DNA from: a virus | DNA length: 64,000 bases | Reading direction: 5' to 3' (one strand) | Virus record (IMG/VR): IMGVR_UViG_3300031721_000685 | Location: 11,792 to 75,791 of that record | Shown here: positions 1 through 64,000 of the stretch, one piece after another | Position numbering within the stretch: position 1 is the stretch's first letter | How the letters are laid out: every line of letters starts with the position of its first letter | Notes under the pieces: model-generated | Told to the model about the DNA's origin: nothing | Databases searched by the model: none | The model's input: the letters and a program-made list of their open reading frames with translations, nothing else | Made by a program: the position numbers and the translations under genes

Positions 1-251
1 TACAACGCAGCAGCATATGACCCCAATCTTGTTTTACCACCTGGAATCTTCTCAATCAATCGTTTTAGTTTGAGAATCATTAGATCGTATAAACCAAAGG
101 CATCTCGTTCTTTGATTGTGCGTAAATTCTTTCTACTCTTGAGTAGTTTACCACGCTCATCGATTATCCCAAGTTTATACGCTTGCCATTCGCTGAAAGG
201 AGTGGCAAGTCTTTTAATCATGTTGTATACTAGAAATAAATCGACTATCAT
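1..251 (-). CDS. Conserved T4-like phage hypothetical protein, partial (runs off window start)
   Basis: Not in the ORF track. ATG at 249-251 overlaps the upstream TAA (TAATG coupling). Reads MIVDLFLVYNMIKRLATPFSEWQAYKLGIIDERG... with no stop before base 1. Confidence 0.75.
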   Translation of the reverse strand, partial: MIVDLFLVYNMIKRLATPFSEWQAYKLGIIDERGKLLKSRKNLRTIKERDAFGLYDLMILKLKRLIEKIPGGKTRLGSYAAAL

Positions 252-625
252 TAGATGTTCCTAATTTTCTCTATTACATGCTGATCCATACCAATGTCCG
301 TATTTCGTTTTCGTTGTTTGTTATATACTACAAAATCTGGCATAAAGTTGAGTTTAAGAAGAAACGGCTTTAGAACTTTAGAGTGTTCTTCTAGTTTTAA
401 AAATAATATATTAGTTGCTGCTAAACCAAAACAGTTATAGAGTACAATAATATGATTGAGTATTAGCCGTTCTTTTAACTCACCTGAATTATCATAACGA
501 TTGAAGAGTCGCTTGAGATATTGTATACGTTTCAAATCCTCCTCGAACTCTTCTTGACTAGTACACTGTGGATTATCATAGTACTTTGCTGCATATAGTA
601 AAAATGTTTCGTCAGTTAGTTCCAT
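251..625 (-). CDS. Conserved T4-like phage hypothetical protein
   Basis: YDNPQC..EEFEEDLKRI.YLKRL..LKERLILNHII pattern is typical of a protein conserved in marine T4-like phages. Confidence 0.75.
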   Translation of the reverse strand: MELTDETFLLYAAKYYDNPQCTSQEEFEEDLKRIQYLKRLFNRYDNSGELKERLILNHIIVLYNCFGLAATNILFLKLEEHSKVLKPFLLKLNFMPDFVVYNKQRKRNTDIGMDQHVIEKIRNI

Positions 626-658
626 AATAAATCCACAGTGTTACAATGTTACAAAAAA

Positions 659-1231
659 TTAAGATACTGTAATTGTACCGGCTGCTGTTCCGATTGCTAC
701 TAGACTAGTAATAGTAGAGTTGGTAGCAGTGCCCTTGTCTTTAATAGTACCACTGTTTAGAGCAAGAGGATTGGCTACAACAGATACAACATCTGTTGCA
801 AGTAGTTCACCCGATGACCATATATGAGTAAACACAAGTTCGTTTGTACCCGTGCCAGAAGCATATGGTAGAACGATGTTGACACTAGTACTTGTACCAG
901 CGCTATCGTTTGTTACAGTTAGCTGTGGCGTACCGCCAGTAGTAACAACATCAACTTCTTCATTGAACCGAACACGAACTGATAGAGCAGCGGCTGTTGC
1001 AGCAGCAATGGCAGTTGTAATGAATTCGATTTCTGTAATGTCAGCGGCAGCAAGACTAACGTTCAACCCGCCAACACAGGCAAGAACTTCTGGTGCTGCG
1101 TCTGGATTACCTGTTGATAGACCAGGCTCTGCTAGCCAACCTGCGGCTGTAGCATATACCTGCTTCTTTTCTGCGACTGTTAAATATTTTGGTTTTGCTT
1201 CGTCAGCGTCTGATGTACCCCAGAGTGCCAT
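659..1231 (-). CDS. Probable virion structural/decoration protein
   Basis: MALWG N-terminus and a Thr/Ala/Gly-rich beta-sandwich-like body (V.FNE.V.V, Y.SGTGTNEL.F), as in T4-like structural proteins. Confidence 0.55.
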   Translation of the reverse strand: MALWGTSDADEAKPKYLTVAEKKQVYATAAGWLAEPGLSTGNPDAAPEVLACVGGLNVSLAAADITEIEFITTAIAAATAAALSVRVRFNEEVDVVTTGGTPQLTVTNDSAGTSTSVNIVLPYASGTGTNELVFTHIWSSGELLATDVVSVVANPLALNSGTIKDKGTATNSTITSLVAIGTAAGTITVS

Positions 1232-1260
1232 GGCGTGTTTCCTTTTTTGATTTTAATTAG

Positions 1261-1458
1261 TTACTTTTTGGCTTCTTGTTTAGCAATAGCCTTTGAGATT
1301 GCTCCCCGGCGCTTTTTAAGATATTTATCAGAAGAATCTACATCGCCATCGTTGTCGATATCAGCATCGTCTTGTCCAACAGGATCCATGCCATCGCCAT
1401 CATCAGTCTTCTTACTGACCTTTGCAAATTTTTCATTCATATCTTTAGCCATCAGCAT
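1261..1458 (-). CDS. Small hypothetical protein with DxDxDGD (EF-hand-like) motif
   Basis: DIDNDGDVDSSDKYLKKRR; coupled to neighbouring genes. Confidence 0.6.
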   Translation of the reverse strand: MLMAKDMNEKFAKVSKKTDDGDGMDPVGQDDADIDNDGDVDSSDKYLKKRRGAISKAIAKQEAKK

Positions 1459-1720
1459 ATTCCTCTATTTTAATTTTTAACCTATTCTTACCTTTATGAA
1501 GACGATGAAACGTTTCTTTTGGTATATATAATGTATTTGTGCTATTTATAAGAAATGGTAAGTCATTATCATACTGAAACATCCAACCATCGCCTTCGAC
1601 GACTTCTATGAGCCTGTCTTTCTTGTCACGATGCCATTCAAGCTCATGCTCATTAGCACTATCATCAAACTCACGAAACCAAATATCACCGACTCTCTCA
1701 CAATCTATATATGGCTTCAT
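1445..1720 (-). CDS. Small cupin-like hypothetical protein
   Basis: WHRD...E and IPKETFHRLHKG resemble the two cupin motifs. Confidence 0.55.
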   Translation of the reverse strand: MKPYIDCERVGDIWFREFDDSANEHELEWHRDKKDRLIEVVEGDGWMFQYDNDLPFLINSTNTLYIPKETFHRLHKGKNRLKIKIEEYADG

Positions 1721-2151
1721 AATATTATGCCCTTCTCAATCAACAGTTCTCTATTTTTCAAATGCCGATTTTCGATGTCATCTTTTGACTGGCCAAAATA
1801 CGCAACGCCTATGTGATCACGAATCATTACTTTATGAAGAAACACCTCGCTATCTGTAAGACCGTCGTAAATTTTAAATTTTCCGAGTATCCTTCCAAAC
1901 TTTCCTCTCGCATCATCCTTTTCTGTGACGAGCGTTTGGTAGGATTTGAGTGGTAAAAATTTCTTAACATAATCTTTAGCCAATAATCCATATTTTTTCT
2001 CAATCTTATCACGAGTTCTAGATTCTGGTGTGTCAATACCAAACAGTCTAACTCTTTGATTTGCTAAAACGATATCAAAGCCAAGGTCGATATCAACGTC
2101 AACAGTATCGCCATCAATAATCTTGACCATCTTACATTTATATTCGTACAT
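1717..2151 (-). CDS. Thermonuclease (staphylococcal nuclease-like) family protein
   Basis: IIDGDT, RVRLFGIDTPE and GKFGRILG SNase motifs. Confidence 0.85.
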   Translation of the reverse strand: MYEYKCKMVKIIDGDTVDVDIDLGFDIVLANQRVRLFGIDTPESRTRDKIEKKYGLLAKDYVKKFLPLKSYQTLVTEKDDARGKFGRILGKFKIYDGLTDSEVFLHKVMIRDHIGVAYFGQSKDDIENRHLKNRELLIEKGIIL

Positions 2152-2154
2152 TTT

Positions 2155-2691
2155 TTACCACCATGAACTAGGATTGTCAACTTGCATACCAAGCATCTTA
2201 GCATATCGTGGTAGGCGACATGCCCAATACAATGCCTTTGTTTTATCGTTTCTCGTATCACATTTAAATCTAGCTGCAAATGACTTTCTAGCAGCAACGT
2301 TGTTAATTTTAACGTTAAGTCCTGTTGTGTCACCCCAAGTAACTTTCTTTATATTACCTGTAGATGGGTCTTTCACATACACATAGAACTTCTTTGGACC
2401 ACCACGCTTTGGCTTATTCAGTTCTGGCTCAGCTTCTTCGACAAGAGGACAGTCAAGAGGAATTTCTTCCCCTTGATAATCTGCCATCTCGCCGAGATTA
2501 GTATCTAGAATTTGAGCATCAAGCGGAGATACTTTCAGCGTACCGTCTTTATAGTAACGTCTTGCTTCACGAAAGAATTGAAAGTAACTTTCTGAAAGTG
2601 GACGATACACATTATCTACGAATGAAACGTTATTCGCTTCCATAAACCACATAGCTTTCTCTACATCCACATATTGCTCAAATTTCATCAT
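2155..2691 (-). CDS. Conserved phage hypothetical protein, possible internal head protein
   Basis: MKFEQY N-terminus, a VEE site, then the conserved KKFYVYVK..GNIKKVTWGD..ARKSFAAR..CD..YWAC domain. Confidence 0.65.
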   Translation of the reverse strand: MMKFEQYVDVEKAMWFMEANNVSFVDNVYRPLSESYFQFFREARRYYKDGTLKVSPLDAQILDTNLGEMADYQGEEIPLDCPLVEEAEPELNKPKRGGPKKFYVYVKDPSTGNIKKVTWGDTTGLNVKINNVAARKSFAARFKCDTRNDKTKALYWACRLPRYAKMLGMQVDNPSSWW

Positions 2692-5210
2692 TGTCCTGGA
2701 GTATCCTTTTTATACTTTGCGTTCAACTCATCTGTGCCTTGCTCGCCTGCACCATACTCTTCTTCTACCATTTTAGCAAGCGCTCTGGGGTTTAGGTTAA
2801 GACTATATTTACGGATAACTTCTGCTGCCCAATAACCAACACTACGAGACCTGTCTTTGTCTCTTTCTTTTTTCACTAATTCAACAGCTTTTTTGTATTT
2901 GCCTTTGTTTAGCATAATGCCTAATTTGGATTCATCTACATCTAAAGATTCTACAACAGACGGCACAAATCCATCCTCTGCTTGTTGTTCCGAAAATTCA
3001 ATAGTAAACATTGTATCGTTAATCATAGCATTAAACGATTCAATCACGCCCTCATGCTCAACTTCTTCATTACGAACTTTAGCTGCTTTTGCATCACGAA
3101 TCCATTTTTTAGCTGCTGGCCTTTTGGGTTCTTTCTTGACCCATACTGCCATTCTTTTATATATAGCCATTGCAGCAGCATCAAAACGAACTTTAGCTGC
3201 TTTTGCATTCACCTCTTCTGAAGTGTCAATTACGATGAAGTTTCTCCCGAATTGGGTTTGGAAGCTTCCAATGTTGCGCTGTACAGCATTCCACATCTTC
3301 TCAACTTCATCTTCTGGTAATGTGCGCTCACGGGCTTTGTTGCGAGCCTGTGCAGTTTTAAGGTCTGAGTTGACGAAAATCATTGCAGTATCATAACCGA
3401 GCAATTCTAATTCGTCAGCTTGTTGTTTAATCTTACTGTAATTTTTACCAGTGCCATCAATGATAAGTCCTAAACGACCATTCAATGCGAGTTTTTGTTT
3501 TAGCCCTGTAAGTGCTACCGCACGACTACGAACTTTTTGACCTTTAGGTGAGAAAATATCTTCAGGCGTTGCTTTCAACCCAACCTTCTTCAGTAGTGCT
3601 TCGAACGCATCATCAGAATTGACTAGCTTCAGCCCCAAAGCAGTCAATGCTGTTTTACCAACAACAAATGATTTACCTGATCCTGGACCACCTGCAAGAA
3701 ATACAGCTTTGAAGATGGCTGGATCATATACGCCTTCATCAAGATCAAATTCTTCATTACGAACTTTAGCGGCTAAGTCAGCATCAGCTTTACCCCATGT
3801 ACCCTTTCCTTTTGTAATGAAAGAGTTTACACGAGCATATGCCCACTGTTCTTGAAGAGCGCCTGGGCGATGACCAGTTCTCCAAGCAGCCATACCTCTA
3901 TCATAGACCTTCTTGAGAATGCCATAAGAAATGCCAGACTTCTCTGCTTTCTTCTCTAATCCTGCAAGAGATTTTTCTACAATCACTTCTTCAAACATCT
4001 CGTTCAAAACGTCATCGAGCATATAGTCCACTTCTTCGATGAGGCCCTTTTCATCAAGTTCGACTGGTGCTGCTCTGTTGACTCTATAGCGCTTAAATCT
4101 CTGGTCGTGCTTGACTACACCTTCTTTACCAAACATTTTATGATAGCGCTTTGTGTGCTTTGAAGTCTTTGTAACAGCATCTACACTCTCTTCTGCTGGT
4201 CCTTCTCTAACCTTTGCGAGTCTTTCTTTCTCAGCTTTCTTTACAAGAGGTAGCAGTTTCTTAGCAATTTTACCAATCGCTGCCTTTTTCTTTTCAACTT
4301 GTTTATCAACTGACATTCTCTCTGACGGAGACAGTTGATCGTAATTGACGCCCTTTTTACCAGCAACTTTCTTTCTAATGATTTGAATTGCTTTTTTACG
4401 AGCACGAATTTTTAACTTCTCAGGTGATGCCATCTTCTTTGCAGCAATCCTGCGACCACGCATAATCTTAGATTTTGCTTTCTTAAAAGCCATCGCTCTC
4501 TTCTTACGAGCAGCAACACTGAGAACAGCTTCGAACATCAAGTCTTCGCCGAGTTCTAGTTCCATCTCTTCAGCAATCTTCATACCATCTCTGATTGCTT
4601 GAAATATCTTACTTGAAGAACTCTGTAGCTTCTTAGGAAGACCCGTTTTAAAGGCTCTCTCATCGCCGTCAGCAGCCGCAGCTCGCATCTTTGATGCTGA
4701 CATACCTTCTGCGCCTTCAGCATCAGGGTCACGCTCACCAGCAGAGACGACTTCAATAGAGTCGAATGTGTATTCTTTACCGTTGTATTTGTTGAGTAGA
4801 GTTTCAAACTCTGCAACTCTATCAGAGCCAGCAACCATAATGAGTTTTGTATGACCCATGTCTTCAAGCTCTTTAGCAACTTGCATAATTGTCTTTGAGC
4901 GAGACTTTGTGACCATACTACCAAAGGCTTTCTTTGCGATCGCAATCTTAGTAACATATGGCAATGGATTCTTCTTCGAATCATATGTTTGCGAAAGATA
5001 GAGATGTGGCATCGCATCATTTTGTGCTGCGATTGCGTTGATCTTAGCAACGACTTTTTCGTGCCCAATCGTAGGAGGGTTCATTCTTCCAAAAGAGAAT
5101 ACTGCTGTTGATGATACAGCTTCTTCTAACTTAGGATTAAGTTCAATCGTATTTTTTACGACAGCATCATTCTTCTTCTTGTCCTTTTTGGACTTCGTGT
5201 CGTCTTTCAT
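2688..5210 (-). CDS. Polyprotein: HIGH-family nucleotidyl(cytidylyl)transferase, basic domain, DUF5824-like domain and zeta-toxin-like P-loop kinase
   Basis: FGRMNPPTIGH and SASKMR (HIGH/KMSKS); VYDRGMAAWRTGHRPG..QWAYARVNSF; FLAGGPGSGKS, LIIDGT and ARNKARER kinase motifs; acidic LEE/LDE linkers between domains. Confidence 0.75.
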   Translation of the reverse strand: MKDDTKSKKDKKKNDAVVKNTIELNPKLEEAVSSTAVFSFGRMNPPTIGHEKVVAKINAIAAQNDAMPHLYLSQTYDSKKNPLPYVTKIAIAKKAFGSMVTKSRSKTIMQVAKELEDMGHTKLIMVAGSDRVAEFETLLNKYNGKEYTFDSIEVVSAGERDPDAEGAEGMSASKMRAAAADGDERAFKTGLPKKLQSSSSKIFQAIRDGMKIAEEMELELGEDLMFEAVLSVAARKKRAMAFKKAKSKIMRGRRIAAKKMASPEKLKIRARKKAIQIIRKKVAGKKGVNYDQLSPSERMSVDKQVEKKKAAIGKIAKKLLPLVKKAEKERLAKVREGPAEESVDAVTKTSKHTKRYHKMFGKEGVVKHDQRFKRYRVNRAAPVELDEKGLIEEVDYMLDDVLNEMFEEVIVEKSLAGLEKKAEKSGISYGILKKVYDRGMAAWRTGHRPGALQEQWAYARVNSFITKGKGTWGKADADLAAKVRNEEFDLDEGVYDPAIFKAVFLAGGPGSGKSFVVGKTALTALGLKLVNSDDAFEALLKKVGLKATPEDIFSPKGQKVRSRAVALTGLKQKLALNGRLGLIIDGTGKNYSKIKQQADELELLGYDTAMIFVNSDLKTAQARNKARERTLPEDEVEKMWNAVQRNIGSFQTQFGRNFIVIDTSEEVNAKAAKVRFDAAAMAIYKRMAVWVKKEPKRPAAKKWIRDAKAAKVRNEEVEHEGVIESFNAMINDTMFTIEFSEQQAEDGFVPSVVESLDVDESKLGIMLNKGKYKKAVELVKKERDKDRSRSVGYWAAEVIRKYSLNLNPRALAKMVEEEYGAGEQGTDELNAKYKKDTPGQ

Positions 5211-5286
5211 TTTTCTCTCCAGGTTTTCCGTAGACTTGACTGGTCTATGATATATTGATTATTTAGTAGAATACTACGTTTATTTA

Positions 5287-5745
5287 TTATAATTTTTTTC
5301 TCAAAATTCCAAGAGTTTTAAATCCATCCTCTTTAGCTAAAATTGAATCATATCCACACAACTCTAAGAATGTGGCAAAGTCTTTGCTGTCATACCAAAA
5401 CTTATCAACTGATTGAACTTTATCTCCAAAGGCTTTTTTTAATTTGATATAAATTGGTTTCAATTTAGCTAAATCTGTATTTTTAGATTTTTCTTTCATA
5501 ATCAAATTTAACAATTCTGTTATTTTCATTCTTTTTTCAGAATTTCCCACATCAAAAGTATTAGTAGGATTATAATCAATTGAATCTACTTCTGCATTTT
5601 TGCGATAATAGGCATACCCATCAGCAACCTTTTTATCGTATGAGAACCAAACTATTGGCTTCTTACCGTAAAGAGTATCACCTTTATCAAATCCTCTATA
5701 TAATTTTTTTTCATAAAATTGTTTGAAGCTTTTCATTTTTGCCAA
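5287..5745 (-). CDS. Putative ADP-ribosyltransferase-fold protein (ART-PolyVal-like) with capsid-targeting-like N-terminus
   Basis: LYRG...VWFSYDKKVA..YA...GYDSI matches the (H/R)G, F-S/T, A..Y and GYDG pattern of ART folds; N-terminal MKSFKQFYE. Confidence 0.45.
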   Translation of the reverse strand: MAKMKSFKQFYEKKLYRGFDKGDTLYGKKPIVWFSYDKKVADGYAYYRKNAEVDSIDYNPTNTFDVGNSEKRMKITELLNLIMKEKSKNTDLAKLKPIYIKLKKAFGDKVQSVDKFWYDSKDFATFLELCGYDSILAKEDGFKTLGILRKKL

Positions 5746-6962
5746 CCCTTTTGTACATCAGCAGAAAAGTTAGCATGGCTAAACTGAAGTCTATCAACTA
5801 GTTTTACAGCAGTGCCTTTCAACTTATCTACAGCAACGAAGCCTTCTTGACCTGTGACTTTGTATCCATCTTTCGTAGAGAGTAGTGTGTTGATTGTAGC
5901 TGCTTGGTCCATCTTCTTGATGATGATATCTTTGGCTTGAACAATCTTGTCCATTAGGTCGAAGATGAGTTTAATTTTTCTTTTATCAGTCTTTGTAAAG
6001 TATTCCATTACAGATGTTTGACGACCACGAACCCCAGACTTGCCCTTTTCTGTCTTACGCTTACCTTCTTCTTTTCCAAAGTAATCCATAAGATACTGCA
6101 TGAGGTCTTTCGTCAACTTCGTTGTATTACCCATTCTCTCACCGACACGAACTTTTGTGTTTAAGAATGTTTTTGTTCTCATAAGAAGTTCATCATTATC
6201 TGAGATGCCGTTGAGTGTAGCACGGTCAATCTTATTGAAAATCTTACCAGCGTCTGCTAGGATTGTTGTAATCGTAGCAGTCTCTTTTTCAGTCATCATT
6301 GCTTTGCCAGAAACGTCACGATATGCAGCATCAGTAGAGAATATACTAGATGTGTCTTTTAGATTTGATGCAATCTGCTTCGCAAAGCTAGCTTGCATTG
6401 TTTCAAATGAGTCACCCGTGTAAGTAGTATGCCATACGACGCCGATGCTGGCTCGTGCGATTTGGCGACCCAATGGAGTGTCTTTTGGTACAGCGTAAAC
6501 AATGGTATTAGGATGAAAAGTAATATGCTTGACACCATTATAGGTAATGTCTTTCGTGTCACCTTTAGTAAAGAGCAGGTCGCCTTGAATGACGCCTGTG
6601 ATACCAAGTTTCGGAAACTCTTGTAACGCAGTCTTGAGTTTATCTGCCAAATCCCCAGATGTATCGGCATCAACATCAGCTTCTGTTTTATATACCTTTG
6701 GGTTCTTGTTAAAGATACCCTTCTTGGCAACGAAAAATTTGTCATCATTTGGATCAATCCCTGCAAAAATGGCGGGCGAACCGTCCCATTTAACTGTAGC
6801 ATCAACTGTAGTCTTCGCATCGCCTGAGAGCATATCACGAAGTGAGCGTAAAAAATTAATCGCTTCACGAGCGCCATCCACACCGCCATTGAGAACGTTG
6901 TCCTCAATATGCTCCATGTGTGTATTCTTTTGTTCTATGAGGTAGGAGTTAAAGTTTTTCAT
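5733..6962 (-). CDS. RNA-ligase-like covalent nucleotidyltransferase (DUF6267-like)
   Basis: TVKWDG (motif I KxDG), IQGDL (III), QEGFV (IV), VKLVDR (V). Start moved from 7070 to MKNFNSYLIE at 6962, which avoids a long overlap with the upstream gene. Confidence 0.65.
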   Translation of the reverse strand: MKNFNSYLIEQKNTHMEHIEDNVLNGGVDGAREAINFLRSLRDMLSGDAKTTVDATVKWDGSPAIFAGIDPNDDKFFVAKKGIFNKNPKVYKTEADVDADTSGDLADKLKTALQEFPKLGITGVIQGDLLFTKGDTKDITYNGVKHITFHPNTIVYAVPKDTPLGRQIARASIGVVWHTTYTGDSFETMQASFAKQIASNLKDTSSIFSTDAAYRDVSGKAMMTEKETATITTILADAGKIFNKIDRATLNGISDNDELLMRTKTFLNTKVRVGERMGNTTKLTKDLMQYLMDYFGKEEGKRKTEKGKSGVRGRQTSVMEYFTKTDKRKIKLIFDLMDKIVQAKDIIIKKMDQAATINTLLSTKDGYKVTGQEGFVAVDKLKGTAVKLVDRLQFSHANFSADVQKGWQK

Positions 6963-6972
6963 ATTACGTTCC

Positions 6973-8088
6973 CTACAACTTAATCTTAAATCCAACACGG
7001 GTTCCAGCAGCAGATGGACCACCATATGTTGATAATCTAAATTCTTTAAATAGAGGTAATTCGTCAACAATTTTTTTATTGATTTTTAATATATTATTTT
7101 TCGAATTTACATTATATAATTCAAAAGTATCATTTGACCTATTGTGAATTACAAAATAGTCATCACCACCTTTTATAAAATGTGATAATATCATTTTATG
7201 AATTTTTATCATTAATCCACTACTTGTAGTTTTAAGTGCAGATGGTAGTTTGCCAGATTTACCCACCCCCTTATCTCCAGCATATCCAATAGTAGGGTCA
7301 AGACTTTTATAATATTCCATTATAGCATGAAATGCACCACCTTCATTACCACGTTTTTTACGAATTTTATTCCACTCATTACCTCCTTTTTTAAACACAT
7401 TTGTAAGTTCTGAAACACTCTTAATATATAACTCAGATGTACTATCCAATTCTACCTTACCCGCTTCCGACTTTTTGTTTTGTTTTCTTCTTGCAGTAAT
7501 ATCAAAAAAAGTGATTTCATTTTTTCTAGCATTAGTTCCCTTAATCTCAAATTGAATTCTTTTTCCACCAATAGTCATAACCAAATCTGGTTTTGTTGAA
7601 CCACTAGGTGCAACAGAGAATTCTGATTTAAATTCTATCCCTTCCTTCAAACACAGTTCTTTTATGTATGCAGCGCATTCTTCTTGAGTTTTTGTTCCAG
7701 CGGCAACTCTTTTTTGCCTCTTACCGCCCGGTTTTTCAACATGAGCTATCATGATATACCCATCAAAAGGTTTATCATAAGATTTTAATGATACCTTTGC
7801 AAACCATGATCTTCCTATAAGTTTATGAAGAGTTGCTGGAGCAACAAACCAAACAGTAGTGTTTGCAGAAATTGTTTTAATTACTTCCCCATTTTTGTCA
7901 ACTAAATCTGTTTGTTTTAATGTTGGAAACCCTTCTGGATATGCATAATCCTCACCAGCTACTGGTGGATAAATAGTTCTTTCTCCTGATTGGGGTTTAT
8001 CACCTCCCACTCCGTTAGGAAAATTAGCCGGCCCAAATGATGCTTCAGAGAGCGTGTTCTTATTAATAAACTGTTTTAATCCAAGCAT
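6973..8088 (-). CDS. PD-(D/E)xK restriction-endonuclease-like protein
   Basis: Upstream helix with TQEE, then KPDLVM...QFEIKG catalytic motif; visibly AT-rich. Confidence 0.6.
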   Translation of the reverse strand: MLGLKQFINKNTLSEASFGPANFPNGVGGDKPQSGERTIYPPVAGEDYAYPEGFPTLKQTDLVDKNGEVIKTISANTTVWFVAPATLHKLIGRSWFAKVSLKSYDKPFDGYIMIAHVEKPGGKRQKRVAAGTKTQEECAAYIKELCLKEGIEFKSEFSVAPSGSTKPDLVMTIGGKRIQFEIKGTNARKNEITFFDITARRKQNKKSEAGKVELDSTSELYIKSVSELTNVFKKGGNEWNKIRKKRGNEGGAFHAIMEYYKSLDPTIGYAGDKGVGKSGKLPSALKTTSSGLMIKIHKMILSHFIKGGDDYFVIHNRSNDTFELYNVNSKNNILKINKKIVDELPLFKEFRLSTYGGPSAAGTRVGFKIKL

Positions 8089-8125
8089 GGCATGTCCTTA
8101 CAATTCTCATTTCGCTCTGTTTCGT

Positions 8126-8359
8126 TTATTTATAAGAACATATCTCTTTGCCCACGGACTCTGCTTCTCGAAAAGTCTTACGAGAGAACAATGCGACCAG
8201 CTTATCATTCTTATAGACGAACGTATGAAAGACTTTTGGTTTAGACCATATCATCGTTTTGAAAGTTTGTACCCAATTTAGATCATATTTCTTCATCATC
8301 TCAGCATCTTTATACCATTTGAGATTGTATTTCGCTTGTTCGATTCTATATGTTTTCAT
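8126..8359 (-). CDS. Hypothetical protein
   Basis: ORF in the minus-strand operon; ATGA coupling to the upstream ORF. Confidence 0.5.
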   Translation of the reverse strand: MKTYRIEQAKYNLKWYKDAEMMKKYDLNWVQTFKTMIWSKPKVFHTFVYKNDKLVALFSRKTFREAESVGKEICSYK

Positions 8360-8523
8360 TGATTAATCCTTTCATATACTTCCTTGACCATGAAGTATGG
8401 CAAACCAGAGAGCCGTTCAGCAGTCTCTAACATATGCGATTCGTTGTATTCTTCACAACCAAATTCGAGGACTTTTGCCTCATCAATCGCTTCGACAGCA
8501 ATTTCTTTTACTGTTTTATTCAT
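8356..8523 (-). CDS. Small hypothetical protein (55 aa, below ORF-track cutoff)
   Basis: MNKTVKEIAVEAIDEAKVLEFGCEEYNESHMLETAERLSGLPYFMVKEVYERINQ; fills the gap exactly, with its stop overlapping the next ATG. Confidence 0.55.
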   Translation of the reverse strand: MNKTVKEIAVEAIDEAKVLEFGCEEYNESHMLETAERLSGLPYFMVKEVYERINQ

Positions 8524-8525
8524 CT

Positions 8526-8792
8526 CTAAGATTCCTTATCTTCGCCTAACAAAATATTATTTTCGTTAGCAATCAGTTCTTCTTTAATATCATATATCGT
8601 TTCGTGTTTTATCATATTAATGATAGTATTGGTCAACGATACTTCCCGTTTAAGGTATCCAATTTTACGCTCTAACTCTGAAAGTTCTTTAAGGTAGTAA
8701 TCGAGTTCTTGTTCTTTACGCAACTTTTGTTCGATGAAATCGCTCATTAGTATAATGCGTTGTTCTTCGCTCACCATATTAATCCTTTTCAT
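8526..8792 (-). CDS. Coiled-coil hypothetical protein
   Basis: EQKLRKEQELDYY..ELSELERKI heptads; lies directly after a sigma70-type promoter. Confidence 0.6.
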   Translation of the reverse strand: MKRINMVSEEQRIILMSDFIEQKLRKEQELDYYLKELSELERKIGYLKREVSLTNTIINMIKHETIYDIKEELIANENNILLGEDKES

Positions 8793-8809
8793 TTCACTCT
8801 TATGAGTAT

Positions 8810-8838
8810 AGTATAGTATATTTAATATCGTTTGTAAA
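8810..8838 (-). promoter_or_regulatory. Sigma70-type early/middle promoter
   Basis: TTTACA-17bp-TATACT on the minus strand. Confidence 0.6.
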
Positions 8839-8849
8839 GACTTTTTTTA

Positions 8850-8857
8850 TATAAATA
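8850..8857 (+). promoter_or_regulatory. T4-type late promoter driving the plus-strand operon
   Basis: Exact TATAAATA about 40 nt upstream of the first ATG. Confidence 0.75.
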
Positions 8858-8897
8858 GTCGAATGACATAATGTTAAATTATATTAGGATTGATGAT

Positions 8898-9443
8898 ATG
8901 AATAGATTTATCATTGCTTTGTTCGCTTTGATTTTCGCATCTACGAGCGTTTATGCTCAAACAGAAGACAAAATAACGACTGATAATACCAGTAAGATCG
9001 ACTCTAAGACTACGGTCACGTCTCCGCCACCGTCTGCTATCTCTCCTACTATCAATTCATCTAACTCTGATTTGTGTACAATCGGTGTAGCGGGAGCAGT
9101 GCAGACTCAGATTCTAGGTCTCTCTGCTGGTAAGACTGTGCGTGATATGAACTGCGAAAAACTGAAGAATGCTAAGACGCTATATGATATGGGTATGAAA
9201 GTTGCAGCAGTGTCTGTGATGTGTCAAGACAAACGTGTTTTTGATGCTATGATGCACGCCGGAACACCTTGTCCATATGATGGCTTGATTGGCGCTGAAG
9301 CTAAAGCAGGCTGGCAAAATGATGAAGAAAAAGCACCGAAAGAAGAAAATACAGTTAGGAGTGTAATGGATGATGATAGCACGATTACCCTTATTGGTGG
9401 CGGCATTGTTCTTGGTTTGCTTACCATTCTCAGCATACTCTGA
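8898..9443 (+). CDS. Exported Cys-containing protein with C-terminal membrane anchor
   Basis: Signal peptide MNRFIIALFALIFASTSVYA; Cys-flanked amphipathic hairpin (DLC..GAVQTQILGLSAG..DMNC); GTPCP; C-terminal hydrophobic helix. The track start 8871 is probably too early. Confidence 0.7.
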   Translation: MNRFIIALFALIFASTSVYAQTEDKITTDNTSKIDSKTTVTSPPPSAISPTINSSNSDLCTIGVAGAVQTQILGLSAGKTVRDMNCEKLKNAKTLYDMGMKVAAVSVMCQDKRVFDAMMHAGTPCPYDGLIGAEAKAGWQNDEEKAPKEENTVRSVMDDDSTITLIGGGIVLGLLTILSIL

Positions 9444-10224
9444 AACTAAATCTGCAACTTCAAGGAACGCAGCAGATAATGTGACAGTATGGGATATGGA
9501 TCTGGTTCTACCACCTGAAACTGGTCTAATCGTAAATCAAGTGCGTTACAATTATACAGTAAATAAAATCCGTGAAGATGCTTTCTCGGTGACAATTCAG
9601 AACAAAAGAGTTGGCGGTGGTGATAAGAATGTTTTTGAAAGCACTGATGATTGGTCTGGCGTAGAAGGTCAGACGATTGTCAAAAATCTAGCTGTCGCTA
9701 ATATACCGAGAATACTCTGGGGCGAAGGCAGTCTCAATACAACGGGCGAAGGTGAAGTCGTAGATGCTAATGTTCGTTATAGCTATACGTTTGATAATTG
9801 TGTTAATCCACTTACAAATCCATTATGTCCTCAACCGGTTGAAAATAGGGAATTACCACTGATTATAAATCCCTTTGACTCAGAAGAGGTGCAAAACGCT
9901 CTTGCACAAACAGTTGATATTGAAGAAGATGATGAGCGCAAAGCCGATGAAGAAAATTCACTTGAAAATAAAGACAGAAGGCGACAACTAGCACGATCAA
10001 ACAACCCCTTAATGACTAATGCTGCTCAACTTGCTGCATTATTTGAACAAATGGCTTTGGTTCCTAAGTTTGAAGAATATTATGCTGTCGAACTACAAGG
10101 CGGCACCTATAAAGAAACTGTTGAATTAAAAGATGCTACATTACCTGACAATAGAAAAGCAATGAGAAGTTTATCTAAAGATCAGAAGTTTAATAAGATA
10201 ATTAGGTCACAATACGAAAAATAG
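9370..10224 (+). CDS. Exported protein: beta-sandwich, CxxPxxxPxCP motif, helical tail
   Basis: Signal peptide ending AYS; beta-rich N-terminal domain; NCVNPLTNPLCP. Confidence 0.65.
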   Translation: MMIARLPLLVAALFLVCLPFSAYSETKSATSRNAADNVTVWDMDLVLPPETGLIVNQVRYNYTVNKIREDAFSVTIQNKRVGGGDKNVFESTDDWSGVEGQTIVKNLAVANIPRILWGEGSLNTTGEGEVVDANVRYSYTFDNCVNPLTNPLCPQPVENRELPLIINPFDSEEVQNALAQTVDIEEDDERKADEENSLENKDRRRQLARSNNPLMTNAAQLAALFEQMALVPKFEEYYAVELQGGTYKETVELKDATLPDNRKAMRSLSKDQKFNKIIRSQYEK

Positions 10225-10237
10225 AGAGGATAAAAAT

Positions 10238-10756
10238 ATGCTCAATAAAGTTCAAATGAGATATTTTTTGTTATCGGCGGTTGCAGCAGTATTTGCAACG
10301 ACTGCTTTGGCAAACGAAGACGCTCCCATCACAGGTACAGTAGAATCTAAATGCGTAATCTTCACCGAAACGCAAGGTATCTATGGCACTCCACTAGCTA
10401 GTAGGCTTTCTACTGCTGTGGCAGATGGTGGCGTACAACCAATCATTCGTTATGATGTAGCGCTTGCTGATGCATTTCTTGGAAAGATTACCTTTCCTAG
10501 CGCATTTTCAAGTTCTCCATCGCTATCTGATACTCAAACGTTTACGGGCAACGTAGAGGTTCACAGTGTATCTGATGCTTTGATGGCAGATTATGACACA
10601 GATAAAATTACGTTTAACAACACTCACGAATATGATTTGACTATTGCTGGTACAGTACGATTCAAAATTTCTTCACAGGTCGACTACGGCGTCAGTAAAG
10701 CGTTTCCTGCTGGTACGTATACATCACTCGTAAATGCGGAGTGCATCGCAAAGTAA
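10238..10756 (+). CDS. Exported fimbrial/pilin-subunit-like protein
   Basis: GAGAGG RBS; signal peptide ending ALA; ITGTVESKC at the mature N-terminus and FPAGTYTSLVNAEC at the C-terminus, as in chaperone-usher/Csu (spore-coat-U)-type pilins; about 150 aa mature. Confidence 0.55.
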   Translation: MLNKVQMRYFLLSAVAAVFATTALANEDAPITGTVESKCVIFTETQGIYGTPLASRLSTAVADGGVQPIIRYDVALADAFLGKITFPSAFSSSPSLSDTQTFTGNVEVHSVSDALMADYDTDKITFNNTHEYDLTIAGTVRFKISSQVDYGVSKAFPAGTYTSLVNAECIAK

Positions 10757-10768
10757 GGTAGATATGTT

Positions 10769-11140
10769 ATGAAATATGTAGTTATAGCAGCAGCGCTATT
10801 GTTATCGTTTAGCGCTGCTGCTCATGAAATGACGCCAGCTTATATTAAAGTTAAACCTTCGGGCGTGCCCAATGTTTATCTCACCGAGATAAAAATGCTT
10901 AATAGAAGAAGTGATGTATCATACTATGAAATAACCGCCCATGATGCTGACTGGAAAAAATTACCCTTTGCTTCTTTTGAAAGGGTATTTAAACTTCCAT
11001 ACACAAAAAGAAAGACTATTAAGATATATTTTAAAAAGAAAACTGTAGACAAGCTTGTCTATGTATGTACGAAATCGAAGATAATTAAAGGAAAAGGAAC
11101 GCTCGTCTCATCTCGAATATGTTCTAAATTTAACCGATGA
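10769..11140 (+). CDS. Exported single-domain pilus-chaperone-like Ig-fold protein
   Basis: Signal peptide ending AAA|HEMTP; P-then-strand N-terminus, MLNR and FKLP..KRKTIKIYF resemble the PapD-type N-terminal domain; two Cys. Confidence 0.45.
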   Translation: MKYVVIAAALLLSFSAAAHEMTPAYIKVKPSGVPNVYLTEIKMLNRRSDVSYYEITAHDADWKKLPFASFERVFKLPYTKRKTIKIYFKKKTVDKLVYVCTKSKIIKGKGTLVSSRICSKFNR

Positions 11141-11544
11141 AATATATTGCTTTTTTGATGATACTGTTGATGAGCACCTCGGCATATGCTCAATCAACTA
11201 GTTTGAATTTAAGTATTCCGAGCGCATCTAACTCGTTTGGAAGCGACAGATTTCGTGCAGGCGATCTAGACTGTCAGAACTCAATAGGTTCTGCTACAAA
11301 CTTCGAATTTGGCGTCACTGGTGTACGAAAGGGAGAGAATACTAATCCTCTCAGTTCAAATTTTGGCAAATCGTCACCAGATGTAGGCGTATATGCTAGA
11401 ATCGTGATACCGCTAGGCGCAAGACCAAAGGCAAGAATTAACTGTGATACGCTATATCAATTAGAACTATCAAAGAAACGATTAGAAATTCTTAAACTTC
11501 AAAAAGAACTCAGTGAACTGAAAGCATTGCAGTTTGAGAATTAG
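11137..11544 (+). CDS. Exported protein with Cys-bracketed amphipathic beta-strands and coiled coil (candidate oligomeric outer-membrane pore)
   Basis: Signal peptide ending AYA; NFEFGVTG and VGVYARIVIPLG alternating strands between two Cys; C-terminal heptads. Confidence 0.5.
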   Translation: MKYIAFLMILLMSTSAYAQSTSLNLSIPSASNSFGSDRFRAGDLDCQNSIGSATNFEFGVTGVRKGENTNPLSSNFGKSSPDVGVYARIVIPLGARPKARINCDTLYQLELSKKRLEILKLQKELSELKALQFEN

Positions 11545-11553
11545 GAGAGCGTA

Positions 11554-12033
11554 ATGGCCGAAGTAGAAATTGCTGGAATAAACCTCAAAGGGGGCAAAAT
11601 CATGGTCCTCTTTACAGTTCTATCTACTCTCGGTGGTGGGCTGTGGGGCGGCTTCGAGTTTTATTCAGACTATAGAGCGATGAAAGAAGTTGTTGAGAAC
11701 ATCGACATTCAGGAAATCAAAGCAGGCAATGCTCTTGTGATTACCAAGTTAGATGAAGCAATCGATTACACCAGAGATATTAAACAGGGACTCAAAGCCG
11801 ATATCATTCGTACAGAGAAAATAACAGACGATACGAGCCGTCGTATGAAAGACCTTGAAAGAGGTATCGATGTTCGTATGAGAGAATTGTCAAAGCTTTC
11901 TCGTGAGTCTGAAAAGGATGTTAGAAATACAATGCGTGAAACAGAAGAACGCATAGACCTCAAGATGGAAAAGCTGGATACTAGTCTGAGAGAGTCGCTT
12001 CAAGAAGCACTTGATAATCCTCTAACAAAATAA
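11554..12033 (+). CDS. Membrane-anchored coiled-coil protein
   Basis: AGGAG RBS; N-terminal TM segment IMVLFTVLSTLGGGLWGGF; long charged heptad region. Confidence 0.7.
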   Translation: MAEVEIAGINLKGGKIMVLFTVLSTLGGGLWGGFEFYSDYRAMKEVVENIDIQEIKAGNALVITKLDEAIDYTRDIKQGLKADIIRTEKITDDTSRRMKDLERGIDVRMRELSKLSRESEKDVRNTMRETEERIDLKMEKLDTSLRESLQEALDNPLTK

Positions 12034-12039
12034 ACATTT

Positions 12040-12528
12040 CTAATTGACATATATTCCTTGACGATTAAAATTATTCATAATGAATTCTTTTGCTAATGGA
12101 CCTTGCAAGGCATATGCTTCTGTTTCCCACGGCTCTTTTTTAGAGAATCTCCTGTATTTGCCATCCTTGCATCTCCAGCTATGAGTGCTTACCATACGTT
12201 TAGTTGCATTTTGCATAACATGAACCATTTCATGACAAACGGTAGAAATGAATGCATCAACGCCATCATCAATCCCTTCTATAATTCCATCACGAGATAA
12301 TCGATTATCTATTTCAATAACATATGATTTATAACCAACATCTTTATAGCAAAACCCATATGCATTCTCTTTTAAAGTGTTTCGGATTATGCATTGAATA
12401 TTTAAATTTCGATGCCGTGATAATAATTTCTTAACACAAAAATCCATAACATTTTCAGCAAGAATTCGGTCTTCTTTGATGCCACCTCTTGTTTCTATAA
12501 TAATCATCGTATTAACAGAAAGCAACAC
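12040..12528 (-). CDS. HExxH zinc metallopeptidase-like protein (SprT-like)
   Basis: TVCHEMVHVMQ and EPWETEAY. The true start is probably MIIIETRGG. Confidence 0.7.
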   Translation of the reverse strand: MLLSVNTMIIIETRGGIKEDRILAENVMDFCVKKLLSRHRNLNIQCIIRNTLKENAYGFCYKDVGYKSYVIEIDNRLSRDGIIEGIDDGVDAFISTVCHEMVHVMQNATKRMVSTHSWRCKDGKYRRFSKKEPWETEAYALQGPLAKEFIMNNFNRQGIYVN

Positions 12529-12659
12529 AACAAAAGAATAAGAATATAAACTATTTCTATAACCATCATTACTCCCACGGAAACTATAGAATACATACCT
12601 GTTGGAAAATAAAGCTGATAGAATGAGCTATTAAGAAAGAGATTAATTAAATATTTCAT
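12504..12659 (-). CDS. Possible small hydrophobic leaderless protein
   Basis: ATG about 7 nt downstream of a TATAAT box; hydrophobic 51-aa product. Weak support. Confidence 0.3.
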   Translation of the reverse strand: MKYLINLFLNSSFYQLYFPTGMYSIVSVGVMMVIEIVYILILLLCCFLLIR

Positions 12660-12666
12660 ATAAGCT

Positions 12667-12694
12667 ATTATACAGCATATGCGAGAAATGTCAA
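12667..12694 (-). promoter_or_regulatory. Sigma70-type early promoter
   Basis: TTGACA-16bp-TATAAT with an A/T-rich UP-like tract upstream. Confidence 0.7.
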
Positions 12695-12755
12695 CCCAAA
12701 ACACGATAAAAATGAAAAATAATTCAAAAAAGTTTCGTTTTAAATACATTTTTTG

Positions 12756-12763
12756 TATAAATA
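12756..12763 (+). promoter_or_regulatory. T4-type late promoter
   Basis: Exact TATAAATA. Confidence 0.65.
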
Positions 12764-12767
12764 GAAC

Positions 12768-12929
12768 ACTGGGTGCGTGTTAGTGTATTCAAAGGAGTAC
12801 AAGAGGCAAGTGTTAGGATCATATCAATCCAAAGCAAGGAAAAGTCGAAGTCACACTAAGGTGTCGCTGGGGTTGCGTTCGACCACGCTGATAGGTAAAT
12901 AAAACCGCTTCTTCGAGGCGGTTTTTTTT
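12768..12929 (+). ncRNA. Candidate structured small RNA (about 160 nt)
   Basis: Bounded by a late promoter and a terminator, with no ORF. Pairings: GCGTG/CACGC, GTCGAA/TTCGAC, TTAGTGT/ACACTAA, GTATTC/GAGTAC, GGAT/ATCC. Confidence 0.5.
12901..12929. terminator. Intrinsic terminator, probably bidirectional
   Basis: AAAACCGCTTC-TTC-GAGGCGGTTTTTTTT; also lies just past the gp41 stop on the minus strand. Confidence 0.8.
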
Positions 12930-12944
12930 GTCTTCAGCAAATGA

Positions 12945-14360
12945 CTACGCAAAACTAGCCTTCCATATATTCTTGCCAAACTTTTTAGAAAGGCTAGAGT
13001 CTTTCTCTTCTTCCTCCCATCGTTTACCAAACGGACTATTGCTCATAACAGGAGTATCATCTACGAGACCGTCTTGAGCAGATTGTTCTACGTTATAAAA
13101 CCTCATTCTCGAACGGTCAATACCAACAACAAATCGTTTATGGTTATTTGGGTCAGCCCATCGATTTTTCAACTGTTTGAACATAATTTGACCAAGTTGC
13201 TCTAACTCTTCTGTAGCAATGAGAGCGATCATAAAATCAGCCGTTGCAGGTAGACCAAACGACTCAGAAGTATCTTCAAGACCAACATCTGAACTACTAA
13301 ACCCAGAGCGAGTCGTTTGAGTAGCAGATACAATTGGAACATTAAATTCTACAGCAAGACCACGAAGTTCTTCGGCAATAGACTTGATTAGAGTATAAGA
13401 GTTCGCCATAGCGTTTGCTTTTATGCGGCTACTTGTACAAATATTCAGATAGTCGATGTAGATGATATCTGGTGTAATATTCTTCTTGAGTTTTAATTCG
13501 TTTAGCAGATGACGGAAATGGCCAGAGCCAGCAGATGCTGTTGGATATTCTTTTATAATCAACTTGCCTGTAGTTTTACTCTTCAGTCGATTGATTTTCT
13601 TTTCAAAAACATCTTTAGGCATCATATGAATTTCGTCAATAGATGCGTCAAGTAGGTTTGCATCAATACGTTCAGCGATTCGTTCTTCGGCCATTTCCAT
13701 TGTAATGTACAATACGTTCTTGCCATGCATAAAATTACTAGCAGCAAAATGACACATTGCAAGTGATTTACCTACGCCTGTGCCAGCAAGAATGATATTG
13801 AGGGATTTACGAGGAAGACCTCCCTTCGTGACTGTATTTAGTAGATCGATATCAAATTCAAGGCGGGCCTCTTTATGATGATAAAATTCATATCGCTCAT
13901 CAACGTTCTCAAGAAAATCGTGACCTACGCTATTGTCAAAGGATACACCCAAAGCGTCTTGAAGTATCTTTGGTATAGACCCCTTGTCTAGGTTGTTGTC
14001 CTTCTGGTCTAAAACACCAATTGATGTTCTAATAGCATTGTATAGAGCCTTGTCTTGACAAAACGTTTCAGTCTTATCAAGCAACCAGTCTTCACTATTC
14101 TTCTCATCATATGATAGTTCATCAACAGTTTTACATACCACATCGAGCTGTTCTTGGGATATGCTACGAGACTCTTCCAACGAAAAACGCAAAGCATCAT
14201 TTGTTGGTATAGAGTTGTAGTCTTTGATATAGGTATCAATCGTTCGATAGATTAGCTTGTGTTCTAAACTTTCGAAATACTCTTCTTCTAAAAACGGTAA
14301 TACTTTCCTTGTGTATTCTTCATTATGTAATAGACTCCCTAGAATGAGAGATTCGATCAT
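12945..14360 (-). CDS. 41: Replicative DNA helicase (T4 gp41-like, DnaB family)
   Basis: LAGTGVGKS, ITMEMAEE, IDYLNI, SATQTTRSG, SESFGLPATAD, KQLKNR. Confidence 0.95.
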   Translation of the reverse strand: MIESLILGSLLHNEEYTRKVLPFLEEEYFESLEHKLIYRTIDTYIKDYNSIPTNDALRFSLEESRSISQEQLDVVCKTVDELSYDEKNSEDWLLDKTETFCQDKALYNAIRTSIGVLDQKDNNLDKGSIPKILQDALGVSFDNSVGHDFLENVDERYEFYHHKEARLEFDIDLLNTVTKGGLPRKSLNIILAGTGVGKSLAMCHFAASNFMHGKNVLYITMEMAEERIAERIDANLLDASIDEIHMMPKDVFEKKINRLKSKTTGKLIIKEYPTASAGSGHFRHLLNELKLKKNITPDIIYIDYLNICTSSRIKANAMANSYTLIKSIAEELRGLAVEFNVPIVSATQTTRSGFSSSDVGLEDTSESFGLPATADFMIALIATEELEQLGQIMFKQLKNRWADPNNHKRFVVGIDRSRMRFYNVEQSAQDGLVDDTPVMSNSPFGKRWEEEEKDSSLSKKFGKNIWKASFA

Positions 14361-14403
14361 GTATTTTTCCTCTATTTACGGCCATCCAGCAAAAACATTA
14401 TCA

Positions 14404-15468
14404 CTACCCGTTTGCTTCAGCAAAAACATCCTCTTCTTCTGGTGCGAACATCGAGTTTTCTCCAATAGTGTAACGACTCTTAATATACTCTGAAAAGTCG
14501 GTGGTTGTAAACATATTTGTCCAAAATTTTCCATTATCTTGGATTTCTTTTGCTCGCATCTTGTCGCCAACGAGTTCGCCTGTTTCACGATCTACGAGTT
14601 GATACCAACCGTTTGAAGGCTTCGCTAGATAGCTCGCTTCAAGAGCAAGAGCCATCAAACCAGACCACTTATTAATACCACCATTCCATGTAACTGAAAT
14701 TGGAATCTTTGACTTCTCCTTGATGAATCGAGATTTTTCAATGTTAATGATGAAATTATAACCAGCAATATCAGTGCCATCTTTCTCTTGTTGGCGACCA
14801 ATAATCCAAATAGAATCTGCCGAGTAATAGATGCCTGTACCACCAGATACAACATCTTTAGAATACATTTCTTGCGTTTTGTAAGTATGATTAACAGCAA
14901 TCAATGGAATATCTTTGAGCGTAAGATGTGGTGTTACCATACGAAACAAAGACTTCATCTGCTTTGCACGAGACATATCTGCAACAGACTTGCCATCCAT
15001 AGCGTCATCAACTTCTTTCTTAGATGCTAGATTGCCCACAGAATCGATGACGATACACACACGGTCACCTCTATCAATCCCGTCAAGTTGCTTCATAATA
15101 TCAAACTTTAGTTGCTCAACATCCATAATAGGAGTATGAACAACACGATTCATATCAATATCAAAAGATTCGAAGTAGTTCTGTGGTGTGCCGAACTCAG
15201 AGTCATAGAACAACACAACAGCATCATCATATTTCTTTAGATATGCACTCGCCATTAGTAGTGAGAATGCAGTTTTGAAGTGCTTAGATGGTCCTGCAAG
15301 CACCGTAAGCCCAGGCATCAATCCGCCATCAATCCGACCAGATAGTGCGACGTTAACCATAGGTACCTGTGTTGGCACCATTTCTTTCTTACCATATACT
15401 TTAGAGTTGGCAAGCGTAGCAGTAAGCTTAACTGTACTATTCTTAGTCAATTTATCAAGTAGGCTCAT
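14404..15468 (-). CDS. uvsX: RecA-like recombinase UvsX
   Basis: AGPSKHFKT, FYDSEFG, IDSVGNLASKKE, VSGGTG. Confidence 0.95.
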   Translation of the reverse strand: MSLLDKLTKNSTVKLTATLANSKVYGKKEMVPTQVPMVNVALSGRIDGGLMPGLTVLAGPSKHFKTAFSLLMASAYLKKYDDAVVLFYDSEFGTPQNYFESFDIDMNRVVHTPIMDVEQLKFDIMKQLDGIDRGDRVCIVIDSVGNLASKKEVDDAMDGKSVADMSRAKQMKSLFRMVTPHLTLKDIPLIAVNHTYKTQEMYSKDVVSGGTGIYYSADSIWIIGRQQEKDGTDIAGYNFIINIEKSRFIKEKSKIPISVTWNGGINKWSGLMALALEASYLAKPSNGWYQLVDRETGELVGDKMRAKEIQDNGKFWTNMFTTTDFSEYIKSRYTIGENSMFAPEEEDVFAEANG

Positions 15469-15471
15469 AAT

Positions 15472-15738
15472 TTATCCTTTGTAGATTTCTGTCAATTTAT
15501 CTCGGAATTCTTCAATCTTATCTAGACGATTAGGCCAGAAGATATAACTCTTTTCTGGATTTGCTGCTAGATTATTAAGTAGTGGTAATACAGATGAGTA
15601 TAGCGCATCTAGACGCTCTTGTATACCTAAAACCTCAAAGGAAGCAGAACTTTTTTCTTCTGCTAACTTTTGTACGACTTCAAGCTCATCTTCATCAACG
15701 GCCGTAAATCCGAAGTCAAATGAATAATCTTCTACCAT
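15472..15738 (-). CDS. Conserved hypothetical protein
   Basis: FDFGFTAVDE..PLLNNL..NPEK.YI.WPNR pattern common in marine T4-like phages. Confidence 0.7.
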   Translation of the reverse strand: MVEDYSFDFGFTAVDEDELEVVQKLAEEKSSASFEVLGIQERLDALYSSVLPLLNNLAANPEKSYIFWPNRLDKIEEFRDKLTEIYKG

Positions 15739-15742
15739 CTAC

Positions 15743-16024
15743 TTACCCTGCTACAAGGGCATCGAACGCAGATGTGTCAACTGCTGCTGCATTTTGTAGT
15801 GGAGTCAAATCTTCAGTTGTCCAGTAACCTGTCTTTCCTAGAATGATATTACAATGCTCAATATTGCGTGAAAGAATGGTTGCATCATCTGTGTAATCAG
15901 CAGGTGTAGCAATGACCGCATTGATTAGATCAACAGAATTCATACAAGCGCTGTACGTATGTGCAATCTTTGCGGTCTTTTCTGCGTCTGTCCAACCTTC
16001 AAAATCTGTGTCTGCGTCTGCCAT
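15743..16024 (-). CDS. Small acidic hypothetical protein, possibly fibre-associated
   Basis: SVDLIN..RNIEHC..YWTTEDLT; AAGGA RBS; ACTAAATA late-promoter variant at 16063-16070. Confidence 0.55.
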   Translation of the reverse strand: MADADTDFEGWTDAEKTAKIAHTYSACMNSVDLINAVIATPADYTDDATILSRNIEHCNIILGKTGYWTTEDLTPLQNAAAVDTSAFDALVAG

Positions 16025-16065
16025 ATTTTGTATCCTTATTATTTGTTGTTTGAGTTGTTATCTAT

Positions 16066-17037
16066 TTAGTATCCGTTAGGAATAATGACGTAATGAATCA
16101 ACAGAACGATGCCAACGCTAACGCCAAGCCCAATCATCATCTTCATGAAGTCTCTTGTAACAAGTGGAAACACTTGCTTCATCTTCGTATTATGAACAGT
16201 TGCGATAGCAAGTTCACGACCAGATAATAGACCAACAAAGACCCAAGTAGTAGACATTGGAATGTTATTGAGTTCTTTGAAGAAGTATAGAATAACGAAG
16301 TATACTAGGTCAATCAGACAAGCACTTCGAATATACTTCGTCGAAGATTTTTCAATAACAATTTGTTGAATCTTACCACCACGCTCTCGAAACATCCAGC
16401 CAAGACCACCAACAAAGATAGCGCTGATAGCGAGCATCATATCAATAGGCACTTCACGAGGCAAGAATACAGCGATGTTAGCCATATCGTGAGACAACCA
16501 AGTCCACCACAGAAGACCGGTAGTACACCACTGAACAACTCGCCAGTATGGACGAGACCAGTGATTGCCAATCGGCTTTCTTTCATCAATCGCTCGACTA
16601 ATCAGATGCCACAACAAATATGCTGCTACTGCTGCCACTGCATATCCCATAATCGACTTCATCAACATCTTTTCTAAAACAAAAGTAGATGCGAATGCAG
16701 AGAGTACGAGGAATGATGTTGATACGGGAACTCCAGCACGAGTGAGACAAAGCAGAATAGCGGGTGCTACTGCGTGATACCACTTAACTTCTTGAAAGGG
16801 AATCTTTGTGAGACGCTCGTAAGAAATGTCTCCGCTATTGATGTACCAACCATACCAGAGAGTTGCTAACAGTACGACTGATGCTGCGACCCATAGAACC
16901 TTCCAATCAAATCTTTCATTGTTGGAAGCAATCCATGTTCCGAGTGTCTGAACAGAATCGTTAGCAATAACTGAATAAGCAGAAAAAAGAAAGCCAATTG
17001 CCATCCAGAGAGTCAGTTGATCCATAATATTCTCCAT
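16066..17037 (-). CDS. Multi-pass membrane protein, PiT (inorganic phosphate transporter)-like
   Basis: Many hydrophobic segments with two internal-repeat motif pairs (VIANDSVQTLGT/PVSTS and LSHDMANI/PMSTT) resembling the PiT GANDxAN and PxSxxH signatures. Confidence 0.6.
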   Translation of the reverse strand: MENIMDQLTLWMAIGFLFSAYSVIANDSVQTLGTWIASNNERFDWKVLWVAASVVLLATLWYGWYINSGDISYERLTKIPFQEVKWYHAVAPAILLCLTRAGVPVSTSFLVLSAFASTFVLEKMLMKSIMGYAVAAVAAYLLWHLISRAIDERKPIGNHWSRPYWRVVQWCTTGLLWWTWLSHDMANIAVFLPREVPIDMMLAISAIFVGGLGWMFRERGGKIQQIVIEKSSTKYIRSACLIDLVYFVILYFFKELNNIPMSTTWVFVGLLSGRELAIATVHNTKMKQVFPLVTRDFMKMMIGLGVSVGIVLLIHYVIIPNGY

Positions 17038-17040
17038 AAC

Positions 17041-17068
17041 AAAATGGGAGGAGACGAATCTCCTCCCA
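17041..17068 (-). terminator. Intrinsic terminator after hsp20
   Basis: TGGGAGGAGA-TTCG-TCTCCTCCCA-TTTT on the minus strand. Confidence 0.7.
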
Positions 17069-17085
17069 GTGCTAATAGCAAATTG

Positions 17086-17541
17086 CTATACGATATTCAC
17101 TTTACGAGGCTTTTGCTCGTCTGGGACAATATCTTCCAACCAGACTTTCAGCATCCCGTTTACCATCTCAGCACTCGTTACTTCAACGGTATCAGCAAGT
17201 GTGAATTGACGGGTGAACTTTCGTAGACCAATCCCACGATGAAGCCATTCTTCGCCACTAGGCTCTTCTTTCGTCTTTACGTCAGATTTGATAGTGAGTG
17301 TGGAATCTTTGTGTTCAATGTCAATATCCGCTTTGTCGAAGCCTGCTACGGCAATTTCGATAACGAACTTATTGTAGCCAATCTTTTTAACGTTAAAGGG
17401 AGGATAAGATTGTTGATTGAACTGTTCTGTGGTGGTTTTGATCCTCTTAATCATATCTTGATAGCCGATGAAATATGGCTGATAGATTGGATCGTTAAAG
17501 ATGGAGTGTACCACCTTAGTAGTATGTGTGTTAATAGTCAT
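17086..17541 (-). CDS. hsp20: Small heat-shock protein (Hsp20/IbpA-like)
   Basis: YPPFNV, IAVAGF, LHRGIG.RKFTRQFTL, NGMLKVWL, PRKVNI. Start MTINT at 17541 with AAGGAG RBS. Confidence 0.92.
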   Translation of the reverse strand: MTINTHTTKVVHSIFNDPIYQPYFIGYQDMIKRIKTTTEQFNQQSYPPFNVKKIGYNKFVIEIAVAGFDKADIDIEHKDSTLTIKSDVKTKEEPSGEEWLHRGIGLRKFTRQFTLADTVEVTSAEMVNGMLKVWLEDIVPDEQKPRKVNIV

Positions 17542-17542
17542 T

Positions 17543-17569
17543 ACTTTACTCCTTATAAGCAAGTTAAGT
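17543..17569 (-). promoter_or_regulatory. ROSE-like RNA thermometer hairpin sequestering the hsp20 SD
   Basis: ACUU-A-ACUUGCU-UAUA-AGGAGU-A-AAGU: UUGCU pairs with AGGA with a bulged G. Confidence 0.65.
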
Positions 17570-17615
17570 GTGTTTAATAAAAAAAGCATGAGACCCGTTT
17601 GGCATCTCATGCTTA

Positions 17616-17646
17616 TATTTATATCATATTAATTATAGCATGTCAA
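17616..17646 (-). promoter_or_regulatory. Overlapping sigma70-type and late promoter for hsp20
   Basis: TTGACA-17bp-TATAAATA. Confidence 0.7.
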
Positions 17647-17662
17647 TCTTTTTTATCGTTGT

Positions 17663-18130
17663 TTAAGAGTAGTTAATATCCGAATACCACACTCCAGCAC
17701 TTCTTTTAACCATACCTTTATACGGCCCATCGTGATAATATGCTAACTTTGAGCATGTGGGTTGCAGTTTATTCTCTTGCTTTTCTCCATAAAATAGCCC
17801 AATCCATACACCGTCTCTCAAATATGTTTGCATAACTTTGATATAATTTTCGTGACTAATTCTGCGAGCTATAGCGCCTTTTACCTTATTTCTTTCATTC
17901 TTTTTTTCTGACGACACTATCTCTTTTTGTATTTTAATCCATTCCTTAATCTTATCTGGATGGAGGTCATCATCTTCATCTAGATTATGCAGAGAAGAGT
18001 GAATACCAGATTTTCCATAATTAGGATTTCTTTCAGCACGAGTTGCCCGGGCTTTCTTGAGACGTTCGATAGCTGCTTGGCGTTGGTCTTCCGTCATAGG
18101 TTTACGTTTTTTACGAATCTTCTTAGCCAT
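17663..18130 (-). CDS. Basic conserved hypothetical protein
   Basis: KKRKPMTEDQRQAAIERLKKAR..YLRDGVW..FYGE. Confidence 0.65.
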   Translation of the reverse strand: MAKKIRKKRKPMTEDQRQAAIERLKKARATRAERNPNYGKSGIHSSLHNLDEDDDLHPDKIKEWIKIQKEIVSSEKKNERNKVKGAIARRISHENYIKVMQTYLRDGVWIGLFYGEKQENKLQPTCSKLAYYHDGPYKGMVKRSAGVWYSDINYS

Positions 18131-18483
18131 TATTTAAAACCACCGCTTATGTAAGAATTTAACAAACCGTTTGCAAGTAATGCAAGTCCAACAGAATTAA
18201 CAACTAACAATGCACGATCATTCCAAAGAATTGCAACAATCAACCAACCAAGAAGCCCGACTCCATGAAACAACATATTCCAAGGATACAAATTATTAGT
18301 TGTTAAAAGTATACCAATTATAATCATAACACTAGAAAACCATTTTAAATACCAACTCAAACCACTAGTTGGCGTGACAGTTTTTGTAGCTATCTCATGA
18401 GTTTTTAATTCAATACTACTAGTTCTAGTTTTATCTTCGATATCCGGATTCAATTTTATATTCTCTATCAATTTCTTAATCAT
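18130..18483 (-). CDS. Small membrane protein
   Basis: WYLKW..YPWN..W.DRAL..N with about three hydrophobic segments. Confidence 0.6.
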   Translation of the reverse strand: MIKKLIENIKLNPDIEDKTRTSSIELKTHEIATKTVTPTSGLSWYLKWFSSVMIIIGILLTTNNLYPWNMLFHGVGLLGWLIVAILWNDRALLVVNSVGLALLANGLLNSYISGGFK

Positions 18484-18512
18484 ATTATAGACTGGTCGAC
18501 GGGCAGTGTCAA
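18484..18512 (-). promoter_or_regulatory. Sigma70-type promoter
   Basis: Perfect TTGACA-17bp-TATAAT. Confidence 0.7.
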
Positions 18513-18518
18513 CCCTTT

Positions 18519-18911
18519 TTATCGTTTGCCACCAATATTATATTTTGCTACTAGCTCCCATTCGACTTTCTCTTTGTATGGTAAAATCTTAATTTGTGCT
18601 AGTGGTGCAATAACATCTTGCGTTTTCTCTGGTTCTACAATCTTCACTAGATCCCACTCGTCGAGTAGGTTAGCAATCGTATTACGACGCCCCTTGTCTT
18701 CTTCTGAAAACGAAGAACTCTTACCGTCTAGGGTAAACAGTTCCTTGAAGTGAACGATATAATACTTGCCTTTCTTATGTAGTATATGACAAGACTGATA
18801 TAGTTTTTTGTCTTTTCTGGATGCAACACCGATACGAGTCAGAGTTTCCTTTACTTTGAGAAATGCTTCTTCGTTACCTAGTTCCACCTCCACTAATGTT
18901 TCAACACTCAT
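18519..18911 (-). CDS. regA: Translational repressor RegA
   Basis: FLKVKETLTRIGVAS..LYQSCHILHK.G.YYIVHFKELF.LDG. Confidence 0.97.
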   Translation of the reverse strand: MSVETLVEVELGNEEAFLKVKETLTRIGVASRKDKKLYQSCHILHKKGKYYIVHFKELFTLDGKSSSFSEEDKGRRNTIANLLDEWDLVKIVEPEKTQDVIAPLAQIKILPYKEKVEWELVAKYNIGGKR

Positions 18912-19306
18912 TTCACGCCACCTTTTTCTTGTTTTTGTTTGATATGACCTATCTGTTCCAATGAAAGAATCTTTAGATACTGTAGGGCAACTTTTTTATT
19001 GCAGCCATAATAACTGTGTATTATATTTATATTTTCATCATCTTCAGGCTTTGACCACTTAGCAAAACGTTTTCGGCGGCGAAGAACGTTATTGTAGTAG
19101 TCAAACTGCAATATATTGTCGAGGTGATGTAGCGTGTTCATCTCATTTGCGTGTAGTATTGCATCTGGATGATATGAGAGCGCTCTATTAGAGAGAAAGG
19201 CGTTGTAGTTTTTCTCAGCAAGAGTATCGTTCTCAGTGCCTCGCATGAGGTCTTTCTTGGTATCTGATACTGCTTTGACATAATCAAAGGGATTGCTCAT
19301 TTCCAA
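18908..19306 (-). CDS. 62: Clamp loader small subunit (gp62)
   Basis: NRALS..D....NEMN, RKRFAKW; synteny between gp44 and regA. Confidence 0.9.
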   Translation of the reverse strand: MEMSNPFDYVKAVSDTKKDLMRGTENDTLAEKNYNAFLSNRALSYHPDAILHANEMNTLHHLDNILQFDYYNNVLRRRKRFAKWSKPEDDENINIIHSYYGCNKKVALQYLKILSLEQIGHIKQKQEKGGVK

Positions 19307-20235
19307 GAGACCTCAAACATGATAGCAGTGAGAAACGCCATGATGTTGATTTCAGGATCAGCAACAAACGAGTGTTTGTACTGATACTCGCCAAGAGTAA
19401 TCACAACACCAGGAACAGAGTTATCAGACACTTCTTCCCACGCAGCATCATAGAATGCACGGAAAAACTGTGATGCATCTATATCACTGTTCTCGCCAAC
19501 CCACTTACGAACAGATTGATAGTCTTTCGCTTTCATGTAAGTTAGTAGTTGTTTAAACGATTCTTGACTTAGATTTGCTAGAATGCCAGAATCAATACGA
19601 CCAGTAGAAGCGTAACGTTGGCATTCGTTGATAACCCTGCGCCAGTCAGGAAAGTGTATGTTAACCAATTCAGCAACGACTTTACTCTCAAATTCAACAT
19701 TTTCATTCTTGAGAATGCCACAGAGTCGTTTGTAGAATTGTGATGCAAGTTTAGCTTTTTCCGCACCTTTAGTTTTAAAATCAATAACTGTGCACCGAGA
19801 ATGTAGTGGTTCGATGACACGGTTCTTGAAATTACAAGTAAGAATGAACCCACAGTTTTTACTAAACTCTTCCATAAAGTTACGAAGAGCGGGTTGAGTT
19901 GATTGAGGGTTGAGGTAATCAGCCTCGTCAAGGATGACATACTTACGGCCTCCAGTAAAGGATACTGCTGAAGCAAATTGCATGATTTCAGTTCGCAGCG
20001 TATCAATGTTACCGTTCATTGAGCCATTGATAACAATATAGTCAGCACCAAGTTGTTCGCATAATGCTTTCGCAACAGTCGTCTTACCAATACCAGCACT
20101 ACCAGTCAATAGTAGATTAGGGATATTCTCTTGGTTGACAAACTGCTGAAAAGTTTTCTTTAATTCACTTGAAAGAATCGTATCAGCAATCGTTTTAGGA
20201 CGATATTTCTGCACCCAAAGAAACTCTTCGTTCAT
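19297..20235 (-). CDS. 44: Clamp loader large subunit (gp44)
   Basis: LWVQKYRP, GSAGIGKTT, ILDEAD, SRC. Confidence 0.97.
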   Translation of the reverse strand: MNEEFLWVQKYRPKTIADTILSSELKKTFQQFVNQENIPNLLLTGSAGIGKTTVAKALCEQLGADYIVINGSMNGNIDTLRTEIMQFASAVSFTGGRKYVILDEADYLNPQSTQPALRNFMEEFSKNCGFILTCNFKNRVIEPLHSRCTVIDFKTKGAEKAKLASQFYKRLCGILKNENVEFESKVVAELVNIHFPDWRRVINECQRYASTGRIDSGILANLSQESFKQLLTYMKAKDYQSVRKWVGENSDIDASQFFRAFYDAAWEEVSDNSVPGVVITLGEYQYKHSFVADPEINIMAFLTAIMFEVSWK

Positions 20236-20264
20236 ATCGAAACTCCATCATATAATAAAAATCA

Positions 20265-20304
20265 AGTATAGCAGAAAAGGGGATGAGCGTCAACCCATCC
20301 CCTT
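20265..20304 (-). promoter_or_regulatory. Sigma70-type promoter overlapping a terminator-like hairpin
   Basis: TTGACG-17bp-TATACT (20265-20293). The -35 box lies in the loop of the AAGGGGATG...CATCCCCTT inverted repeat, followed by TTTT on the minus strand. Confidence 0.6.
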
Positions 20305-20310
20305 AAAGTT

Positions 20311-20583
20311 TTAGCTCAGAGTAGAGAGATCAGCATCATCTACTGCTTCAACAGGCACTTCAGCGACTTCTGCTGGAGCAGCCCCGCTAGATGCAGCATC
20401 TGCTTCTGCTGCCGCCTTCTGCCTATCCACTTCTTCTTGTAGGATTCCAGCAAATTTTTCACGAAGGGTGCCAACAGAAGTCAGTTCTGGGCCACGGATA
20501 GCACCACGAGCGCAAACGGCGTCAATCACACGAACAACAGCGTCAATATCTTGTAGGGTGATTTGAGTAGCTTCTTCAGTCAT
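20311..20583 (-). CDS. Conserved hypothetical protein
   Basis: ITLQD..V.VID....RGA..G.EL..VG pattern; GGAG RBS before MTEEA. Confidence 0.65.
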   Translation of the reverse strand: MTEEATQITLQDIDAVVRVIDAVCARGAIRGPELTSVGTLREKFAGILQEEVDRQKAAAEADAASSGAAPAEVAEVPVEAVDDADLSTLS

Positions 20584-20584
20584 A

Positions 20585-21244
20585 TTATTCTCCAAATGTA
20601 GAGTTAGATTCAATTGCAATAAAATATTTTACATTGTCCGAAACGAAGCACGATAGCCCCTTTGATGATAGATTAACCATATAATCATTCGGCATTAGTT
20701 TTAGATTTTCAACTTTGAGATACATATTAAACGCATCTGATGTCGAACCAACAACGACACCATAACGGTCAGTTGTTGGATTTTTAGAGTTTACAGCCTC
20801 CAATACGATTTCACCATTGACCCCTGAAAAGGCAATCTCTGGTAAACCAAGCACAGAAGCAGCCTTGAGAACAGACTGCATATCACTCCAAGAAATATTC
20901 ACATTTACCTCACAAACAGGCATAGAGATATCTTTTTCTGGTGGTTGTAAAATCATAGAAACATCAGCAAGAGTATATTCAACTTTTTGCTTGTTCTCCA
21001 TGATATTGATTGATTTATCATTGAAAGCAATCTCAGGTGTTTCGAACAACGATACTGTTGCGAGAAAACGAGATAGGTCATAGATACCTGCTTCAGATGA
21101 AAAATCATCTTTACCGTTAGCAATAGCCATAATAGTCTTTTGAGGAGAAATTGTTCTCAATGCGCTACCAGGTTTGATAACGATAGAAGGATTAATAGAA
21201 GAGAAATTCTTCAAGATGTCCATAGTATATTCGTTTAGCTGCAT
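20585..21244 (-). CDS. 45: Sliding clamp (gp45)
   Basis: LKNFSSIN.SI, GIYDL..FL, KVENLKL, YFIA.E. Confidence 0.95.
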   Translation of the reverse strand: MQLNEYTMDILKNFSSINPSIVIKPGSALRTISPQKTIMAIANGKDDFSSEAGIYDLSRFLATVSLFETPEIAFNDKSINIMENKQKVEYTLADVSMILQPPEKDISMPVCEVNVNISWSDMQSVLKAASVLGLPEIAFSGVNGEIVLEAVNSKNPTTDRYGVVVGSTSDAFNMYLKVENLKLMPNDYMVNLSSKGLSCFVSDNVKYFIAIESNSTFGE

Positions 21245-21258
21245 TATATAGATCTCCG

Positions 21259-22212
21259 TTATTTACGATTGCGCTTACGAGTAGCACGAGTAGTTTTAGC
21301 CTTTTGTCGTTCTTTATTTATATGAGTTTTTTTACCCTCTTTGTAGTATTTTTGGTTCGATTCGTCGCTTGCAGTAGGTGACGCACTAATAGCAGCCATT
21401 GCACCAAGGCTGCCACCGAAGATATATGAACCAACATGCTTGAGTTCCATCCAAGGACACATCCATACCTTCATACCAGCTTTACGAACATTCTGACAGA
21501 ACATATAGTCTTCTGATAGATAACGCTTCGTCTCTGGGTCAATGATACAGTCAAAGTAAGCCATAATCTCACGAGAGCCATCAAAAGCGTCTGTGCGAAT
21601 ATGGTCTGGTAGATAGTGATATTCTGGATATGCCTCCTCATATTTCTCAAATGTATTACGAGGAATACACATGAAACCAGTACCAGCTTCTAGTACTTCT
21701 ACTGGTTGGTCAACACGAAACCCCGTGACTCCCTTTGCTGGATTGAACACGTAGTCGCCAACAAAGTTCTCAAGATTAAACGGATTCTCATCAGCATGGC
21801 CCATCTTCACTGCCTTAGCAATCTTTTCCCATGAGATAGATTTCTTAGGATATGGACCTGTGATGATATCTGTATTATCTGGATCAGCCATTTGCAACGC
21901 AAGCAAGGCAAACACATCGTTCGGCTGAAAGCCAATATCGCTATCAATGAACATCATATGAGTGCAATCACTACGCATGAACTCGTCCACACAGTAGTTT
22001 CTAGCACGAGTAACAAGAGATTCGTTGAATAGATAATAAAACTTCAGTTCAACACCATACTTGACTGCCGCCATACCAAGGTCGTTGGTAGATTTAGTGT
22101 ACATGCCAGCGCATTGACCGCCGTACATAGGTGTTGCAACGAACACCTTTGCTTTTCGTAACTCCTCAACTTGAATTTTTAGTTGCATAGGCATTCCTTT
22201 CATTAGTATCAT
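21259..22212 (-). CDS. GT-A fold glycosyltransferase-like protein
   Basis: VATPMYGG, ESLVTRARN, FIDSDI (DxD), GTGFM, LSEDYMFC. Confidence 0.7.
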   Translation of the reverse strand: MILMKGMPMQLKIQVEELRKAKVFVATPMYGGQCAGMYTKSTNDLGMAAVKYGVELKFYYLFNESLVTRARNYCVDEFMRSDCTHMMFIDSDIGFQPNDVFALLALQMADPDNTDIITGPYPKKSISWEKIAKAVKMGHADENPFNLENFVGDYVFNPAKGVTGFRVDQPVEVLEAGTGFMCIPRNTFEKYEEAYPEYHYLPDHIRTDAFDGSREIMAYFDCIIDPETKRYLSEDYMFCQNVRKAGMKVWMCPWMELKHVGSYIFGGSLGAMAAISASPTASDESNQKYYKEGKKTHINKERQKAKTTRATRKRNRK

Positions 22213-22498
22213 CTTTCGCTTCCCAAACGTTTAGATGATTGTTATCATGATCATGTAGAGCTATGATAGCATAGTGAATGACCTTTGTCAAGTCATTTCG
22301 CCAATCTTCCACACTTCCTTTATGCCCATATCGTTGAGCGTACTTCATAATATTACCAATACAAAAACCAGCACCATGACCACTATCTAAAATAAACTCA
22401 GTAGCTTGATACTTGTTCTGCGAATAATGCTGGCTGTAGGTAGAGTCTACATACTCTAAGATTTCTGCCAGCAGCTTGTCTTCACTATACTTATACAT
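22166..22498 (-). CDS. DUF3310-like protein (T7 gp1.7 nucleotide-kinase-related)
   Basis: HY..., GFCIGNIMKYAQRYG.KG...DL.K..HY. Confidence 0.7.
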   Translation of the reverse strand: MYKYSEDKLLAEILEYVDSTYSQHYSQNKYQATEFILDSGHGAGFCIGNIMKYAQRYGHKGSVEDWRNDLTKVIHYAIIALHDHDNNHLNVWEAKDDTNERNAYATKNSS

Positions 22499-22515
22499 CG
22501 CCTCTACCTCTAGCT

Positions 22516-22893
22516 TTACGAAACCCCATTATATATCATTCTCTTCAACTCTGGTTTACGATAATTCGGACCCTTGAGAACTTTGCCGTCCTCACGATAG
22601 ATAGGCTTTCCGTCAATTCCTAATTTACTCATATTACTATTATGCACTTCTTCGAGGCATTTGTCAAGATCAATTCCAAAAGAATGTCCAGCACCATATA
22701 CAACGTATAAAATATCAGTCAGAGCATCTGCAACCTCAACGATATTTCTATCGTCTAATGCTTCACGAAGCTCTATAACTTCTTCTTCAATCAATGCATA
22801 GCGTAGTTCAGCAACAGAAGACCACTGTGGTTCAGTCTCAACATTTTGACCAAACGCATCCATAAACTCTTCTACTTTTTCAAAGTTAGTCAT
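22516..22893 (-). CDS. MazG-like NTP pyrophosphohydrolase
   Basis: LIEEE..EL, EVADALTDILYV, EVH.SNMSKL, REDGKVLKGPNY. Confidence 0.85.
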   Translation of the reverse strand: MTNFEKVEEFMDAFGQNVETEPQWSSVAELRYALIEEEVIELREALDDRNIVEVADALTDILYVVYGAGHSFGIDLDKCLEEVHNSNMSKLGIDGKPIYREDGKVLKGPNYRKPELKRMIYNGVS

Positions 22894-22896
22894 ACA

Positions 22897-23811
22897 TTAT
22901 TCTCCATAATTTTCAATAAGAATCATACCATAGTTATTCGTTTCGGAAAGCATTTTCATATCAGGTTTGTAGCGTAGTTTATTCTTTTTGAAAGGCCCAT
23001 AATCAACATGATGATGCCAACGACCATATTTCCAAGAAATACGAGCAACGTCTGGATGCATTTTAACGAGCATCTCTGATTTGTTCACTGTACCTACAGC
23101 GTTATAACCAATATTCTTCATATCTTCAGCTTTATCTAAAACTTCAGTGCCTAATTCTTTATGATAGAATTCCTCAGTGTTGCCACCCTTCACAGTTTGA
23201 GTGGCTGCTTTGCCTTGAAGAAAGGAATTGAATTGAATAGTACAATCGCCATCCTTTAGCACACGAAGAGATAGGTCAGTATCTTCATTATAACGACCAC
23301 GCCAACGATGCTTGCACTCATTATCAATGAGCAAGCAAGAATAGATACGAGTGTTTGTAACAAAGGGCGGATAATGCTGATTTGGAGCAATAAAAAAACG
23401 ATACTGAAAACCAGACACTGGAACATTCTCAAAACGATCTATAAAGTCTTCTGCTGCTTTGAAGATAGCGCCACTGCCGACACGAATACGTTTGTTCTTA
23501 TGTAGTCTGTAGAAGTCGGCAATATTATCATCCATTACCCAATGCTTTTCAGCACCAATAGAGATAGCATGATCCCAGCACCAGTTTCTTGCTCTGCCTG
23601 GTCCATCACCATGATTGCTGAATGGGGCAACAAGTAAGGTTACCCATTCACGAATATTGAAATTATCTAACGCTTTCTCATAATTATCTAAATCTTGTGG
23701 CTCAATCGCAATATAATGTGGTACACCGATCTTACATAAAGACCTTGAGGTACCCATAGATTCGTGTCTGCCTTTAGAAACAATATAAACTGGCTGTTCA
23801 GGATTAGTCAT
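22897..23811 (-). CDS. TET-associated/GREB1-like DNA-base glycosyltransferase (related to T-even glucosyl-hmC transferases)
   Basis: YIVSKGR, ARNWCWD, VMDDNI, YNEDTDLSLR, KGGNT. Confidence 0.7.
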   Translation of the reverse strand: MTNPEQPVYIVSKGRHESMGTSRSLCKIGVPHYIAIEPQDLDNYEKALDNFNIREWVTLLVAPFSNHGDGPGRARNWCWDHAISIGAEKHWVMDDNIADFYRLHKNKRIRVGSGAIFKAAEDFIDRFENVPVSGFQYRFFIAPNQHYPPFVTNTRIYSCLLIDNECKHRWRGRYNEDTDLSLRVLKDGDCTIQFNSFLQGKAATQTVKGGNTEEFYHKELGTEVLDKAEDMKNIGYNAVGTVNKSEMLVKMHPDVARISWKYGRWHHHVDYGPFKKNKLRYKPDMKMLSETNNYGMILIENYGE

Positions 23812-24664
23812 TCAAAAAGTTCTCCAGATTATTACCACGTTTAGAGTATGCTTTGTTCCAGTGACATCTCCATTTGCCAAAATCACGAAAGCCACCATCC
23901 TCTCTCTTTACATTACCAACAGTTATATCTTTGTAAACGATTTCAAACAAGCCAGGAAACATTTTCGCTATAGTTTCGTGGTCTCTTTGCGTATCTTCGA
24001 CAGTCTGTTCATCCCATATGACAGATTTCATAGTCTTATTATTAACACTTTTGTTCACAAAACAAAACTCTTGGCTTACTCTGTTGCTGAATCCTCGTGT
24101 GAGTAGAGATAGAAGAAATACGATATCTTCGCCGACTTTGACCTCAGTTAGTTTTAAATCGGGCAACACATGAGCAAAGTCCTTTCCGTTAATCCAATAT
24201 TGACTGCCCAAAGAAACGTTCGTTGAATAGGCTTTAATCCTAGGAGGATGTTCAATGTGACTGCATCCACACACAGTAACATCATCTTCTAGCCAAGAAG
24301 AATACATTTCAAACATCTCTAAAATATCATCAGGTGTGCATTTGCGTTTAGACTTTTTCATACTAGAGATGTCAGACCAATATTTAGTATTACGACGATA
24401 AAAAGTGATATCATCATCTAGTAGAGCGTATTTCATATCCTTAGCTTCATTGTAGATTATGTTGCGTGTCTCAGATATTGCTCTAGGATGCTCTAATGTA
24501 ATATACTCTGGTAGAACCAAATAGTCAACATTAAAATCGTATTTTTCTCGTTCCCACGACTGAACAACGAACACTACCTGACGTTTGAGTTCATCAGGTA
24601 GAGCATTGTATGTGATTTGATTGTCAATTCGATTCACAGTGGGAATGAATATCTTATCCATCAT
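23804..24664 (-). CDS. Second GT-A/GREB1-like glycosyltransferase
   Basis: IFIPT.NR, ETRN.I, LLDDDI, GEDI...L.LL..G. Confidence 0.65.
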   Translation of the reverse strand: MMDKIFIPTVNRIDNQITYNALPDELKRQVVFVVQSWEREKYDFNVDYLVLPEYITLEHPRAISETRNIIYNEAKDMKYALLDDDITFYRRNTKYWSDISSMKKSKRKCTPDDILEMFEMYSSWLEDDVTVCGCSHIEHPPRIKAYSTNVSLGSQYWINGKDFAHVLPDLKLTEVKVGEDIVFLLSLLTRGFSNRVSQEFCFVNKSVNNKTMKSVIWDEQTVEDTQRDHETIAKMFPGLFEIVYKDITVGNVKREDGGFRDFGKWRCHWNKAYSKRGNNLENFLND

Positions 24665-25029
24665 TCTTCTTCTATCCAGCGTAATAGAGAGTTAGCTGTC
24701 TTATCTAGTTTTGGATGCCAGATTACTGGGTTGTTTTTAGATTTAACTGATGGGTATTGTCCGATCAATTCGCAGAACTCGTTGTAGTCTTCTTCATTTC
24801 TAAAATGAACGTAGATAGTTTTGAACTTACCGTCTTTATTAACAGCATTCTCGAACTCGGGCATGCCTTGCCAGTGCTTTTTCCAATAATTTGGATGCGA
24901 AGTTTCAACGTCTGAAATGTCATCAACGAAGTCTTCAAGTGTTGATTCTTTTGACTCAACTTTCTCAGACATTTCTTTCATATAGTTATCGTAATCTCCA
25001 CTTTCTTTTACTGTCATTATCATCTCCAA
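24661..25029 (-). CDS. Hypothetical protein of the modification cluster
   Basis: W..HWQGMPEF, VHFRNEEDY..F..LIGQ, IWHP; translationally coupled to the glycosyltransferases. Confidence 0.6.
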   Translation of the reverse strand: MEMIMTVKESGDYDNYMKEMSEKVESKESTLEDFVDDISDVETSHPNYWKKHWQGMPEFENAVNKDGKFKTIYVHFRNEEDYNEFCELIGQYPSVKSKNNPVIWHPKLDKTANSLLRWIEEE

Positions 25030-25962
25030 TTAGAAAAAACTTTCAAGTGTTACTTTTTTATTCTTATTGTATTTCATGTTTTCAACTTCTAAATTGAAAT
25101 CAGGCATAGGTATGTTTTTCTTATTTGCTCTATCGGTTATGTCATACCAAATTAGATCAACGTCTTTTGGGTAAGATTGGTGGAACCAATCGAAAGTCGT
25201 CTTACCTATACCAGCGTCTTTTTTCGAATCTGGCATAGGTTTTAAATATTTCTTGGCAGTCTTATTGAGAGGATAGATGTATCGAAACATATAGCCAGAA
25301 ATACGTTTAATACCTTTCTTTTGCATGAAATCGGACGTTAACCAAAACACTTGTTCTGGTCGTTTGAGTTTATCCCATCTGCCATCATTCTTTTCTTTTA
25401 AGAACAAAGCGTTTTCTTTACATAGTTCTTTGGATGTTCTAGGATGCAATTTCTCACCATTTTCCATGAGATATACATCTGTAAAATATTTATTGCCAAA
25501 ATAAAAGTTGGATGCTTGATATACATAACCACATTTCCCCATGATGCCGTCTGCCATCGTGTATAGAAAAAGACACTTCGGATGATTCTCTTTTAACCAG
25601 CGAATAGTGGCAGACAACATTTGTGATTCTGAATTCCTAGGCATAGCGTCTGTCATACACATTTTACCAATCTCAAAATAGTAATTAGAAATCGGATGTA
25701 TATACTTTCCATCCTCAGTTTTCTCATTGACTTCATCTTTGAAACCAACAAACATTTTTTTAAATGTATCTCTTGGTCTTGTACCCCATCCAAGAGTCAA
25801 CGCACCTACCAAAGCACTATCTAGATAAAAACCTAAATAGTGCTTTGTGATCGCAGGCATGACAGGAGAGTAATGATGATTTTCTACGAACTGAACAGCA
25901 ACATGTTTATTAAGTTCTTTTACTTCAAACTTTACTTTTATGGTGCCTGTCTTATTTCTCAT
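25030..25962 (-). CDS. Mom-like (GNAT-fold) DNA-base modification enzyme
   Basis: FV..HHYS, LGWG, EIGKMC, PRNSESQML, YTMADG, GYVYQASNF, which match Mu Mom-family motifs; ends in TLESFF. Confidence 0.65.
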   Translation of the reverse strand: MRNKTGTIKVKFEVKELNKHVAVQFVENHHYSPVMPAITKHYLGFYLDSALVGALTLGWGTRPRDTFKKMFVGFKDEVNEKTEDGKYIHPISNYYFEIGKMCMTDAMPRNSESQMLSATIRWLKENHPKCLFLYTMADGIMGKCGYVYQASNFYFGNKYFTDVYLMENGEKLHPRTSKELCKENALFLKEKNDGRWDKLKRPEQVFWLTSDFMQKKGIKRISGYMFRYIYPLNKTAKKYLKPMPDSKKDAGIGKTTFDWFHQSYPKDVDLIWYDITDRANKKNIPMPDFNLEVENMKYNKNKKVTLESFF

Positions 25963-26030
25963 GTTATGAATAGTTTACCTTGATGATCAACCGCTTACCT
26001 TCCTTCGAAATGTTTTTCTGATTGTGTCTA

Positions 26031-26059
26031 ATAATAGCACACGGAAAGGAGTGTGTCAA
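26031..26059 (-). promoter_or_regulatory. Sigma70-type promoter for the modification operon
   Basis: TTGACA-17bp-TATTAT. Confidence 0.65.
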
Positions 26060-26064
26060 GTGCT

Positions 26065-27258
26065 TTATGCCGCAACCTCAAGTGCTTTGTCAATTTCCAT
26101 GAAGTCAGTTCTCTCAGCCTTCTTCTTTTTCTTTGGAAGATTAGCAATTACCTTCTCATATGGAATCAACCTACCACCATATACTTCCTGTTCACCCACT
26201 AGCTGTGGAATACACCCCTCAATTGTCCAAGGACGATACTCTGGAATGTTATCTTTGATAAACGGGTCAAGGACGGGCATCACGACTCTTACCAAATTAA
26301 AGCAGTTCTGATAAGCAGTCTCTATTGCATCAACAAAGGTTTGAGTGTTTTTCTTGATATCGGCAGGTTTGCGCTTCTTGCTATAGAGGATGATTCGCAC
26401 TGGGTCAGTGCGTTGTATCTTTATACATGCAGGAACAATAGCGTCTGCCATAAGACGGTCTGCATATCGCATGTTATCAACACATACAACAAATAGATTT
26501 TTATCAAAGTTACCATTAGAATCTTTCTCTTTGTACCTATTTTCCTGTGCCCATGCATCTGCCTTGGGGGTATCCATGAATATAGATAGTTCGTAAGGTG
26601 CATTTCCCAACTCAACAATCTTATTGAGAATTTCCTTTTGTGTGCTTGCTGATAGAAACCGTTCCTTATAATTCATGCGGTCTTCTAACCAAGTGAGTGC
26701 AGAGGCTCTGTCTCCATCAATGATCCCTTCCTTGATAAATTTTACACCTGTCTGGATGTAGTCATCTTTCTTATTAGTCCGTACACTACCAATAAGGTTA
26801 TTTGCCTTCTGTGCTGCTTCTATGAGGTATTGGTACACTTCTTCATCAGTGAGTCCTTCATCTGGCGTATACACTGCAATGGGAATAAATTTAGCACCAC
26901 GTTCAATCGCACCACGAAAACGGCGGCGACCATTGATTGCTTCAATATCTCCATCCTCAGTTTCCATAAACTGTGGTGGTGGACCCTGTTTAGTATCCCA
27001 ATCAAGACGAGTATAGGAATCCTGCATCTCGTTACTCGCTTCTGCTTCGCCATCATCGAAACGAATATTGTACTGTTCTAGATTTTTGTAAAAAGTGCTG
27101 GTGGTGTTGTATTGCCTGATATCCAAAATATAGATATACTGGAACGTAAAGCCAGTATATTTTGGCATTTCCATATCTAGATAGTTTGTGAGGTCTATTG
27201 TGGAATTTGCATCATTGAATGATGGAATTCGGGTGTCTCCGATAAATCGGTTCTTCAT
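26065..27258 (-). CDS. ParB/Srx-like domain protein
   Basis: PPP....DG...INGRRRF (GxxR motif) followed by a helical region; AAGGAG RBS. Confidence 0.5.
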   Translation of the reverse strand: MKNRFIGDTRIPSFNDANSTIDLTNYLDMEMPKYTGFTFQYIYILDIRQYNTTSTFYKNLEQYNIRFDDGEAEASNEMQDSYTRLDWDTKQGPPPQFMETEDGDIEAINGRRRFRGAIERGAKFIPIAVYTPDEGLTDEEVYQYLIEAAQKANNLIGSVRTNKKDDYIQTGVKFIKEGIIDGDRASALTWLEDRMNYKERFLSASTQKEILNKIVELGNAPYELSIFMDTPKADAWAQENRYKEKDSNGNFDKNLFVVCVDNMRYADRLMADAIVPACIKIQRTDPVRIILYSKKRKPADIKKNTQTFVDAIETAYQNCFNLVRVVMPVLDPFIKDNIPEYRPWTIEGCIPQLVGEQEVYGGRLIPYEKVIANLPKKKKKAERTDFMEIDKALEVAA

Positions 27259-27346
27259 GGTCTTTCTCCTTTTGCACCGCCAAAATTAGCGTTGTGCTAC
27301 ACTCCGTGATTGCAACTAGGCTGGGGAATGTAGTTATTTAACTTCT

Positions 27347-27377
27347 TATTTATAACACATTATTCAATGTGTGTCTA
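27347..27377 (-). promoter_or_regulatory. Overlapping sigma70-type and late promoter
   Basis: TAGACA-17bp-TATAAATA. Confidence 0.55.
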
Positions 27378-27384
27378 GAGGTTT

Positions 27385-29877
27385 TTAGAAAAAACTTTCA
27401 AGCGTCGATTGCTCTTCAACTGTCCATCCAACAGCATCAAGAATCAAACGAATCGGCTCAACAAACGTTTTACCATACTGCATATCATAGTCGATAAAAC
27501 GGTGTAAGTCAAACTCTTTTGGTAAAATATCTGGGAATGAGATAACATTTTCACGAATGGGATTAGGCATCTTCAGATAGATGAACTTAATCTTCTCGCC
27601 GTTCTTGATTTCACCAAGACGATTGTTCAGACGATGCTGTTTCAACAGATGATTGTATAGCAGAGAGCCTCGAACATGGATGGGCGTGCCCTTACCGTAT
27701 ATAGCCTTTGCATCAGCGTTCTTTTTTATATCGCTCACACCACGAGGAAACGCAATGTCTTCTGGGTTCTGGCTTGAAAACTCTTTACGGAAGTCAGCAA
27801 TGAATGTCTGAATATCTTTGTTAGTACCAGACATAATCAACTCGAATGCTTCTTTGAAACGGTCACGGCAAATCTGAGGCGTTGAAGACTTGATAGCCTC
27901 AATGCCCATAATCTTCATCTTGGGTTCAGCGTACTGGACGCCCTCATTGTTATGAACGTTCAGAATGTAGCGCTTCTTAGCAGTCCACACGCCACGGTCA
28001 GCAATCGCTTCTCGACCCATAACCATACGATTTTCATAACCACCCATCTGCTTGTAGAGTTTGTCAAACGATTTTGTGATTACAGGCTCAATCGCTTGAG
28101 AGCAGACTTTATCGAGATATTTTACAGTGTCTTCTTTGCTGTTATTTGGGTAGGTCTTCTCTACCAAATCTTTCATATTGAGATAGACAGAATCAGTGTC
28201 AATGGCAATCACATAATCTTTATCTGTTTTCAAAACATTGTTGAGATATTTGTTGATAGACTTCTCAGCGCTTAGCACAGACAGTTGACCAGAGAGCGTG
28301 ATGCCTTCAGCGATGCGCATATCAAAGTAACGGAAGTATTGATTACCTAGCGCACCATAAAGAGAATTTAAGAGAATTTTAATTGCCATCTGCTGGTTCT
28401 CATATCGATTGACGTCACGCTCAACCTCATATGACTTGCCAAACTTCTCAAGTTTCTTCTGTGCTTCAATCATCTTGCTCTTTACTTCAACACGTTCAGA
28501 GTAGTATGCTGTAACGATAGAAGGTAGAACACCACGATGGTTTGTACGAAAATATGTGCCGTTAGCTGCCATTGCATAGTCAGTATCGTTTACGACTTCA
28601 CCAGACAGACACTTGCTGACAGAAGCATTGAAGTTTCTATCGTTCTCAACGATTGTCTCAGGCGACATATTGTATTGCACAATGAGATTAGGATACAGAG
28701 AGTTCAAGTCAAATGAGCATACCCAATCGTGCATACCCACTTGTGGGTCTTTCACATAACCACCAGGATAGTCGCTCTTCATCTTTCCTGCATAGGGTAG
28801 AATGGCAATCTTCTTTTGACAGAGGTTGCGATAGATAATCGTGTCCCAGATGCCAGTTGTGCCGAATGTATCATTGTAGTTGACGCCAGCTTTATAAGCA
28901 ATCGTCATCGCAAGTACAATCAGCCCCATCTTGTCTTCAAGACGGTCTACAAGTTGAACGTCTTTGATATTGTAATCAATAAATTTCTGATGATCTTCTT
29001 TGTAAAGCGTGTATAGATTGCCATATTCTTCATAAGACAACTTACGCTCACCAAGTACGACATAAGCAATGTGGTCTAGTCGATAAGATGCTTGTGTGCC
29101 ATATGAATAGCCAAACTTCTGAAACAAGTCCAGATAGTCTAGTTGAGAGATGCCAGTCATCTCATACGTATTCATTTCTTTCATCTTGTAGCGAACAGAT
29201 TTCTGCTCAACCATCTCCCACGGAGACATTTTCTTTGTTAGCTTTTCGCCAATCACACGATGCATACGATTGATGATGTATGGCACATCGAAGAATCGAA
29301 CGTTCCAACCCGTGACAACATCTGGCTTCAGATTTGACCAGAACAGCAAAAACTTCTCAAGTAATTCCTTCTCATCACGACAGTACATATACTGAACTTT
29401 AGAAACAATCGACTTTGATGTATCATATTCGCCGAGACCCCAGACATAGTAGTTCTCATCTTTGTTAGACTTGAGAGCAATAGAGATTACTGGGTGATTT
29501 GCTTGGTCTGGCTCTGGGAAGCCCTCGTCAGATGCGACTTCAATATCAATATTCACAATGTTGACTAGATTTGAATCAAACTCGACCTCATCAGGCCAGC
29601 GTTCTTGAATGTATTGACTAATATATTTTGTGTTGCCATAGACGTTGAACCCATCGACACCGGTGTACATCTCCATGAACTGCTTTGCTTCACGCATAGA
29701 GTCGAACTTCATGGGTTCTACGTTGACGCCATCAAGGGCTTTCCAGTCGCTCTCATTCTGCGATTGAGCATAGAGTGTGGGCTGAAACTTAATCTTCTGC
29801 TGAATGGGCGACCCGTTACGATACCCACGATATAGAAGGTTCTGACCGTAACGTGAGACATTTGTATAGAAGTTCAT
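27385..29877 (-). CDS. 43: Family B DNA polymerase (gp43)
   Basis: DIEV, GWN..FD, YN..D exonuclease motifs; FDLNSLYP, KILLNSLYG, IDTDS, KKRY. No intein or intron seen. Confidence 0.98.
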   Translation of the reverse strand: MNFYTNVSRYGQNLLYRGYRNGSPIQQKIKFQPTLYAQSQNESDWKALDGVNVEPMKFDSMREAKQFMEMYTGVDGFNVYGNTKYISQYIQERWPDEVEFDSNLVNIVNIDIEVASDEGFPEPDQANHPVISIALKSNKDENYYVWGLGEYDTSKSIVSKVQYMYCRDEKELLEKFLLFWSNLKPDVVTGWNVRFFDVPYIINRMHRVIGEKLTKKMSPWEMVEQKSVRYKMKEMNTYEMTGISQLDYLDLFQKFGYSYGTQASYRLDHIAYVVLGERKLSYEEYGNLYTLYKEDHQKFIDYNIKDVQLVDRLEDKMGLIVLAMTIAYKAGVNYNDTFGTTGIWDTIIYRNLCQKKIAILPYAGKMKSDYPGGYVKDPQVGMHDWVCSFDLNSLYPNLIVQYNMSPETIVENDRNFNASVSKCLSGEVVNDTDYAMAANGTYFRTNHRGVLPSIVTAYYSERVEVKSKMIEAQKKLEKFGKSYEVERDVNRYENQQMAIKILLNSLYGALGNQYFRYFDMRIAEGITLSGQLSVLSAEKSINKYLNNVLKTDKDYVIAIDTDSVYLNMKDLVEKTYPNNSKEDTVKYLDKVCSQAIEPVITKSFDKLYKQMGGYENRMVMGREAIADRGVWTAKKRYILNVHNNEGVQYAEPKMKIMGIEAIKSSTPQICRDRFKEAFELIMSGTNKDIQTFIADFRKEFSSQNPEDIAFPRGVSDIKKNADAKAIYGKGTPIHVRGSLLYNHLLKQHRLNNRLGEIKNGEKIKFIYLKMPNPIRENVISFPDILPKEFDLHRFIDYDMQYGKTFVEPIRLILDAVGWTVEEQSTLESFF

Positions 29878-29900
29878 GCATATCTCCAAAGTGAATAGAC

Positions 29901-29929
29901 ATTATATCTCATATTCAGAGGTATGTCAA
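29901..29929 (-). promoter_or_regulatory. Sigma70-type promoter for gp43
   Basis: Perfect TTGACA-17bp-TATAAT. Confidence 0.75.
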
Positions 29930-29949
29930 GCTAAAAGCTTTTTCAACAT

Positions 29950-31659
29950 CTATGCTGCAATCCTAGAAAAGTTCTTTACCTTCTCAAAACGAAGAGTGCT
30001 ATCGAACTTGTCAATCAACTGGTCAGTCTTGTGACTGATAACAAACACGTTAGAGTCGCCAGTGATATCAGTCAAAATTTTCATGAATTCTTCTGTGCCA
30101 TTAGCATCAAGAGAGCCATCGAATACCTCATCCATAATCAACAGATTGGTCGAAACAGAGTTGCGTAGCTTTGAGACTGTTCGCCATGTGAATAGCAGAG
30201 CCAGATCAATACGCATTTTCTCACCCTCAGAGAACGACTCATATGAAAACTCATCACGAAAGCGAGAACGAATCGTTTCATTGAACTGCTCATCAAGCTC
30301 AAACTGGACGAAGAAATCCATCTCAGCAAGATACTTGTTGATTAGCTTGTTGATAATAGGCACGTATTGACGAATGATCTGTGTCTTGATACCACCATCT
30401 TTGAGTAGATTAGCAACAACGCCCATCGTATCACGGTCAATCGTTAAATCACGATGGTCATCATTGTATCCCTCAAGTTCATTATGTAACGATTCAATTG
30501 TGCTAGTATCAATAGACTCCGCTTCTTTTTGTGCGTTTGTCAACTCAGTCTTCAGAGAAATAATATTGCGCTCATTAGAAGCATAGGTAGCATTCTTAGC
30601 ACTCATATCAAAACCATGTTGATTGACATGACCATGAACTTCGCCAATCTCAGTCTTACGATTTTCTACAGAGGTAAGCTCATTCTCCATCACATCAAGA
30701 CCATTTTCAATATCGTCTTGTTTGATACGTTTTTTAGATACAATGTTTATTTTGTGCCCATCATCTATATCTTGCTTACATACAGGACATTCATCATTGT
30801 CTTTATAGAACTGAAGTTCTTTTGCTATCTCTTTGACCTTAGAACGAAGGTTCTTATCCCAGCGAACTAGTTCCATATACTTCTTATTTACAGACTTCTC
30901 ATCGCTAATAGATTTTTTCAATTCACCAATTGAAATCTCCATCTCTTTTACATCATCAAGAAGGATACTATTGTCTTTGATTAACTCTTCAATACGAGAT
31001 TGAGTCTTCTCAGCATCAGCTCGTTTCATTTTCAAAATAGAATCGTTATGCTTGTTCGCAGAAGCAATGCGGTCTGTAGTCAAATCAATTTGATATTTGA
31101 TGTTCTGTAAATCGGTCTTGTTTTGTGTGATACGTTCCTTGAGCAGAACGTTCATCTTGGTGAAAATTTGAATGTCGAGAAGGTCTTCAATAATTTCTCG
31201 ACGATGTGCTGCTGGTAGCTGCATGAAAGGAACAAAAGTGCTGCTACCAAGCACAACAATCTGACCAAACGATTTGAAATTCAGCTTCAGGATGTTCTGC
31301 TCAAGATGACTCTGATAATCTTTGTTTGCCCCATCCTGATTTAGAAGATTAGCATTCTTGTATACTTCAAAGATATTGGGTTTGATGCCACGACGAATCA
31401 TATATTCATCACGCCCAATGTTAAAGTCTAACTCAATAAGCAAGTCTTTTTGATTGATACTGTTAAGTAGCTGTGGTTTGTTTACCTTACGAAAGGGCTT
31501 ACCATAGAGAGCAAACGAAAGCGCATCTAGAATTGTAGATTTACCAGCGCCATTTTCACCAACAATCAGAGTCGTCTTTTGACTGTTGAGTGAGATTGTA
31601 GTGAAAGCATTGCCAGTTGATAGAATGTTTTGATATCGTATAGTTTTAAACTCAATCAT
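29950..31659 (-). CDS. 46: Recombination nuclease ATPase subunit (gp46, Rad50/SbcC-like)
   Basis: GENGAGKS, CPVC hook, FSEGEK, IMDEVFD, SH. Confidence 0.96.
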   Translation of the reverse strand: MIEFKTIRYQNILSTGNAFTTISLNSQKTTLIVGENGAGKSTILDALSFALYGKPFRKVNKPQLLNSINQKDLLIELDFNIGRDEYMIRRGIKPNIFEVYKNANLLNQDGANKDYQSHLEQNILKLNFKSFGQIVVLGSSTFVPFMQLPAAHRREIIEDLLDIQIFTKMNVLLKERITQNKTDLQNIKYQIDLTTDRIASANKHNDSILKMKRADAEKTQSRIEELIKDNSILLDDVKEMEISIGELKKSISDEKSVNKKYMELVRWDKNLRSKVKEIAKELQFYKDNDECPVCKQDIDDGHKINIVSKKRIKQDDIENGLDVMENELTSVENRKTEIGEVHGHVNQHGFDMSAKNATYASNERNIISLKTELTNAQKEAESIDTSTIESLHNELEGYNDDHRDLTIDRDTMGVVANLLKDGGIKTQIIRQYVPIINKLINKYLAEMDFFVQFELDEQFNETIRSRFRDEFSYESFSEGEKMRIDLALLFTWRTVSKLRNSVSTNLLIMDEVFDGSLDANGTEEFMKILTDITGDSNVFVISHKTDQLIDKFDSTLRFEKVKNFSRIAA

Positions 31660-32723
31660 AAATTCACTGCCTCAGTATATAATGATGCCACAATATCGGT
31701 CACACGACCTTTATTATTACGAATCTCTAGCCCATCAACATACTTGTTTAGAATAGTCAGAGTGTCTTCGGCCTCATCAATCAGATTGTCCTCGTCAACA
31801 ATATCAAGATTCATATGGTCCTCAACTGTCTTGATATCAGCACATCCCATATCAATTAGCTTGTTCATCCATAAATCAAACAAATAAGGATTAGACTTGT
31901 TCTTTACTATAACCTTTACGTAGCTATTTGTCAACTCTTTTTCGAATTTTAAATCTCCAATGTCATTCAATGACATATTCGTGTCATCATACCACAGCTT
32001 GTGAAATAGGCAATGAGGATTTTGAATGAACTCTAACTCTCGTGTATTAGTGTCTAGAATATGAAAACCACGAGGATCATCATAGTCACTCCAAGTCATT
32101 TGATAGGGAGTACCTAAATACGAAATATTACCGTGGGTAGACTTATGATGGAAATGACCAGACAGTACCATATCAAACTTACTAAAAATATTTTTATCAA
32201 GTCCGTTATGGTTAACTGCACCTCGATACATTTCAAATCCTTGTATCTCAAAATGTCCCATAAGAATTTGAGCATCTGTTTCCTCAATCGCTTTCATTGT
32301 TACTTCATAGTTCTCATCGCAAATCCACGGCACAAGTAGCACCTTCAAACCATCATAGTTTCTCTCTACAGGCTTCTCCCAGTAACAACCAAAGTTGTAG
32401 AATGAATGCCCATACAACTGACCCATACTGTTAATTTCATTCGTGTTTTTGAAATATACGTCATGATTGCCAATAATCATATCAGTTGGGATATTACGCT
32501 CGTGAATAGGTTTGATTAGATGTTCTTCTAGTTGGGAACTAGTGACGAAATTAATATACTTTCGACGATCACACACATCGCCAAGATGAATAACACGGTC
32601 AATATTATGAGTATCGATGTACGGAAAGAACTGCTCGTCAAAAAAAGAATTAATGTGATCAGCAATAATACGATTGTCATTACGGACTCCGAAGTGAGTA
32701 TCAGTTACGATAGCAATTTTCAT
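31656..32723 (-). CDS. 47: Recombination nuclease subunit (gp47, Mre11/SbcD-like)
   Basis: DTHFG, LGD, GNHD, GH, SGHFH. Confidence 0.96.
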   Translation of the reverse strand: MKIAIVTDTHFGVRNDNRIIADHINSFFDEQFFPYIDTHNIDRVIHLGDVCDRRKYINFVTSSQLEEHLIKPIHERNIPTDMIIGNHDVYFKNTNEINSMGQLYGHSFYNFGCYWEKPVERNYDGLKVLLVPWICDENYEVTMKAIEETDAQILMGHFEIQGFEMYRGAVNHNGLDKNIFSKFDMVLSGHFHHKSTHGNISYLGTPYQMTWSDYDDPRGFHILDTNTRELEFIQNPHCLFHKLWYDDTNMSLNDIGDLKFEKELTNSYVKVIVKNKSNPYLFDLWMNKLIDMGCADIKTVEDHMNLDIVDEDNLIDEAEDTLTILNKYVDGLEIRNNKGRVTDIVASLYTEAVNL

Positions 32724-33286
32724 TCTTCGTTCTCTTCCTCATCATCATAAAACAACTCAACACCACTCTTCTTTTTTATTTTAGGAATCTTCTTTTTCTC
32801 AAGATTTTTCTCAAATTCCTCAACGAAGTTGTTCATATAATCAGTAGCTTGCGAACTTTGATTGTTGGATAAGTCTGCACCAGAACTATCATCATATAGT
32901 TCGCCCATCACCGCCATCGATGTGTACATCTTCTGCTTTGTGTATAACTGCGTCTTCTCCTTTGCGATTCTTCGAAGGAACGCATAGTAAATGATTTGCG
33001 TAAAATACGCAAAGGGATTGGCAGACTTCGCTGGGTCAAAGTTGTTTAGCGCTCTAATAGCATTCTCAATGCCATCTGCGACCATCTCTTCACGAAATGG
33101 ATAGTTGATGAAGTTAGGTTTGTATGCGAGCCTCGTCGAGATGTCTATCATGCAGCGCCCAATGTAATCGGGAATAATCGGACGGGATTCGCCCGAATCT
33201 TCAGCATCGATGCGGGCTTGACGATATTCCACCATCACTTCAAAAAACTTTTTATTGTCGATATATTGATTCTTGCTTTTAGCCAT
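32720..33286 (-). CDS. 55: Late-transcription sigma factor (gp55)
   Basis: YIDNK.F, PNFINY.FREEM..DGIE, NPFAYFTQI.YYAFLRRI.KEK.Q. Confidence 0.96.
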   Translation of the reverse strand: MAKSKNQYIDNKKFFEVMVEYRQARIDAEDSGESRPIIPDYIGRCMIDISTRLAYKPNFINYPFREEMVADGIENAIRALNNFDPAKSANPFAYFTQIIYYAFLRRIAKEKTQLYTKQKMYTSMAVMGELYDDSSGADLSNNQSSQATDYMNNFVEEFEKNLEKKKIPKIKKKSGVELFYDDEEENEE

Positions 33287-33320
33287 TGAATCTTTTCCAC
33301 TTTTTATATTCACTACTATT

Positions 33321-33349
33321 AATATATACTAAAACGTGACGTGTGTCAA
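33321..33349 (-). promoter_or_regulatory. Sigma70-type promoter for gp55-47-46
   Basis: TTGACA-17bp-TATATT. Confidence 0.65.
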
Positions 33350-33373
33350 CCTAAATTATTATTAATAAAAGTA

Positions 33374-33401
33374 TTGACATTATTTTAAAATGCTGTATAA
33401 T
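33374..33401 (+). promoter_or_regulatory. Orphan plus-strand sigma70-type promoter, antisense to the uvsW operon
   Basis: TTGACA-16bp-TATAAT with no plus-strand gene downstream. Confidence 0.55.
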
Positions 33402-33431
33402 AGCATTATGCTTATTGATAATAATAGATGA

Positions 33432-33800
33432 TTAGTTATAGCGATTCTTATCTGGTGCTATCAACTGTTCGAAGACATCATCAACCAAAGAATCAGTTTC
33501 GTTAACGCTAGTGTGGTAAGATTCAAGAGCAGCAGTATTGACTTTCTTAGCCTCATACATATATGTATGATAGTAGTATTCAGCGAGTTCGTTTGCTTTA
33601 CCCAAATTACTGAGTATATTGTCCTTAGATATATATGTAGTATTATTGACAACTAAGCTCATCCAATGCTTCATGGCTACTCCAGCATTTGGATTGAAAA
33701 CAACAGTGCAAGGGTCTTCAATGATATATCCTGTTTCAGATTCGTCTGTTACCAATGCGAAGATGTCTTCACCACTTATAAGTTTAAACACATATAGCAT
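33432..33800 (-). CDS. Sm-like conserved protein downstream of uvsW
   Basis: FKLISGEDI....., IEDP, HW; occupies the usual position between uvsW and gp55. Confidence 0.7.
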   Translation of the reverse strand: MLYVFKLISGEDIFALVTDESETGYIIEDPCTVVFNPNAGVAMKHWMSLVVNNTTYISKDNILSNLGKANELAEYYYHTYMYEAKKVNTAALESYHTSVNETDSLVDDVFEQLIAPDKNRYN

Positions 33801-33802
33801 GT

Positions 33803-35260
33803 TTATTCCTTTATTTCAACGTTGTACAGTTTCAATTTAAAGCCCTCTTTTGAATATGTATCTACTCTCTCCATGAAGTGTTTTAACGCAAAGTTTCTCT
33901 TCTTTTTGTAAGCCAAGTCATCTACAATATCGTATAAGGTGGCTTTCTCTTTGCTTTCATGAGTTCTAAGTCCTCGGCCGATAGATTGAAGATTACGGAT
34001 CCTAGACTTTGAAGGAGACGCAAAAACAATATTATGCAGATTACGTATATTGATACCAGTAGAATAAGTACCATAACTGGCAAGAATAATAGTATCGCTA
34101 CTGTCTTCAACAAGCCTTCTAATATTTTCTCTCTCATTTGAATCGACTCCACCGTATACGAAATGAACTTCTTTATCACCTGATTGAAGCATTGGATGTA
34201 ACAACTTACCATGCTTCTCAACGAACTGAAAGAGTATGAGTGTATTACCCTTTAGACTCCATGCGAGATTGCGAATAAACTTGTTTCGTGCTTCATTTGT
34301 AACAATAAAATCAATCTCTTCTTGATATGTTTTGTTACGAATTAGCTTTCTTGTAGCATCAGAATATTCTAATACGATGCCCTTAATCTCAAGGTCTGCT
34401 AGAATATTCTGATCCATCAACTCTGATGTACTGACAACTTGTTTTACTGTTCCGAATAAACCCTCTAATACTAATTTATGCGTTGTTGTTCCGTCAAGTG
34501 TGCCAGTGAAACCATAGCGATATCTACAATCGTCCATTTTAGATAGGATATTAGTTAGGGATTTTGCTTTGAATAGATGTGCTTCATCGCCAATCACAAC
34601 ATCATATGATTGAAACCATGGCTTCTTTAGCTTATGAATCGACTGCCATGTTGTAACAACTATCTTATTATCTATATCTTTCTCAGCACCCGCCATAATC
34701 TTGTGTATGTCCATTGGCTGATTATTGTTGTATTCAACAAAGTCTGATGCCATTTGGTGAACGAGTGATGTAGTCGGTACAATGATAAGAATTCTTCTAT
34801 CTTGCGCAATATGCCATTGTGTAAGTAAATATATGATAAAAGATTTGCCACTACCAGTAGGCGATAGAAGCAACTTACGCTCTGAGTTTAAACATTCTAC
34901 GAACGCTTCATTCTGATAGTCTCTTAATTCGTATGGTGCTTTGACCAGGGTTGCTAAAGCATAGCCAGATTTTTCGCCATATTTAGCTATTGGTTTCCAT
35001 TTTTCTGATACGACACATTCATAGCTTCTATCATTACAGAACGATACTACATAAGGTAATAGGCCAGCGTAAAGCAGTCTTGTCATATTGTTAAGCAGTC
35101 GTATTTTTCCGTCCCACATTTTATTGCGATACGCAGGAGAAAACTTCGCTCCGGGAACATCAAACTCAAAATACTGAGACATTTCCATAATCACAGACGC
35201 TTCAGCATCGATGCGAAGATATACCTCATTGTGCTTTTCAATATGAACCGTATCTATCAA
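33803..35260 (-). CDS. uvsW: SF2 helicase UvsW
   Basis: WDGKIRL, LRDYQ, SPTGSGKS, GDEAH, GFTGT, QSIGRGLR. Confidence 0.97.
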   Translation of the reverse strand: MIDTVHIEKHNEVYLRIDAEASVIMEMSQYFEFDVPGAKFSPAYRNKMWDGKIRLLNNMTRLLYAGLLPYVVSFCNDRSYECVVSEKWKPIAKYGEKSGYALATLVKAPYELRDYQNEAFVECLNSERKLLLSPTGSGKSFIIYLLTQWHIAQDRRILIIVPTTSLVHQMASDFVEYNNNQPMDIHKIMAGAEKDIDNKIVVTTWQSIHKLKKPWFQSYDVVIGDEAHLFKAKSLTNILSKMDDCRYRYGFTGTLDGTTTHKLVLEGLFGTVKQVVSTSELMDQNILADLEIKGIVLEYSDATRKLIRNKTYQEEIDFIVTNEARNKFIRNLAWSLKGNTLILFQFVEKHGKLLHPMLQSGDKEVHFVYGGVDSNERENIRRLVEDSSDTIILASYGTYSTGINIRNLHNIVFASPSKSRIRNLQSIGRGLRTHESKEKATLYDIVDDLAYKKKRNFALKHFMERVDTYSKEGFKLKLYNVEIKE

Positions 35261-35324
35261 AATTTAAATACCCACCATTTCCAACTATACTAAGCATACA
35301 TAATATATATGCAAACTCAATTAG

Positions 35325-35639
35325 CTAAAATCCTATGCTTTCGCCACATCCACAAGTCGATTTTACTTTTGGATTATCAATTACGAAACTTTGTGAAAAT
35401 AGAGTATATTGATAATCCAATGTAGAATCTTGGAGATACATCATACTAAAAGAATCAGTAACAGCACCCTCTCCTATGTCAACATCGTCATCTTGTCTAT
35501 TTGTCACATCAAAAATGTATTTGAATCCAGTGCAACCACCTCCTTGTAGTTCAACACGAAATACTCTATCTTCAGGTTGCGATTGAATACCATTTAGTAT
35601 CACATCAATTTTATCTAGTGCTGTTTGTGTTACAATCAT
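35325..35639 (-). CDS. A-type Fe-S cluster carrier (IscA/SufA/HesB family)
   Basis: GGGCTGFKY, NP....CGCGES. Confidence 0.92.
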   Translation of the reverse strand: MIVTQTALDKIDVILNGIQSQPEDRVFRVELQGGGCTGFKYIFDVTNRQDDDVDIGEGAVTDSFSMMYLQDSTLDYQYTLFSQSFVIDNPKVKSTCGCGESIGF

Positions 35640-35702
35640 TGATTTATCTCCAATCTTGACTATTTTTGTATTTAGATTCTAAAAAAGATGTAAGGACCTA
35701 CA

Positions 35703-36140
35703 TTAGATTGCCCCAGTTCTAAACTTTTCAAAATTTATCATATTGGTAATCAAAAATCCACGATTGTTAATCGATTTGATGATATTCTCTAACAAGTCCA
35801 CCTTCTCTGTTGCATCGCCAATCTTTAGTTTCATTTTGATAATGAAAGAGTCTGCTTCTAGAAGGTCTTTCTGATAACCCTTTGGCGTTCGTTTGAGATT
35901 AGGTTCCCAACCATATTCTTTCAAGTCTTCTTCTGCCATCGACCCATCATGCCATTCTGTTCTTAACACTTTGAGACGTTTTAAATCTGCTTCCATCTTG
36001 CGTTGCACACTATGCTCGTATGTATAATATCTGTAATACTTGGCGTGCAACTTAGGTATCTTTCTCGCTTCTTCAGTTAAGTTAGAAGGGTTCATATCAG
36101 TATCTTTTTCCCATTCAACATGAATGTCATCGATGTTCAT
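35703..36140 (-). CDS. uvsY: Recombination mediator UvsY
   Basis: W.KD, IPKLHAKY, I.NRGF.I.N.I.F.KF..G; synteny. Confidence 0.9.
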   Translation of the reverse strand: MNIDDIHVEWEKDTDMNPSNLTEEARKIPKLHAKYYRYYTYEHSVQRKMEADLKRLKVLRTEWHDGSMAEEDLKEYGWEPNLKRTPKGYQKDLLEADSFIIKMKLKIGDATEKVDLLENIIKSINNRGFLITNMINFEKFRTGAI

Positions 36141-36143
36141 TAT

Positions 36144-36587
36144 CTAATCTTCCTTTAAAAATCGACTGATATCAAGACTAATCTTACTGTCGATACGGGC
36201 TCTCAATTCCGTTGATGAAAATCTATGTCTACGAGTATTGTAATATAATTCAATGCCATTGGTTTTGCAGAACGTTTTACCAGTGAATAACTTATCCTTA
36301 TACTCTTCGCCCAAGATTCGAATGTTGATTGGATATGTCTGAAGAATATCTTCCAAATCACTTTCCCATTCATATGGCACAATTTCGTCTACGTATGATA
36401 CTGCGCTTAGTTGTGTATATCTTTCTACAATGGTTTGTACCGGTTTGTCTTTGTTTGCTCTATCGTTTGATGGATCAATTTGTAGACCACAAATAAGATA
36501 GTCACAAACACTCGCAGCTTCTCGTAACATCATAATATGACCAGAATGTAACAAGTCAAATGTTGATGCCGTAAATCCCACTTTCAT
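36144..36587 (-). CDS. Cytidylyltransferase (TagD/RfaE-like)
   Basis: FDLLHSGH (HxGH), KP....ER, SST.LR. Confidence 0.88.
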   Translation of the reverse strand: MKVGFTASTFDLLHSGHIMMLREAASVCDYLICGLQIDPSNDRANKDKPVQTIVERYTQLSAVSYVDEIVPYEWESDLEDILQTYPINIRILGEEYKDKLFTGKTFCKTNGIELYYNTRRHRFSSTELRARIDSKISLDISRFLKED

Positions 36588-37287
36588 CTTGTAAAATCTC
36601 CCATGTATGTTTCCAACCATTTACTTGGTGTGTATACCCCATTTGGTTGTCTTCAATCGCTTTTGCTAGTGGATAGTCGTTTCCACCCTTATATGTAGTG
36701 TCGCCAAAGAATACGAGTTTGTCTTCAGTGCTGTCGAAATCTTTTACTATCTGACCCTTATCTTTACCTTTCTCAGTAATATCCATACCAATATCACCAG
36801 CAACTTGAAATTGATATTGCGTAAATTCTTGTGATAACTCTTCGGCAATTCGATTTCGTTCTTTGTGTACCAAATCGAATTTAACGTATTCTAATCTCTG
36901 TTCAGGATTGGCGTTCCTGCCAACTGTAGAGAAGTTGATAAGTCCCATGCGGTGTTCAATGTGATTGCCTGTTTTGGTCAGATGTTTGCTCTGCGCAGAT
37001 TTCTCTTTGAGAGACTTTAATAATTCTATAGATACTTTCATTTTATTCTGACTGACAACCCTGTCGCCTTCCCATACTTCATTACCTGAGCAGTTGTATA
37101 CTCTCTTAGCAGCAAAATATGTGGGAATACCTATTTGTTCGATTGTTTTGACTCTATCTGAGCCAGTAACTAGATACACGCTATTTTTATTAGAGAAATT
37201 AAAGAACCAGGTTTGAAAATCCTGATCCATCAAACTTCTGCTTGGTGTTAATGTACCATCAACGTCAAACACATAATGTAATATCAT
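36556..37287 (-). CDS. HAD-IIB phosphomannomutase-like enzyme (eukaryotic-type PMM family)
   Basis: FDVDGTLT, VTGSD, HIE.R..LINFS..GRNA..EQR, FFGD....GNDY. Confidence 0.85.
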   Translation of the reverse strand: MILHYVFDVDGTLTPSRSLMDQDFQTWFFNFSNKNSVYLVTGSDRVKTIEQIGIPTYFAAKRVYNCSGNEVWEGDRVVSQNKMKVSIELLKSLKEKSAQSKHLTKTGNHIEHRMGLINFSTVGRNANPEQRLEYVKFDLVHKERNRIAEELSQEFTQYQFQVAGDIGMDITEKGKDKGQIVKDFDSTEDKLVFFGDTTYKGGNDYPLAKAIEDNQMGYTHQVNGWKHTWEILQDESGIYGINI

Positions 37288-37309
37288 AGTACTCTCCATA
37301 CTTCATTAT

Positions 37310-37338
37310 ATTATACATCATATATTGGTTATTGTAAA
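37310..37338 (-). promoter_or_regulatory. Sigma70-type promoter for the PMM-cytidylyltransferase-uvsY operon
   Basis: TTTACA-17bp-TATAAT overlapping the end of gene 3. Confidence 0.6.
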
Positions 37339-37815
37339 CCTTTTATATTTGAAACTTACTGTGGCTTCAGAATAAACTACATCCACTGCCTTTACGTCCA
37401 ACGCAATTTCAGAGAGACTTGCTGGCATGAGGTCTTCAAAATTTATTTCAATATTAGAATTTTTTGTAGAGTTCAAAATCGTGAGTGTCGCATCTGAAAA
37501 AATGCCTGAATTGTCGCCATCTTCTCTCGTAACTAGATTTTTATGCTGTGTGAAATTATCCGGAAACGCTATACCAATCAACCAATCATGCATCTCTAGG
37601 TAGTTAGTCATATTTTCATCAACCCGAAATGTGATGCTAAAATCGCCATATTCTAATTTATCTGGGCTGAACGAGAGATTCGAGAATGGAGTAGCTACCG
37701 TGGCAAAACCAGCAGTCAGTGACGGAACTGAAGCCGATTGTATATAATATTCAATATTAGGCGCTCTTTGCAGAACGAATCTGAACCCTATCGGTGAAAG
37801 GAAGTTTTGAGCCAT
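37318..37815 (-). CDS. 3: Tail tube terminator / tail completion protein (gp3-like)
   Basis: NFLSP.GF.F, F.VDE.M.NY.E..DW, SDATL.IL, P.SLS; late promoter at 37883-37890. Confidence 0.85.
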   Translation of the reverse strand: MAQNFLSPIGFRFVLQRAPNIEYYIQSASVPSLTAGFATVATPFSNLSFSPDKLEYGDFSITFRVDENMTNYLEMHDWLIGIAFPDNFTQHKNLVTREDGDNSGIFSDATLTILNSTKNSNIEINFEDLMPASLSEIALDVKAVDVVYSEATVSFKYKRFTITNI

Positions 37816-37898
37816 GTTTGCTCCATATTTTTTCAAAAATTAAAAAAAAGCGCTAGACATTTGATGAGAAGCACTTATATTATATTTATATGATAAAG

Positions 37899-37923
37899 AG
37901 AGTCGTACGACTCTAGAGTCGTA
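37899..37923. repeat. Two interlocked perfect palindromes
   Basis: AGAGTCGTACGACTCT (37899-37914) and TACGACTCTAGAGTCGTA (37906-37923). Confidence 0.85.
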
Positions 37924-37933
37924 TTTGATGCGC

Positions 37934-37964
37934 AAAAAAAGGGAGAGCCGAAGCTCTCCCTTTT
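37934..37964 (-). terminator. Intrinsic terminator of gene 23
   Basis: GGGAGAGC-TTCG-GCTCTCCC-TTTTTTT, with a C(UUCG)G tetraloop. Confidence 0.92.
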
Positions 37965-37997
37965 CAGTCTTTTGGTAGGTTAACCCTACTCTTGGTA

Positions 37998-39284
37998 TTA
38001 CATGATGTTAGTGATTGCAACTCGGCGATAGTATGTGTTTTGATCGCCAGCAGCAGGACTTGTGTTGTCGATAGCGCCTGCACCATTTGAGGTAGCAAAT
38101 GGGTTAGCAACCATGCCGTAACGAGTCTTGAAGCCAATCTTAGGTTGGAAGCTACTCTCACCAACCGCACGAACCATTTGCAATGGAACATATGGGCAGT
38201 AGAAGATGCCAGCATCGAATGCGCTAGAACCCTTGTAGCCAACAATCATGTAGTTAGCGCCTGCATATGGGTCGATGTAGACTTTCATGCGGCCATTAAT
38301 GACACCAGCGAATGTGTTGCCTGTGTCATCTACATTTAGCTTAGATGCGAGAGCAGGAGCATAGTCGAGGACGCCTGCCATCTGAAGTGCAGAAGCAACA
38401 TCAGAAGAACAAACAACAACGTTGCCTTTACCACGACGGGTCTGCTTTGCGATTTCATTAGCTTCACGTTCAATCTGGAACATGAGACCTTTGAACTTTT
38501 CAACACTCCAACGACCGTTAGCATCAACGTCTAGGTTGAATGTACCAGCAGCAGCGGTGTTTGTTTGAGCGCCAGCTTTGGCTGTGTGATAGATTGTGCG
38601 AACAACTTCACGATTGATTTCTGCAAGAATTTCAGCAGAAAGAATGTTAGCAAGTTCTGTTTCAGCGTCAAGACCATGAATAGCCTTTAAATCTTGTGCT
38701 AGTTCAGTAGTGTACTCTGCTTTGAGCGCACGAGACTTGGCAGTAACAGTAACCTTGTCGATTTCGAAGCCCATCTGAGCATAAGCAGCTTCAGCTTCCA
38801 TTGTAGCCGTAGCAACACCAACACCAGTCGTTTCGGATCCAGCACCGAGAGCATTAGCGTGTGTACCTGCGCCAGAGAAGTCTGTGTCAGCTTCGCTGTG
38901 CAGCGCTTCAGTTGTAACAGTTGTCGTGTTAGCATACATGGACTTCATGGCAAAGATAAGCCCAGAAGGACCGGTCATTGGCTGAACACCACAAATGTCA
39001 TATGCCATCAAATTAGGCATAGAACGACGAACGAGGCTAATCAACACAGGATCGTAAGTGTCGGTAGAAGCAACGCCACCAGAAGCGCCATCACCAATAG
39101 AGTTGGCAGGTGCGGCTTCCATCAGTAGGCTATTAGGTGACCAAGCAGCGCTTTCTCTTAGAGCCTTTTCGGTGTTCTCTAGGACAATAGCAGTAACTGC
39201 TCTTTTGTGATTATCTGTGATAGCTTCGAGGTCTGGATGCTCCAGAATAGGACGCCATTTGTTGTTTAGTTCTTCATTTAACAT
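37998..39284 (-). CDS. 23: Major capsid protein (gp23)
   Basis: GVQPMTGP.GLIFAM, SRALKAEYT.ELAQDLKAIHGLDAE, FYCPYVPL, FQPKIGFKTRYG; late promoter at 39323-39330. Confidence 0.98.
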   Translation of the reverse strand: MLNEELNNKWRPILEHPDLEAITDNHKRAVTAIVLENTEKALRESAAWSPNSLLMEAAPANSIGDGASGGVASTDTYDPVLISLVRRSMPNLMAYDICGVQPMTGPSGLIFAMKSMYANTTTVTTEALHSEADTDFSGAGTHANALGAGSETTGVGVATATMEAEAAYAQMGFEIDKVTVTAKSRALKAEYTTELAQDLKAIHGLDAETELANILSAEILAEINREVVRTIYHTAKAGAQTNTAAAGTFNLDVDANGRWSVEKFKGLMFQIEREANEIAKQTRRGKGNVVVCSSDVASALQMAGVLDYAPALASKLNVDDTGNTFAGVINGRMKVYIDPYAGANYMIVGYKGSSAFDAGIFYCPYVPLQMVRAVGESSFQPKIGFKTRYGMVANPFATSNGAGAIDNTSPAAGDQNTYYRRVAITNIM

Positions 39285-39330
39285 TTTAGAAGATTCTCCT
39301 TAACTAAGAATATTTATTTAACTATTTATA

Positions 39331-40227
39331 CTATTTGATATTTCTGAAAGTCTTGCTGATGGATTTAGCATAGAGAGCCATCTGAGGGTCAACATACTTC
39401 GCATCTGATTCCTCATTTACTGGATCTAATTCGTCCGTCTCTTCAACAATTGCTGATTTGCCAAAATAGTTTTCTTTGATGATTTCAACTTTACGACTGT
39501 AATCATCAAGGTCTACATATTCTAGGCCTTCGGTGAGCGAACGCAGCTTTTCAGTCTGTGTATCTGCTAGTCCTTCTGAAAGAACATCGAATACGTCCGA
39601 CTTCTTAGCTTCATCAAGCTCTTTGGAAACCTCAATGTTTGTATCAAGCTGTTCGTTGAGGCTCTTTTCAAGCTCTTCGATCTTCTGTGCCATTTCAGCG
39701 ACCAGATCGACTTCTTCGTCAGGAACATCAATATGATGCTCTGAGAAAAGTTCTTTAAGACCAGAGATGAACGACTCTGCAATATCAGAGCGAATTCCAC
39801 TCTCCACTGCAAGTTCGTTTGCTTCCATCCACTGCTCTGACACGTAATCTAGATATGAGTCAACCTTCTTAGTGAGGTCTTCTGTAGCTAGTTCTACTTG
39901 CTCATCTAGTTTGAAATTAAATTCTTCTTCTAAACGAGAAACTTCTGCATTAACTTTTTCTAAAACAACTGCCTCAAAGAGAACAGCAGCCTTTTCTTTA
40001 AAATCTTCTGATAGTTCTTCACCACCAAAAATTTCTTCTACTGCTTCGCTCATAGAGTTATCGGCACCTATTTTTGTTTCGCTATCAGATACCGTATCAT
40101 CGGAATCATCAGCAATTACTTCATCAGCTTTACGCTTCTTGACACTAACTGCGGCCGATTCCATTACTTCGGAATCACTTGCAGATGCCTTCAACTCGTC
40201 TAACTGATCAATTTCTTGATCTGACAT
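39331..40227 (-). CDS. 22: Prohead core scaffolding protein (gp22)
   Basis: LSEDFKEKA..LFEA, KVDSYL.YV.E.W, ESF..GLK.LF.EH; late promoter at 40263-40270. Confidence 0.92.
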   Translation of the reverse strand: MSDQEIDQLDELKASASDSEVMESAAVSVKKRKADEVIADDSDDTVSDSETKIGADNSMSEAVEEIFGGEELSEDFKEKAAVLFEAVVLEKVNAEVSRLEEEFNFKLDEQVELATEDLTKKVDSYLDYVSEQWMEANELAVESGIRSDIAESFISGLKELFSEHHIDVPDEEVDLVAEMAQKIEELEKSLNEQLDTNIEVSKELDEAKKSDVFDVLSEGLADTQTEKLRSLTEGLEYVDLDDYSRKVEIIKENYFGKSAIVEETDELDPVNEESDAKYVDPQMALYAKSISKTFRNIK

Positions 40228-40277
40228 ATGTTGTCTCCTTCGAGTTTATTAGTTATTTAGTTTATTTATAAAAAATG

Positions 40278-40946
40278 TTATTTTGAAATATTATTCAAGA
40301 ATTTTGCAAATATTTTGAACTTTTGTTCTTCGAGTTTACGAGGAGAGAGTTTTTTAGTCTCTGCTACAATCTGTTCAACCATTTGTTCACGCATCCAGTT
40401 ACCAGAAGCGATATCATAAAACCATTCTGACCCTTCCATAATACCCTTTACGAAAGCATCAGGAGCAGATGGGTCAGCGACGATATCGCCAGCAGTAGCG
40501 AGCATGAAATCGCCCTGTACTTCCATAATACCTTTCCCTGTTTGCTTAATTGACCCCATGCCACGAGATGATACGCCAAGTGTTGCACCTTCGTCCATAA
40601 GATTCTTTACTACCTTACCCATTGGAGTATCCATAATCTTTGCTTTACCAACAAAGTTTGAGCCCTCTTGATGTAAGTCAGTAATCATATGTGACACTCG
40701 CTCAAGGTTGATGGTTGGTCCATCAGGATGTCCGAGTTCACCAAAAGCTCTTTTTTTCTCTACAAATTCTTTATTATATCTCTTCACTTCTTTCGCAATA
40801 ACTTCAGAAGGATAGACACGCCCATTACGATTTTTGAGGTCGCCTTGCATGAAGACGCCTTCAATGAAATAGTTTTTTGGCTTACCTTCTTCGGCAGCTT
40901 CTGTGATGTATTTAACATCATCGTTTATTTCGCAGATTAATTTCAT
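40278..40946 (-). CDS. 21: Prohead protease (gp21)
   Basis: NRNGRVYP, GELGHP, VSH, GVSSRG.GS, D.VADPSAP.A. Confidence 0.97.
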   Translation of the reverse strand: MKLICEINDDVKYITEAAEEGKPKNYFIEGVFMQGDLKNRNGRVYPSEVIAKEVKRYNKEFVEKKRAFGELGHPDGPTINLERVSHMITDLHQEGSNFVGKAKIMDTPMGKVVKNLMDEGATLGVSSRGMGSIKQTGKGIMEVQGDFMLATAGDIVADPSAPDAFVKGIMEGSEWFYDIASGNWMREQMVEQIVAETKKLSPRKLEEQKFKIFAKFLNNISK

Positions 40947-40955
40947 TGTCCTACC

Positions 40956-41246
40956 CTAACCGTTAGAAACTGGTGTTCTGAAAACGTGGTCGCAAGCGGC
41001 ATTTAAACTAACGTAAACTTCGCCATCGCCCGCAGCACCGCTTCTAAGTTCACCAATGTCGATAAGTACGACATGCCCCGGTCCTACTGTAATCATAGTA
41101 GAAACCGCTGAAGAGGTTGTTCCAAATGAAACATTAGCAATGACTGTTGTATTACTATTGTAAATTCTTTGAAATCTACCATCTGTGATTTCAGCATGAG
41201 TAGCTGTGACTGCTACTGTATTTGCTATAAGTTTGATTGCTGGCAT
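40956..41246 (-). CDS. Small probable virion protein
   Basis: Beta-rich 96-aa ORF in the head operon; GGAG RBS. Confidence 0.55.
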   Translation of the reverse strand: MPAIKLIANTVAVTATHAEITDGRFQRIYNSNTTVIANVSFGTTSSAVSTMITVGPGHVVLIDIGELRSGAAGDGEVYVSLNAACDHVFRTPVSNG

Positions 41247-41257
41247 ATTTATCTCCC

Positions 41258-42772
41258 TTACATTGCTTGCTTGGCAAAGGCAAGAATCTCACTATTAGAT
41301 TTCTTGTCTTGCATAAACTTAGCGAGCATTGTCTTTGTGTTTGCAGGGTTCAACGACTTATATAGATTATTGAGCGCTGCTGCATCATCTTTAGAAACCT
41401 TTACCGTACTACCATCTTTAAGTTTCATGTCGGTAGCGCTGAAATTAACTGCTTCATCAAGGTCAACGGATTCGTATACTTCGTATGTCTTACCAGCAAC
41501 TACGAAAGTTTTATCACCCTTTTCTTTAGCTGCTTTTAGCGCCATTCCAAATGCGTTACCTTCCTTCATCATCTTATTAATCTCAGCACCCTTCATGTTG
41601 TGCTTCGTAATAAGTTTTGTAACTGCACTTTGAGTTACAAAAGGAATGTCCGCTTTTACCAACTTAATAAGCATCGCTTTATTGTCAGCAAACTTATTCA
41701 TAATGGCAGATAGCTTCTTAGCGTTATCTAAACTGATTTTCTTATCACGCATTGGCTCATATGCTTTTTTGAGTTTAGCAATACCTGCTGCGCTTTCCTC
41801 TAACTCTTCATTTGGGCCATAGCCTTTAGGAGTTACATCTTTAGTGCGTGACGCAACATCTTTTTTTGATTTACCCTTTGCCATTCTTTTAGCAGCATCT
41901 GGGTTTAAATTACCTTTCTTATCAAGAAACTTTGCAAGATGAGGCGGCAACCCATTTGATGCTTCATCAAGGTCAACTTCTTCAATTACATTTTTAGGAA
42001 ACGATTTTTCAATATATTTCACTACATCTTGAGTAGACCTACTATCCATTTTTGCAACAATCTTAAACTTACTACCAGATTTAGATGCAATTGTTTGGCC
42101 GCCCATTCCAGTTTTCTCTAACTTCTTTCCATCAGTTGATAACATTTTACCATTCATAGATTTACCACTATAGAACGCATCTACAACTTGTTTATCTTTT
42201 GGATTTAATGCTTCATCAAGGTCAACTTCTTCTGGAACATATTCATTCTTCTGCATCATTTTCATTGCCCCAGTTGCAAGTTTGACAATAGGAAGTTTTT
42301 CCATCTTCTTCTTGGTTGCGTCATTTACCTTGTCATAGATTTGCGAAATAGCAGATGCAGTGAAAGAATCGACCATAACACCATCAATCTTTGCAGCAGA
42401 TTTCTTGGAGGCAATCTCTTTTACCTTGTCGATAACACTCTCATTACAAATTTGTTTTGCAAACATTACGGCTTTCCAGCTTTCGCCATAAGTAGCTCGT
42501 AATGATTCTTCATTCATTTCGCATTCACAATCTTCACATCCACAGTTTTCACATTTACACTTAGTAATATTTTCTTCATAAACCGCAGCGTCTTTACCTT
42601 CTTCACTATCAGCAATACGTTTCTTCTTACCAGGAGACTTTTTTGTACCCTTTAAAGTTTCTGCATCGTTTAGCGGATGGTCAACGATACCAACGACGTG
42701 CTTGTCTTTGAAACGTTTTTCGCCAGCAGCTTTTGGCTCCAGCAGTTCTTGTAAATCTTTAAAGGATAGCAT
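41258..42772 (-). CDS. Modular prohead-core/internal polyprotein (gp68 position)
   Basis: Lies between gp67 and gp21. MLSFKDLQE start with AAGGA RBS; Lys-rich modules separated by EEVDLDEA / ELEES linkers. Confidence 0.7.
   Translation of the reverse strand: MLSFKDLQELLEPKAAGEKRFKDKHVVGIVDHPLNDAETLKGTKKSPGKKKRIADSEEGKDAAVYEENITKCKCENCGCEDCECEMNEESLRATYGESWKAVMFAKQICNESVIDKVKEIASKKSAAKIDGVMVDSFTASAISQIYDKVNDATKKKMEKLPIVKLATGAMKMMQKNEYVPEEVDLDEALNPKDKQVVDAFYSGKSMNGKMLSTDGKKLEKTGMGGQTIASKSGSKFKIVAKMDSRSTQDVVKYIEKSFPKNVIEEVDLDEASNGLPPHLAKFLDKKGNLNPDAAKRMAKGKSKKDVASRTKDVTPKGYGPNEELEESAAGIAKLKKAYEPMRDKKISLDNAKKLSAIMNKFADNKAMLIKLVKADIPFVTQSAVTKLITKHNMKGAEINKMMKEGNAFGMALKAAKEKGDKTFVVAGKTYEVYESVDLDEAVNFSATDMKLKDGSTVKVSKDDAAALNNLYKSLNPANTKTMLAKFMQDKKSNSEILAFAKQAM
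41450..42232. repeat. Three in-frame direct repeats encoding (EE)VDLDEA
   Basis: 25-nt ATGCTTCATCAAGGTCAACTTCTTC at 41959-41983 and 42208-42232; 18-nt core at 41450-41467. Confidence 0.9.
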
Positions 42773-42797
42773 TTGTGAGTTCCTTATAATTTGTTTT

Positions 42798-43025
42798 TTA
42801 GTATTCTGTGCTGTCAACGTCTGGTTCATCGTCGAGATCAACGTTTAAATCAAAGTCGTCCTCTTCGGCACCATTCATCATCTGCTGTGCAATATCTTCT
42901 CTTTTAGCATCGATAGCAGCACTAATCTTGTCCTGCATTATGTCTTGAAATGCGGTTTGAAAATCGTTTGGTTGATTTTCGTGAGCGTGTTTCAACAAAT
43001 CTACTATATTATTTTCTACCATCAT
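42798..43025 (-). CDS. 67: Prohead core protein (gp67-like)
   Basis: Small acidic ORF right after the portal gene; late promoter at 43038-43045. Confidence 0.7.
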   Translation of the reverse strand: MMVENNIVDLLKHAHENQPNDFQTAFQDIMQDKISAAIDAKREDIAQQMMNGAEEDDFDLNVDLDDEPDVDSTEY

Positions 43026-43049
43026 ACCAACTCCATATATTTATATCAA

Positions 43050-44621
43050 TTAAGATTGTTCTGTTTCATCATTTGGTTCTGCTTCGACGCTCTGGTCATC
43101 ATCTTCTTCACCTTCATCATCAAGGTCATCATCACCATTTGCTTTTGCTTCAATAGCAATTTGCTCATCAATGTCTTTTATATCGTCTTCTGATTGTTGA
43201 AGTACGTTCATACGAACCCATTTTTCAGAGTAGTATTTACCAGTATATTCGTCAATATCAGCAACAATCTGTAGTCTATTTTGTAGTATTTCAGCCTGTT
43301 TCAATTCTTCAAAATGATTATCGTGCATAAAGTCGAAGCGAATAGCCGATTTAATCTTAGGCCAATCTTCTGGTGCAATCACACCTTTCAGAATTAATTG
43401 CTTCTCAAGAATTTTATTGAATAGAATAGAGAATCGATTTCGTAGTCGATTGATGAACTTAGAAAACTTCACTTCATCTCTCGTGATTTCAGAAGCTCTA
43501 CCGAGAGCAAACCCACTCTCCGTTTCAAGCCTTGAAATAGGCACGTTCAGCGATTGAAACACTCTCTTTTGAAAATATAAAATATCGTCCATTTCACCAA
43601 GATTTTGACCACCTGGAAGAGTTGTGATTTCTGTACCTTTACCACCTTCTCTTCTTGGAAGCCAGAAGTCTTCCATCATCGTCATGAACTTACGGTCATC
43701 ACGAACTTCGCCAGTAGTCGCATCATAAACGAGTCTGTTCTTATGTTTTGCCATCATATCTCTTAGATATTGCTCTGCCTTCATCTTAGGTAGATTACCA
43801 ACATCAATATAGAAAATACGGCGCTCTGGCGCACGAGAAATACGATAGATAACAGCAGCATCTTCAAGCATTCTCAATTGATTCATAGGCTTGATTGCCT
43901 TATGAAGATGAGAGAGAACGAGCGAGTTGTTTTCGTTTAAAATGCCAGATGTGGTGTGAACAATAGAATCTTTAGAAATTTTAAGACCCTTCGTGCCATC
44001 CATTCCACCAGCAGAACCGATAGAAGCTGTCTGTGCAGAAAATCCCTTGTCACTAAAGATATAGTATTCATTCTTCGTTTTTTGTATTACTGTTTCGCCT
44101 TCACGCTTCTTCTCAACTTCTTTTATCTTACGAATCTTTCTTGGATCAATAAAACGTAACTCTTTAATGCCTTCACGAACATTATTTTCGTCAATGATTG
44201 CATGATAGTAGAGCCTACCATCAACATACCATTTTTGAAAAACATCGTAGCCGACATTGGAAAAATCTAACAGGCGAATAACTTCGTCAAACTCTTCACG
44301 AATTCTTTTTTTAATCGAATCTGGTTGGTCTAAGTCGTCTGTAACGCACTCGACAACTTTTTTGTTATCAGTTACAACAACTGCTTCATTTACAATATCT
44401 TCAACTGCTTTTTGAACTTCGGGTTGTTGAACCATATTGCGATATTTTGTGACAAGCTCTGCTTCGTTTTTAGCGCCACCTTCTAAATCAACATATGTGC
44501 CATAAGCACCACCAGCAGCTACAACTAAAGAACCTTCGTCATCTGTTGCGGGAGCAAATGACTTAATGTCTTTTGTATTATCACTTTTTCTTTTAATTTC
44601 AAAACCGAACAGATTTGCCAT
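43050..44621 (-). CDS. 20: Portal protein (gp20)
   Basis: WYVDGR, IDPRK, YRI.RAPERRIFYIDVGN, EDFWLPRREGG.GTEI.TLPG; late promoter at 44683-44690. Confidence 0.98.
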   Translation of the reverse strand: MANLFGFEIKRKSDNTKDIKSFAPATDDEGSLVVAAGGAYGTYVDLEGGAKNEAELVTKYRNMVQQPEVQKAVEDIVNEAVVVTDNKKVVECVTDDLDQPDSIKKRIREEFDEVIRLLDFSNVGYDVFQKWYVDGRLYYHAIIDENNVREGIKELRFIDPRKIRKIKEVEKKREGETVIQKTKNEYYIFSDKGFSAQTASIGSAGGMDGTKGLKISKDSIVHTTSGILNENNSLVLSHLHKAIKPMNQLRMLEDAAVIYRISRAPERRIFYIDVGNLPKMKAEQYLRDMMAKHKNRLVYDATTGEVRDDRKFMTMMEDFWLPRREGGKGTEITTLPGGQNLGEMDDILYFQKRVFQSLNVPISRLETESGFALGRASEITRDEVKFSKFINRLRNRFSILFNKILEKQLILKGVIAPEDWPKIKSAIRFDFMHDNHFEELKQAEILQNRLQIVADIDEYTGKYYSEKWVRMNVLQQSEDDIKDIDEQIAIEAKANGDDDLDDEGEEDDDQSVEAEPNDETEQS

Positions 44622-44690
44622 ACTGATATTATACCCCTATAGATTGGAGGGGACCGAAAATGTCAGTCCCCTCATACAAATCTATTTATA

Positions 44691-45239
44691 TTAGGCGGTT
44701 GAGTTGCCTGTGATGCCACCAGAAACTTCCCAGAAATCATATTGGAACGTAACTGTGAATTCTTCAATCGCATCAGTTGTTTCCCAAGCCATTTCAATAG
44801 CGGAAACTTCAGTTGGGAACATACCGTTGAAAGTATACTCACGAATAGGAACACCAGTCTTAGAGAACTGTGTAATCTGAGCATTCGATTTGTATAGTAG
44901 TGGTGAAGCAGAACCAAACTCACGAATATTACCAGCGTGAGAGTTGATCGAGTTTGACCACTGTTCCATTGCGTTACGGATGAGAAAGTCTTCATCGTTG
45001 ATGATAGTGACGGTCCATTCAGCGAATGTTCTATCACCAGCAACTTTAATCTTGCGACCAAAGTATGGCACTTCAATCACACCTGTGGTAGATGCTGGTA
45101 TCTGTGCTGCTTTGACCATGAATGGTACTTTAATGTCACCGGCACCATTTGCTGGATTAGAAATCTGTACTTGAAAGAGCGATGCTCTCGCTCCTCCAAG
45201 TGTCAGTTGGCTTCTAATTTCTTGAATGTTGAAAGCCAT
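44691..45239 (-). CDS. 19: Tail tube protein (gp19)
   Basis: GGAR..LF.V, GR.IK.AGDRTF..WT.T..ND, IEEF.VT. Confidence 0.96.
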   Translation of the reverse strand: MAFNIQEIRSQLTLGGARASLFQVQISNPANGAGDIKVPFMVKAAQIPASTTGVIEVPYFGRKIKVAGDRTFAEWTVTIINDEDFLIRNAMEQWSNSINSHAGNIREFGSASPLLYKSNAQITQFSKTGVPIREYTFNGMFPTEVSAIEMAWETTDAIEEFTVTFQYDFWEVSGGITGNSTA

Positions 45240-45283
45240 TATTTAATAACTCCTTTGTTTAATGCTATTTATTCGTTTTGTTA

Positions 45284-47143
45284 TTAGAACTTACCTACAA
45301 TTTCTTCAAACTCTACGCCAGTTCTAACTGCAACGAAGTTCAACTGAATGAAGTTGATTGATCTAGCAGGCTTAATATAAATGTCGCCAATAAACTCGTT
45401 ACGGTCAATAACTTCGCCAGTATTGTTCGATGTATCACAAACAACTCGGAAGTCATAGATACCACGACGACCTTGAACGTCACGGAGGAATGGTTCAACT
45501 AGATTTCGAAACTGTGCCCGTGTAAACTCATCATTGAATTCGAAGAGTGAATATTTAGCAGCAGTAGCGATTGCTTTTTCAAGAACAATAAAGAGACGAC
45601 GAACGTTAATGCGGTCAAATGCGCTTGGTCTAGCAAGTAGTGTCTTGTCGCCAAAGAGTAGTGTGCCCTGACCAGCTTGTGTAATAACTGGGTTTACGCC
45701 AGCTTTGTAGAGTTGATCTCGTTCACCTTTCTTAGGATTGTATGCTAATTTAACAACGTTCTTGATGATACCACGATTGTAACCTGCTGGCGAATACCAT
45801 GGGTCACGAGTTGTGTCTGTGCGAACGCAAAGACCAGCAATGTCACCGTTAAGTGGCACATATCGGAACTTATCGTTATATTTGTCATACTGATATTTGT
45901 AACCAGAGTCAACAACAGCATATGAAGATTGAGTTAGAGCAGCTTCGAATGCTAGAACTTGATCAAGTTCAGCACCAATTGCTTGCTCAACAACGTCAGT
46001 GCGTTCTGGTGAGATGAATACGACACAATCTTTACGATTTTCAGCGACATTATCGATGATATAGTTAGCAGTCGTTGTATTAGCTTTACCTGCGAGGAAG
46101 AGAGAGATATCAATCTCTTCAGCATTCTGATAAAGGTCAATACCTCTAGCGAGCCTTGAAAGAGCAATTAATGATTCAGTACCGTTAGTGCCTTCAGAAC
46201 CATTTGAGAATGATATGTAGTTGGCACTATCAGCAAGTGCAACAGCAGTTGCCCAAACGTAGCTTGAACGTTCGTTGACTACATCTTTGTAGTAAATAGA
46301 GCTGCCTTGGTCATCTAAGTCGCCATCTGTTACGCTAACATCAGAGTATACTTCGAGGATTGTGTTAGCTGTACCTGAGATGCCGCCATCTTCGTCAACA
46401 ACGACGATATGTGCGTTAGAACCAGTAGGAGCGCCATCAACGTTTAGATAGTATGCCCATTTACGAGTTGCTGTTGTTGGTGATGTGTCTGATAGACGAT
46501 ATGCAGGAGCAAAAGTGATAGTAGCAGCACCGCCAGCAAGCGCTGTTGATACAACAGTCAAATCTTGAAATCCAATAGTTGAACTACCAACACGAAGAAC
46601 ATCACCAGCAGCTAGATTTGTAGTGCCGTTAGAACCCGCAACAGCGGTATCCAATTGCGTATTAGCACATCCAACTGTTGTATTGCCCGTTTGTAGTCCA
46701 GTCGCAAGAGTGATTGCTTCAGAGAAGTCAGCAGCATCAAAGCACACAGAAGTTTCTAGGTTGTTACCCCACGTACCAGCAGATTGAGCGACGAATACGC
46801 CTTGACCAGTAAGCGCTTCCGCTTCTGTGCGTGTTTCGATGAGGATTGTCGTGTTACCAGAAGAAGAAGCAGTTACAGCATCTGCGGCTGTGACACGAGT
46901 AACATATAGCTTGTTACCGTATGACAGGAAGTTGGCAGCAGTTAAGAATGTTTCATAGTTATTTACGGTTGGTTTACCATAACGAATAACCAAATCTTCT
47001 TCTGACGTGATAAGAGTTGTTTGTTCTACTTGACCTTGTGTGAAAACGCCAACAATGACACCTTCTGTTGTTGATACGGCAGGAACTACGGTAGAGAGGT
47101 CAATCTCTGACACGTTAACACCTGGACTTACTTGAAATGGCAT
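45284..47143 (-). CDS. 18: Tail sheath protein (gp18)
   Basis: SPGV...E.D, PW.SPAG..RG, GDKT, FDRINVRRLF, FEFND; late promoter at 47193-47200. Confidence 0.97.
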   Translation of the reverse strand: MPFQVSPGVNVSEIDLSTVVPAVSTTEGVIVGVFTQGQVEQTTLITSEEDLVIRYGKPTVNNYETFLTAANFLSYGNKLYVTRVTAADAVTASSSGNTTILIETRTEAEALTGQGVFVAQSAGTWGNNLETSVCFDAADFSEAITLATGLQTGNTTVGCANTQLDTAVAGSNGTTNLAAGDVLRVGSSTIGFQDLTVVSTALAGGAATITFAPAYRLSDTSPTTATRKWAYYLNVDGAPTGSNAHIVVVDEDGGISGTANTILEVYSDVSVTDGDLDDQGSSIYYKDVVNERSSYVWATAVALADSANYISFSNGSEGTNGTESLIALSRLARGIDLYQNAEEIDISLFLAGKANTTTANYIIDNVAENRKDCVVFISPERTDVVEQAIGAELDQVLAFEAALTQSSYAVVDSGYKYQYDKYNDKFRYVPLNGDIAGLCVRTDTTRDPWYSPAGYNRGIIKNVVKLAYNPKKGERDQLYKAGVNPVITQAGQGTLLFGDKTLLARPSAFDRINVRRLFIVLEKAIATAAKYSLFEFNDEFTRAQFRNLVEPFLRDVQGRRGIYDFRVVCDTSNNTGEVIDRNEFIGDIYIKPARSINFIQLNFVAVRTGVEFEEIVGKF

Positions 47144-47235
47144 AGTTCATTTCTCCTTGATATCTTAGATTCTGGTTACCGATTATTTTTATTATTTATA
47201 AAAAACGATATTTTACTGCGTTGCTAAAGCTCGTT

Positions 47236-48837
47236 CTACCATTCTCCAGTTGTCGGAACAAGGTCTTGAGATTGGTCATCATGACCTGAGTCGTAAAATC
47301 CAAATGGTAGAAGGTCTTGCATCATTTGCTCTTCGCTTTTTTGTCTCAATTTTGTCATAGTATTAATATCTGTAATAGAATTAAAATATTGTTGAGCGGA
47401 TAACCAAGCAAAAAGAACTAAGCACATAACTAAATCATCGTGACTTCCTGATTCTGCCTCATAGCTATTACCTTTTCTGGAGAATGTAGAAAGTTCTTTG
47501 ATAGTGTCAAAATCGTTAATTATAATTTGGTCTTGCTCTATCATCAATTTGAGAATGGAAGACCCAGTAGATTTAACAGATTTTGTTGTTCGTATACCTT
47601 TGTCAATATTTTTACCACCAAATCCACTTGATACTCTTTTTCCTGATCTACCAGCAGATTCTGTTGTTATTAAGTTTTCGACTTCATATTCAAAATATAA
47701 TAAATCAGCAACTTGCCCGCCAATATCGTTTATTTCAATGAGTGTGTGTGCATCATTATAATATGTTACTATTCTATGTATAGTTTCAGTGTATTCTATT
47801 GGAGTAACAAGACTGTCTCTATATATGCACACTTGTTTATAAGGCATTGATGTAACATCTATAACTTGAAACGCCGAATAATCTAATCCTTTACCTCTTG
47901 ACACATCAACGACACACGTATATATTCTGTCTTTTTCTGGTTGTTCATATACTTTAATACCCGCTTGATCTTGAATGGGGTTTTTATGAAACAATTGTTG
48001 CAGTTTAGATCCATCGATTAATGTACCAGAACTACCAAGAAACTCGCAACAAAATTCCTGTGAAAACTTTTGTGTATCAAAGTCCATAGAAGCAAGAGTT
48101 TCTTTCTTCCATTTTTCACCTCTACCAGGCACTTTATACCACGGCACTTCTACAAAAGCATATCCGTTGCGATCTTCTTTCGCACCCTGAAAAGTCTTAT
48201 AGAAATGATTGAGTCCGTTTGGTGTAGAAGTCAGTAGAATTTTTGTAGTAATGCCAGATGAAATTGTTGGAAACACCGAAGCGAAAAATGAGTCCCAATT
48301 CTCTACGAATGCTGTTTCATCAATATAGAGATATGATACAGACTTACCACGAATAGCGCTACTGCTTGTTGCAGTGGCAATAATCTTACATCCATTTTCA
48401 AATTCAACAGAGCCTTTGTTCCACTCAACTACACCTTGTTGAATCCATTTTGGTAATGCTTCAAATGCAATCTTAATACGGTCAAGAATCTCTCTAGCAG
48501 CATCACCTTTATTAGCGAGTAATGCTACAGTCTTGTGCCCATTGAATAGAATGTAATGAAGAATGAGTACAACTGCTGTAGTAGTTTTGCCCGCCTGTCT
48601 TGATGTATTGACGACGACGTTTCTAGATTTTTCTGATTTGTTAATAATGTCTTTTTGATAGTCGTAAAGTACAATAGGAATTAGCCCACGGTCTACATGA
48701 ACAATTTGAATATATTTTTCTGCAAAATAAGCAATGTCCTTACTACATTTAACATACTCGGCTACAAGTTCTTGTGACCATTCAATCCGAGTGTCTTTTC
48801 TTTTGAGGTTGACATTCCCCAAATAACCTCTTTCCAT
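47236..48837 (-). CDS. 17: Terminase large subunit (gp17)
   Basis: YLGN.NLK, SRQAGKTT, YIDE.AF, STPNG, DVSRG...DYS, HDDLVM. Confidence 0.97.
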   Translation of the reverse strand: MERGYLGNVNLKRKDTRIEWSQELVAEYVKCSKDIAYFAEKYIQIVHVDRGLIPIVLYDYQKDIINKSEKSRNVVVNTSRQAGKTTTAVVLILHYILFNGHKTVALLANKGDAAREILDRIKIAFEALPKWIQQGVVEWNKGSVEFENGCKIIATATSSSAIRGKSVSYLYIDETAFVENWDSFFASVFPTISSGITTKILLTSTPNGLNHFYKTFQGAKEDRNGYAFVEVPWYKVPGRGEKWKKETLASMDFDTQKFSQEFCCEFLGSSGTLIDGSKLQQLFHKNPIQDQAGIKVYEQPEKDRIYTCVVDVSRGKGLDYSAFQVIDVTSMPYKQVCIYRDSLVTPIEYTETIHRIVTYYNDAHTLIEINDIGGQVADLLYFEYEVENLITTESAGRSGKRVSSGFGGKNIDKGIRTTKSVKSTGSSILKLMIEQDQIIINDFDTIKELSTFSRKGNSYEAESGSHDDLVMCLVLFAWLSAQQYFNSITDINTMTKLRQKSEEQMMQDLLPFGFYDSGHDDQSQDLVPTTGEW

Positions 48838-49220
48838 TATAATTCTTTCAACGCTTTTTGTAAATCTGCCGTTGAACCTACAAACAAATTGTTATTAACT
48901 GTCTGTGGTCCAAAGTCTTCTTTAGGAGCGAGTTCTTGTTTCTTTTTAGAAAGATCAAGAAGGTCTTTGTTAGCATTAACAAGAGTGGTCATCAATGTGG
49001 AAACAACTTCATACGCTCTTGGATGCTCTGAAGCACGAGCAACATCTATCATTTGCTCAAGTGCATGATTGCCCTGTTCAATGACAGAATACAAATTTTC
49101 TCTTGTGTATTTGAAATCGTTTTCAATATCATTATCTGTCTTTTTAGGAACAATAACAGAAACGCTTTCACGCTTTACTGGTTCTAAACCCAAAGCAGTT
49201 GTGATAGTTTCATCGTCCAT
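48837..49220 (-). CDS. 16: Terminase small subunit (gp16)
   Basis: D..Y.RENL, SEHPRAYEV, NNLFVGST.DLQK.L. Confidence 0.93.
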   Translation of the reverse strand: MDDETITTALGLEPVKRESVSVIVPKKTDNDIENDFKYTRENLYSVIEQGNHALEQMIDVARASEHPRAYEVVSTLMTTLVNANKDLLDLSKKKQELAPKEDFGPQTVNNNLFVGSTADLQKALKEL

Positions 49221-49221
49221 A

Positions 49222-50280
49222 TTAACTATCCTCTATAATAACAACGTATGCCCAGTTATCATCTTTGTTGATTTCGGTATGAGCAACTGATTCATTATCA
49301 GGTACTGAAATCGTCACTGTTGGTGATGATGCATAACCAGAACCAGCACTTGTGATAGTCAGTTCACGAACACCATCATTTACAACATTAGCACTTGCTG
49401 TTGCTGTATTACTGCCCGAATCAGGAGCAGCGATTGTAACAGTAGCGCTGTTGTAGCCAATACCATTAGTAATAACTTCAAACGACGATACACTATCACC
49501 AGTAATCTGTGCGTTTGCTGTAGCACGAACTGTTTGACTTGAAACGAATCCTGCTGGGTCACCATTTGCTAGTAAGCCTGGATATACCTTGACGCTTTGC
49601 ATTGAACTGTTAGAATAATCACCGTTTGCAAACTGACTATAGAAGTTGACATTAGCAAACTTGATGATTTTCTTAGTCGTGACTGGACCAAAGAAGTAGC
49701 CCTTCATTGTGAAGGTTAATGTCCAAATCACAACTCGTCTTGTATTAAAATCCCCGTCATACACTTCTTCACTACTGACAGAATTCATGATTGTGGGTAT
49801 GTCAAAATATTCATCTAAAGCATCAACAAGTTTGACAGAAGCAGTCCACTCTGGTTTGAAGAATGGAAGAATCTGTTCTAAAATTTTAGTACCATCTTCA
49901 GAATACTTTGCCATAATGGACAGCGTAAAGTCCATATTATATGGTGCTGGCGCAAACTGAGTTGTTAAAATTTGATTGTTAGCGGATACTGATTTTGTGT
50001 TACGAATTCTACCAGTCAATCTACGCTCTGGGTCGTATGAGACATTCGTCATCTCGAATGATATACGAGGCAATGAGATTGCTGCGGCATTAGTTAAACT
50101 TGAGTCGCCCTCAAGTCTTGCAAGAAATTTCTGCATTGGACCATAAGCTATAGGCACACGAAACTGCTTTTTAGTTACGCTACTGTTATTTTCACGAGAG
50201 ATTAAAATCTCGTTGAATAGAGTGCCAAACACAGTGACATATCTACGAAGAGTGCCGTGATAAAAGCTATGTCCAAACAT
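49222..50280 (-). CDS. 15: Tail sheath stabiliser/completion protein (gp15) with C-terminal insertion
   Basis: FGTLFN.I, VPIAYGP..KFL.R, LPR.SFE, EQILPFF.P, WTL.F..K.Y.FGP. Confidence 0.92.
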   Translation of the reverse strand: MFGHSFYHGTLRRYVTVFGTLFNEILISRENNSSVTKKQFRVPIAYGPMQKFLARLEGDSSLTNAAAISLPRISFEMTNVSYDPERRLTGRIRNTKSVSANNQILTTQFAPAPYNMDFTLSIMAKYSEDGTKILEQILPFFKPEWTASVKLVDALDEYFDIPTIMNSVSSEEVYDGDFNTRRVVIWTLTFTMKGYFFGPVTTKKIIKFANVNFYSQFANGDYSNSSMQSVKVYPGLLANGDPAGFVSSQTVRATANAQITGDSVSSFEVITNGIGYNSATVTIAAPDSGSNTATASANVVNDGVRELTITSAGSGYASSPTVTISVPDNESVAHTEINKDDNWAYVVIIEDS

Positions 50281-50942
50281 TAGAACCTACCTCCTTCAGA
50301 GAAAGGATCAGCTTCAGAGAAATCGATGATACCATCCGCTGCTGTCTCAATCGTGCTGTTATCAGCAAATGGGTCTTGGGATTCCAAGTACTCAATAGAT
50401 GTATTAGAAGTTGTTTCGTAACCAGCAAAGAGCGTATCAATCTCGGATACACCTGTGCTGAAAGTCTCTTGTGAATATTCAAACATTTCACATCTTAAAT
50501 CGTACATCTGTAGAGCGCCCATCTGATAAAACACTGGCTCATGCTCAACAAACTTAACCTCAAACATCTTCTTGTTGAGTGGGAAATAAATCAAGTCACC
50601 TTCAAGTGGTCTATCGTTCGCAGTATATGATGCTACGTCAAGTTCAAATGTTCTTTTAGCAATCGTCAATGTCATCTCATCACGAATCTCTAAACCAAAC
50701 TTCGATAAGAAGTCGCCTTCGCCTTCAAACCCATCAAAGTTCTTGATGTACATATCAATGAAGTCTGCTCTCTTGAATTCAGAGAGGTCATCTTCGTTTA
50801 GAATATCATCTACTGCACCAGCAGTTCTTGTGATGTAATAGATATCATGCCCGTGTAATTTGATTGACTCAATAACCAAATCTTCTATGAGATACTGCTC
50901 CATAGAAGACTCAAAGTTATTAAAATATACTGAGGTTGGCAT
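50280..50942 (-). CDS. 14: Neck protein (gp14)
   Basis: EQ.LIEDL..ESI..G, SKFGL...DE, RP.EGDLIYFP, FYQ.G, DFSE..PF. Confidence 0.95.
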   Translation of the reverse strand: MPTSVYFNNFESSMEQYLIEDLVIESIKLHGHDIYYITRTAGAVDDILNEDDLSEFKRADFIDMYIKNFDGFEGEGDFLSKFGLEIRDEMTLTIAKRTFELDVASYTANDRPLEGDLIYFPLNKKMFEVKFVEHEPVFYQMGALQMYDLRCEMFEYSQETFSTGVSEIDTLFAGYETTSNTSIEYLESQDPFADNSTIETAADGIIDFSEADPFSEGGRF

Positions 50943-50947
50943 AAATC

Positions 50948-51688
50948 TTATCCTGTCATATCATGTACGGGTAAGGAATAAGAAGTAGTCATATCTTCTT
51001 CGAGACGCTGAATCTCTTCTCGTGCATCAGAAAGAATTTGTTCACCGTTGAATGTTACGCCACCCGGTAGTTGCATTCCATTGAACTTTGTGAGGTTTGA
51101 CCCCCACTGATATTTAATCTTTGCTGTGGCATAATTCTGTAGCCAACGGTCTTTGTAAACATCACTATATGTTGCTGGGTCTACAATCTGGTAGCATTCT
51201 GCAACAACAAAATCCCCAGCATTTACTTTTGCCCAATCCATATCAATATGAAGACGGTTGATGTGTCGATTGTAGCGAATAGGCTGCTTACCAACAAGCA
51301 TCTCTTCAATGAACTGAATATGTTGCATTGCCATCATATATTCTTGAAGTCTATATGAACTCATATTATACATATCGTTGAGAGCAAACTGATAGCGAAT
51401 GTTGAATAGATTATTGACAGAAAGAGAGTCGCCAATATCAAAAATATTCACTACACCAATAATGTTTTCTGCGATAGTAATATACTTGTTTGTAATATCA
51501 GTAGAAGTGAGAGCGTGTTTTAGAAACGTCTTTTCTGTACCATCGAAATGATAGTCCCAATAGTATGAGAATGACTCATCAATACGATCATCAACTTGGT
51601 CATCGTCTACGTTAATTTCAATCACAGGCTTACCTAGCTTTCTGAGGCACCACTCTTTGAATTCTGGTTTTGTAGTTGGCTGTGCCAT
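50948..51688 (-). CDS. 13: Neck protein (gp13)
   Basis: LRKLG.PVI.INV..DQ..DRID, YH.DG, K.QWG.NL.KF.G.QLPGG; late promoter at 51713-51720. Confidence 0.95.
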   Translation of the reverse strand: MAQPTTKPEFKEWCLRKLGKPVIEINVDDDQVDDRIDESFSYYWDYHFDGTEKTFLKHALTSTDITNKYITIAENIIGVVNIFDIGDSLSVNNLFNIRYQFALNDMYNMSSYRLQEYMMAMQHIQFIEEMLVGKQPIRYNRHINRLHIDMDWAKVNAGDFVVAECYQIVDPATYSDVYKDRWLQNYATAKIKYQWGSNLTKFNGMQLPGGVTFNGEQILSDAREEIQRLEEDMTTSYSLPVHDMTG

Positions 51689-51735
51689 GCAAGACTCCTG
51701 TTATTTTCTTTTTATTTATAAGAATTCATTATGTA

Positions 51736-54700
51736 TCATAAGCTTTTAGTTAAAGTGGCAATTTGAGATTTGAGTTCCTCAATTTGAGTAGATAATTCTT
51801 GAATAGCTTTAATAGCAACTGGAAGAAGTTTGCCAGGAGCAGCTTCCAATCTGTCTGGGTTTGTTTTTAACACAAGGTTCAAAACATCTTCAATGCCTGC
51901 ATCTTGCTGTGCTTGATCCAATTCTTGTGCTATAAACCCAGTCTCTTTCTGTCCTACTTTAGCTCCGTCTCTCATGTTCCATGCAAACTGAACAGGATTT
52001 AATTTGTTGATGAAGTCAAGACCAAACGGAAGTTCTTTGATGTCTGTTTTATCTCTACGATCTGACAATGCAGAAATGCTTGTGACTTGAGCACGAATTG
52101 CTGAAATATTAGCGTCACCCAGAGTAATTTCATTGCTGACGTCCACTGCCGATGCTGCCGCATCGTGACCAATGAGGGTATTGTTGCTTCCGGTCGTCAG
52201 TGCGTCACCGGCGTTCGTGCCGAGAATAGTATTGTTGCTACCGGTTGTAACGTTAGAACCTGCTTGATAGCCCATTATAACGTTTACTGCTCCGCTGGTT
52301 AAATCGTAACCGGCTTGATAACCAATAGCGACATTATAATCACCAGTAAGAACGCCTAAGCCAATAGCAGTGTAACCAATAGCGACATTATACTCAGCAC
52401 TAGTTGCGTTAATGCCTACTGAATGGCCTTGGAAGTTATTACCGTGAGTGGTAGTTAACTTATAGCCTGCTCTATAGCCAAGTAATATGTGATGGCTTCC
52501 GGTAGTTAAAATACTACCAGTCTCTTGTCCAATACCAATATTATAAGTGCCAGTAAGAACGCCTAAGCCCAGTGCTGAATATCCAACACCGAAATTATAA
52601 TCACCACCAGTTACGTTACCGCCTGCATTATAGCCTTGGAAGACGTTATGCGCACCATCAGTTAAATCGTTGCCAGCCAAACGTCCAATAGCGATATTAT
52701 AACTACCAGTAAGGACACCTGCGCTAATTGCACCGTAACCAATAGCGACATTATGACTACCAGTAGTTGCGTTAGCGCCTGCTTGATAGCCTTGGAAGAC
52801 GTTTGTAGTGCCGCTGGTTAAATCGTAGCCAGCTTGAAAACCTAGAGCAATGTTATTGTCGCCAGTTAGGACACCTAAGCCAATTGCATCTCTGCCAATA
52901 GCGACAGTATAGTTAGCAGTAGTTGCGTTACGGGCAGCGAGCACGCCAGCAAATACGTTATTATGCCCGCTGGTCAAATCTTCGCCAGCTTGACTGCCAA
53001 TAGCGACATTACCAGCACCAGTTAGAACGCCTGCGCCAATTGCTTCTCTACCAATAGCTACAGTATTAGTAGCAGTAGTTGCGTTCCTGGCTGCTACTAA
53101 ACCAATAGCGATATTATCAGCACCAGTTAGAACACCTGCGCTAATTGCTTCTTTACCAATAGCTACAGTATTAATAGCAGTAGTTGCGTTAGCGCCTGCT
53201 AGATAGCCTAGAGCGATATTATCACTACCAGTTAGAACACCTGCGCCAATTGCTTCTCTACCAATAGCTACATTCTGCGAACCAGTAGTTGCGTTATAGC
53301 CTGCTGCATAGCCTTGGAAGACGTTATGCGCACCACTGGTTAAATCATAGCCAGCATAACGTCCAATAGCGATATTATAATCACCAGTAAGAACGCCTAA
53401 GCCAATTGTCTGGTATCCAATAGCGATAGTATAATCAGCAGTAGTTGCGTTATAGCCTGCTGCATAGCCTTGGAAGATGTTGGCAGCACCACTGGTTAAA
53501 TCATAGCCAGCATAACGTCCAAGAGCAATATTATAACTACCAGTAAGAACGCCTAAGCCAATAGCAGTGTAACCAATAGCGACAGTATAGGTAGCAGTAG
53601 TTGCGTTAAAGCCTGCTGCATAGCCTTGGAAGATGTTGGCAGCACCACTGGTTAAATCTTTGCCAGCATCACGTCCAAGAGCAATATTATAATTACCAGT
53701 AAGAACGCCTAAGCCAATTGCGTTTGTGCCAATAGCGATAGTATAATGAGCACTAGTTGCGTTAAAGCCTGCTGCATAACCTTGGAAGACGTTATGCGTA
53801 CCACTGGTTAAATCATAGGCAGCAGAACGTCCAATAGCAATGTTATGGTCGCCAGTTAGAACACCTAAGCCAATTGCATTTCTGCCAATAGCGATAGTAT
53901 CATTAGAAGTAGTTGCGTTATAACCTGCTCGATAGCCTTGGAAGACGTTATATGTACCACTAGTTAAATCATAGCCAGCCTGGTGACCAATAGCGATATT
54001 GTCAGCACCAGTTAGGACACCTAAGCCAATAGCACTGTAACCAATAGCGACAGTATAGTTAGCAGTAGTTGCATTATAGCCTGCTCGATAGCCTTGGAAG
54101 ACGTTATATGCACCACTAGTTAAATCGTTGCCAACTTGACGGCCAATAGCGATGTTATCAGTACCAGTCATAACGCCTACACCAATTGCTTCATAGCCGA
54201 TAGCAATAGGATAGTTTGATGTAGTGGCTTGTAATCCTGCTTCGTACCCAACAAATACACCACCAGTGCCTGAAGTAATGTCTTCACCAGCTTTATAACC
54301 TAATGCGGTGTTATAGTTGTCCGAACCATCATCATTAGCTAAAGCATCAGTGCCTAGACCAATTGTTTTACCACTATCTAGTGTTTTGGCGTCGGACAGA
54401 TCATTAATAGCTAATGCACCAGTACCAGCATTGATTCTATCATCAATAGCGGCAGAGGTCATCAACGATGTATCATTATCAGCGAATGATTCTGCTGAAG
54501 TTTGAGCAGTAGTGAACGTTATACTATCAAAAGTAAATCCAGTACCGATTGATGGTGAAGTCAAAGTCTTATTGGTAAGTGTTTGACTACCAGTAAGGGT
54601 CGCAACAGTAGAGTCAATAGCGAATGTTCTATTAGCACCAAGTGTGCCACCACCAGTTAACCCAGTACCAGCAGTCAATGTTCGTGAAGTGTATACACCA

Positions 54701-56796
54701 TTAGTGACTGTTGCAGCATTACCTGAAGTTGCTTGATTACCAGCAGTATTGACGCCTGGTAAATTTATGTTTCCAGTACCGTCAAACGAAACACCGCCAA
54801 TTGTTCTCGCAGTCGCAAGTGCAGTTGATGTTGCCGCAAGTGCTATCGCAATATTACCAGTGCCATCAAATGATGTTCCACCAATAGTTCTAGCTGTTGC
54901 AAGTGCAGTTGTTGTTGCAGATAGTGCTACCGCAATATTAGCGGTTCCATCAAAAGAAGTTCCACCGATAGTTCTAGCAGTCGCAAGTGCTGTTGCGGTT
55001 GCAGCATTACCTGTAACCTCACCAGTTAATGTACCAACAAATCCTGTAGCAGTTACTTTACCAGTACTTGGATTGTATGTTAATGTTCCATCAGATTCTA
55101 GTCCAAGATTACCACCATCAACATCGCCACCAGCAGTGAAGATAAGAGCATTACTTTCGTTCGTAGATTCGTTATCTGTTATTGTAACCGTTGTTGCAAG
55201 TGTAGCTAGTGCAACATCAATGTTAGCAGAACCGTCAAATGAGGTTCCACCAATTGTTCTAGCTGTTGTTAAGGTAGCAGCACTTCCTGAAGTATTTTGG
55301 TTACCAGCAGCATTGACGCCGGGTAGATTAATGTTAGCGCTACCATTGAATGATACGCCACCAATAGTCCTAGCTGTTGCGAGTGTAGTTGCTGTTGCAG
55401 CAAGTGCTACCGCAATGTTAGCACTGCCGTTAAATGAGGTTCCACCAATGGTCCTAGCAGTCGTTAGAGTTGCAGCAGAACCAGAAGTATTTTGGTTACC
55501 AGCAGTATTGACGCCGGGTAGATTGATATTTGCAGAACCATTGAATGATACGCCACCGATAGTCCTAGCAGTCTCTAATATGGTAGCAGTTGCAGCATTA
55601 CCTGTGATAGCACTAGAAGTTAATGCGATTGTGCCCGTTGCATTTGGCAATGTGATAGTACGATCAGCAGTTGGGTCTGTGATTGTAAGTGTTGTTTCGT
55701 ATTCATTAGGAGTCGCACCTTCGAATATGATAGCATTTGCTGCATTCATCGTAACAGTGTCAACAGTTGTTGTTGTTCCTGCTACAGCAAGATTTGGTAC
55801 GAGCAGTGTTCCTGTACTTGGATTGTAACGTAATGCGCCCGTATCGTCCAACAATGCATTTGACTCATTGTGGAAGACTACAGGATAATTCGCATTTGTA
55901 GTGCTATCTGTAACTGTAGCAAGAGTTGCGAGAGCAGCAGTTCCGCTTGTGTTTTGATTACCAGCAGCATTAACGCCGGGCAGATCAATATTTGCACTAC
56001 CATCGAATGAAACGCCGCCAATATTTCTAGCTGTAATGCTTAACGTTACAGTACCAGATGCACCACCACCACTCAATCCAGTCCCAGCAGTTACGCCAGT
56101 AATGTCGCCAGCAGTTGCAGGCGCTTCCCATCCAGCTTCGCCGCTGGAGTCTACAGTAAGGACGTAATTATCTGTTGCGGTACTGTCTTTGACTATAAAG
56201 TTGAGTCCAGGAATCCTAAACTTGGTAATGGCTGTGTGGCCTAGCGTAATCTCGTTGGACACACCCACTGCTGATGCTGCCGCATCGTGACCAATGATGA
56301 TGTTATTGCTGCCCGTGGTTAGCGCATCACCGGCGTTCGGGCCGAGAATAACGTTGTCGGCTCCTGTTGTTGCGTTAGCGCCTGCTTGATAGCCAGCAAA
56401 TACGTTATATGTGCCACTAGTTAAATCGTAGCCAGCTTGATAACCTAGAGCAATGTTATGGTGGCCAGTTAGAACGCCTAAGCCAATCGCTTGAAATCCA
56501 ATAGCGACAGTATAATCAGCAGTAGTTGCGTTAAGGCCTGGAGCATAGCCAGCAAATAAGTTGCCAAACCCCGTAGTAACATCTTCGCCAGCTTTGTAAC
56601 CTAAAGCCGTATTTTGATTTGTTGAACCATCATCATTAGTTAGAGCGCCCGTGCCTATACCAATTGTTTTACCGCTTGAATTAGTAATAGCATCAGACAA
56701 ATCGTTAACAGCGCTAGATGCTAGAGTTGTGAAATTTTCGTCTAATTCGGCATAAGTAAGCGCTGAACCTTTTGTTGCTCTAAGTGTAATCGCCAT
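51736..56796 (-). CDS. Long repeat-rich tail fibre with C-terminal intramolecular chaperone (peptidase S74-like)
   Basis: N-terminal LR..KGS.LT..ELD.NF; TARTIGG repeats; about 42-aa Gly-rich N.A.G repeats; SDRRDK..I...GL..I..L.PV.F.W..GFIAQE. Confidence 0.85.
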   Translation of the reverse strand: MAITLRATKGSALTYAELDENFTTLASSAVNDLSDAITNSSGKTIGIGTGALTNDDGSTNQNTALGYKAGEDVTTGFGNLFAGYAPGLNATTADYTVAIGFQAIGLGVLTGHHNIALGYQAGYDLTSGTYNVFAGYQAGANATTGADNVILGPNAGDALTTGSNNIIIGHDAAASAVGVSNEITLGHTAITKFRIPGLNFIVKDSTATDNYVLTVDSSGEAGWEAPATAGDITGVTAGTGLSGGGASGTVTLSITARNIGGVSFDGSANIDLPGVNAAGNQNTSGTAALATLATVTDSTTNANYPVVFHNESNALLDDTGALRYNPSTGTLLVPNLAVAGTTTTVDTVTMNAANAIIFEGATPNEYETTLTITDPTADRTITLPNATGTIALTSSAITGNAATATILETARTIGGVSFNGSANINLPGVNTAGNQNTSGSAATLTTARTIGGTSFNGSANIAVALAATATTLATARTIGGVSFNGSANINLPGVNAAGNQNTSGSAATLTTARTIGGTSFDGSANIDVALATLATTVTITDNESTNESNALIFTAGGDVDGGNLGLESDGTLTYNPSTGKVTATGFVGTLTGEVTGNAATATALATARTIGGTSFDGTANIAVALSATTTALATARTIGGTSFDGTGNIAIALAATSTALATARTIGGVSFDGTGNINLPGVNTAGNQATSGNAATVTNGVYTSRTLTAGTGLTGGGTLGANRTFAIDSTVATLTGSQTLTNKTLTSPSIGTGFTFDSITFTTAQTSAESFADNDTSLMTSAAIDDRINAGTGALAINDLSDAKTLDSGKTIGLGTDALANDDGSDNYNTALGYKAGEDITSGTGGVFVGYEAGLQATTSNYPIAIGYEAIGVGVMTGTDNIAIGRQVGNDLTSGAYNVFQGYRAGYNATTANYTVAIGYSAIGLGVLTGADNIAIGHQAGYDLTSGTYNVFQGYRAGYNATTSNDTIAIGRNAIGLGVLTGDHNIAIGRSAAYDLTSGTHNVFQGYAAGFNATSAHYTIAIGTNAIGLGVLTGNYNIALGRDAGKDLTSGAANIFQGYAAGFNATTATYTVAIGYTAIGLGVLTGSYNIALGRYAGYDLTSGAANIFQGYAAGYNATTADYTIAIGYQTIGLGVLTGDYNIAIGRYAGYDLTSGAHNVFQGYAAGYNATTGSQNVAIGREAIGAGVLTGSDNIALGYLAGANATTAINTVAIGKEAISAGVLTGADNIAIGLVAARNATTATNTVAIGREAIGAGVLTGAGNVAIGSQAGEDLTSGHNNVFAGVLAARNATTANYTVAIGRDAIGLGVLTGDNNIALGFQAGYDLTSGTTNVFQGYQAGANATTGSHNVAIGYGAISAGVLTGSYNIAIGRLAGNDLTDGAHNVFQGYNAGGNVTGGDYNFGVGYSALGLGVLTGTYNIGIGQETGSILTTGSHHILLGYRAGYKLTTTHGNNFQGHSVGINATSAEYNVAIGYTAIGLGVLTGDYNVAIGYQAGYDLTSGAVNVIMGYQAGSNVTTGSNNTILGTNAGDALTTGSNNTLIGHDAAASAVDVSNEITLGDANISAIRAQVTSISALSDRRDKTDIKELPFGLDFINKLNPVQFAWNMRDGAKVGQKETGFIAQELDQAQQDAGIEDVLNLVLKTNPDRLEAAPGKLLPVAIKAIQELSTQIEELKSQIATLTKSL
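52150..54300. repeat. Tandem 126-nt (42-aa) repeats in tail fibre 1
   Basis: Recurring NIAIG..AG.DLTSG..NVFQGY.AG.NATTA.YT.AIG..AIGLGVLTG; boundaries approximate. Confidence 0.85.
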
Positions 56797-56801
56797 TAAA
56801 T

Positions 56802-57044
56802 TTATTCTCCGCTAAGTTCGCCTGTATCGCTAATATATATGCCGACATAACTAGCAAAAGAATTTCCAGCAATACCCGGATTATTTTCAACATAATCACT
56901 GGTCGTATAATTAAATAATTCTTTTTCCGCATCAGTAAGTGGTTCATTAAATATATAACACTGAGCAATCAATGCTTGTTTTGCTGTAGCATCCGTCTCA
57001 GCCGCAATTTGTGCAAGTAGTGATGCGTAATTTGGATTAGCCAC
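56802..57044 (-). CDS. Small hypothetical virion-region protein
   Basis: ORF coupled between the PAAR gene and the fibre gene. Confidence 0.55.
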   Translation of the reverse strand: MANPNYASLLAQIAAETDATAKQALIAQCYIFNEPLTDAEKELFNYTTSDYVENNPGIAGNSFASYVGIYISDTGELSGE

Positions 57045-57354
57045 CGGAGTCGCTACCTACGCCATTTGCGTATACTGTTGTTGAACCTGTAGCAGCGGAA
57101 TTTCCTGGCCAAGTACCATGACCGCCCGTCGGATCAGTTGTTCTATGTACAGCAATATTATTTATAAAAACAGAAGGAGAGCCTCCTGTTGCTGGGTCAC
57201 CACAATAAGTCTTATCTCCAATCCTAACTGCTTTTTCACCATTAACATATACGCTAGACGAACCCTCTTCGTATGATGTCCTATGAAAGGGGTTAGGGCT
57301 TGGAGATGCGTGCCCTATATGGTCATCTACGTTTGTTCTAACTATTCCTGGCAT
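57037..57354 (-). CDS. PAAR-type spike-tip protein (gp5.4-like)
   Basis: D.H.GH, GS.SV.VNG..AVR.GD...CG, GS.SVF.N..VHR..D...GH. Confidence 0.85.
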   Translation of the reverse strand: MPGIVRTNVDDHIGHASPSPNPFHRTSYEEGSSSVYVNGEKAVRIGDKTYCGDPATGGSPSVFINNIAVHRTTDPTGGHGTWPGNSAATGSTTVYANGVGSDSGG

Positions 57355-57382
57355 CGTTTAATAACCCTATATTGCCATTTTT

Positions 57383-57712
57383 CTACCTAGTAATTTCTGG
57401 TGATATTGTAACAATACCTTGTAGAACTCTTGTGACCACGCTTGTTGGAGATACAACTTCAACGTCATAAAGATATCTGCCAGCAGCGATGTTTGCAGTG
57501 TAAGCAGAAGTCATTGAGAGAGTTACCTCACTCGCTGAAGCGTCGATTGCAACTGTAAAATCTTTGCTAGTAGAAGACGTAACACTTTTTCTCATAGCCG
57601 CACGACCAGTGTAACTGGTCAATGTCATTACAGCGCCCGCAGAGTTTGTAGGCGATATAGTGACAGAATAATCTGATCCCTGGTCTATGATAAGGTTAGA
57701 CTTGGTAGCCAT
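57383..57712 (-). CDS. Small virion structural protein (baseplate/fibre-adaptor-like)
   Basis: NL.IDQG.D, L..YT....RK, AGRY.YD.E, RVL.G.VT..P..T. Confidence 0.7.
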   Translation of the reverse strand: MATKSNLIIDQGSDYSVTISPTNSAGAVMTLTSYTGRAAMRKSVTSSTSKDFTVAIDASASEVTLSMTSAYTANIAAGRYLYDVEVVSPTSVVTRVLQGIVTISPEITR

Positions 57713-57765
57713 ATTCTACATACCTTTTCTTTTGTTGTATTTATTAGTCTGTTTTTAGTTAGGGA

Positions 57766-60700
57766 CTAGTTCTCGCCATCGCCATCGCCGTGACTATGAC
57801 CAGAAGCTGACACGGTGCCCTTTGTCTGGGTTATGGTTAATGCACGACCTGAAATACTAACAGATAGCCCCGTCACCACGTTACCGGAACCACTAGTTGC
57901 AACTGATACAGATGTAATACCAGTATCAGTCGGCGTTATCCAAGTAAACGAGCCATCACCATCTGATCTCAAGAACTGTGTAGATGAACCATTACCACTA
58001 ACATTTAACTCGCTTGCTCCAACAGCATCAGCAGCTATCTCGCTTGCACCAACAGCATTAGCAGCTATGTGTTCTGCACCAATTGCATTATCGGCAATCT
58101 TAGTTCCATCAACGATATCAGCGGCAAGATGAACTTTATCAATACTACCATCTACATACTGGTTGCTGTCAACTGAATTAGCAGACATATGAGCAAGATC
58201 AATACTACCGTCCACATACTGATTGCTGTCAACTGAATTAACAGACATATGAACAAGGTCAATACTGCCATCTACATACTGGTTGCTGTCAACTGAATTA
58301 GCAGACATATGAGCAAGGTCAATACTACCGTCTGTGTAATGCTCAGAGTTAATTGCATTATCAGCAATCTTAGCACCAGTTACAGCATCAGCACCAAGTT
58401 TAGCACTAGTTACAGCACTATCAGCAATTCTAGCACTTGCAAGTGTGCCAGATGAAATATTGCTTGCGTTTAATGATGTGAGTGAAGCGCCAGAACCAGC
58501 GAATATTGTCGCTGTTGCTGTGCCTGTAATCGTTACACCGCCAGAAGCAGTAGCGAGTTTAGCATTACCTGCGTTGTAGAGTGTCGCAACACCGGAAGCT
58601 GCTTTGATTGTTGCTCTATTAGTGCCTGCTGTTACAGTATAGATTGTTAGAATACCGTCTTCACTATCAGTTGTTGGGTCTGAGATTAGACCTTGAATGG
58701 AAGCGTAGCTGTGATTTGTACCAGCAGCATTATCAGCCTGAAAGAATATTTGTCCAGTTTCATCATTAGAAGCAGGAGATGCACTATCATTCTTTAGTAT
58801 TAGGTCAGGGCCTTGGGCGCCAGAGTCATTATTATAGACTGTTAATGAACCAGTTGATGGTATGAATGTAAATGCAGTAGCATTACTATCAGTGCCGTCA
58901 CGAATATAGAAGTTACCAGTGTTGATATCAGCGTATAGATGTGAACCATTATGATAGATTTCAGCATCACTGTCGCTACCAAAGCGGAGGCTAAGACCGT
59001 CATCAAACTTCATATAACCACCATCAACTATAAATGAAGTTGAGGATGTTGTAGCACCATCTAATGTAACTGCACCATTAAAGTCTGTTGTATCAGAGAA
59101 TGTTTTGTTGCCTGCGATTGTCTGATTACCGGTAGTATAGACGCCGTTTGTTACAGTGGCAGCATTGCCTGATGTACTTTGGTTACCAGCAGCATTTACG
59201 CCCGGTAGATTTATATTAGCACTACCGTTAAATGATACGCCGCCAATTGTTCTCGCAGTCGCAAGCGTAGTTGCAGTTGCAGCAAGTGCTACAGCAATAT
59301 TAGCACTACCATTAAATGAGGTTCCACCAATTGTTCTAGCAGTTGTTAGCGTAGCAGCACTACCTGTAATACTCCCAGCAATCGTTGATGAGAATGTCTT
59401 AGTTCCAGCAATAGTTTGATTACCAGTCGTTTTAACAGCAGTGGTTGGTAATCTAGCGTCAGCAATAGTGCCAGATGAAATATTGCTTGCGTTTAATGCT
59501 GTGATTGAAGCGCCAGAACCACTAAATGCTCCACTAAACGTTGTTGCGGTCGCTGTGCCTGTAATCGTTACGCCACCAGAAGCAGTAGCGAGTTTAACGC
59601 TACTACCATTATAAAGATATGCAACACCGGAATCTGCTTTGATTGTTGCTCTATTAGTGCCTGCTGTTACAGTATAGATTGTTAGACTACCGTCTTCACT
59701 ATCAGTTGTTGGATCAACAATTCTACCATCAAGATAAGCGTAGCTGTGATTTGTACCAGCAGCATTATCAGCCTGAAAGAATATTTGTCCAACTTCATCA
59801 GTCGCAGCAGGAGATGCACTATTATGCCTTAGTGTTAGTGTTGGTCCATCATCACTAGCATCATTATTCCAGAGTGTTAATGCACCAGTTGTTGGTGCGA
59901 ATGTTAATGCAGTAGCATTACTATCAGTGCCGTCACGAATATAGAAGTTACCAGTGTTGATATCAGCGTATAGATGTGAACCACTATGAAAGATTTCAGT
60001 ATCAGCGCCTGTACCAAGATTGATAGCAACACTATCATTGAACGTTAAATCGCCGGCAGTTTTCACCGCCGCGGCGGTAAGTTGCATGAGAGTGCTATCA
60101 GCGTCAATTGTTGCTTGTGCTACTACTGCTGCACGGTCATCAATAGCGGCAGCGGTCATCAACGATGTATCATTATCAGCGAAAGTCTCAGCGCTTGTTT
60201 GAGCAGTAGTAAACGTAATACCGTCAAAAGTAAAGCCTGTGCCAATAGAAGGTGAAGTAAGTGTTTTATTCGTTAGTGTTTTTGTTGTGCCGCTGAAATA
60301 TGTATCAAGAGTTGTTAGTGCAACTTGCTTCATTGCACCAGCATCGTTGTATACAACTCTATCTGCGCCAGCGGCAGTGATTGAAGACGCAGCAGTACCA
60401 CCATCAACTTTATTCAGTTCTGTAACTGTTGTAGTGAGACTTGTAAGTGTTGTTGCTGTTGCAGCATTGCCTGTAATGTTAGACGAAATTGATGCTGGTA
60501 GTCTAGCGTCAGCAATAGTGCCATCCGAGATATTACTAGCATTTAATGCTGTGAGTGTTGTGCCAATGCCGTGAACATTATCAGCATAAACGTGTGTCCA
60601 ACGAAGGGCGTCCGTGCCAAGAGTTCGTGCAGAATCCGATGATGGAACAACGTCACTATCAACTCTTGCTGTAATCGTAACTGTATCAGAAGTAGCGTTA

Positions 60701-63321
60701 CCGATATCTGTGTTGCCAACAACACTCAATGTTGTAACAATAGAATTATTGACCGTAAAATTACCACTGCCAGCAAAAGTAGCAGTACCATCTACAACTA
60801 AATTGCCAGTAATATCTACATTATCTCCAACAAACAAGTCGCCAGCGATGCCAGCACCACCAGCAACCGTTAGTGCTCCGTTATTATTGGCACTAGAAGC
60901 AGTCGTTGCAGTAACTGCAACTACACCAGCAGAACTAATCGTAACAGCATTAGGATCACTAGCAGAACCTAATGAACCACCGTCTTGGATTGTCAAAGAA
61001 GCAGCAAAGGTAGGCCTAGCAGTAAAGTTAACCACACCACCAGAAGAAATGCTTAATGCATCCAAGTCACTGGCAGAACCGATAAGACCACCATCCTTAA
61101 CAACCAAGTCACCAGCAACTTGCAAGTCACCGATTGAACTTAATGTTGCTTTAGCAGTTGCGCTAGAGGCAGCAGTTTCAGACACGCCTGTTGTAAATAC
61201 TAACTTGGTTGCATTTGCGCTTGCGCTAAATGTTCCTTCAGCAATCGCATGAATACCCGCTGCGACTGTAGCACCATCTGTACCATCTGAGTCCCCAGCG
61301 GCAAATTCTAGCGAAGCAATAACCTCATTTGCTAGAATCTCATCTTCTTCAGATTTCAGTTGAAGAACGATTGGTAGATTATCACCAGCAGTAACATGGG
61401 TTAGTGTAAGTCCAACATTATGGACATGAGCCAATGTGATTTCAGAATTAGTGCCAAACGAAACTACAGCAGCATCAGAAAGGAATCTTAAATCATCACC
61501 GATAGACAAGTCGCCAGCAATACCCGCACCACCAGCAACAGTTAGTGCTCCGTTGTTAACAGCACTAGAAGCAGTCGTTGCAGTAACTGCAACTACACCA
61601 CCAGAGGAGATTGAGATTGCGTCAGTGTCTGAAGCAGAACCAATCGTTCCAGCATTAGGAATAATAATGCTACCACCAGTGGTCATAAGACCAGCACCAG
61701 TGTATGTTCCACTTGCGTTTATGTTCGCATTAACATCTAACAAAGTTGCGTTCAGTTCAATCTCATCGGTAGCATTAATATCTAGAATAGCATTAGTAGG
61801 CGCATTGATAGATTGACTTGCATCGTTGAACTGAATAGCCATTGTGCTATTCAATAGGATACCAGTATTATGAACGTGGGTTAGAGTCACATCACCATCA
61901 GCGCCAAAGGATATTGTAGCAGCGTCATGTTGGAGTTCTAAGTCTTGTGTTAAAGTTACATCACCATCAGCACCGATAGCAATCGCATCTAAGTCTGAAG
62001 CAGAACCAATCGTTCCAGCATCAGGTATAATGATATTACCGCCAGTGGTCATAAGACCAGCGCCAGTGTAAGTTCCACTAGCATTGATATTTGCATTAAC
62101 ATCTAAGAGAGTTGCGTTAAGTTCAATCTCATCAGTAGCATTGATATTCAAAGTAGCATTAGTAGGCGCATTGATAGACTGGCTTGCATCGTTGAACTGA
62201 ATAGCCATTGTGCTATTGAGTAACAGACCAGTGTCAGCAACGTGAGTCAGAGTCACATCACCATCAGCGCCAAATCCTAGAACCGCTGCATCACTAATCA
62301 GTCTAAGGTCATCACCAACGCTTAGGTCAAGCGCAACGCCAGCACCACCAGCAACCGTTAAGGCACCAGTTGTTTTTGAAGTTGATACAGTTGTAGCAGT
62401 AACTGCAACTACACCACCAGAACTAATCGTAACAGCATCAAGGTCACTAGCAGAGCCTAATGAACCACCGTCTTGAATCGTTAGGGAAGCAGCAAAAGTA
62501 GGTCTAGCAGTGAAGTTAACCACACCAGCAGAAGAAATGCTTAATGCATCTAAGTCTGAAGCAGAACCAATAAGACCGCCATCTTTGAGCACTAAATCAC
62601 CAGCGACTTGGAAATCACCAATAGAACTTAGTGTTGCTTTAGCAGTTGCGCTAGAGGCAGCAGTTTCAGACACGCCTGTAGTGAAGACCAATTTAGTCGC
62701 ATTGGAACTAGCAGAGAATGCTCCTTCAGCGATTGCATGAATACCCGCAGCAATCGTTGCACCGTCTGTACCATCTGAGTCGCCAGCAGCAAATTCGAGA
62801 GAAGCAATAACTTCATTAGCCTCAACAACATCTTCTTCTGATTTAAGTTGTAGAACAACAGGAAGATTATCACCAGCAGTAACATGGGTTAGTGTAAGTC
62901 CAACATTATGGACATGGGTCAATGTGATTTCAGAGTTAGTACCAAATGAGACAATTGACCCATCTGATGTAAGATTTAAGTCATCTTTAACTGTTGCATC
63001 GCCGTATACGAATAAGTTGTCGGCCGATGAACCACTACCAATTTGTGTGTTCGAAGTAATGAGAAGAGTTTGCGAGTTTGCAAAACTGGTTGTTACAGTA
63101 CCACCTCTAAGGGCAGTTTTAACGACTAATTCATTAGACGAAAAGATACCGTTAACGTAACTGTTGCCCGTCGTTGTGGACTCATTCGTTAAATTAGCCA
63201 GAGAGACTGCTTTTGCTGTTACTATGATCGTTGACATATCATAGTAAAGTTCGTTTGCTTTACTCAACCAGCCAGCAAAAGTTCCTGTTGTAGAGTTTAC
63301 ATTGGTATATGCTTTGGCCAT
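57766..63321 (-). CDS. Giant repeat-rich tail fibre/structural protein
   Basis: N-terminal TF..W..K.N; Ala/Thr/Gly-rich; large internal duplications; TARTIGG, LTNKTL and DGSID/IADNAI repeats. Confidence 0.8.
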   Translation of the reverse strand: MAKAYTNVNSTTGTFAGWLSKANELYYDMSTIIVTAKAVSLANLTNESTTTGNSYVNGIFSSNELVVKTALRGGTVTTSFANSQTLLITSNTQIGSGSSADNLFVYGDATVKDDLNLTSDGSIVSFGTNSEITLTHVHNVGLTLTHVTAGDNLPVVLQLKSEEDVVEANEVIASLEFAAGDSDGTDGATIAAGIHAIAEGAFSASSNATKLVFTTGVSETAASSATAKATLSSIGDFQVAGDLVLKDGGLIGSASDLDALSISSAGVVNFTARPTFAASLTIQDGGSLGSASDLDAVTISSGGVVAVTATTVSTSKTTGALTVAGGAGVALDLSVGDDLRLISDAAVLGFGADGDVTLTHVADTGLLLNSTMAIQFNDASQSINAPTNATLNINATDEIELNATLLDVNANINASGTYTGAGLMTTGGNIIIPDAGTIGSASDLDAIAIGADGDVTLTQDLELQHDAATISFGADGDVTLTHVHNTGILLNSTMAIQFNDASQSINAPTNAILDINATDEIELNATLLDVNANINASGTYTGAGLMTTGGSIIIPNAGTIGSASDTDAISISSGGVVAVTATTASSAVNNGALTVAGGAGIAGDLSIGDDLRFLSDAAVVSFGTNSEITLAHVHNVGLTLTHVTAGDNLPIVLQLKSEEDEILANEVIASLEFAAGDSDGTDGATVAAGIHAIAEGTFSASANATKLVFTTGVSETAASSATAKATLSSIGDLQVAGDLVVKDGGLIGSASDLDALSISSGGVVNFTARPTFAASLTIQDGGSLGSASDPNAVTISSAGVVAVTATTASSANNNGALTVAGGAGIAGDLFVGDNVDITGNLVVDGTATFAGSGNFTVNNSIVTTLSVVGNTDIGNATSDTVTITARVDSDVVPSSDSARTLGTDALRWTHVYADNVHGIGTTLTALNASNISDGTIADARLPASISSNITGNAATATTLTSLTTTVTELNKVDGGTAASSITAAGADRVVYNDAGAMKQVALTTLDTYFSGTTKTLTNKTLTSPSIGTGFTFDGITFTTAQTSAETFADNDTSLMTAAAIDDRAAVVAQATIDADSTLMQLTAAAVKTAGDLTFNDSVAINLGTGADTEIFHSGSHLYADINTGNFYIRDGTDSNATALTFAPTTGALTLWNNDASDDGPTLTLRHNSASPAATDEVGQIFFQADNAAGTNHSYAYLDGRIVDPTTDSEDGSLTIYTVTAGTNRATIKADSGVAYLYNGSSVKLATASGGVTITGTATATTFSGAFSGSGASITALNASNISSGTIADARLPTTAVKTTGNQTIAGTKTFSSTIAGSITGSAATLTTARTIGGTSFNGSANIAVALAATATTLATARTIGGVSFNGSANINLPGVNAAGNQSTSGNAATVTNGVYTTGNQTIAGNKTFSDTTDFNGAVTLDGATTSSTSFIVDGGYMKFDDGLSLRFGSDSDAEIYHNGSHLYADINTGNFYIRDGTDSNATAFTFIPSTGSLTVYNNDSGAQGPDLILKNDSASPASNDETGQIFFQADNAAGTNHSYASIQGLISDPTTDSEDGILTIYTVTAGTNRATIKAASGVATLYNAGNAKLATASGGVTITGTATATIFAGSGASLTSLNASNISSGTLASARIADSAVTSAKLGADAVTGAKIADNAINSEHYTDGSIDLAHMSANSVDSNQYVDGSIDLVHMSVNSVDSNQYVDGSIDLAHMSANSVDSNQYVDGSIDKVHLAADIVDGTKIADNAIGAEHIAANAVGASEIAADAVGASELNVSGNGSSTQFLRSDGDGSFTWITPTDTGITSVSVATSGSGNVVTGLSVSISGRALTITQTKGTVSASGHSHGDGDGEN
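58139..58333. repeat. 60-nt tandem repeat, about 3.2 copies
   Basis: Near-identical units encoding DGSIDLAHMSANSVDSNQYV. Confidence 0.9.
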
Positions 63322-63330
63322 TCTTTTCTC

Positions 63331-63531
63331 TTACCTATTCTGGTTTTCTACAAGTTTGATGAGAAGGTTTTTGATCTCACTCATTTCATTTTTGATAGAA
63401 TCTACTTCATCCTTCAAATCAAGAATCTTTCTTGATTCTGCTTTACGAGCCTTGTATCTACGCAACCCATCTATATCAGTATTTATAATAGCATTGGATG
63501 TAGCATCTCGAATAAATTTATGTTCTGACAT
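63331..63531 (-). CDS. Small coiled-coil conserved protein
   Basis: RD..SNAIINTD....Y and LK.E...IK.LL pattern found after the large baseplate structural gene in T4-like phages. Confidence 0.75.
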   Translation of the reverse strand: MSEHKFIRDATSNAIINTDIDGLRRYKARKAESRKILDLKDEVDSIKNEMSEIKNLLIKLVENQNR

Positions 63532-63532
63532 T

Positions 63533-64000
63533 TTATGCTAATGCAATCGCACGAAGGTCACGAAGTCTCGGTACTCTATGGAACGAAGCACCTTTAAGCA
63601 CTATCTTGATTGCAAAGTATCTGAAATTTGATGCTTGAAAAGTGCCATCAGTATATTTAAATGCGCCTGAGTTAAGAAAAGCAGAACCGGTCACACCAAC
63701 ACTTGTTGGTAGATTAAAAGCATACTCTTTAAAGTCAAATCGATTTGTATTCTGAGAAATCGGATTTGAAGCTTCACTGCTAAATAATGTCCAAGGCTTT
63801 TGATCTAACGGGTCAGAATCAGACTCTGATAACAACTTAGCATAAACTTCAATCGACGTACCAGCAGGTCTATATGCAGTCAAAAACACTTTCAAATCTT
63901 CAGCATCTAGTGAATCAGCAAGAGATACTACTTTAGTGATATATTTAGAAGAAGCTAATCCTATAGAAGTATCTTCGTCTGTCGAAACATTGTTAATAAT
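63533..64000 (-). CDS. C-terminus of a large virion structural/baseplate protein (partial)
   Basis: Frame is open to the window end: SKYITK.V.L...AEDLKV.LTAYRP..., F..FAIKIVL, VP...DLRAIAL. Confidence 0.75.
   Translation of the reverse strand: MINNVSTDEDTSIGLASSKYITKVVSLADSLDAEDLKVFLTAYRPAGTSIEVYAKLLSESDSDPLDQKPWTLFSSEASNPISQNTNRFDFKEYAFNLPTSVGVTGSAFLNSGAFKYTDGTFQASNFRYFAIKIVLKGASFHRVPRLRDLRAIALA

Follow-up and report, generated by a model that had tools for sequence, protein, structure and literature searches.

The window, by which we mean the whole 64,000-nucleotide stretch of DNA that was analysed, comes from a marine T4-like phage, and at positions 8850-12033 it holds a T4 late promoter motif followed by six tightly coupled genes on the plus strand, which are called g1 to g6 here and together the cassette. 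The features are the following:

8850..8857, plus strand: late promoter motif (T4-type) TATAAATA, an exact match, with the ATG of g1 41 nt downstream
8898(8871)-9443, plus strand: g1, signal peptide, Ser/Thr/Pro-rich linker, 4-Cys domain and C-terminal membrane anchor
9370-10224, plus strand: g2, signal peptide, beta-rich N-terminal domain, acidic linker and small conserved C-terminal domain
10238-10756, plus strand: g3, exported beta-sandwich subunit
10769-11140, plus strand: g4, exported single-domain protein with a predicted PapD-like (chaperone N-domain / MSP) fold
11137-11544, plus strand: g5, exported, an amphipathic beta-hairpin clamped by Cys and, at the C-terminus, a heptad coiled coil
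11554-12033, plus strand: g6, bitopic protein of the inner membrane, in which an N-terminal membrane segment precedes a coiled coil and a C-terminal motif

The intergenic gaps are 9-13 nt long, and there are two overlaps, one of 4 nt between g4 and g5 and one of 74 nt between g1 and g2. The six genes are the sole plus-strand gene cluster of the window because the remaining plus-strand ORFs of at least 150 aa are all nested within longer minus-strand genes. An earlier note on this DNA had described a tightly coupled operon, the only one on the plus strand, starting at an exact T4 late promoter at 8850, and all of this was borne out. The motif TATAAATA occurs 17 times in the window compared to 5.5 copies expected, a number reached in 0 of 100 shuffles; its other copies lie immediately upstream of gp23, gp20, gp18 and similar structural genes, and among 66 related loci an exact copy precedes g1 by no more than 250 nt in 39. 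In an RNA library, contigs covered g2 and the g5/g6 junction, which is a weak sign of transcription.

When related viral contigs were compared, the gene order g1 to g6 was identical in 71-80 of 80, a conservation that the earlier note had named as a check on its reading. Since this order is kept despite differing flanks, the cassette is not a chance arrangement. It is an accessory element located in variable regions, and metagenome contigs end precisely at its borders (8737-8739 and 12059-12070). It is also present in phages without the T4 capsid gene and is not present in those cultured relatives that have the closest capsid genes. In 12 of the 80 loci a cell-wall hydrolase family is encoded in the flanks. 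The six-gene set is very common among ocean phages; the g5 family comprises at least 5622 metagenome protein clusters, its Atlas clusters being 87-95% viral, and g5 was found by tblastn in 82 cultured Vibrio and Erwinia phages. None of the six products matched a Pfam or NCBIfam family, and no description of such a phage system was found in the literature, in agreement with the earlier note, which knew of no T4-like system of this kind.

Judged by homology, the cassette is a composite of two older sub-modules, g3-g4-g5 and g1-g2-g6. Cultured Vibrio phages of the T5-like kind encode homologues of the g3-g4-g5 trio as gp077-079, and the trio recurs as a unit in distant cultured phages. In pVp-1 the homologues gp077-gp078-gp079 (phrog_25895, phrog_25455 and phrog_37374, all annotated as hypothetical) have the same order and also carry signal peptides; g3 aligned with the gp077 family at an hhalign Prob of 96 (E 5e-9), g4 with the gp078 family at a Prob of 96 (E 1e-9), and g5 matched phrog_37374, the family of gp079. 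The pVp-1 trio differs in that it is without g1, g2 and g6 partners and sits between 818-861-aa proteins and a holin-endolysin pair, and the mature N-terminus of gp078 is Leu whereas that of g4 is an invariant His. The g1-g2-g6 part is homologous to gp54, gp53 and gp49 of Pelagibacter phage HTVC115P, with gp53 matching the C-terminal part of g2 and gp49 being 35% identical to g6 (E ~1e-26 to 1e-32; profile E 2.5e-39). The signal peptide of g2 is encoded within the membrane-anchor codons of g1, and gp53 overlaps its g1-like gene in just the same manner. This overlap is shared by the pelagiphage sets, that is, by HTVC115P and the akin sets of g1-like, large secreted protein and g6-like genes in HTVC033P, HTVC202P, HTVC023P and Mosig, whose carriers are podophages and one myophage of SAR11. 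Unlike the cassette, these sets have no g3-g4-g5 trio and have other small membrane proteins interspersed.

Export signals and membrane segments were called with our own hydropathy heuristic. In g1 to g5 an N-terminal hydrophobic core followed by small residues at -3/-1 was present in 21-29 of 23-29 homologues, and these N-termini differ in sequence, yet the small residues before the cleavage site are kept. Cysteines are invariant in g1 (C60, C86, C109 and C125), g3 (C39 and C169), g4 (C100 and C118) and g5 (C46 and C103), and in g2 a Cys pair is present in most homologues. Thus, the homologue alignments and hydropathy agree with the earlier claim of five products with signal peptides and paired cysteines and a sixth with an N-terminal membrane segment and a coiled coil. 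This bears on the possibility that the six are ordinary virion or assembly proteins whose hydrophobic N-termini stay uncleaved and are not signals. Although the cassette has the same late promoter motif as the structural genes, and g1-like genes occur in the tail-fibre regions of podophages, we regard this as very improbable, given five adjacent products whose signal-like N-termini vary except for the small residues, the even numbers of cysteines in all five, the resemblance of g4 to periplasmic pilus chaperones that is described below and the lack of the cassette in the cultured relatives closest by capsid gene.

Structure models were made with AF2 for g3 and g4. The g4 model (pLDDT 90) is a single domain with a mature length of ~105 residues. 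Foldseek returned 49 matches at E <= 1e-3, nearly all of them chaperone-usher chaperones, with Caf1M, SafB, PapD and FimC at E 9e-5 to 1e-3 and Caf1M and SafB on top (E 9e-5 to 1e-4). With VIA-align, g4 aligned to residues 1 to ~115-130 of SafB, FimC, PapD, YadV, CfaA, CsuC and Caf1M at Z 8.9-10.7, the highest being SafB (Z 10.7, 101 residues, 3.2 A) and FimC (Z 10.6); the 29 chains with Z >= 8 were mostly chaperone-usher chaperones together with MSP or ASH domains, and generic Ig domains scored Z ~7.3-7.7, which is ~3 Z units below the best. The model therefore predicts a seven-stranded PapD/MSP-type Ig-like sandwich in g4, as the earlier note had supposed when it likened 10769-11140 to a single PapD-like domain. 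This likeness is one of fold only: PapD_N (PF00345) matched neither g4 (E <= 1) nor its 23 homologues (E <= 10), and it had no match in a six-frame search of the record of the window. It should be noted that genuine pilus chaperones have two domains and ~200-230 residues, and that the PapD/MSP fold is also used as a simple peptide-binding module by proteins not involved in fibre building. PapD R8 and K112 and Caf1M R20 are the basic residues that anchor the subunit carboxylate. In the g4 homologue alignment no conserved Arg comparable to PapD R8 was found in the first strand, and in the last strand position 120 is always basic (K or R) and position 116 mostly so, an R/K-x-C-x-K motif being common to g4 and the Vibrio gp078 family. 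The two invariant cysteines of g4 fall in the two final strands of the model (C100 in 98-104, C118 in 116-121), and a predicted disulfide between them would join these strands in the manner of Caf1M-type chaperones. In FGL chaperones such as Caf1M the disulfide between strands F1 and G1 is conserved and is critical for the complex with the subunit (PMC4133393). The loop between the two Cys-bearing strands of g4 is short, 11 residues, and in this it differs from FGL chaperones.

The exported g3 subunit is ~147 residues long, and its model is a beta sandwich whose pLDDT is 83 overall, exceeds 90 in the core and is low in residues 1-38. The conserved N-terminal stretch (13 residues, with PITGTVESKC) is unstructured in this monomer model, its conserved residues being I31, G33, V35, K38 and C39, and the C-terminal strand is fixed as AGTYT..AECIA. 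The g3 family is a closed one, since a profile search of 1.8 billion representatives recovered 111 representatives and nothing outside the family itself. There was no Foldseek match at E <= 1e-3 and no relative among PDB sequences; the best VIA-align Z was 7.7, to generic sandwiches, and the matches to CanA (Z 6.5) and to chaperone-usher pilins (target-normalised TM-scores 0.32-0.50) were weak and at the level of noise. Against Pfam at E <= 10, g3 and its 18 homologues gave only single chance rows and no fimbrial or SCPU match. With regard to the earlier proposal that 10238-10756 is pilin-like, g3 is a confident beta sandwich with a conserved N-terminal stretch and C-terminal strand, but it has no clear match to a pilin.

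These two proteins invite comparison with the FGL chaperone-usher systems, Caf1M/Caf1 of Yersinia pestis and SafB/SafA of Salmonella. The fold of the chaperone N-terminal domain is the same in g4, a disulfide between the last two strands is predicted as in FGL chaperones, and, like them, the chaperone-like gene adjoins the gene of an exported beta-sandwich subunit. The differences are that g4 has one domain and is without PapD_C, that neither g4 nor g3 belongs to the sequence families of these systems, that the fold match of g3 to pilins is only noise-level, that the cassette is carried by lytic phages behind a late promoter motif and that it is without an usher. Absence of the usher (PF00577, ~800 residues), which the earlier note had remarked on, was confirmed in six cassette-bearing records: there was no match at E <= 1 in the 75.8-kb record of the window, which is 42% complete, and none in five further viral genomes with the cassette, whose completeness is 89-100%. 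It has to be considered, then, whether the cassette builds a surface fibre or capsule without an usher, in which g3 would polymerise by donor-strand exchange as Caf1 does, g4 would be the chaperone and g5 or g1 the export pore, the polymer covering the infected cell or projecting from it for receptor masking or adhesion; this is close to the idea of the earlier note. The FGL-type best matches of g4 and its predicted F1-G1 disulfide, the N-terminal stretch of g3 with its alternating conserved residues, the AG.YT C-terminal strand of g3 and the weak matches of g3 to donor-strand-exchange subunits point in this direction. We nevertheless think it unlikely, because besides the missing usher, the monomer model of g3 is already a confident closed sandwich, the candidate pore proteins g5 and g1 have no detectable relationship to each other, and neither a longer or fused g4 nor a g3-g4 or g4-g5 fusion was found, although this last is weak evidence.

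Among the remaining products, g5 consists of the Cys-clamped amphipathic beta-hairpin and heptad coiled coil already listed (alignment A4). The very conserved 4-Cys domain of g1, with 56 invariant columns that include the four cysteines (alignment A5), is also found in Pelagibacter, Roseobacter and Ralstonia phages; g1 matches phrog_20531 (E 5e-13) and has its C-terminal membrane segment at ~160-181 by hydropathy. The most divergent member of the cassette is g2 (identity 30-37%), whose C-terminal domain ends in SQY (alignment A3) and for which neither a family nor a solved relative was found. In g6, which had no sequence family match, a single N-terminal membrane segment (~residues 16-35, hydropathy) comes before a helical region rich in heptads, a coiled coil whose length varies (alignment A6), and the invariant C-terminal motif Q..LDNPL, and further pelagiphages have g6-like proteins with the NPL end.

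The topology of g6, and only the topology, is that of the inner-membrane arm of two-component spanins such as lambda Rz/Rz1 and T4 PseT.3/PseT.2, being inner-membrane bitopic with a coiled coil predicted to be periplasmic. One could thus imagine a non-canonical spanin-type breaker of the outer membrane with g6 as the inner arm, g5 or g2 as an outer arm that is not a lipoprotein and the others as accessories. The late promoter motif would fit such a lysis role, the C-terminal coiled coil of g5 resembles that of the large secreted pelagiphage proteins, and in one relative (L017) a 72-aa lipoprotein gene lies between g5 and g6. In the pelagiphages g6-like genes lie beside endolysin genes, and no annotated spanin was found in the stretches examined of pelagiphage genomes with g6-like genes. 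We consider it quite unlikely all the same: the cassette has no outer-membrane lipoprotein partner, as no lipobox-bearing plus-strand ORF of at least 25 aa was found in 8801-12100, and it has four further exported proteins; known spanins have no role for either a PapD-fold protein or a beta-sandwich subunit. Moreover, T5-like Vibrio phages have canonical Rz/Rz1 lineages as well as the trio. One of these phages, VF16, has its own Rz/Rz1 pair, is without g3 and g4 and retains a g5-like part without signal peptide, and therefore the trio is dispensable for lysis in VF16.

The neighbours of the sub-modules in cultured phages were then considered, with lysis-gene identities taken from the annotation of each phage record. 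Holin and endolysin follow the trio at a distance of 2-3 genes in pVp-1 and River4, and in VF16 they follow the g5-like remnant in the same way; in HTVC023P the g6-like gene adjoins an M15 peptidase, and in HTVC033P and CRP-810 g1-like genes are near a lysozyme. On the other side, the Vibrio phage trio is immediately downstream of the 818-861-aa proteins, which are without signal peptides, are hypothetical in the records and by our reading look tail-fibre-like, and it is followed by a small lipoprotein; in HTVC115P the g1-like gene comes after a Gly-rich-domain protein and a tail assembly chaperone. Both sub-modules are thus usually by lysis genes and in some cases by tail-fibre-like genes, which argues for a function in lysis, release or receptor masking and not for an adhesion pilus. 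Nothing in the analysis supports the adhesion of infected cells that the earlier note had included among possible roles.

The tail-fibre-like neighbours and the small lipoprotein bring up superinfection exclusion or receptor masking, by a non-polymeric complex in which g4 would be only a peptide-binding adaptor. Such a complex would bind outer-membrane or periplasmic components of the host and block the adsorption or DNA entry of other phages, or the adsorption of progeny to debris, which is what Llp of T5 stops. The position of the HTVC115P g1-like gene, the accessory nature of the cassette and the divergence of g2, as expected of a specificity factor, are in keeping with this. We rate it as rather unlikely, however. 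T4 and T5 express their known exclusion genes early, in contrast to the late motif of the cassette; conservation of g1, g3 and g5 is high among phages whose receptors probably differ; and no similarity to known exclusion proteins was found, PADLOC being outside the search.

The explanation that we prefer, tentatively and at somewhat less than an even chance, is that the cassette is a mobile accessory element encoding a late-made, Sec-exported envelope assembly with a periplasmic chaperone-client pair, which functions in lysis or release rather than as an adhesive pilus. The observation of the earlier note is confirmed, and its interpretation is partly supported. In this explanation g4 would be a one-domain periplasmic protein of PapD fold that most likely holds g3 by beta-strand complementation, and g3 may be passed on to more copies of g3 via its conserved N-terminal stretch or to g5, which would be an oligomer of hairpin and coiled coil located at the outer membrane or close to it. 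With its coiled coil and putative C-terminal docking motif, g6 would be anchored in the inner membrane, as would g1, and the two would tie the assembly to that membrane. With host lysis imminent, an usher may be unnecessary. As infection ends, the structure would act either within the periplasm or at the cell surface, most likely in lysis or release: it could weaken the outer membrane, or it could coat the dying cell and so spare progeny from being lost on debris. We consider this likelier than an adhesive pilus. It is also conceivable, but improbable in our view, that lytic marine phages use g4, as a minimal one-domain PapD-like chaperone, and g5, as a small oligomeric outer-membrane component, to assemble g3 shortly before lysis into a polymer that needs no usher, either a thin fibre or a coat resembling Caf1, in or on the envelope of their dying host. 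If true, the g3 polymer would be the product of the first viral chaperone-subunit assembly pathway, and ocean phages would carry this pathway as one of their commoner accessory modules.

The window belongs to a 75.8-kb IMG/VR record whose completeness is 42% according to CheckV, and the genes for gp23, gp20, gp18, gp17, gp43, gp41, UvsX and a gp46-like protein that Pfam recognizes in it are all on the minus strand. In its capsid protein the phage shares 64-65% identity with Stenotrophomonas phage DLP_6, Methylophilales phage Melnitz and Pelagibacter phage HTVC008M, and it is a T4-like myovirus infecting a marine Gram-negative heterotroph. On the plus strand, at 8898-12033, there are six ORFs with intergenic gaps of 9-13 nt and with overlaps of 74 nt at g1/g2 and 4 nt at g4/g5:

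8898-9443, plus strand: g1, four-cysteine domain with a C-terminal anchor
9370-10224, plus strand: g2, predicted exported protein
10238-10756, plus strand: g3, beta sandwich
10769-11140, plus strand: g4, PapD-like fold
11137-11544, plus strand: g5, predicted exported protein
11554-12033, plus strand: g6, bitopic inner-membrane protein

Every other plus-strand ORF of at least 150 aa is nested in a longer minus-strand gene, and this together with the ORF map confirms the observation of the earlier note that 8850-12033 holds six tightly coupled plus-strand genes. The T4-type late promoter motif TATAAATA, which the note had placed at 8850, is indeed found at 8850-8857; it occurs 17 times in the window compared to 5.5 expected, mostly directly 5' of structural genes, and 39 of 66 related loci have an exact copy no more than 250 nt 5' of g1. 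This motif places the predicted expression of the cassette at the end of infection. Contigs from a seawater RNA-seq library cover g2 and the g5/g6 junction with 0-2 mismatches, a weak sign of transcription given that carry-over of DNA is possible; most of the cassette has no contig coverage in the RNA libraries, which proves little. Besides the cassette copy, the only plus-strand TATAAATA is at 12756-12763, where the surrounding ORFs are very short and the longest is 41 aa (12777-12902). Convergent with g6, on the minus strand at 12040-12528, is a gene for a 162-aa protein with an HEMVH motif, which gave weak SprT-like and peptidase M91 matches (E 0.05-0.17) and matches to PHROGs of unknown function (E 2e-15).

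Signal peptides and membrane segments were called by our own hydropathy heuristic. By this heuristic nearly every homologue of g1 to g5 has a hydrophobic N-terminal core, after which come small residues at -3/-1, and the alignments of these five show variable N-termini as against conserved mature parts, which supports the claim that five of the six products carry signal peptides. One membrane segment was called at the C-terminus of g1 and one at the N-terminus of g6, the latter as had been proposed for the sixth product. The cysteine residues in the g1 to g5 alignments are invariant and even in number, a pattern that fits oxidative folding in the periplasm, to which the proteins are predicted to go. 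A kinship of g1 and g5 through a common Cys-hairpin layout was rejected since hhalign paired only their signal peptides.

The g4 model (pLDDT 90) gave 49 Foldseek matches in the PDB at E <= 1e-3, nearly all of them periplasmic chaperones of chaperone-usher systems, including Caf1M, SafB, PapD, FimC, SfaE, DraB and FaeE, aligned over their N-terminal domain. With VIA-align, run over 48,161 representatives, the Z scores were 10.7 for SafB (101 residues, 3.2 A), 10.6 for FimC, 9.6 for PapD and 8.9 for CsuC, compared to 10.0-10.5 for MSP domains and about 7.4 for generic Ig domains. The proposal that 10769-11140 encodes a single PapD-like domain is thus borne out. The invariant C100 and C118 sit in the last two strands. 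FGL chaperones are marked by a disulfide between strands F1 and G1, on which their complex with the subunit critically depends (PMC4133393). The cysteine pair of g4 in its final two strands is like that of FGL chaperones whereas its F1-G1 loop is short, and unlike pilus chaperones g4 has a single domain and no Pfam PapD_N signal. Fused or longer forms of g4 were searched for and none was found, which is weak evidence. A copper 'histidine brace' in g4 was dropped because the mature N-terminus, although invariably His among the marine members, is Leu in the Vibrio homologue gp078, and because the fold search favoured PapD over CopC or YcnI.

The g3 model (pLDDT 83) is a beta sandwich in which a conserved N-terminal stretch is unplaced. 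Foldseek gave nothing for g3 at E <= 1e-3; its list has chaperone-usher pilins amid carbohydrate-binding modules and Gram-positive adhesins at target-normalised TM-scores of 0.32-0.50, and the best VIA-align Z of 7.7 is at the noise level of the tool, with CanA at 6.5. These matches thus speak neither for nor against the proposal that 10238-10756 encodes a pilin. The N-terminal motif I-T-G-T-V of g3 and its C-terminal motif A-G-x-Y-T presumably resemble those of Csu and Caf1 subunits. Pfam, NCBIfam and PDB-sequence searches with the six proteins and their profiles gave nothing useful, nor did Protein Atlas for g2 and g5. That g2 is a second pilin-like subunit was rejected, its similarity to g3 being limited to an 8-column motif, and no convincing correlation was seen for a compensation of g6 coiled-coil length with possible partners.

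The usher family PF00577 was found neither in the record of the window (42% complete) nor in five further viral genomes with the cassette, whose completeness is 89-100%. Lacking an usher, a two-domain chaperone and membership of a subunit family, the module does not count as a chaperone-usher system, but in the step that involves g3 and g4 it may nevertheless operate as one. Given the PapD-like fold of the g4 model, a periplasmic chaperone-client mechanism is the molecular reading with the most support. That the module would build an usher-less polymer or coat we consider unlikely.

The genes g3-g4-g5 have relatives outside the marine contigs. By tblastn, g5 gave weak yet consistent matches in 82 cultured phages, namely T5-like Vibrio phages (pVp-1, River4, VPG01 and others), 80-kb Vibrio siphoviruses and Erwinia phage pEp_SNUABM_01, and g3-like and g4-like genes adjoin the g5-like gene there. 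With hhalign, g3 matched the gp077 family (Prob 96, E 5e-9) and g4 the gp078 family (Prob 96, E 1e-9); phrog_25455 is common to g4 and pVp-1 gp078, and phrog_37374 to g5 and gp079. Vibrio phage VF16 (locus L093, 2234-2794) lacks g3-like and g4-like genes, and its g5-like sequence is joined to an unrelated N-terminal segment that bears no signal peptide; this looks like a deletion remnant. In Vibrio phage 51E28.4 (locus L089, 4941-5330) the g5-like protein has no export signal from its annotated start (5043); translated from the upstream ATG at 4941 it would be a lipoprotein, with VLAAC resembling a lipobox.

The remaining genes are related to those of pelagiphages. Clear homologues of g1 and g6 are present in Pelagibacter podophage HTVC115P as gp54 and gp49, the latter 35% identical, and for g2 the counterpart is gp53, which resembles its C-terminal part. 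The g2 signal peptide is coded in another frame within the membrane-anchor codons of g1 (9370-9443, the 74-nt overlap), and gp54/gp53 nest it likewise (locus L082, about 5476-5606); the annotated gp53 start of this unrelated podophage omits the signal peptide. A g1-like protein, a large secreted protein with a C-terminal coiled coil and a g6-like protein with NPL as its last residues are encoded by each of HTVC033P, HTVC202P, HTVC023P and Mosig. Because these separate homologous sets exist, the six-gene cassette is g3-g4-g5 inserted between g1-g2 and g6. In about half of the distinct related loci extra membrane-protein genes lie between g5 and g6, most commonly for a 153-160-aa tail-anchored protein (phrog_32327, function unknown); PHROGs placed these inserts and the pelagiphage partner genes only in families of unknown function. 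Examples from three related loci are:

L055, 7351-7812: insert at the g5/g6 junction
L071, 4011-4493: insert at the g5/g6 junction
L017, 6709-6927: insert at the g5/g6 junction, a 72-aa lipoprotein with an LLAGC lipobox, in one lineage

The finding is real and wider in occurrence than could be known from the sequence of the window. At least 584 IMG/VR contigs bear the cassette, a set of 5.8 billion proteins includes 234 members of the g3 family, the g5 family has at least 5622 protein clusters, and near-identical copies of this stretch are in 17 marine metagenome runs from at least 14 studies; tblastn with g3 matched 0 of 50,697 GenBank phage records. When the six proteins were searched by tblastn against 80 loci, g3 and g4 were found in all 80, g2 and g5 in 77, g1 in 72 and g6 in 71, and the order g1 to g6 was kept in every sufficiently long locus while the flanks vary, so that gene order is conserved as had been suggested for checking. 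Genes flanking the cassette of the window recur in at most 8 of the 80 loci, and the most frequent neighbour family among clustered flanking ORFs is in only 29. The flanks, which encode EF-hand, DUF932, 2OG-Fe(II) oxygenase, PD-(D/E)XK and cell-wall hydrolase proteins, look like hypervariable phage regions, and in two unrelated metagenome runs contig ends coincide exactly with the cassette borders. Genomes G001, G004 and G005 (173.5, 98 and 92 kb; 91-100% complete; holding loci L074, L014 and L012) have the full cassette and no T4-type gp23. Because gp23 is in only two of the five cassette-bearing genomes of 89-100% completeness, the cassette moves between phage lineages and is common to unrelated phage groups. 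A cellular origin was dropped, as g3 was on just three short MAG contigs among 185,579 species genomes. All cassette members are annotated as hypothetical. Contigs of two marine metagenome runs (X6, X2) skip 164 bases at 8354-8519; this removes most of a 55-aa minus-strand gene (8356-8523) and looks like a population variant without it. In run X6 the summed contig depth at 9169-9335, the best-conserved part of the g1 four-Cys domain and common to many different marine phages, is 266 compared to about 13 elsewhere.

As to the role, annotated holin and endolysin genes follow 2-3 genes downstream of g3-g4-g5 in pVp-1 and River4 and of the g5-like remnant in VF16, a g6-like gene directly adjoins an M15 peptidase gene in HTVC023P, and g1-like genes are near a lysozyme gene in HTVC033P and CRP-810. 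Both sub-modules usually adjoin annotated lysis genes in cultured phages. The role that we tentatively favour is that of an envelope assembly which is made late and would serve the lysis or release step. It is improbable that it acts as a non-canonical spanin: no ORF with a lipobox was found in the cassette, and VF16 carries a canonical Rz/Rz1-like pair (VF16_070/069) 1 kb upstream of the remnant and has lost g3, g4 and the g5 signal peptide, which indicates that g3-g4-g5 are accessory there and not a spanin. In the Vibrio phages these three genes are directly 3' of genes for 818-861-aa proteins without signal peptides, which we read as tail-fibre-like, and in HTVC115P the g1-like gene is 3' of genes for a Gly-rich-domain protein and a tail assembly chaperone. 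Receptor masking or exclusion is rather unlikely as the role.

The earlier note knew of no T4-like system of this kind, and our literature searches likewise found no description of the phage module, nor of a phage-encoded protein with a pilus-chaperone fold that is exported late in the lytic cycle. For phages of marine bacteria, few mechanisms of breaching the outer membrane and protecting progeny are known. The cassette is abundant and spread across phage lineages, and it is directly testable through its homologues in Vibrio, Erwinia and Pelagibacter phages that can be cultured. If the chaperone-client reading is true, it would be a minimal form of the chaperone-usher principle without an usher and a new end-of-infection step for phages of marine bacteria.

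Follow-up and report, generated by a model that had tools for sequence, protein, structure and literature searches.

In the window, the stretch of 64,000 nt from an uncultured marine T4-like phage analyzed here, the gp41 replicative helicase gene lies on the minus strand and converges on a short transcription unit that begins with a T4-type late promoter core, TATAAATA, and closes with a bidirectional intrinsic terminator (Table 1). The minus-strand reading of this terminator also ends gp41. The comparisons described below demonstrated that a structured non-coding RNA is encoded here (positions 12764 to 12905) by a gene that stands alone, with a late promoter and an intrinsic terminator of its own. 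The RNA gene is about 140 nt long, or about 160 nt including the terminator. Covariance model R2 recognized a single copy in the window and no further one in the whole 75.8-kb record; the window sequence was part of the R2 seed, and its closest relatives and an independently gathered set scored similarly.

An earlier reading of this DNA, made from the sequence alone, had claimed an exact late promoter and a strong terminator around a segment that is richer in GC than its flanks and holds no ORF. Both signals were where that reading had put them, and the GC content of 12768 to 12900 was indeed high (0.459, against 0.275 in the left flank, 0.399 in the right flank and 0.394 in the whole window). 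The statement about ORFs was wrong to the letter, since GTG ORFs of 41 codons (12777 to 12902, plus strand) and 28 codons lie inside the unit, and right in substance, neither being judged coding. Exact copies of TATAAATA number 17 in the window, compared with 5.5 expected. Across the family, (A/C)TAAATA stands at the promoter position in 77 of 79 distinct members and a terminator is present in all 79, within 10 to 25 nt after the RNA; the window copy has both of these family features.

The element was found in ten RNA runs from marine metatranscriptomes, with contigs of 180, 232 and 211 nt from three studies centered on it. Two of these contigs end 4 to 5 nt after TATAAATA. Contigs from two studies end at L009 positions 6201/6202, corresponding to window positions 12767/12768, which is only a weak hint of the transcription start; one metatranscriptome contig crosses the promoter and another crosses the terminator. 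These data are assembled contigs that give no levels and cannot prove RNA as opposed to carried-over DNA, and where contigs from X1 and X7 leave parts of L009 uncovered, nothing follows, since runs had been selected for containing the element.

Table 1. Positions of the RNA gene, its structural parts and the adjoining gene in the window
Feature	Position	Strand	Remarks
Late promoter core, T4-type, TATAAATA	12756–12763	+	Exact match; unchanged in all close relatives
RNA body, covariance model R2 match	12764–12905	+	R2 hit 12763–12905, 77.5 bits, E 4.7e-17
Probable transcription start	12767–12770	+	Inferred from spacing after the promoter core
P1 closing helix, 5' strand GCGUG	12775–12779	+	Pairs with 12884–12888; MFE fold
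P2 hairpin UGUAUUC/GAGUACA, loop AAAG	12784–12801	+	MFE fold
Junction strand AGAGGCAAG (family form AGNGGCANG)	12802–12810	+	Conserved
P3 variable hairpin	12811–12836	+	Predicted; inner stem GGAU 12816–12819/AUCC 12827–12830
Junction strand AGGAAAA (family GGAANA)	12837–12843	+	Conserved; family form continues into GU of P4
P4 helix, 5' strand GUCGAA	12844–12849	+	Pairs with 12878–12883
P4a hairpin ACAC-UAAG-GUGU	12853–12864	+	Insertion, only in the window's subfamily
P5 hairpin CGC-UGGGGUU-GCG	12865–12877	+	Invariant 7-nt loop at 12868–12874
P4 helix, 3' strand UUCGAC	12878–12883	+	Continues directly into P1
P1 closing helix, 3' strand CACGC	12884–12888	+	Pairs with 12775–12779; MFE fold
Intrinsic terminator, bidirectional	12901–12929	+	11-bp stem 12901–12925, then T run to 12929
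gp41 replicative helicase gene	12945–14360	−	471-aa ORF; gp41/DnaB-like helicases of T4-like phages, up to 62% identity

A four-way junction with covarying helices

Our analysis established the fold as a four-way junction. The long closing helix P1 brings the two ends of the RNA together, variable hairpins form P2 and P3, and an arm, P4, runs directly into P1 and bears P5. The closure of the ends through GCGTG and CACGC and the adjoining GTCGAA/TTCGAC helix, both named in the sequence-only reading, correspond to P1 and P4; each is in the MFE fold, which lengthens P1 by CUG (12769 to 12771) paired with UAG (12892 to 12894), and each covaries in the family. Two hairpins proposed on either side of AAGAGGCAAG were likewise present in the MFE fold. 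The reading had also drawn TTAGTGT (12780 to 12786) and ACACTAA (12853 to 12859) as a pseudoknot, with a local ACAC-UAAG-GUGU hairpin as the alternative. The pseudoknot is not supported, with 3 of its 7 pairs broken in all closest relatives without compensation. The local hairpin, P4a, is in the MFE fold and is kept in the closest relatives as GCCC-AUAU-GGGC, 100% paired and with two compensatory pairs. L236 and L204 have other stems at this site, and most members have AGAAAA instead.

The other helices also change in sequence among members. In P1, the closest relatives have CACGU as the 3' strand, a change of G-C to G-U, and distant members have CAUAU or CAUGU opposite a 5' strand that matches; P4 is found elsewhere as GUCUGG/CCAGAC, GUCGGG/CCCGAC or GUUGAG/CUCAAC. 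The P5 pair adjoining the loop is C-G in the window's subfamily, itself a compensatory change. At the P3 position, almost every member is predicted to form a hairpin, the sequence and length of which differ, with its register shifted by one pair in the closest relatives; it stayed outside the column-wise pairing test, this variable region not being structurally aligned in the model-fitted alignment. Because the folding energy is ordinary (z about −0.5 without the terminator), the evidence for a real structure is the comparison with relatives and not thermodynamics.

Alignments A4, A5 and A7 define the family, and 20 modeled pairs were tested. In A5, 94% of cells were paired (28 to 44% in slid controls), 13 of the 20 pairs showed compensatory change, and there were 130 double-change cells (9 to 23 in slid controls). 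The corresponding values for A7 were 97.8% (27 to 49%), 16 of 20 pairs and 244 double-change cells (7 to 36). For neither alignment did any of 500 shuffles reach the observed covariation score. Four helices, P1, P2, P4 and P5, were supported by compensatory changes, two of them among those that the earlier reading had named. Five of the six pairs of P1 and all five modeled pairs of P2 changed in this way in the family; P4 paired in 100% of cells, with four of its six pairs compensatory, and the outer pair of P5 covaried as C-G/U-A/A-U/G-C. All four helices form in the window at the family positions. G-U pairs occurred on the transcribed strand only (A5 and A7), which fits a constraint on RNA rather than on DNA.

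About 35 positions are invariant and are spread over the junctions. No change was seen in the purine-rich junction strands, in the P1 and P4 pairs closest to the junction, or in the UGGGGUU loop of P5. In a set collected through a neighboring ORF rather than through the RNA motif, this loop was identical in 56 of 56 distinct sequences, and both inner closing pairs were G-C, making GG-UGGGGUU-CC invariant. Within the junction strand at 12802 to 12810 (AGNGGCANG), the G, the GGC and the last G did not vary over 31 aligned members, and these positions were also kept in the set gathered without the motif. GGAA.AGU was invariant in A4; it corresponds to the junction GGAANAGU at window positions 12838 to 12845. 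With the UGGGGUU loop and the junction strands AGNGGCANG and GGAANAGU, the window copy meets the sequence criterion of the family. The AAGGAG in the P2 loop is not conserved in the family, and we rejected for this reason the idea, raised by AAGGAG and GAGG motifs, that the RNA is a Shine-Dalgarno sponge.

A family in uncultured aquatic T4-like phages

The family comprises 79 distinct full-length sequences, all on contigs of uncultured T4-like phages, and the window copy is a divergent member of this large aquatic family. Its close relatives, on 16 distinct contigs, show 2 variable sites in a core of about 127 nt; on the same contigs, variable sites number about 6 per 30 nt (about 19%) in the neighboring coding gene and 17 per 30 nt immediately beyond the terminator. 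The terminator stem is variable among relatives and the RNA core is not. A distant homolog in L028 carries compensatory changes in P1, P4 and P5.

A motif scan yielded 57 true loci. The independent set was gathered through an ORF of 60 to 70 aa that typically neighbors the RNA, which was present at 76 of its 80 loci. The sequence-only reading had suggested looking for homologs in T4-like phages, past gene 41, and large numbers were found there. Each record has one copy, including a complete 167.8-kb genome. More restricted probes recovered little: model R1, built from near-identical relatives, was too narrow and matched none of 100 loci of more distant relatives, exact 19-mers searched against IMG/VR gave the same nine contigs only, and an 18-mer scan of metagenomes gave 14 true matches, all near-identical. 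The 66 other 18-mer matches were chance occurrences inside GC-rich bacterial genes, and a motif scan of bacterial and archaeal genomes gave 80 loci among the matches listed, all judged chance by R2. Searched by blastn, the window copy and two other subtypes had no match in 50,697 GenBank phage records, and R2 found nothing in the T4 genome.

Rfam 15, whose families include manA, wcaG, PhotoRC, glnA, pRNA, Y RNA, 6S and the known ribozymes and riboswitches, gave no hits in the window at the gathering threshold, and its sole hit on 15 family loci was an unrelated tRNA. With E values up to 10, the window and other members gave only weak matches far below threshold, mostly at the terminator end. 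The earlier reading had held that the RNA is not a tRNA, and this agrees with ARAGORN, which found no tRNA or tmRNA genes in the window, and with the tRNA and tmRNA models, which gave no hit at E up to 10. Its core interpretation, a stand-alone late unit encoding a novel structured non-coding RNA, is supported by the covarying homologs and by the Rfam search that it had proposed, in which no family matched. On these sequence searches the family appears new to Rfam; its presence among the unnamed IMG/VR candidates of PMC10690425 is not excluded.

In the typical arrangement (76 of 80 loci), the RNA comes directly after the conserved 60- to 70-aa ORF, itself after gp41. Most members have no terminator between the small ORF and the RNA, into which the ORF runs straight, and have genes for a HAD-phosphatase-like protein and a DUF6267/nucleotidyltransferase-like protein downstream. 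The RNA is always at the boundary between transcription units. The window copy adjoins gp41 but is convergent with it and lacks the small ORF; the co-directional position after both genes is typical of the family and does not define it. The window copy also has the extra P4a hairpin and is inverted relative to gp41, an inversion common to the window, L230 and L236. In the window's relatives the RNA lies directly after a 159-aa ORF; in the window itself, a 680-bp insertion with opposite-strand genes separates it from any upstream co-directional gene, and the core is kept. The locus lies beside replication genes, where genes have been gained, lost and inverted.

The gene for the 60- to 70-aa protein was not next to the RNA in the window or L236, nor was it found in this phage's 75.8 kb, which is only 42% of the genome. 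The protein had no match in Pfam or PHROGs. Its AlphaFold model (pLDDT 77) gave no convincing PDB match with Foldseek and VIA-align (best Z 4.8) and has no recognizable RNA-binding fold. T4 Dmd, encoded at the same position after gene 41, was considered and rejected (hhalign probability 0.3%).

What the RNA may do

Taken whole, the explanation that we favor, an RNA gene whose product is inferred to act in trans with a partner, seems to us probable. Its functional part is weaker. That the RNA works as a folded particle docking a conserved partner is an inference, no result having shown function, and we put it forward tentatively, as something short of an even chance. The invariant junction and P5 loop would then be the docking surface, and the partner might be a protein, possibly the co-inherited 60- to 70-aa protein, or a conserved host machine; the RNA would serve neither for antisense regulation nor as a message. 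Most phages would make it twice, first early, at the 3' end of the transcript of uvsX and gp41, and then late, from the RNA's own promoter. Adjacent genes may, however, be linked merely by shared descent. The RNA could even be the core of a new phage ribonucleoprotein or a catalytic or aptamer RNA, perhaps working with the 60- to 70-aa protein or with enzymes whose genes come next in most members (capsid-targeted phosphatase-like, ligase-like and nucleotidyltransferase-like), and even packaged with them, a possibility that we regard as speculative and on the unlikely side. The roles suggested in the sequence-only reading, a packaged RNA, a protein sponge or antitoxin decoy, or a ribozyme, are likewise conjectural.

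Several other readings share part of this evidence. If the invariant junction were the pocket or active site of a ligand-sensing aptamer or ribozyme, which binds a metabolite or signal or cleaves itself, the pattern of covarying helices, invariant junctions, junction-proximal pairs and one distal loop would be as in riboswitch aptamers and small ribozymes, and the nearby terminator would also suit it. Yet no co-directional gene follows the RNA in the window, L230 or L236 (in the window the RNA is followed by gp41, encoded on the other strand, and the test for a cis-regulatory leader fails). A separate late promoter stands past the terminator in 65 of 79 members, and the downstream genes are therefore independent of read-through. 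No known riboswitch or ribozyme model matched, even at E up to 10, and we think this reading unlikely. A base-pairing regulatory RNA, in which an exposed invariant segment, above all UGGGGUU, pairs with a host or phage mRNA, a tRNA or rRNA, is in our judgment distinctly unlikely. Its size, own promoter and U-tailed terminator are those of bacterial trans-acting sRNAs, and the 7-nt loop is presented on a GC clamp; but complementary 10- to 12-mers in the 75.8-kb record, the only sequence searched and one without host DNA, were fewer than for shuffled versions. AACCCCA occurred there 6 times against 2.8 expected, a count that includes the site on the opposite strand of the element itself and that was reached by 7 of 100 shuffles. 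Some 35 invariant positions over the junctions go far beyond what a seed needs. It is also conceivable, if improbable, that the RNA has no trans function and is mainly a cis-acting module at the 3' end, where a structured cap and the terminator stabilize and insulate incoming transcripts, those of the early uvsX-gp41 operon in most phages and of the late envelope-protein operon in the window's relatives. The constant position at a transcription-unit boundary, the uninterrupted reading from the small ORF in most members or, in the window's relatives, its place directly after the 159-aa ORF, and the bidirectional terminator of the window all speak for such a module. Against this, the RNA keeps its own late promoter in 77 of 79 members, the core persists in the window despite the insertion that cut off upstream co-directional genes, the terminator varies while the core is nearly frozen, and a four-way junction with invariant strands far exceeds the needs of a 3' stabilizer.

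Two readings deny that the RNA is the functional product. The setting beside replication genes, with its gains, losses and inversions, might suggest a DNA-level element such as a replication origin, a recombination cassette or a protein-binding site. The element is single copy, unlike shuffling cassettes; its compensatory changes include many G-U pairs, which are A-C mismatches on the other strand; promoter and terminator always bracket it on the same strand, also when it is inverted; and it is present in metatranscriptomes. We consider a DNA-level role very improbable. The idea that the unit is a small protein gene, encoding a basic peptide from the 41-codon ORF or 30 codons from the GTG at 12810, can hardly be maintained. 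The ORF spans the unit from promoter to terminator, its frame is open in the closest relatives, and AAGGAG lies 11 nt upstream of the second GTG. Hand counts from the alignment, however, gave 8/4/5 differences at codon positions 1/2/3, with about 9 replacements and 3 to 4 silent changes, and the replacements are mostly radical and clustered in a hairpin that keeps its pairing. Among the 16 distinct relatives there is no silent change at all, while about 19% of sites vary in the neighboring gene. In many family members no frame stays open for more than 25 codons, no frame is shared, AAGGAG is not conserved, and the internal ORF had no match in Pfam or PHROGs. Comparison across the family already contradicts the coding reading.

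Significance and relation to known RNAs

T4-type phages are among the best-studied viruses, and to our knowledge few non-coding RNAs other than tRNAs are known from them. The RNA gene described here has been retained, in single copy, across a large group of T4-like phages that are abundant in aquatic environments, with about 35 positions frozen while the neighboring proteins have diverged to about 40 to 60% identity. A constraint of this strength implies that, during infection, the RNA engages in some important and specific interaction. Two handles for experiments are the short GG-UGGGGUU-CC hairpin and the close link to an uncharacterized small protein, and the family deserves an Rfam entry, through which it could be annotated in phage genomes.

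Y RNAs of the YrlA type have a long end-to-end stem beneath a multi-branched tRNA-like module and are often encoded beside RNA repair genes. The phage RNA resembles them in the long stem formed from both ends and, in most members, in the phosphatase-like and nucleotidyltransferase-like genes downstream. It differs in having no Rfam Y-RNA match, no T-loop arm of the UUCGA type and no tRNA-like call by ARAGORN; no Ro/TROVE gene was seen in the stretches examined. The pRNA of phi29 (RF00044), part of a late protein machine, also pairs its 5' and 3' ends beneath a branched domain with exposed loops, and is of similar size. The window RNA, by contrast, has no Rfam match and no mutually complementary loop pair, as the P2 and P3 loops vary in the family and do not complement UGGGGUU, and we know of no requirement for RNA in T4-type packaging. 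T4 itself makes two small stable non-coding RNAs, rnaC and rnaD (species 1 and 2), the function of which is still unknown. Both are encoded in the tRNA cluster and released from tRNA precursor transcripts by cleavage. The likeness is that of small non-coding RNAs of T4-type phages without known function; unlike them, the window RNA has no nearby tRNA (ARAGORN) and has its own late promoter, and R2 has no match in T4.

Further parallels are the orphan structured RNAs of T4-like cyanophages, manA, wcaG and PhotoRC-II (Weinberg et al. 2010, PMC2864571), and the 8,495 unnamed structured RNA candidates from IMG/VR (PMC10690425), which, like the present family, came from comparative discovery in uncultured aquatic phage sequence. 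The orphan motifs and the window RNA share occurrence in T4-like phages, covarying helices, conserved junctions and the lack of a tested function. None of the Rfam models for manA, wcaG and PhotoRC-II matches the window RNA. Whereas manA and wcaG lie in 5' UTRs and are apparently cis-regulatory, the RNA described here stands alone, between its own late promoter and its own terminator.

The unit between promoter and terminator

The virus is a distant T4-like phage, represented by a 75.8-kb IMG/VR contig of estimated completeness 42%, and its gp41, the T4-type replicative helicase, is at most ~62% identical to its best GenBank matches. The sequence-only reading had placed an exact late promoter and a strong terminator around a stretch more GC-rich than its flanks. 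We confirmed both signals (see the table) and the difference in GC (0.459 vs 0.275 and 0.399). The promoter sequence, TATAAATA, occurs 17 times in the window, compared with 5.5 expected, and the terminator hairpin also ends gp41 when read on the opposite strand.

All of the helices proposed in that reading were recovered in the MFE fold. The folding energy was unremarkable (z of −0.53 without the terminator and −0.5/−0.6 for two variants), so the window sequence alone proves nothing. ARAGORN called no tRNA or tmRNA, bearing out the view that this is not a tRNA, and the candidate, put forward as novel, matched no Rfam family at gathering thresholds. Raising E to 10 gave only weak matches far under threshold, nearly all at the terminator end.

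The absence of an ORF had also been claimed; this did not hold, since a 41-codon GTG ORF fills the unit and is open in close relatives too. Judged by sequence comparison, the unit nevertheless does not encode a peptide. Differences fell 8/4/5 over codon positions 1/2/3, and between the window and its relatives we counted about nine replacements versus three or four silent changes. Silent variation was absent among 16 relatives, and many wider-family members lack a stop-free run of more than 25 codons in any frame. The ORF had no match in Pfam or PHROGs.

Coordinates of the features discussed
Feature	Locus	Position	Strand	Remark
Late promoter	window	12756-12763	plus	exact match
RNA gene	window	12764-12905	plus	
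GTG ORF	window	12777-12902		41 codons
Terminator	window	12901-12925	plus	11-bp stem, then eight T
gp41 helicase	window	12945-14360	minus	
UvsX	window	14404-15468	minus	
Insertion	window	12034-12715		680 bp
Insertion ORFs	window	12040-12528; 12504-12660	minus	
TTGACA-16-TATAAT promoter	window	12694-12667	minus	perfect; in insertion
Small ORF, 60-70 aa	L009	5416-5616	plus	
	L206	4367-4567	minus	
	L028	1183-1392	plus	
	L379-L458			76 further loci
Deaminase-like gene	L009	5600-6034	plus	144 aa; PF00383, E 5.8e-7
Late genes 3' of RNA	L209	6391-10056	minus	
	L202	1068-3562	minus	
	L206	286-4227	minus	
	L220	1581-3547	plus	
Short late unit	L043	3815-3865	plus	~35 nt
Rise in contig depth	L009	6554-6667		~15-fold

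A conserved RNA family

Relatives were gathered via gp41 and via exact sequence patterns; nine contigs from IMG/VR and another twelve full-length contigs from metagenomes carry the unit. Across the 16 distinct contigs that represent the commonest type, 2 sites vary in the opening ~127 nt of the RNA body, counted from GGGTGCG, compared with 3 to 9 per 30 nt in the upstream 159-aa gene, 9 per 30 nt around the promoter and 17 per 30 nt just past the terminator. The limits of this conservation island are the promoter and the terminator. Only the window copy has diverged, with ~20 differences located in hairpin P3, in hairpin P4a and in the 3' tail. P4a changes from ACAC/GUGU in the window to GCCC/GGGC in the relatives and is fully paired in both, with two compensatory pairs. 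The pseudoknot proposed between 12780-86 and 12853-59 fared worse, losing 3 of its 7 pairs in every relative without compensation.

Scanning the fetched loci for a late promoter followed by a terminator revealed an orphan unit in a phage whose gp41 is 69% identical (L028). Its sequence is unlike that of the window, and its architecture is identical: the end-closing helix P1 is GCGUG/CACGC in the window and ACAUG/CAUGU in L028, the arm stacked on it (P4) is GUCGAA/UUCGAC and GUCUGG/CCAGAC, and hairpin P5 is CGC-UGGGGUU-GCG and CGG-UGGGGUU-CCG. A degenerate pattern derived from this comparison retrieved 62 IMG/VR loci, 57 of them true units and 5 GC-rich chance matches. Because this set was selected through the P5 loop itself, we built a second, independent set via the small ORF usually found between gp41 and the RNA. 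In 76 of 80 small-ORF loci, the family covariance model placed the RNA immediately 3' of the ORF and on its strand; at least two of the other 4 are cut contigs. Homologs near gene 41 of T4-like phages came to 79 distinct full-length sequences in total. All 79 have the terminator, 77 have (A/C)TAAATA just upstream of the RNA and 65 have a further late promoter beyond the terminator.

RNAalifold and covariance-model alignments agreed on four helices. In the independent set, 97.8% of cells were paired (27-49% with partners slid), both sides had changed in 16 of 20 pairs, and double-change cells numbered 244, against 7-36 in slid controls; none of 500 shuffles reached the observed covariation values. 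Compensatory changes thus support the helices, including the P1 and P4 of the sequence-only reading. P1 pairs the two ends; by inspection, many members lengthen it to 10-15 pairs. The P2 hairpin differs in sequence among members, whereas P3, a hairpin predicted in almost every member and not column-tested, differs in both sequence and length. P4 adjoins the 3' strand of P1 without a break and bears P5. The pairs nearest the junction, two of P1 and three of P4, are invariant, as are the strands AGNGGCANG and GGAANAGU and the hairpin GG-UGGGGUU-CC, whose outer pair covaries (C-G, U-A, A-U, G-C). The hairpin is equally constant in the independent set, so its invariance does not stem from selecting loci through the loop. 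The numerous G-U pairs are on the transcribed strand, consistent with structure in RNA rather than DNA. P4a belongs to the window's subfamily (with L204/L230 and L236); most members have AGAAAA there. The invariant P5 11-mer of most members, GGUGGGGUUCC (GCUGGGGUUGC at window 12868-12878), is identical to the 5'-terminal 11 bases of E. coli tRNA-Tyr. This is probably a coincidence, and no tRNA-like fold was called at the site.

Each record has a single copy of the RNA, and so does a complete genome of 167.8 kb that has terminal repeats. T4, Methylophilales phage Melnitz-3, Synechococcus phage ACG-2014f and Stenotrophomonas phage DLP_6 lack it, and blastn against 50,697 GenBank phage records gave no match. 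Among the matches listed, none of 80 bacterial loci carrying a chance copy of the core motif belongs to the family.

Ten runs recorded as RNA held the commonest variant, and contigs from four were placed on the relative L009. Contigs of 180, 232 and 211 nt from three studies are centred on the unit, one contig crosses the promoter, one crosses the terminator, and a 738-nt contig covers the whole unit. As these are assembled contigs from runs picked for containing the element, they establish presence in RNA libraries and no more. Two contigs from different studies end at L009 6201/6202 (window 12767/12768), 4-5 nt past TATAAATA, a weak hint of the transcription start site. The contig depth also rises, with many loose ends, over the N-terminal membrane segment of the 159-aa ORF in L009, probably because copies of this conserved segment from many other phages cross-map there.

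Gene neighborhood and the small ORF

Most members have UvsX, gp41, the small ORF, the RNA and late genes in that order on a single strand. The small ORF often terminates within the promoter or first bases of the RNA, from which we infer that early gp41-operon transcripts must read into the RNA and end at its terminator. At most loci the late products encoded 3' of the RNA start M-x-x-F-x-x-F/Y-L-x-E, resembling T4 capsid-targeting leaders; they include HAD-phosphatase-like proteins, unknown proteins of 366-440 aa and a DUF6267 + cytidylyltransferase-like fusion.

The window, L230 and L236 have the RNA in inverted orientation, converging on gp41. Among the closest relatives of the window, the RNA lies directly 3' of a late operon of exported proteins, and its terminator is separated from gp41 by a 67-aa ORF and a dCMP-deaminase-like gene. 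The dCMP/cytidine-deaminase-like gene so placed in L009 is absent from the window and L013. An insertion with minus-strand genes parts the RNA from the operon in the window, leaving the RNA's own promoter as the only evident source of transcription. This insertion, absent from all close relatives, encodes a protein of 162 aa that has a metalloprotease-like HEMVH motif, a weak SprT-like match and a match to PHROG 10499 (E 1.8e-15), and possibly also a 51-aa membrane peptide. In the more distant relative L043, TATAAATA is followed almost immediately by a terminator hairpin 3' of the exported-protein operon; this unit has no RNA body and may represent an empty cassette or a mini-transcript.

The small ORF carries a conserved motif (..ET.T.Q.I..F...EAK..MRHLNLGGGFDGWTP.F) and is lacking in 16 gp41 loci without the RNA, in three cultured phages and in the 75.8-kb record that contains the window. 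AlphaFold modeled three strands followed by a helix (pLDDT 77), with no match in PDB, Pfam or PHROG and no recognized fold relative. T4 dmd occupies the same position after gene 41; the small protein has no similarity to Dmd (hhalign probability 0.3%).

Possible roles and known systems

We propose that the folded RNA would act in trans, its invariant junction and P5 loop touching something equally conserved. That the partner is a protein or large complex is our tentative preference, held at well short of even confidence. The small protein is an obvious candidate partner without binding data; neither the window nor L236 has it next to the RNA and, as noted, it lacks a recognizable fold relative. 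An aptamer or ribozyme seems unlikely, loop-mediated pairing with a host RNA somewhat more so, and a purely cis role at the 3' end is more doubtful still.

The data speak against other readings. A cis leader is disfavored because the window has no co-directional gene after the RNA and because a second promoter stands past the terminator in most members. Were the unit a DNA element, neither its single copy, its strand-specific base pairs nor the movement of promoter and terminator along with the inverted unit would be expected. Antisense regulation of phage genes fits poorly, since in the 75.8-kb record complementary words are rarer than for shuffled versions and AACCCCA is not enriched. The AAGGAG of the window's P2 loop might suggest a ribosome-binding-site decoy, which its lack of conservation in the family makes unlikely.

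By the tests made, no known RNA considered here is a relative of this RNA. The nearest are the marine-phage orphan RNA motifs manA, wcaG and PhotoRC-II (PMC2864571) and the unnamed IMG/VR candidates of PMC10690425, and T4 rnaC/rnaD, phi29 pRNA and Y RNAs are also comparable.

Follow-up and report, generated by a model that had tools for sequence, protein, structure and literature searches.

The genes between the DNA polymerase (gp43) and sliding clamp (gp45) of an uncultured marine T4-like phage include several enzymes of DNA-modification families, which raises the question of whether they form one pathway leading to a single hypermodified base or several systems that happen to share a neighbourhood. 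The 64,000-nucleotide stretch analysed here (the window) is part of a 75.8-kb contig with a CheckV completeness of 42%; flanking genes were named by PHROGs and cluster genes by Pfam and PHROGs. A check of the open reading frames placed eight genes in the interval, all on the minus strand and ordered, from the gp43 side to the gp45 side, p397, Mom-like, p122, TAGT_B, TAGT_A, MazG/PRA-PH, DUF3310 and GT317 (Table 1), with gp46, gp47, gp55 and a helicase upstream. The original prediction had described the same eight genes at these coordinates, and the family matches agree with its view that DNA-modification-family enzymes sit within the replisome operon. It had also read them as one coherent cluster making an acylated and glycosylated base with nucleotide-pool editing, and this part is not upheld: the Mom-like and TAGT genes are independently distributed, GT317, DUF3310 and MazG are widespread, and p397 is limited to near-identical relatives. 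The gene set consists of separate modules with differing distributions, not of one pathway.

Table 1 Features of the gp43-gp45 interval and its flanks (positions are those of the window).
Feature	Position	Strand	Evidence or remark
gp44	19297-20235		PHROGs
gp45 sliding clamp	20585..21244	-	phrog_223 E=5e-73; presumed docking partner of tails
GT317, GT-A-fold glycosyltransferase	21259..22212	-	AlphaFold/Foldseek; Lys/Arg-rich C-terminal tail
DUF3310 protein	22166..22498	-	PF11753 E=1.6e-10; beside gp45 in many loci
MazG/PRA-PH-type NTP pyrophosphohydrolase	22516..22893	-	PF01503 E=1.8e-20; phrog_671 E=4e-42
TAGT_A glycosyltransferase	22897..23811	-	PF20691 E=1.7e-43; phrog_842 match; no clamp tail
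TAGT_B glycosyltransferase	23804..24664	-	PF20691 E=1.6e-11; phrog_842 match; tail NLENFLND at 23807-23830
p122 (122 aa), stand-alone N-terminal accessory domain of TAGT	24661..25029	-	BLASTP, profile
Mom-family GNAT (310 aa)	25030..25962	-	PF25680 E=1.6e-48; C-terminal TLESFF at 25033-25050
Sigma-70-like promoter TTGACA-17-TATTAT	26031..26059	-	11/12 consensus match, ahead of Mom-like gene; pattern match only
p397, lineage-specific, ParB/Srx-like N-terminal domain	26065..27258	-	fold matches, arginine box
T4-type late-promoter box TATAAATA	27347..27354	-	just upstream of p397
gp43 DNA polymerase	27385..29889	-	PHROGs; tblastn 49-53% identity to T4-like polymerases; C-terminal TLESFF at 27388-27405

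The Mom-like enzyme belongs to the same Pfam family as Mom of phage Mu and, like it, should modify duplex DNA once this has been replicated. Mu Mom carries out a tRNA-Gly-dependent carbamoylmethylation of adenine N6, and the roles of its key residues have been described (PMC13219725). In an alignment at about 27-29% identity, the GNAT core is conserved and H58, Y59, S124, D149 and Y159 are kept, whereas the dimer residue W48 and W181 are not, and R111 and R151 are replaced by lysine and isoleucine. Since two catalytic arginines of Mu are replaced, the donor or product may differ; R111K and R151A each cripple Mu Mom (PMC13219725), an observation that tells against the explanation we propose below. 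Unlike mom of Mu, which lies in the late com/mom unit, the gene belongs to an early-type replisome operon of a lytic phage, and its product carries a C-terminal extension of 60-70 residues that ends in the polymerase clamp tail. In many contigs of marine T4-like phages the Mom-like, GT317 and DUF3310 genes repeatedly adjoin replisome genes, and many contigs have the Mom-like gene beside gp43 or gp44 but lack a TAGT at that locus. Conversely, TAGT without Mom was found in four records (G001-G003 and G005, up to 62% complete, with the replication module covered), while Mom without TAGT was found in record G004 (64% complete) and in the complete genome of phage Melnitz. The occurrence of each without the other indicates that they are independently distributed. 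These distributions bear on a linear pathway in which the Mom-like enzyme would add an aminoacyl-derived adduct, e.g. one originating from a hydroxy amino acid, to adenine, and the TAGTs and GT317 would glycosylate that adduct, yielding an acylated, multiply glycosylated purine. Such a pathway would fit the adjacency and shared orientation of the genes in the window and in loci L003 and L049, an altered active site that may mean another donor, the clamp-type tails of both the Mom-like enzyme and TAGT_B, and a contig with no visible pyrimidine-hydroxylating enzyme; but the records holding one gene without the other speak against it, as do Aeh1 and GD1, which have fused TAGTs and neither of which is among the Mom matches listed, and we regard it as highly improbable.

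The TAGT genes form a unit of their own. The N-terminus of the fused TAGT of phage Aeh1 is 33% identical to p122 (BLASTP, E=2e-6); the p122 profile matched 2515 representatives, and all four matches with a near-N-terminal domain and a Pfam scan were fused to PF20691. By homology, p122 is the split-off N-terminal domain of fused TAGTs and a true TAGT partner. It accompanies TAGT_A in 71 of 79 loci, and the two are an extremely conserved pair. Conservation of TAGT_A far exceeds that of the replisome proteins: in at least 80 loci (of 191 IMG/VR stretches encoding a relative) its identity is 70-88%, against 31-47% for gp45 and about 40-64% for gp46, closest relatives excepted. TAGT_B is just 35% identical in a relative whose adjoining genes are 86-93% identical; its slot, which lies between p122 and TAGT_A, is occupied across loci by another TAGT, by class-I SAM methyltransferases, by a methyltransferase of FkbM type or by an unknown ORF. 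The FkbM-type and small-molecule-type methyltransferases of this slot are more typical of the tailoring of protein or polysaccharide glycans, which counts against our explanation. Both TAGTs of the window score above the Pfam cut-off and retain the DD and ED motifs, as in the beta-glucosyl-HMC-alpha-glucosyltransferase of T2/T6, the single characterised TAGT, which acts on DNA (PMC13216743); the same study left unexplained the 'solitary TAGTs' of 288 of 753 phage genomes. Two TAGT-type enzymes in one phage point to sugars being added one after the other, as in gentiobiosyl-hmC. The T2/T6 system differs in that TAGT_A is here paired with a separate N-terminal-domain protein, TAGT_B is clamp-tailed, and no alpha- or beta-glucosyltransferase, dCMP hydroxymethylase or TET/JBP gene was seen in the contig. 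In keeping with the absence of a visible hydroxymethylase or TET/JBP gene reported earlier for the window, PF00303, PF02511 and PF12851 (thymidylate-synthase-like, ThyX and TET/JBP) gave no match in the whole contig, and neither thymidylate-synthase-like nor TET/JBP genes were found in ten partial records of relatives, of which nine carry TAGT_A and one carries only Mom. Given the incompleteness of the contig, the absence of an acceptor gene is weak evidence. The complete genomes of Aeh1 and GD1, whose TAGTs are fused, each contain only a single gene with strong ThyA similarity and none for TET/JBP, so that a hydroxylated-pyrimidine acceptor gains no direct support, and TAGT is absent from the TET/JBP-carrying genomes of the clade (C48C1, Melnitz and C48C1-type contigs). 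These absences count against the explanation proposed below.

The extreme C-termini connect some of these enzymes with the replisome. The tails of gp43 and the Mom-like enzyme are identical, TAGT_B bears a similar one, and the T4 tails read for comparison are SLDFLFG (gp43) and SLDFLYEAND (gp55). Clamp binding by these T4 tails is established (reported in Berdis 1996; Shamoo and Steitz 1999). As in gp43, gp55 and gp33 of T4/RB69, the peptide is hydrophobic and acidic, (S/T)L(D/E)xF(F/L), and is found on the polymerase and on other proteins; in contrast to T4/RB69, its carriers here include a Mom-type enzyme and a TAGT, joined in relatives by TET/JBP proteins and DNA methylases. The motif appears 10 times in the 23,794 residues of the contig, three times at a C-terminus against 0.2 expected. 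Among 2053 ORFs from related contigs, the tail was present on gp43 (14/15), Mom-like (31/39), TAGT_B (11/11) and TET/JBP (15/16) proteins, and absent from gp46 (0/75), p122 (0/72), TAGT_A (0/80), GT317 (0/57), gp45 (0/66), gp44 (0/59) and DUF3310 (0/40). A Pfam scan of ten further tailed ORFs gave four N6/N4 DNA methylases, one HNH endonuclease, one GNAT and four without a family. In the complete genome of phage C48C1, the tail reads STLDAFFG in a Dam-type methylase whose gene directly follows gp43, and SLEEFFV in the TET/JBP protein. Within a contig, the other tails are similar to that of the polymerase (e.g. ATLEDFFG with SLEEFFG). The peptide could instead serve as a tag for degradation, localisation or assembly, or be left over from recombination between adjacent genes, on enzymes not coupled to the replisome. 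Clamp binding by the tails is a prediction, the gp55 of this phage lacks a match to the motif in the form searched, and local duplication of gene ends is conceivable where a tailed gene lies directly downstream of gp43, as it does in several contigs. We nevertheless consider this distinctly improbable, as the tail recurs on unrelated families in varied positions (about 17 kb separate the C48C1 TET/JBP gene from gp43), is preserved in protein sequence despite a variable preceding linker, and matches the T4 gp43/gp55 tail in position and chemistry. A clamp-bound DNA glucosyltransferase also has a T4 precedent, in that T4 alpha-GT binds gp45 (PMC13216743), although alpha-GT lacks such a terminal peptide.

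That the Mom-like enzyme and TAGT_B carry a polymerase-type tail is an argument that they act on DNA and not on LPS or protein; the tail-less TAGT_A, p122 and GT317 are assigned a DNA target from family, position and adjacency only, which tells against our explanation. GT317 has no significant Pfam match; its AlphaFold model (pLDDT 84.8) matches GT-A glycosyltransferases in Foldseek with E down to 9e-8 (A197 of STIV), including mimivirus R699, LH3, ColGalT1 and GlfT2, and its invariant residues D90, D92, E234 and D235 form DSD and ED motifs. Homologues fall into more than 8000 protein clusters and are core syntenic, just upstream of gp45, often with one small ORF between. The gene has the same position in phiM12 and DLP6, and homologues occur in cultured phages giving no TAGT match (confirmed for phiM12). 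Genes for GT317, DUF3310 and MazG are widely found beside gp45/gp44 in a broad phage clade; MazG is common but varies in position among related loci, and in locus L055 a dGTP_diPhyd_N protein occupies the DUF3310 slot. The DUF3310 family assignment holds, and the 'kinase-like' label earlier attached to it derives only from PHROG names of larger proteins sharing the domain. That TAGT_A/p122, GT317 and perhaps TAGT_B modify host LPS or surface, or phage or host proteins, leaving only the Mom-like enzyme to act on DNA, would accord with the reading of pelagimyophage glycosyltransferases as O-chain modifiers (PMC7029224), with protein glycosyltransferases (LH3, ColGalT1, ppGalNAc-T) and mimivirus protein R699 among the closest folds of GT317, with the methyltransferases of the slot, with the missing acceptor enzyme and with the tail-less TAGT_A and GT317. 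We judge it unlikely, as TAGT_B is invariably tailed and lies within the p122/TAGT_A unit, the tail is borne mostly by gp43 or DNA-modifying families, the sole characterised TAGT acts on DNA (PMC13216743), and the genes lie within the replisome operon rather than the tail-fibre/host-recognition region discussed in PMC7029224.

The 'ParB-like' label of p397 is moderately supported. The Pfam ParB model failed, no other Pfam model matched and TIGR00180 (E=0.016) was below its cut-off; the top Foldseek matches are all ParB/Noc/KorB N-domains, at E 0.02-0.1, and fold scores are modest (VIA, Z=6.0, rmsd 3.8, 149 aligned residues). As in the 5mYOX/ParB pairs of ParB-dependent phage T-dioxygenases (PMC13229309), a ParB-fold protein is encoded among DNA-hypermodification genes and conserves an arginine-rich NTP-binding box, here the invariant G110-R111-R112-R113. 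Unlike those pairs, no 5mYOX/TET gene adjoins p397 or occurs elsewhere in the contig, its additional C-terminal half has no recognisable fold, its gene follows a late-promoter box, and a close relative dispenses with it. The window has 17 such boxes, where 5.5 would be expected, and most of them stand ahead of structural genes. Homologues comprise only 16 protein clusters, all metagenomic and confined to near-identical relatives; p397 is absent from L049, and unrelated ORFs take its place in a phage with a 93% identical Mom-like protein.

We consider it fairly probable that at least two independent modification modules work from the sliding clamp on newly replicated DNA, among conserved replisome-neighbour genes. 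In the first, by analogy with Mu Mom, the Mom-like enzyme would move an aminoacyl group from a charged tRNA to adenine N6 of duplex DNA, docking on gp45 via its C-terminal tail. The second would be a DNA glycosylation unit, in which p122 and TAGT_A add the first sugar and the product of the variable slot, here TAGT_B, extends or tailors it, much as a second glucose is added by the TAGT of T2/T6. The likeliest acceptor is a hydroxylated pyrimidine, formed by an enzyme whose gene would lie beyond the sequenced part of the genome. GT317, MazG and DUF3310, as widespread clade genes, need not belong to either module, and nor need p397, a late-promoter-driven, lineage-specific ParB-fold protein. What is novel in this locus is a Mom-like carrier of the tail, a split TAGT and the variable tailoring slot of that split TAGT, and the tails argue for a Mom-like enzyme and a TAGT_B that would decorate newly copied phage DNA.

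The source of the window is an IMG/VR viral contig of 75.8 kb, estimated by CheckV to be 42% complete. Its phage is assigned to the T4-like myoviruses, its gp43 sharing 53% identity with the counterpart in phage C48C1 (Kyanoviridae) and about 49% with the polymerases of cyanomyoviruses. The genes on the minus strand follow the order helicase, gp55, gp47, gp46, gp43, eight genes (Table), the sliding clamp gene gp45, a small ORF, gp44, gp62 and regA. The original prediction had noticed modification-type genes between gp43 and gp45; this observation is confirmed, and the family and fold assignments of the eight ORFs (family matches, with structural models for GT317 and p397) show that its gene list was correct. 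The MazG/PRA-PH ORF, for instance, scored 73.6 bits against a gathering cut-off of 21.3. The description of the DUF3310 protein as kinase-like has no support beyond the PHROG names of larger proteins; similarity of this protein to the 'DsbA' gene in a similar slot of phage DLP6 was not found either. A megablast search of the 6-kb cluster stretch against cultured phages gave no match. The interpretation given in the original prediction is partly supported. We propose that the stretch contains independent DNA-modification modules embedded in the replisome operon, two of whose enzymes carry the clamp-type tail of the polymerase, set among genes that are widespread in the clade (GT317, DUF3310 and MazG).

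Table. Positions in the window of the genes between gp43 and gp45, and of two further proteins encoded elsewhere in the window
Feature	Position (nt)	Strand	Assignment
p397	26065-27258	-	Pfam family: none
Mom-family protein	25030-25962	-	PF25680, E=1.6e-48
p122	24661-25029	-	TAGT accessory domain (split)
TAGT_B	23804-24664	-	PF20691, E=1.6e-11
TAGT_A	22897-23811	-	PF20691, E=1.7e-43
PRA-PH/MazG pyrophosphohydrolase	22516-22893	-	PF01503
DUF3310 protein	22166-22498	-	
GT317	21259-22212	-	GT-A fold (predicted)
840-aa protein	2688-5210		PHROG 'cytidyltransferase'-like N-terminal part, DUF5824, zeta-toxin/AAA_33-type P-loop kinase domain
445-aa DUF6267 protein	5733-7070		adjoins the 840-aa DUF5824 protein

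The Mom-like enzyme, a GNAT protein of 310 residues, matched PF25680 over residues 12-242 with 165.5 bits (cut-off 27.1). Mom of phage Mu transfers glycine from Gly-tRNA(Gly) to the N6 of adenine in duplex DNA, which is followed by rearrangement to N6-carbamoylmethyl-dA; that enzyme cannot do without R111, S124 and R151, while D149, H58, Y59 and Y159 also matter for its activity (PMC13219725; the numbering of our alignment equals that of the paper minus 10). H58, Y59, S124, D149 and Y159 are invariant among the window protein, Mu Mom and five marine homologues, whereas R111 and R151 of Mu Mom are replaced by K and I, respectively, in the window protein and all the marine homologues, which share a conserved lysine three residues beyond R151. 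With five residues kept and both arginines replaced, we place the window enzyme in the Mom family, with a modified active site; its donor and product may differ from those of Mu.

The C-termini of the encoded proteins provide the link to the replisome. In T4 and RB69, a terminal peptide of the form (S/T)L(D/E)xF(F/L) binds the gp45 clamp, as exemplified by the T4 termini SLDFLFG (gp43) and SLDFLYEAND (gp55). Within the window, the last residues are STLESFF in gp43, VTLESFF in the Mom-like enzyme and NLENFLND in TAGT_B, the second of the two PF20691 glycosyltransferases. The motif occurs 10 times in the 23,794 residues encoded by the contig, and three of these occurrences are at C-termini, where 0.2 would be expected. 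When 2053 ORFs from 135 related IMG/VR loci were surveyed, the tail was present on gp43 (14/15), Mom-like proteins (31/39), TAGT_B (11/11) and TET/JBP proteins of the C48C1 type (15/16), and was absent from gp46 (0/75), p122 (0/72), TAGT_A (0/80), DUF3310 (0/40), GT317 (0/57), gp45 (0/66) and gp44 (0/59). The tail was also present on 24 ORFs that belong to none of these labelled families; a Pfam scan of ten representatives yielded four N6/N4 DNA methylases, one HNH endonuclease, one GNAT protein beside a TET gene and four proteins matching no Pfam family. Tails from one and the same contig resemble that of its polymerase, e.g. ATLEDFFG with SLEEFFG. By this distribution, the tail specifically marks DNA-directed enzymes in the clade, and it is the best reason to expect that the Mom-like enzyme and TAGT_B would act on DNA, at a predicted docking site on the clamp. 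Binding of gp45 by a DNA-modifying transferase is documented for the T4 alpha-glucosyltransferase (PMC13216743).

Two other C-termini were considered as clamp motifs and discarded. The p122 terminus NSLLRWIEE does not qualify, since the fused TAGT of Aeromonas phage Aeh1 contains this segment at an internal position. The TAGT_A terminus KL[IV]xN[FWY], a possible degenerate tail, was not counted: only one of its residues is aromatic, some homologues do not have this terminus, and none of 80 sequences fits the motif. Small proteins of 116-221 residues that have no Pfam family and end in a clamp-type tail (L054:12772-13356, L143:12498-13145, L120:10938-11603 and L138:4824-5174, in related loci) are candidates for DNA-acting clients of the clamp. 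The complete genome of C48C1 carries, directly after gp43, a Dam-type D12 N6-adenine methylase (L129:11492-12376) ending in STLDAFFG, the polymerase itself ending in ATLEDFFG. Its TET/JBP protein of 472 residues, encoded 17 kb from this region, ends in SLEEFFV and is followed downstream by an unannotated 344-aa ORF and a UDP-galactopyranose mutase (L135:5584-9031; 49583-53030 of the record); these genes are a candidate clamp-coupled pathway to a galactofuranose-bearing base.

A strongly conserved pair is formed by p122, a 122-aa protein, and TAGT_A. Against a PF20691 cut-off of 27.5 bits, TAGT_A scored 149.4 and TAGT_B 44.9 bits, and the GT-A acidic motifs D94-D95 and E176-D177 are invariant in TAGT_A, in TAGT_B types and in fused forms. 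p122 accompanies TAGT_A in 71 of 79 loci. Over its C-terminal 70 residues it can be aligned to the N-terminal domain of the Aeh1 TAGT, a 399-aa protein (33% identity, E=2e-6), and its WxGMPEF motif recurs at the N-terminus of the TAGT of Paraglaciecola phage GD1. A p122 profile retrieved 2515 proteins from 1.84 billion representatives, and PF20691 was fused to the p122 domain in all four of the Pfam-scanned hits in which the domain lies near the N-terminus. The Aeh1 alignment, the GD1 motif and these PF20691 fusions identify p122 as the split accessory domain of TAGT. No Pfam family was found for this domain and the protein-atlas matches of p122 were unnamed viral clusters only; a homologue search with p122 returned no longer proteins, the fused forms being recovered by the full HMM scan.

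TAGT_A keeps 70-88% identity among loci whose gp45 (31-47%), gp46 (about 40-64%) and gp44 (50-65%) are, the closest relatives excepted, far less identical. Few genes are as conserved as the p122/TAGT_A unit in this group of T4-like phages, which is very abundant in aquatic environments. Strong constraint and recent spread are both possible causes of the TAGT_A conservation (loci L043-L122). Between p122 and TAGT_A, or directly after TAGT_A, lies a variable slot, which is occupied by a second TAGT in nine loci (33-81% identical to TAGT_B), by a class-I SAM methyltransferase in 20, by an FkbM-type methyltransferase in five and by a 354-aa ORF of no assigned family in eight. In L049, a relative whose neighbouring genes are 86-93% identical, the TAGT_B counterpart is only 35% identical. 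The pattern looks like that of a conserved first transferase combined with a diversifying tailoring position.

The acceptor of these transferases had been left unexplained in the original prediction, which advised a search beyond the window for genes of the thymidylate-synthase-like or TET/JBP type. The thymidylate-synthase-like genes would comprise the dCMP and dUMP hydroxymethylases as well as the 5-hydroxy-dCMP synthase of Mosigvirus (PMC13390438). That search found no thymidylate-synthase-like (PF00303), ThyX (PF02511) or TET/JBP (PF12851) gene in the 75.8-kb contig, although this represents only 42% of a genome, and none in ten related partial records (nine with TAGT_A, one with Mom only), each at most 64% complete. 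The same method recovers TET/JBP in the complete relatives C48C1 and Melnitz. A TET/JBP protein of the C48C1 type was considered as the missing partner of TAGT and rejected: TAGT was found in neither C48C1 nor Melnitz, nor in any of 11 C48C1-type TET contigs, and TET in none of the ten TAGT and Mom records. Aeh1 and GD1, complete genomes with a fused TAGT, each have one strongly ThyA-like gene, and TET/JBP was not found in them. Since no acceptor-making enzyme of these kinds came to light in the records searched, the usual sources of hydroxylated pyrimidines are unconfirmed for this TAGT lineage and the sugar acceptor may be an unconventional one. A more specific version, to which we attach a low probability, is that p122/TAGT_A glycosylates a DNA acceptor made by neither a thymidylate-synthase-like nor a TET/JBP enzyme, perhaps a canonical base or a novel adduct, and that the product of the variable slot (a further TAGT with a clamp tail, a SAM methyltransferase of the FkbM or another type, or an uncharacterised enzyme) gives rise at the replication clamp to varied DNA glycans, some of them even O-methylated. 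Beside nrdA and nrdB, a short way upstream of the window, a 345-aa protein combines a 2OG-Fe(II) oxygenase domain (PF13640) with DUF6817 (G000:C1:7857-8894 of the source contig; locus L130); it is a common type of marine-phage gene and nothing links it to DNA.

The Mom-like protein and TAGT_A were used as IMG/VR queries and all window proteins were mapped onto the 120 loci retrieved. Homologues of the Mom-like gene, 50-63% identical, occur in many marine T4-like contigs, mostly beside gp43, gp45 or gp44. Mom was found without TAGT in one record (64% complete) and TAGT without Mom in four records (29-62% complete); the two are distributed independently. The prediction of a single hypermodification cluster therefore stands as regards the presence of DNA-modification enzymes in the replisome operon, and not as regards their unity. 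The position of MazG differs from locus to locus, and DUF3310 and GT317, the enzyme beside gp45, are recurrent just upstream of gp45 in the 120 loci. Some relatives have, between GT317 and gp45, a dATP/dGTP diphosphohydrolase N-terminal-domain protein (PF18909; in L055:16684-17040, 118 aa, E=2e-34) in the slot that DUF3310 fills in other loci.

GT317 matched no Pfam family above cut-off, and its profile gave nothing significant against PDB sequences. An AlphaFold model from a 28-sequence alignment (pLDDT 84.8, pTM 0.82) matched 121 PDB chains in Foldseek at E<=0.001, and among the best 40 of these 121 nearly all were GT-A enzymes, led by A197 of STIV (E=9e-8) and followed by mimivirus R699, the LH3 glycosyltransferase domain, ColGalT1 and GlfT2. 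The motifs D90-S-D92 (DxD) and ED are invariant. GT317 is thus modelled as a glycosyltransferase of the GT-A fold. Its homologues fill more than 8000 protein clusters, and among cultured phages its position is shared by phiM12 and DLP6, with homologues in Cr30 and an Ochrobactrum phage. A search for TAGT in these four phages gave no match, and its absence from phiM12 was confirmed.

At the other end of the stretch, p397 had been called ParB-like, a label that receives moderate support from its fold and GRRR box but none from profiles of the ParB N-terminal domain. Pfam gave no match at E<=0.01, TIGR00180 reached 15 bits against a cut-off of 58, and PDB sequences gave nothing significant. G110-R111-R112-R113 is invariant within 'NGRRRxRGA', and the best fold matches were all N-domains of ParB, Noc and KorB, with pNOB8 ParB-N and KorB at the top (VIA Z 6.0, rmsd 3.8, 149 residues aligned); the model had a pLDDT of 72 and the scores were modest (Foldseek E 0.02-0.1). 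There is precedent for a ParB-like gene in such company, since ParB-fold proteins activate one subclass of the thymine dioxygenases of phages (PMC13229309); here, however, no such dioxygenase was found in the contig. The homologues of p397 form 16 clusters, all metagenomic and comprising near-identical relatives only, and one close relative, with a Mom-like protein 93% identical to that of the window, has two unrelated ORFs in place of p397, which is thus dispensable there.

The window contains 17 copies of the T4 late-promoter box TATAAATA, where 5.5 are expected, nearly all of them on the minus strand and before structural genes (e.g. 27347-27354, 21315-21322, 37883-37890 and 39323-39330); p397 is preceded by one copy, and gp45 by another that falls within the 3' end of GT317. 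The inverted repeats CACAC-N8-GTGTG and ACACATT-N4-AATGTGT lie at 26038-26055 and 27355-27374, over promoter-like sites flanking p397. They were considered as a shared palindromic operator, which is unsupported because their common pattern matched only once, at chance level.

Mom, TAGT and the tails of clamp clients are already known; new are the clamp-tailed Mom-type enzyme, the split TAGT with its accessory domain and the variable tailoring slot. To our knowledge, what is known of Mom-type adenine modification and TAGT-type DNA glycosylation comes mainly from a small number of model coliphages. In the present data, the two appear as common equipment of uncultured aquatic T4-like phages, wired into the replisome operon. 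The tail predicts that adenine modification and glycosylation would be coupled to the replication clamp, and the polymerase-type tail offers a simple sequence mark for separating the DNA-acting transferases of phages from those that act on LPS or protein. It could be applied to the pelagimyophage glycosyltransferases and the 'solitary TAGTs', for which the choice between DNA and LPS or protein targets has been left open. The split TAGT, its accessory domain and the variable slot together form a defined, testable unit in which a possibly new DNA glycan, and its acceptor, may be sought.
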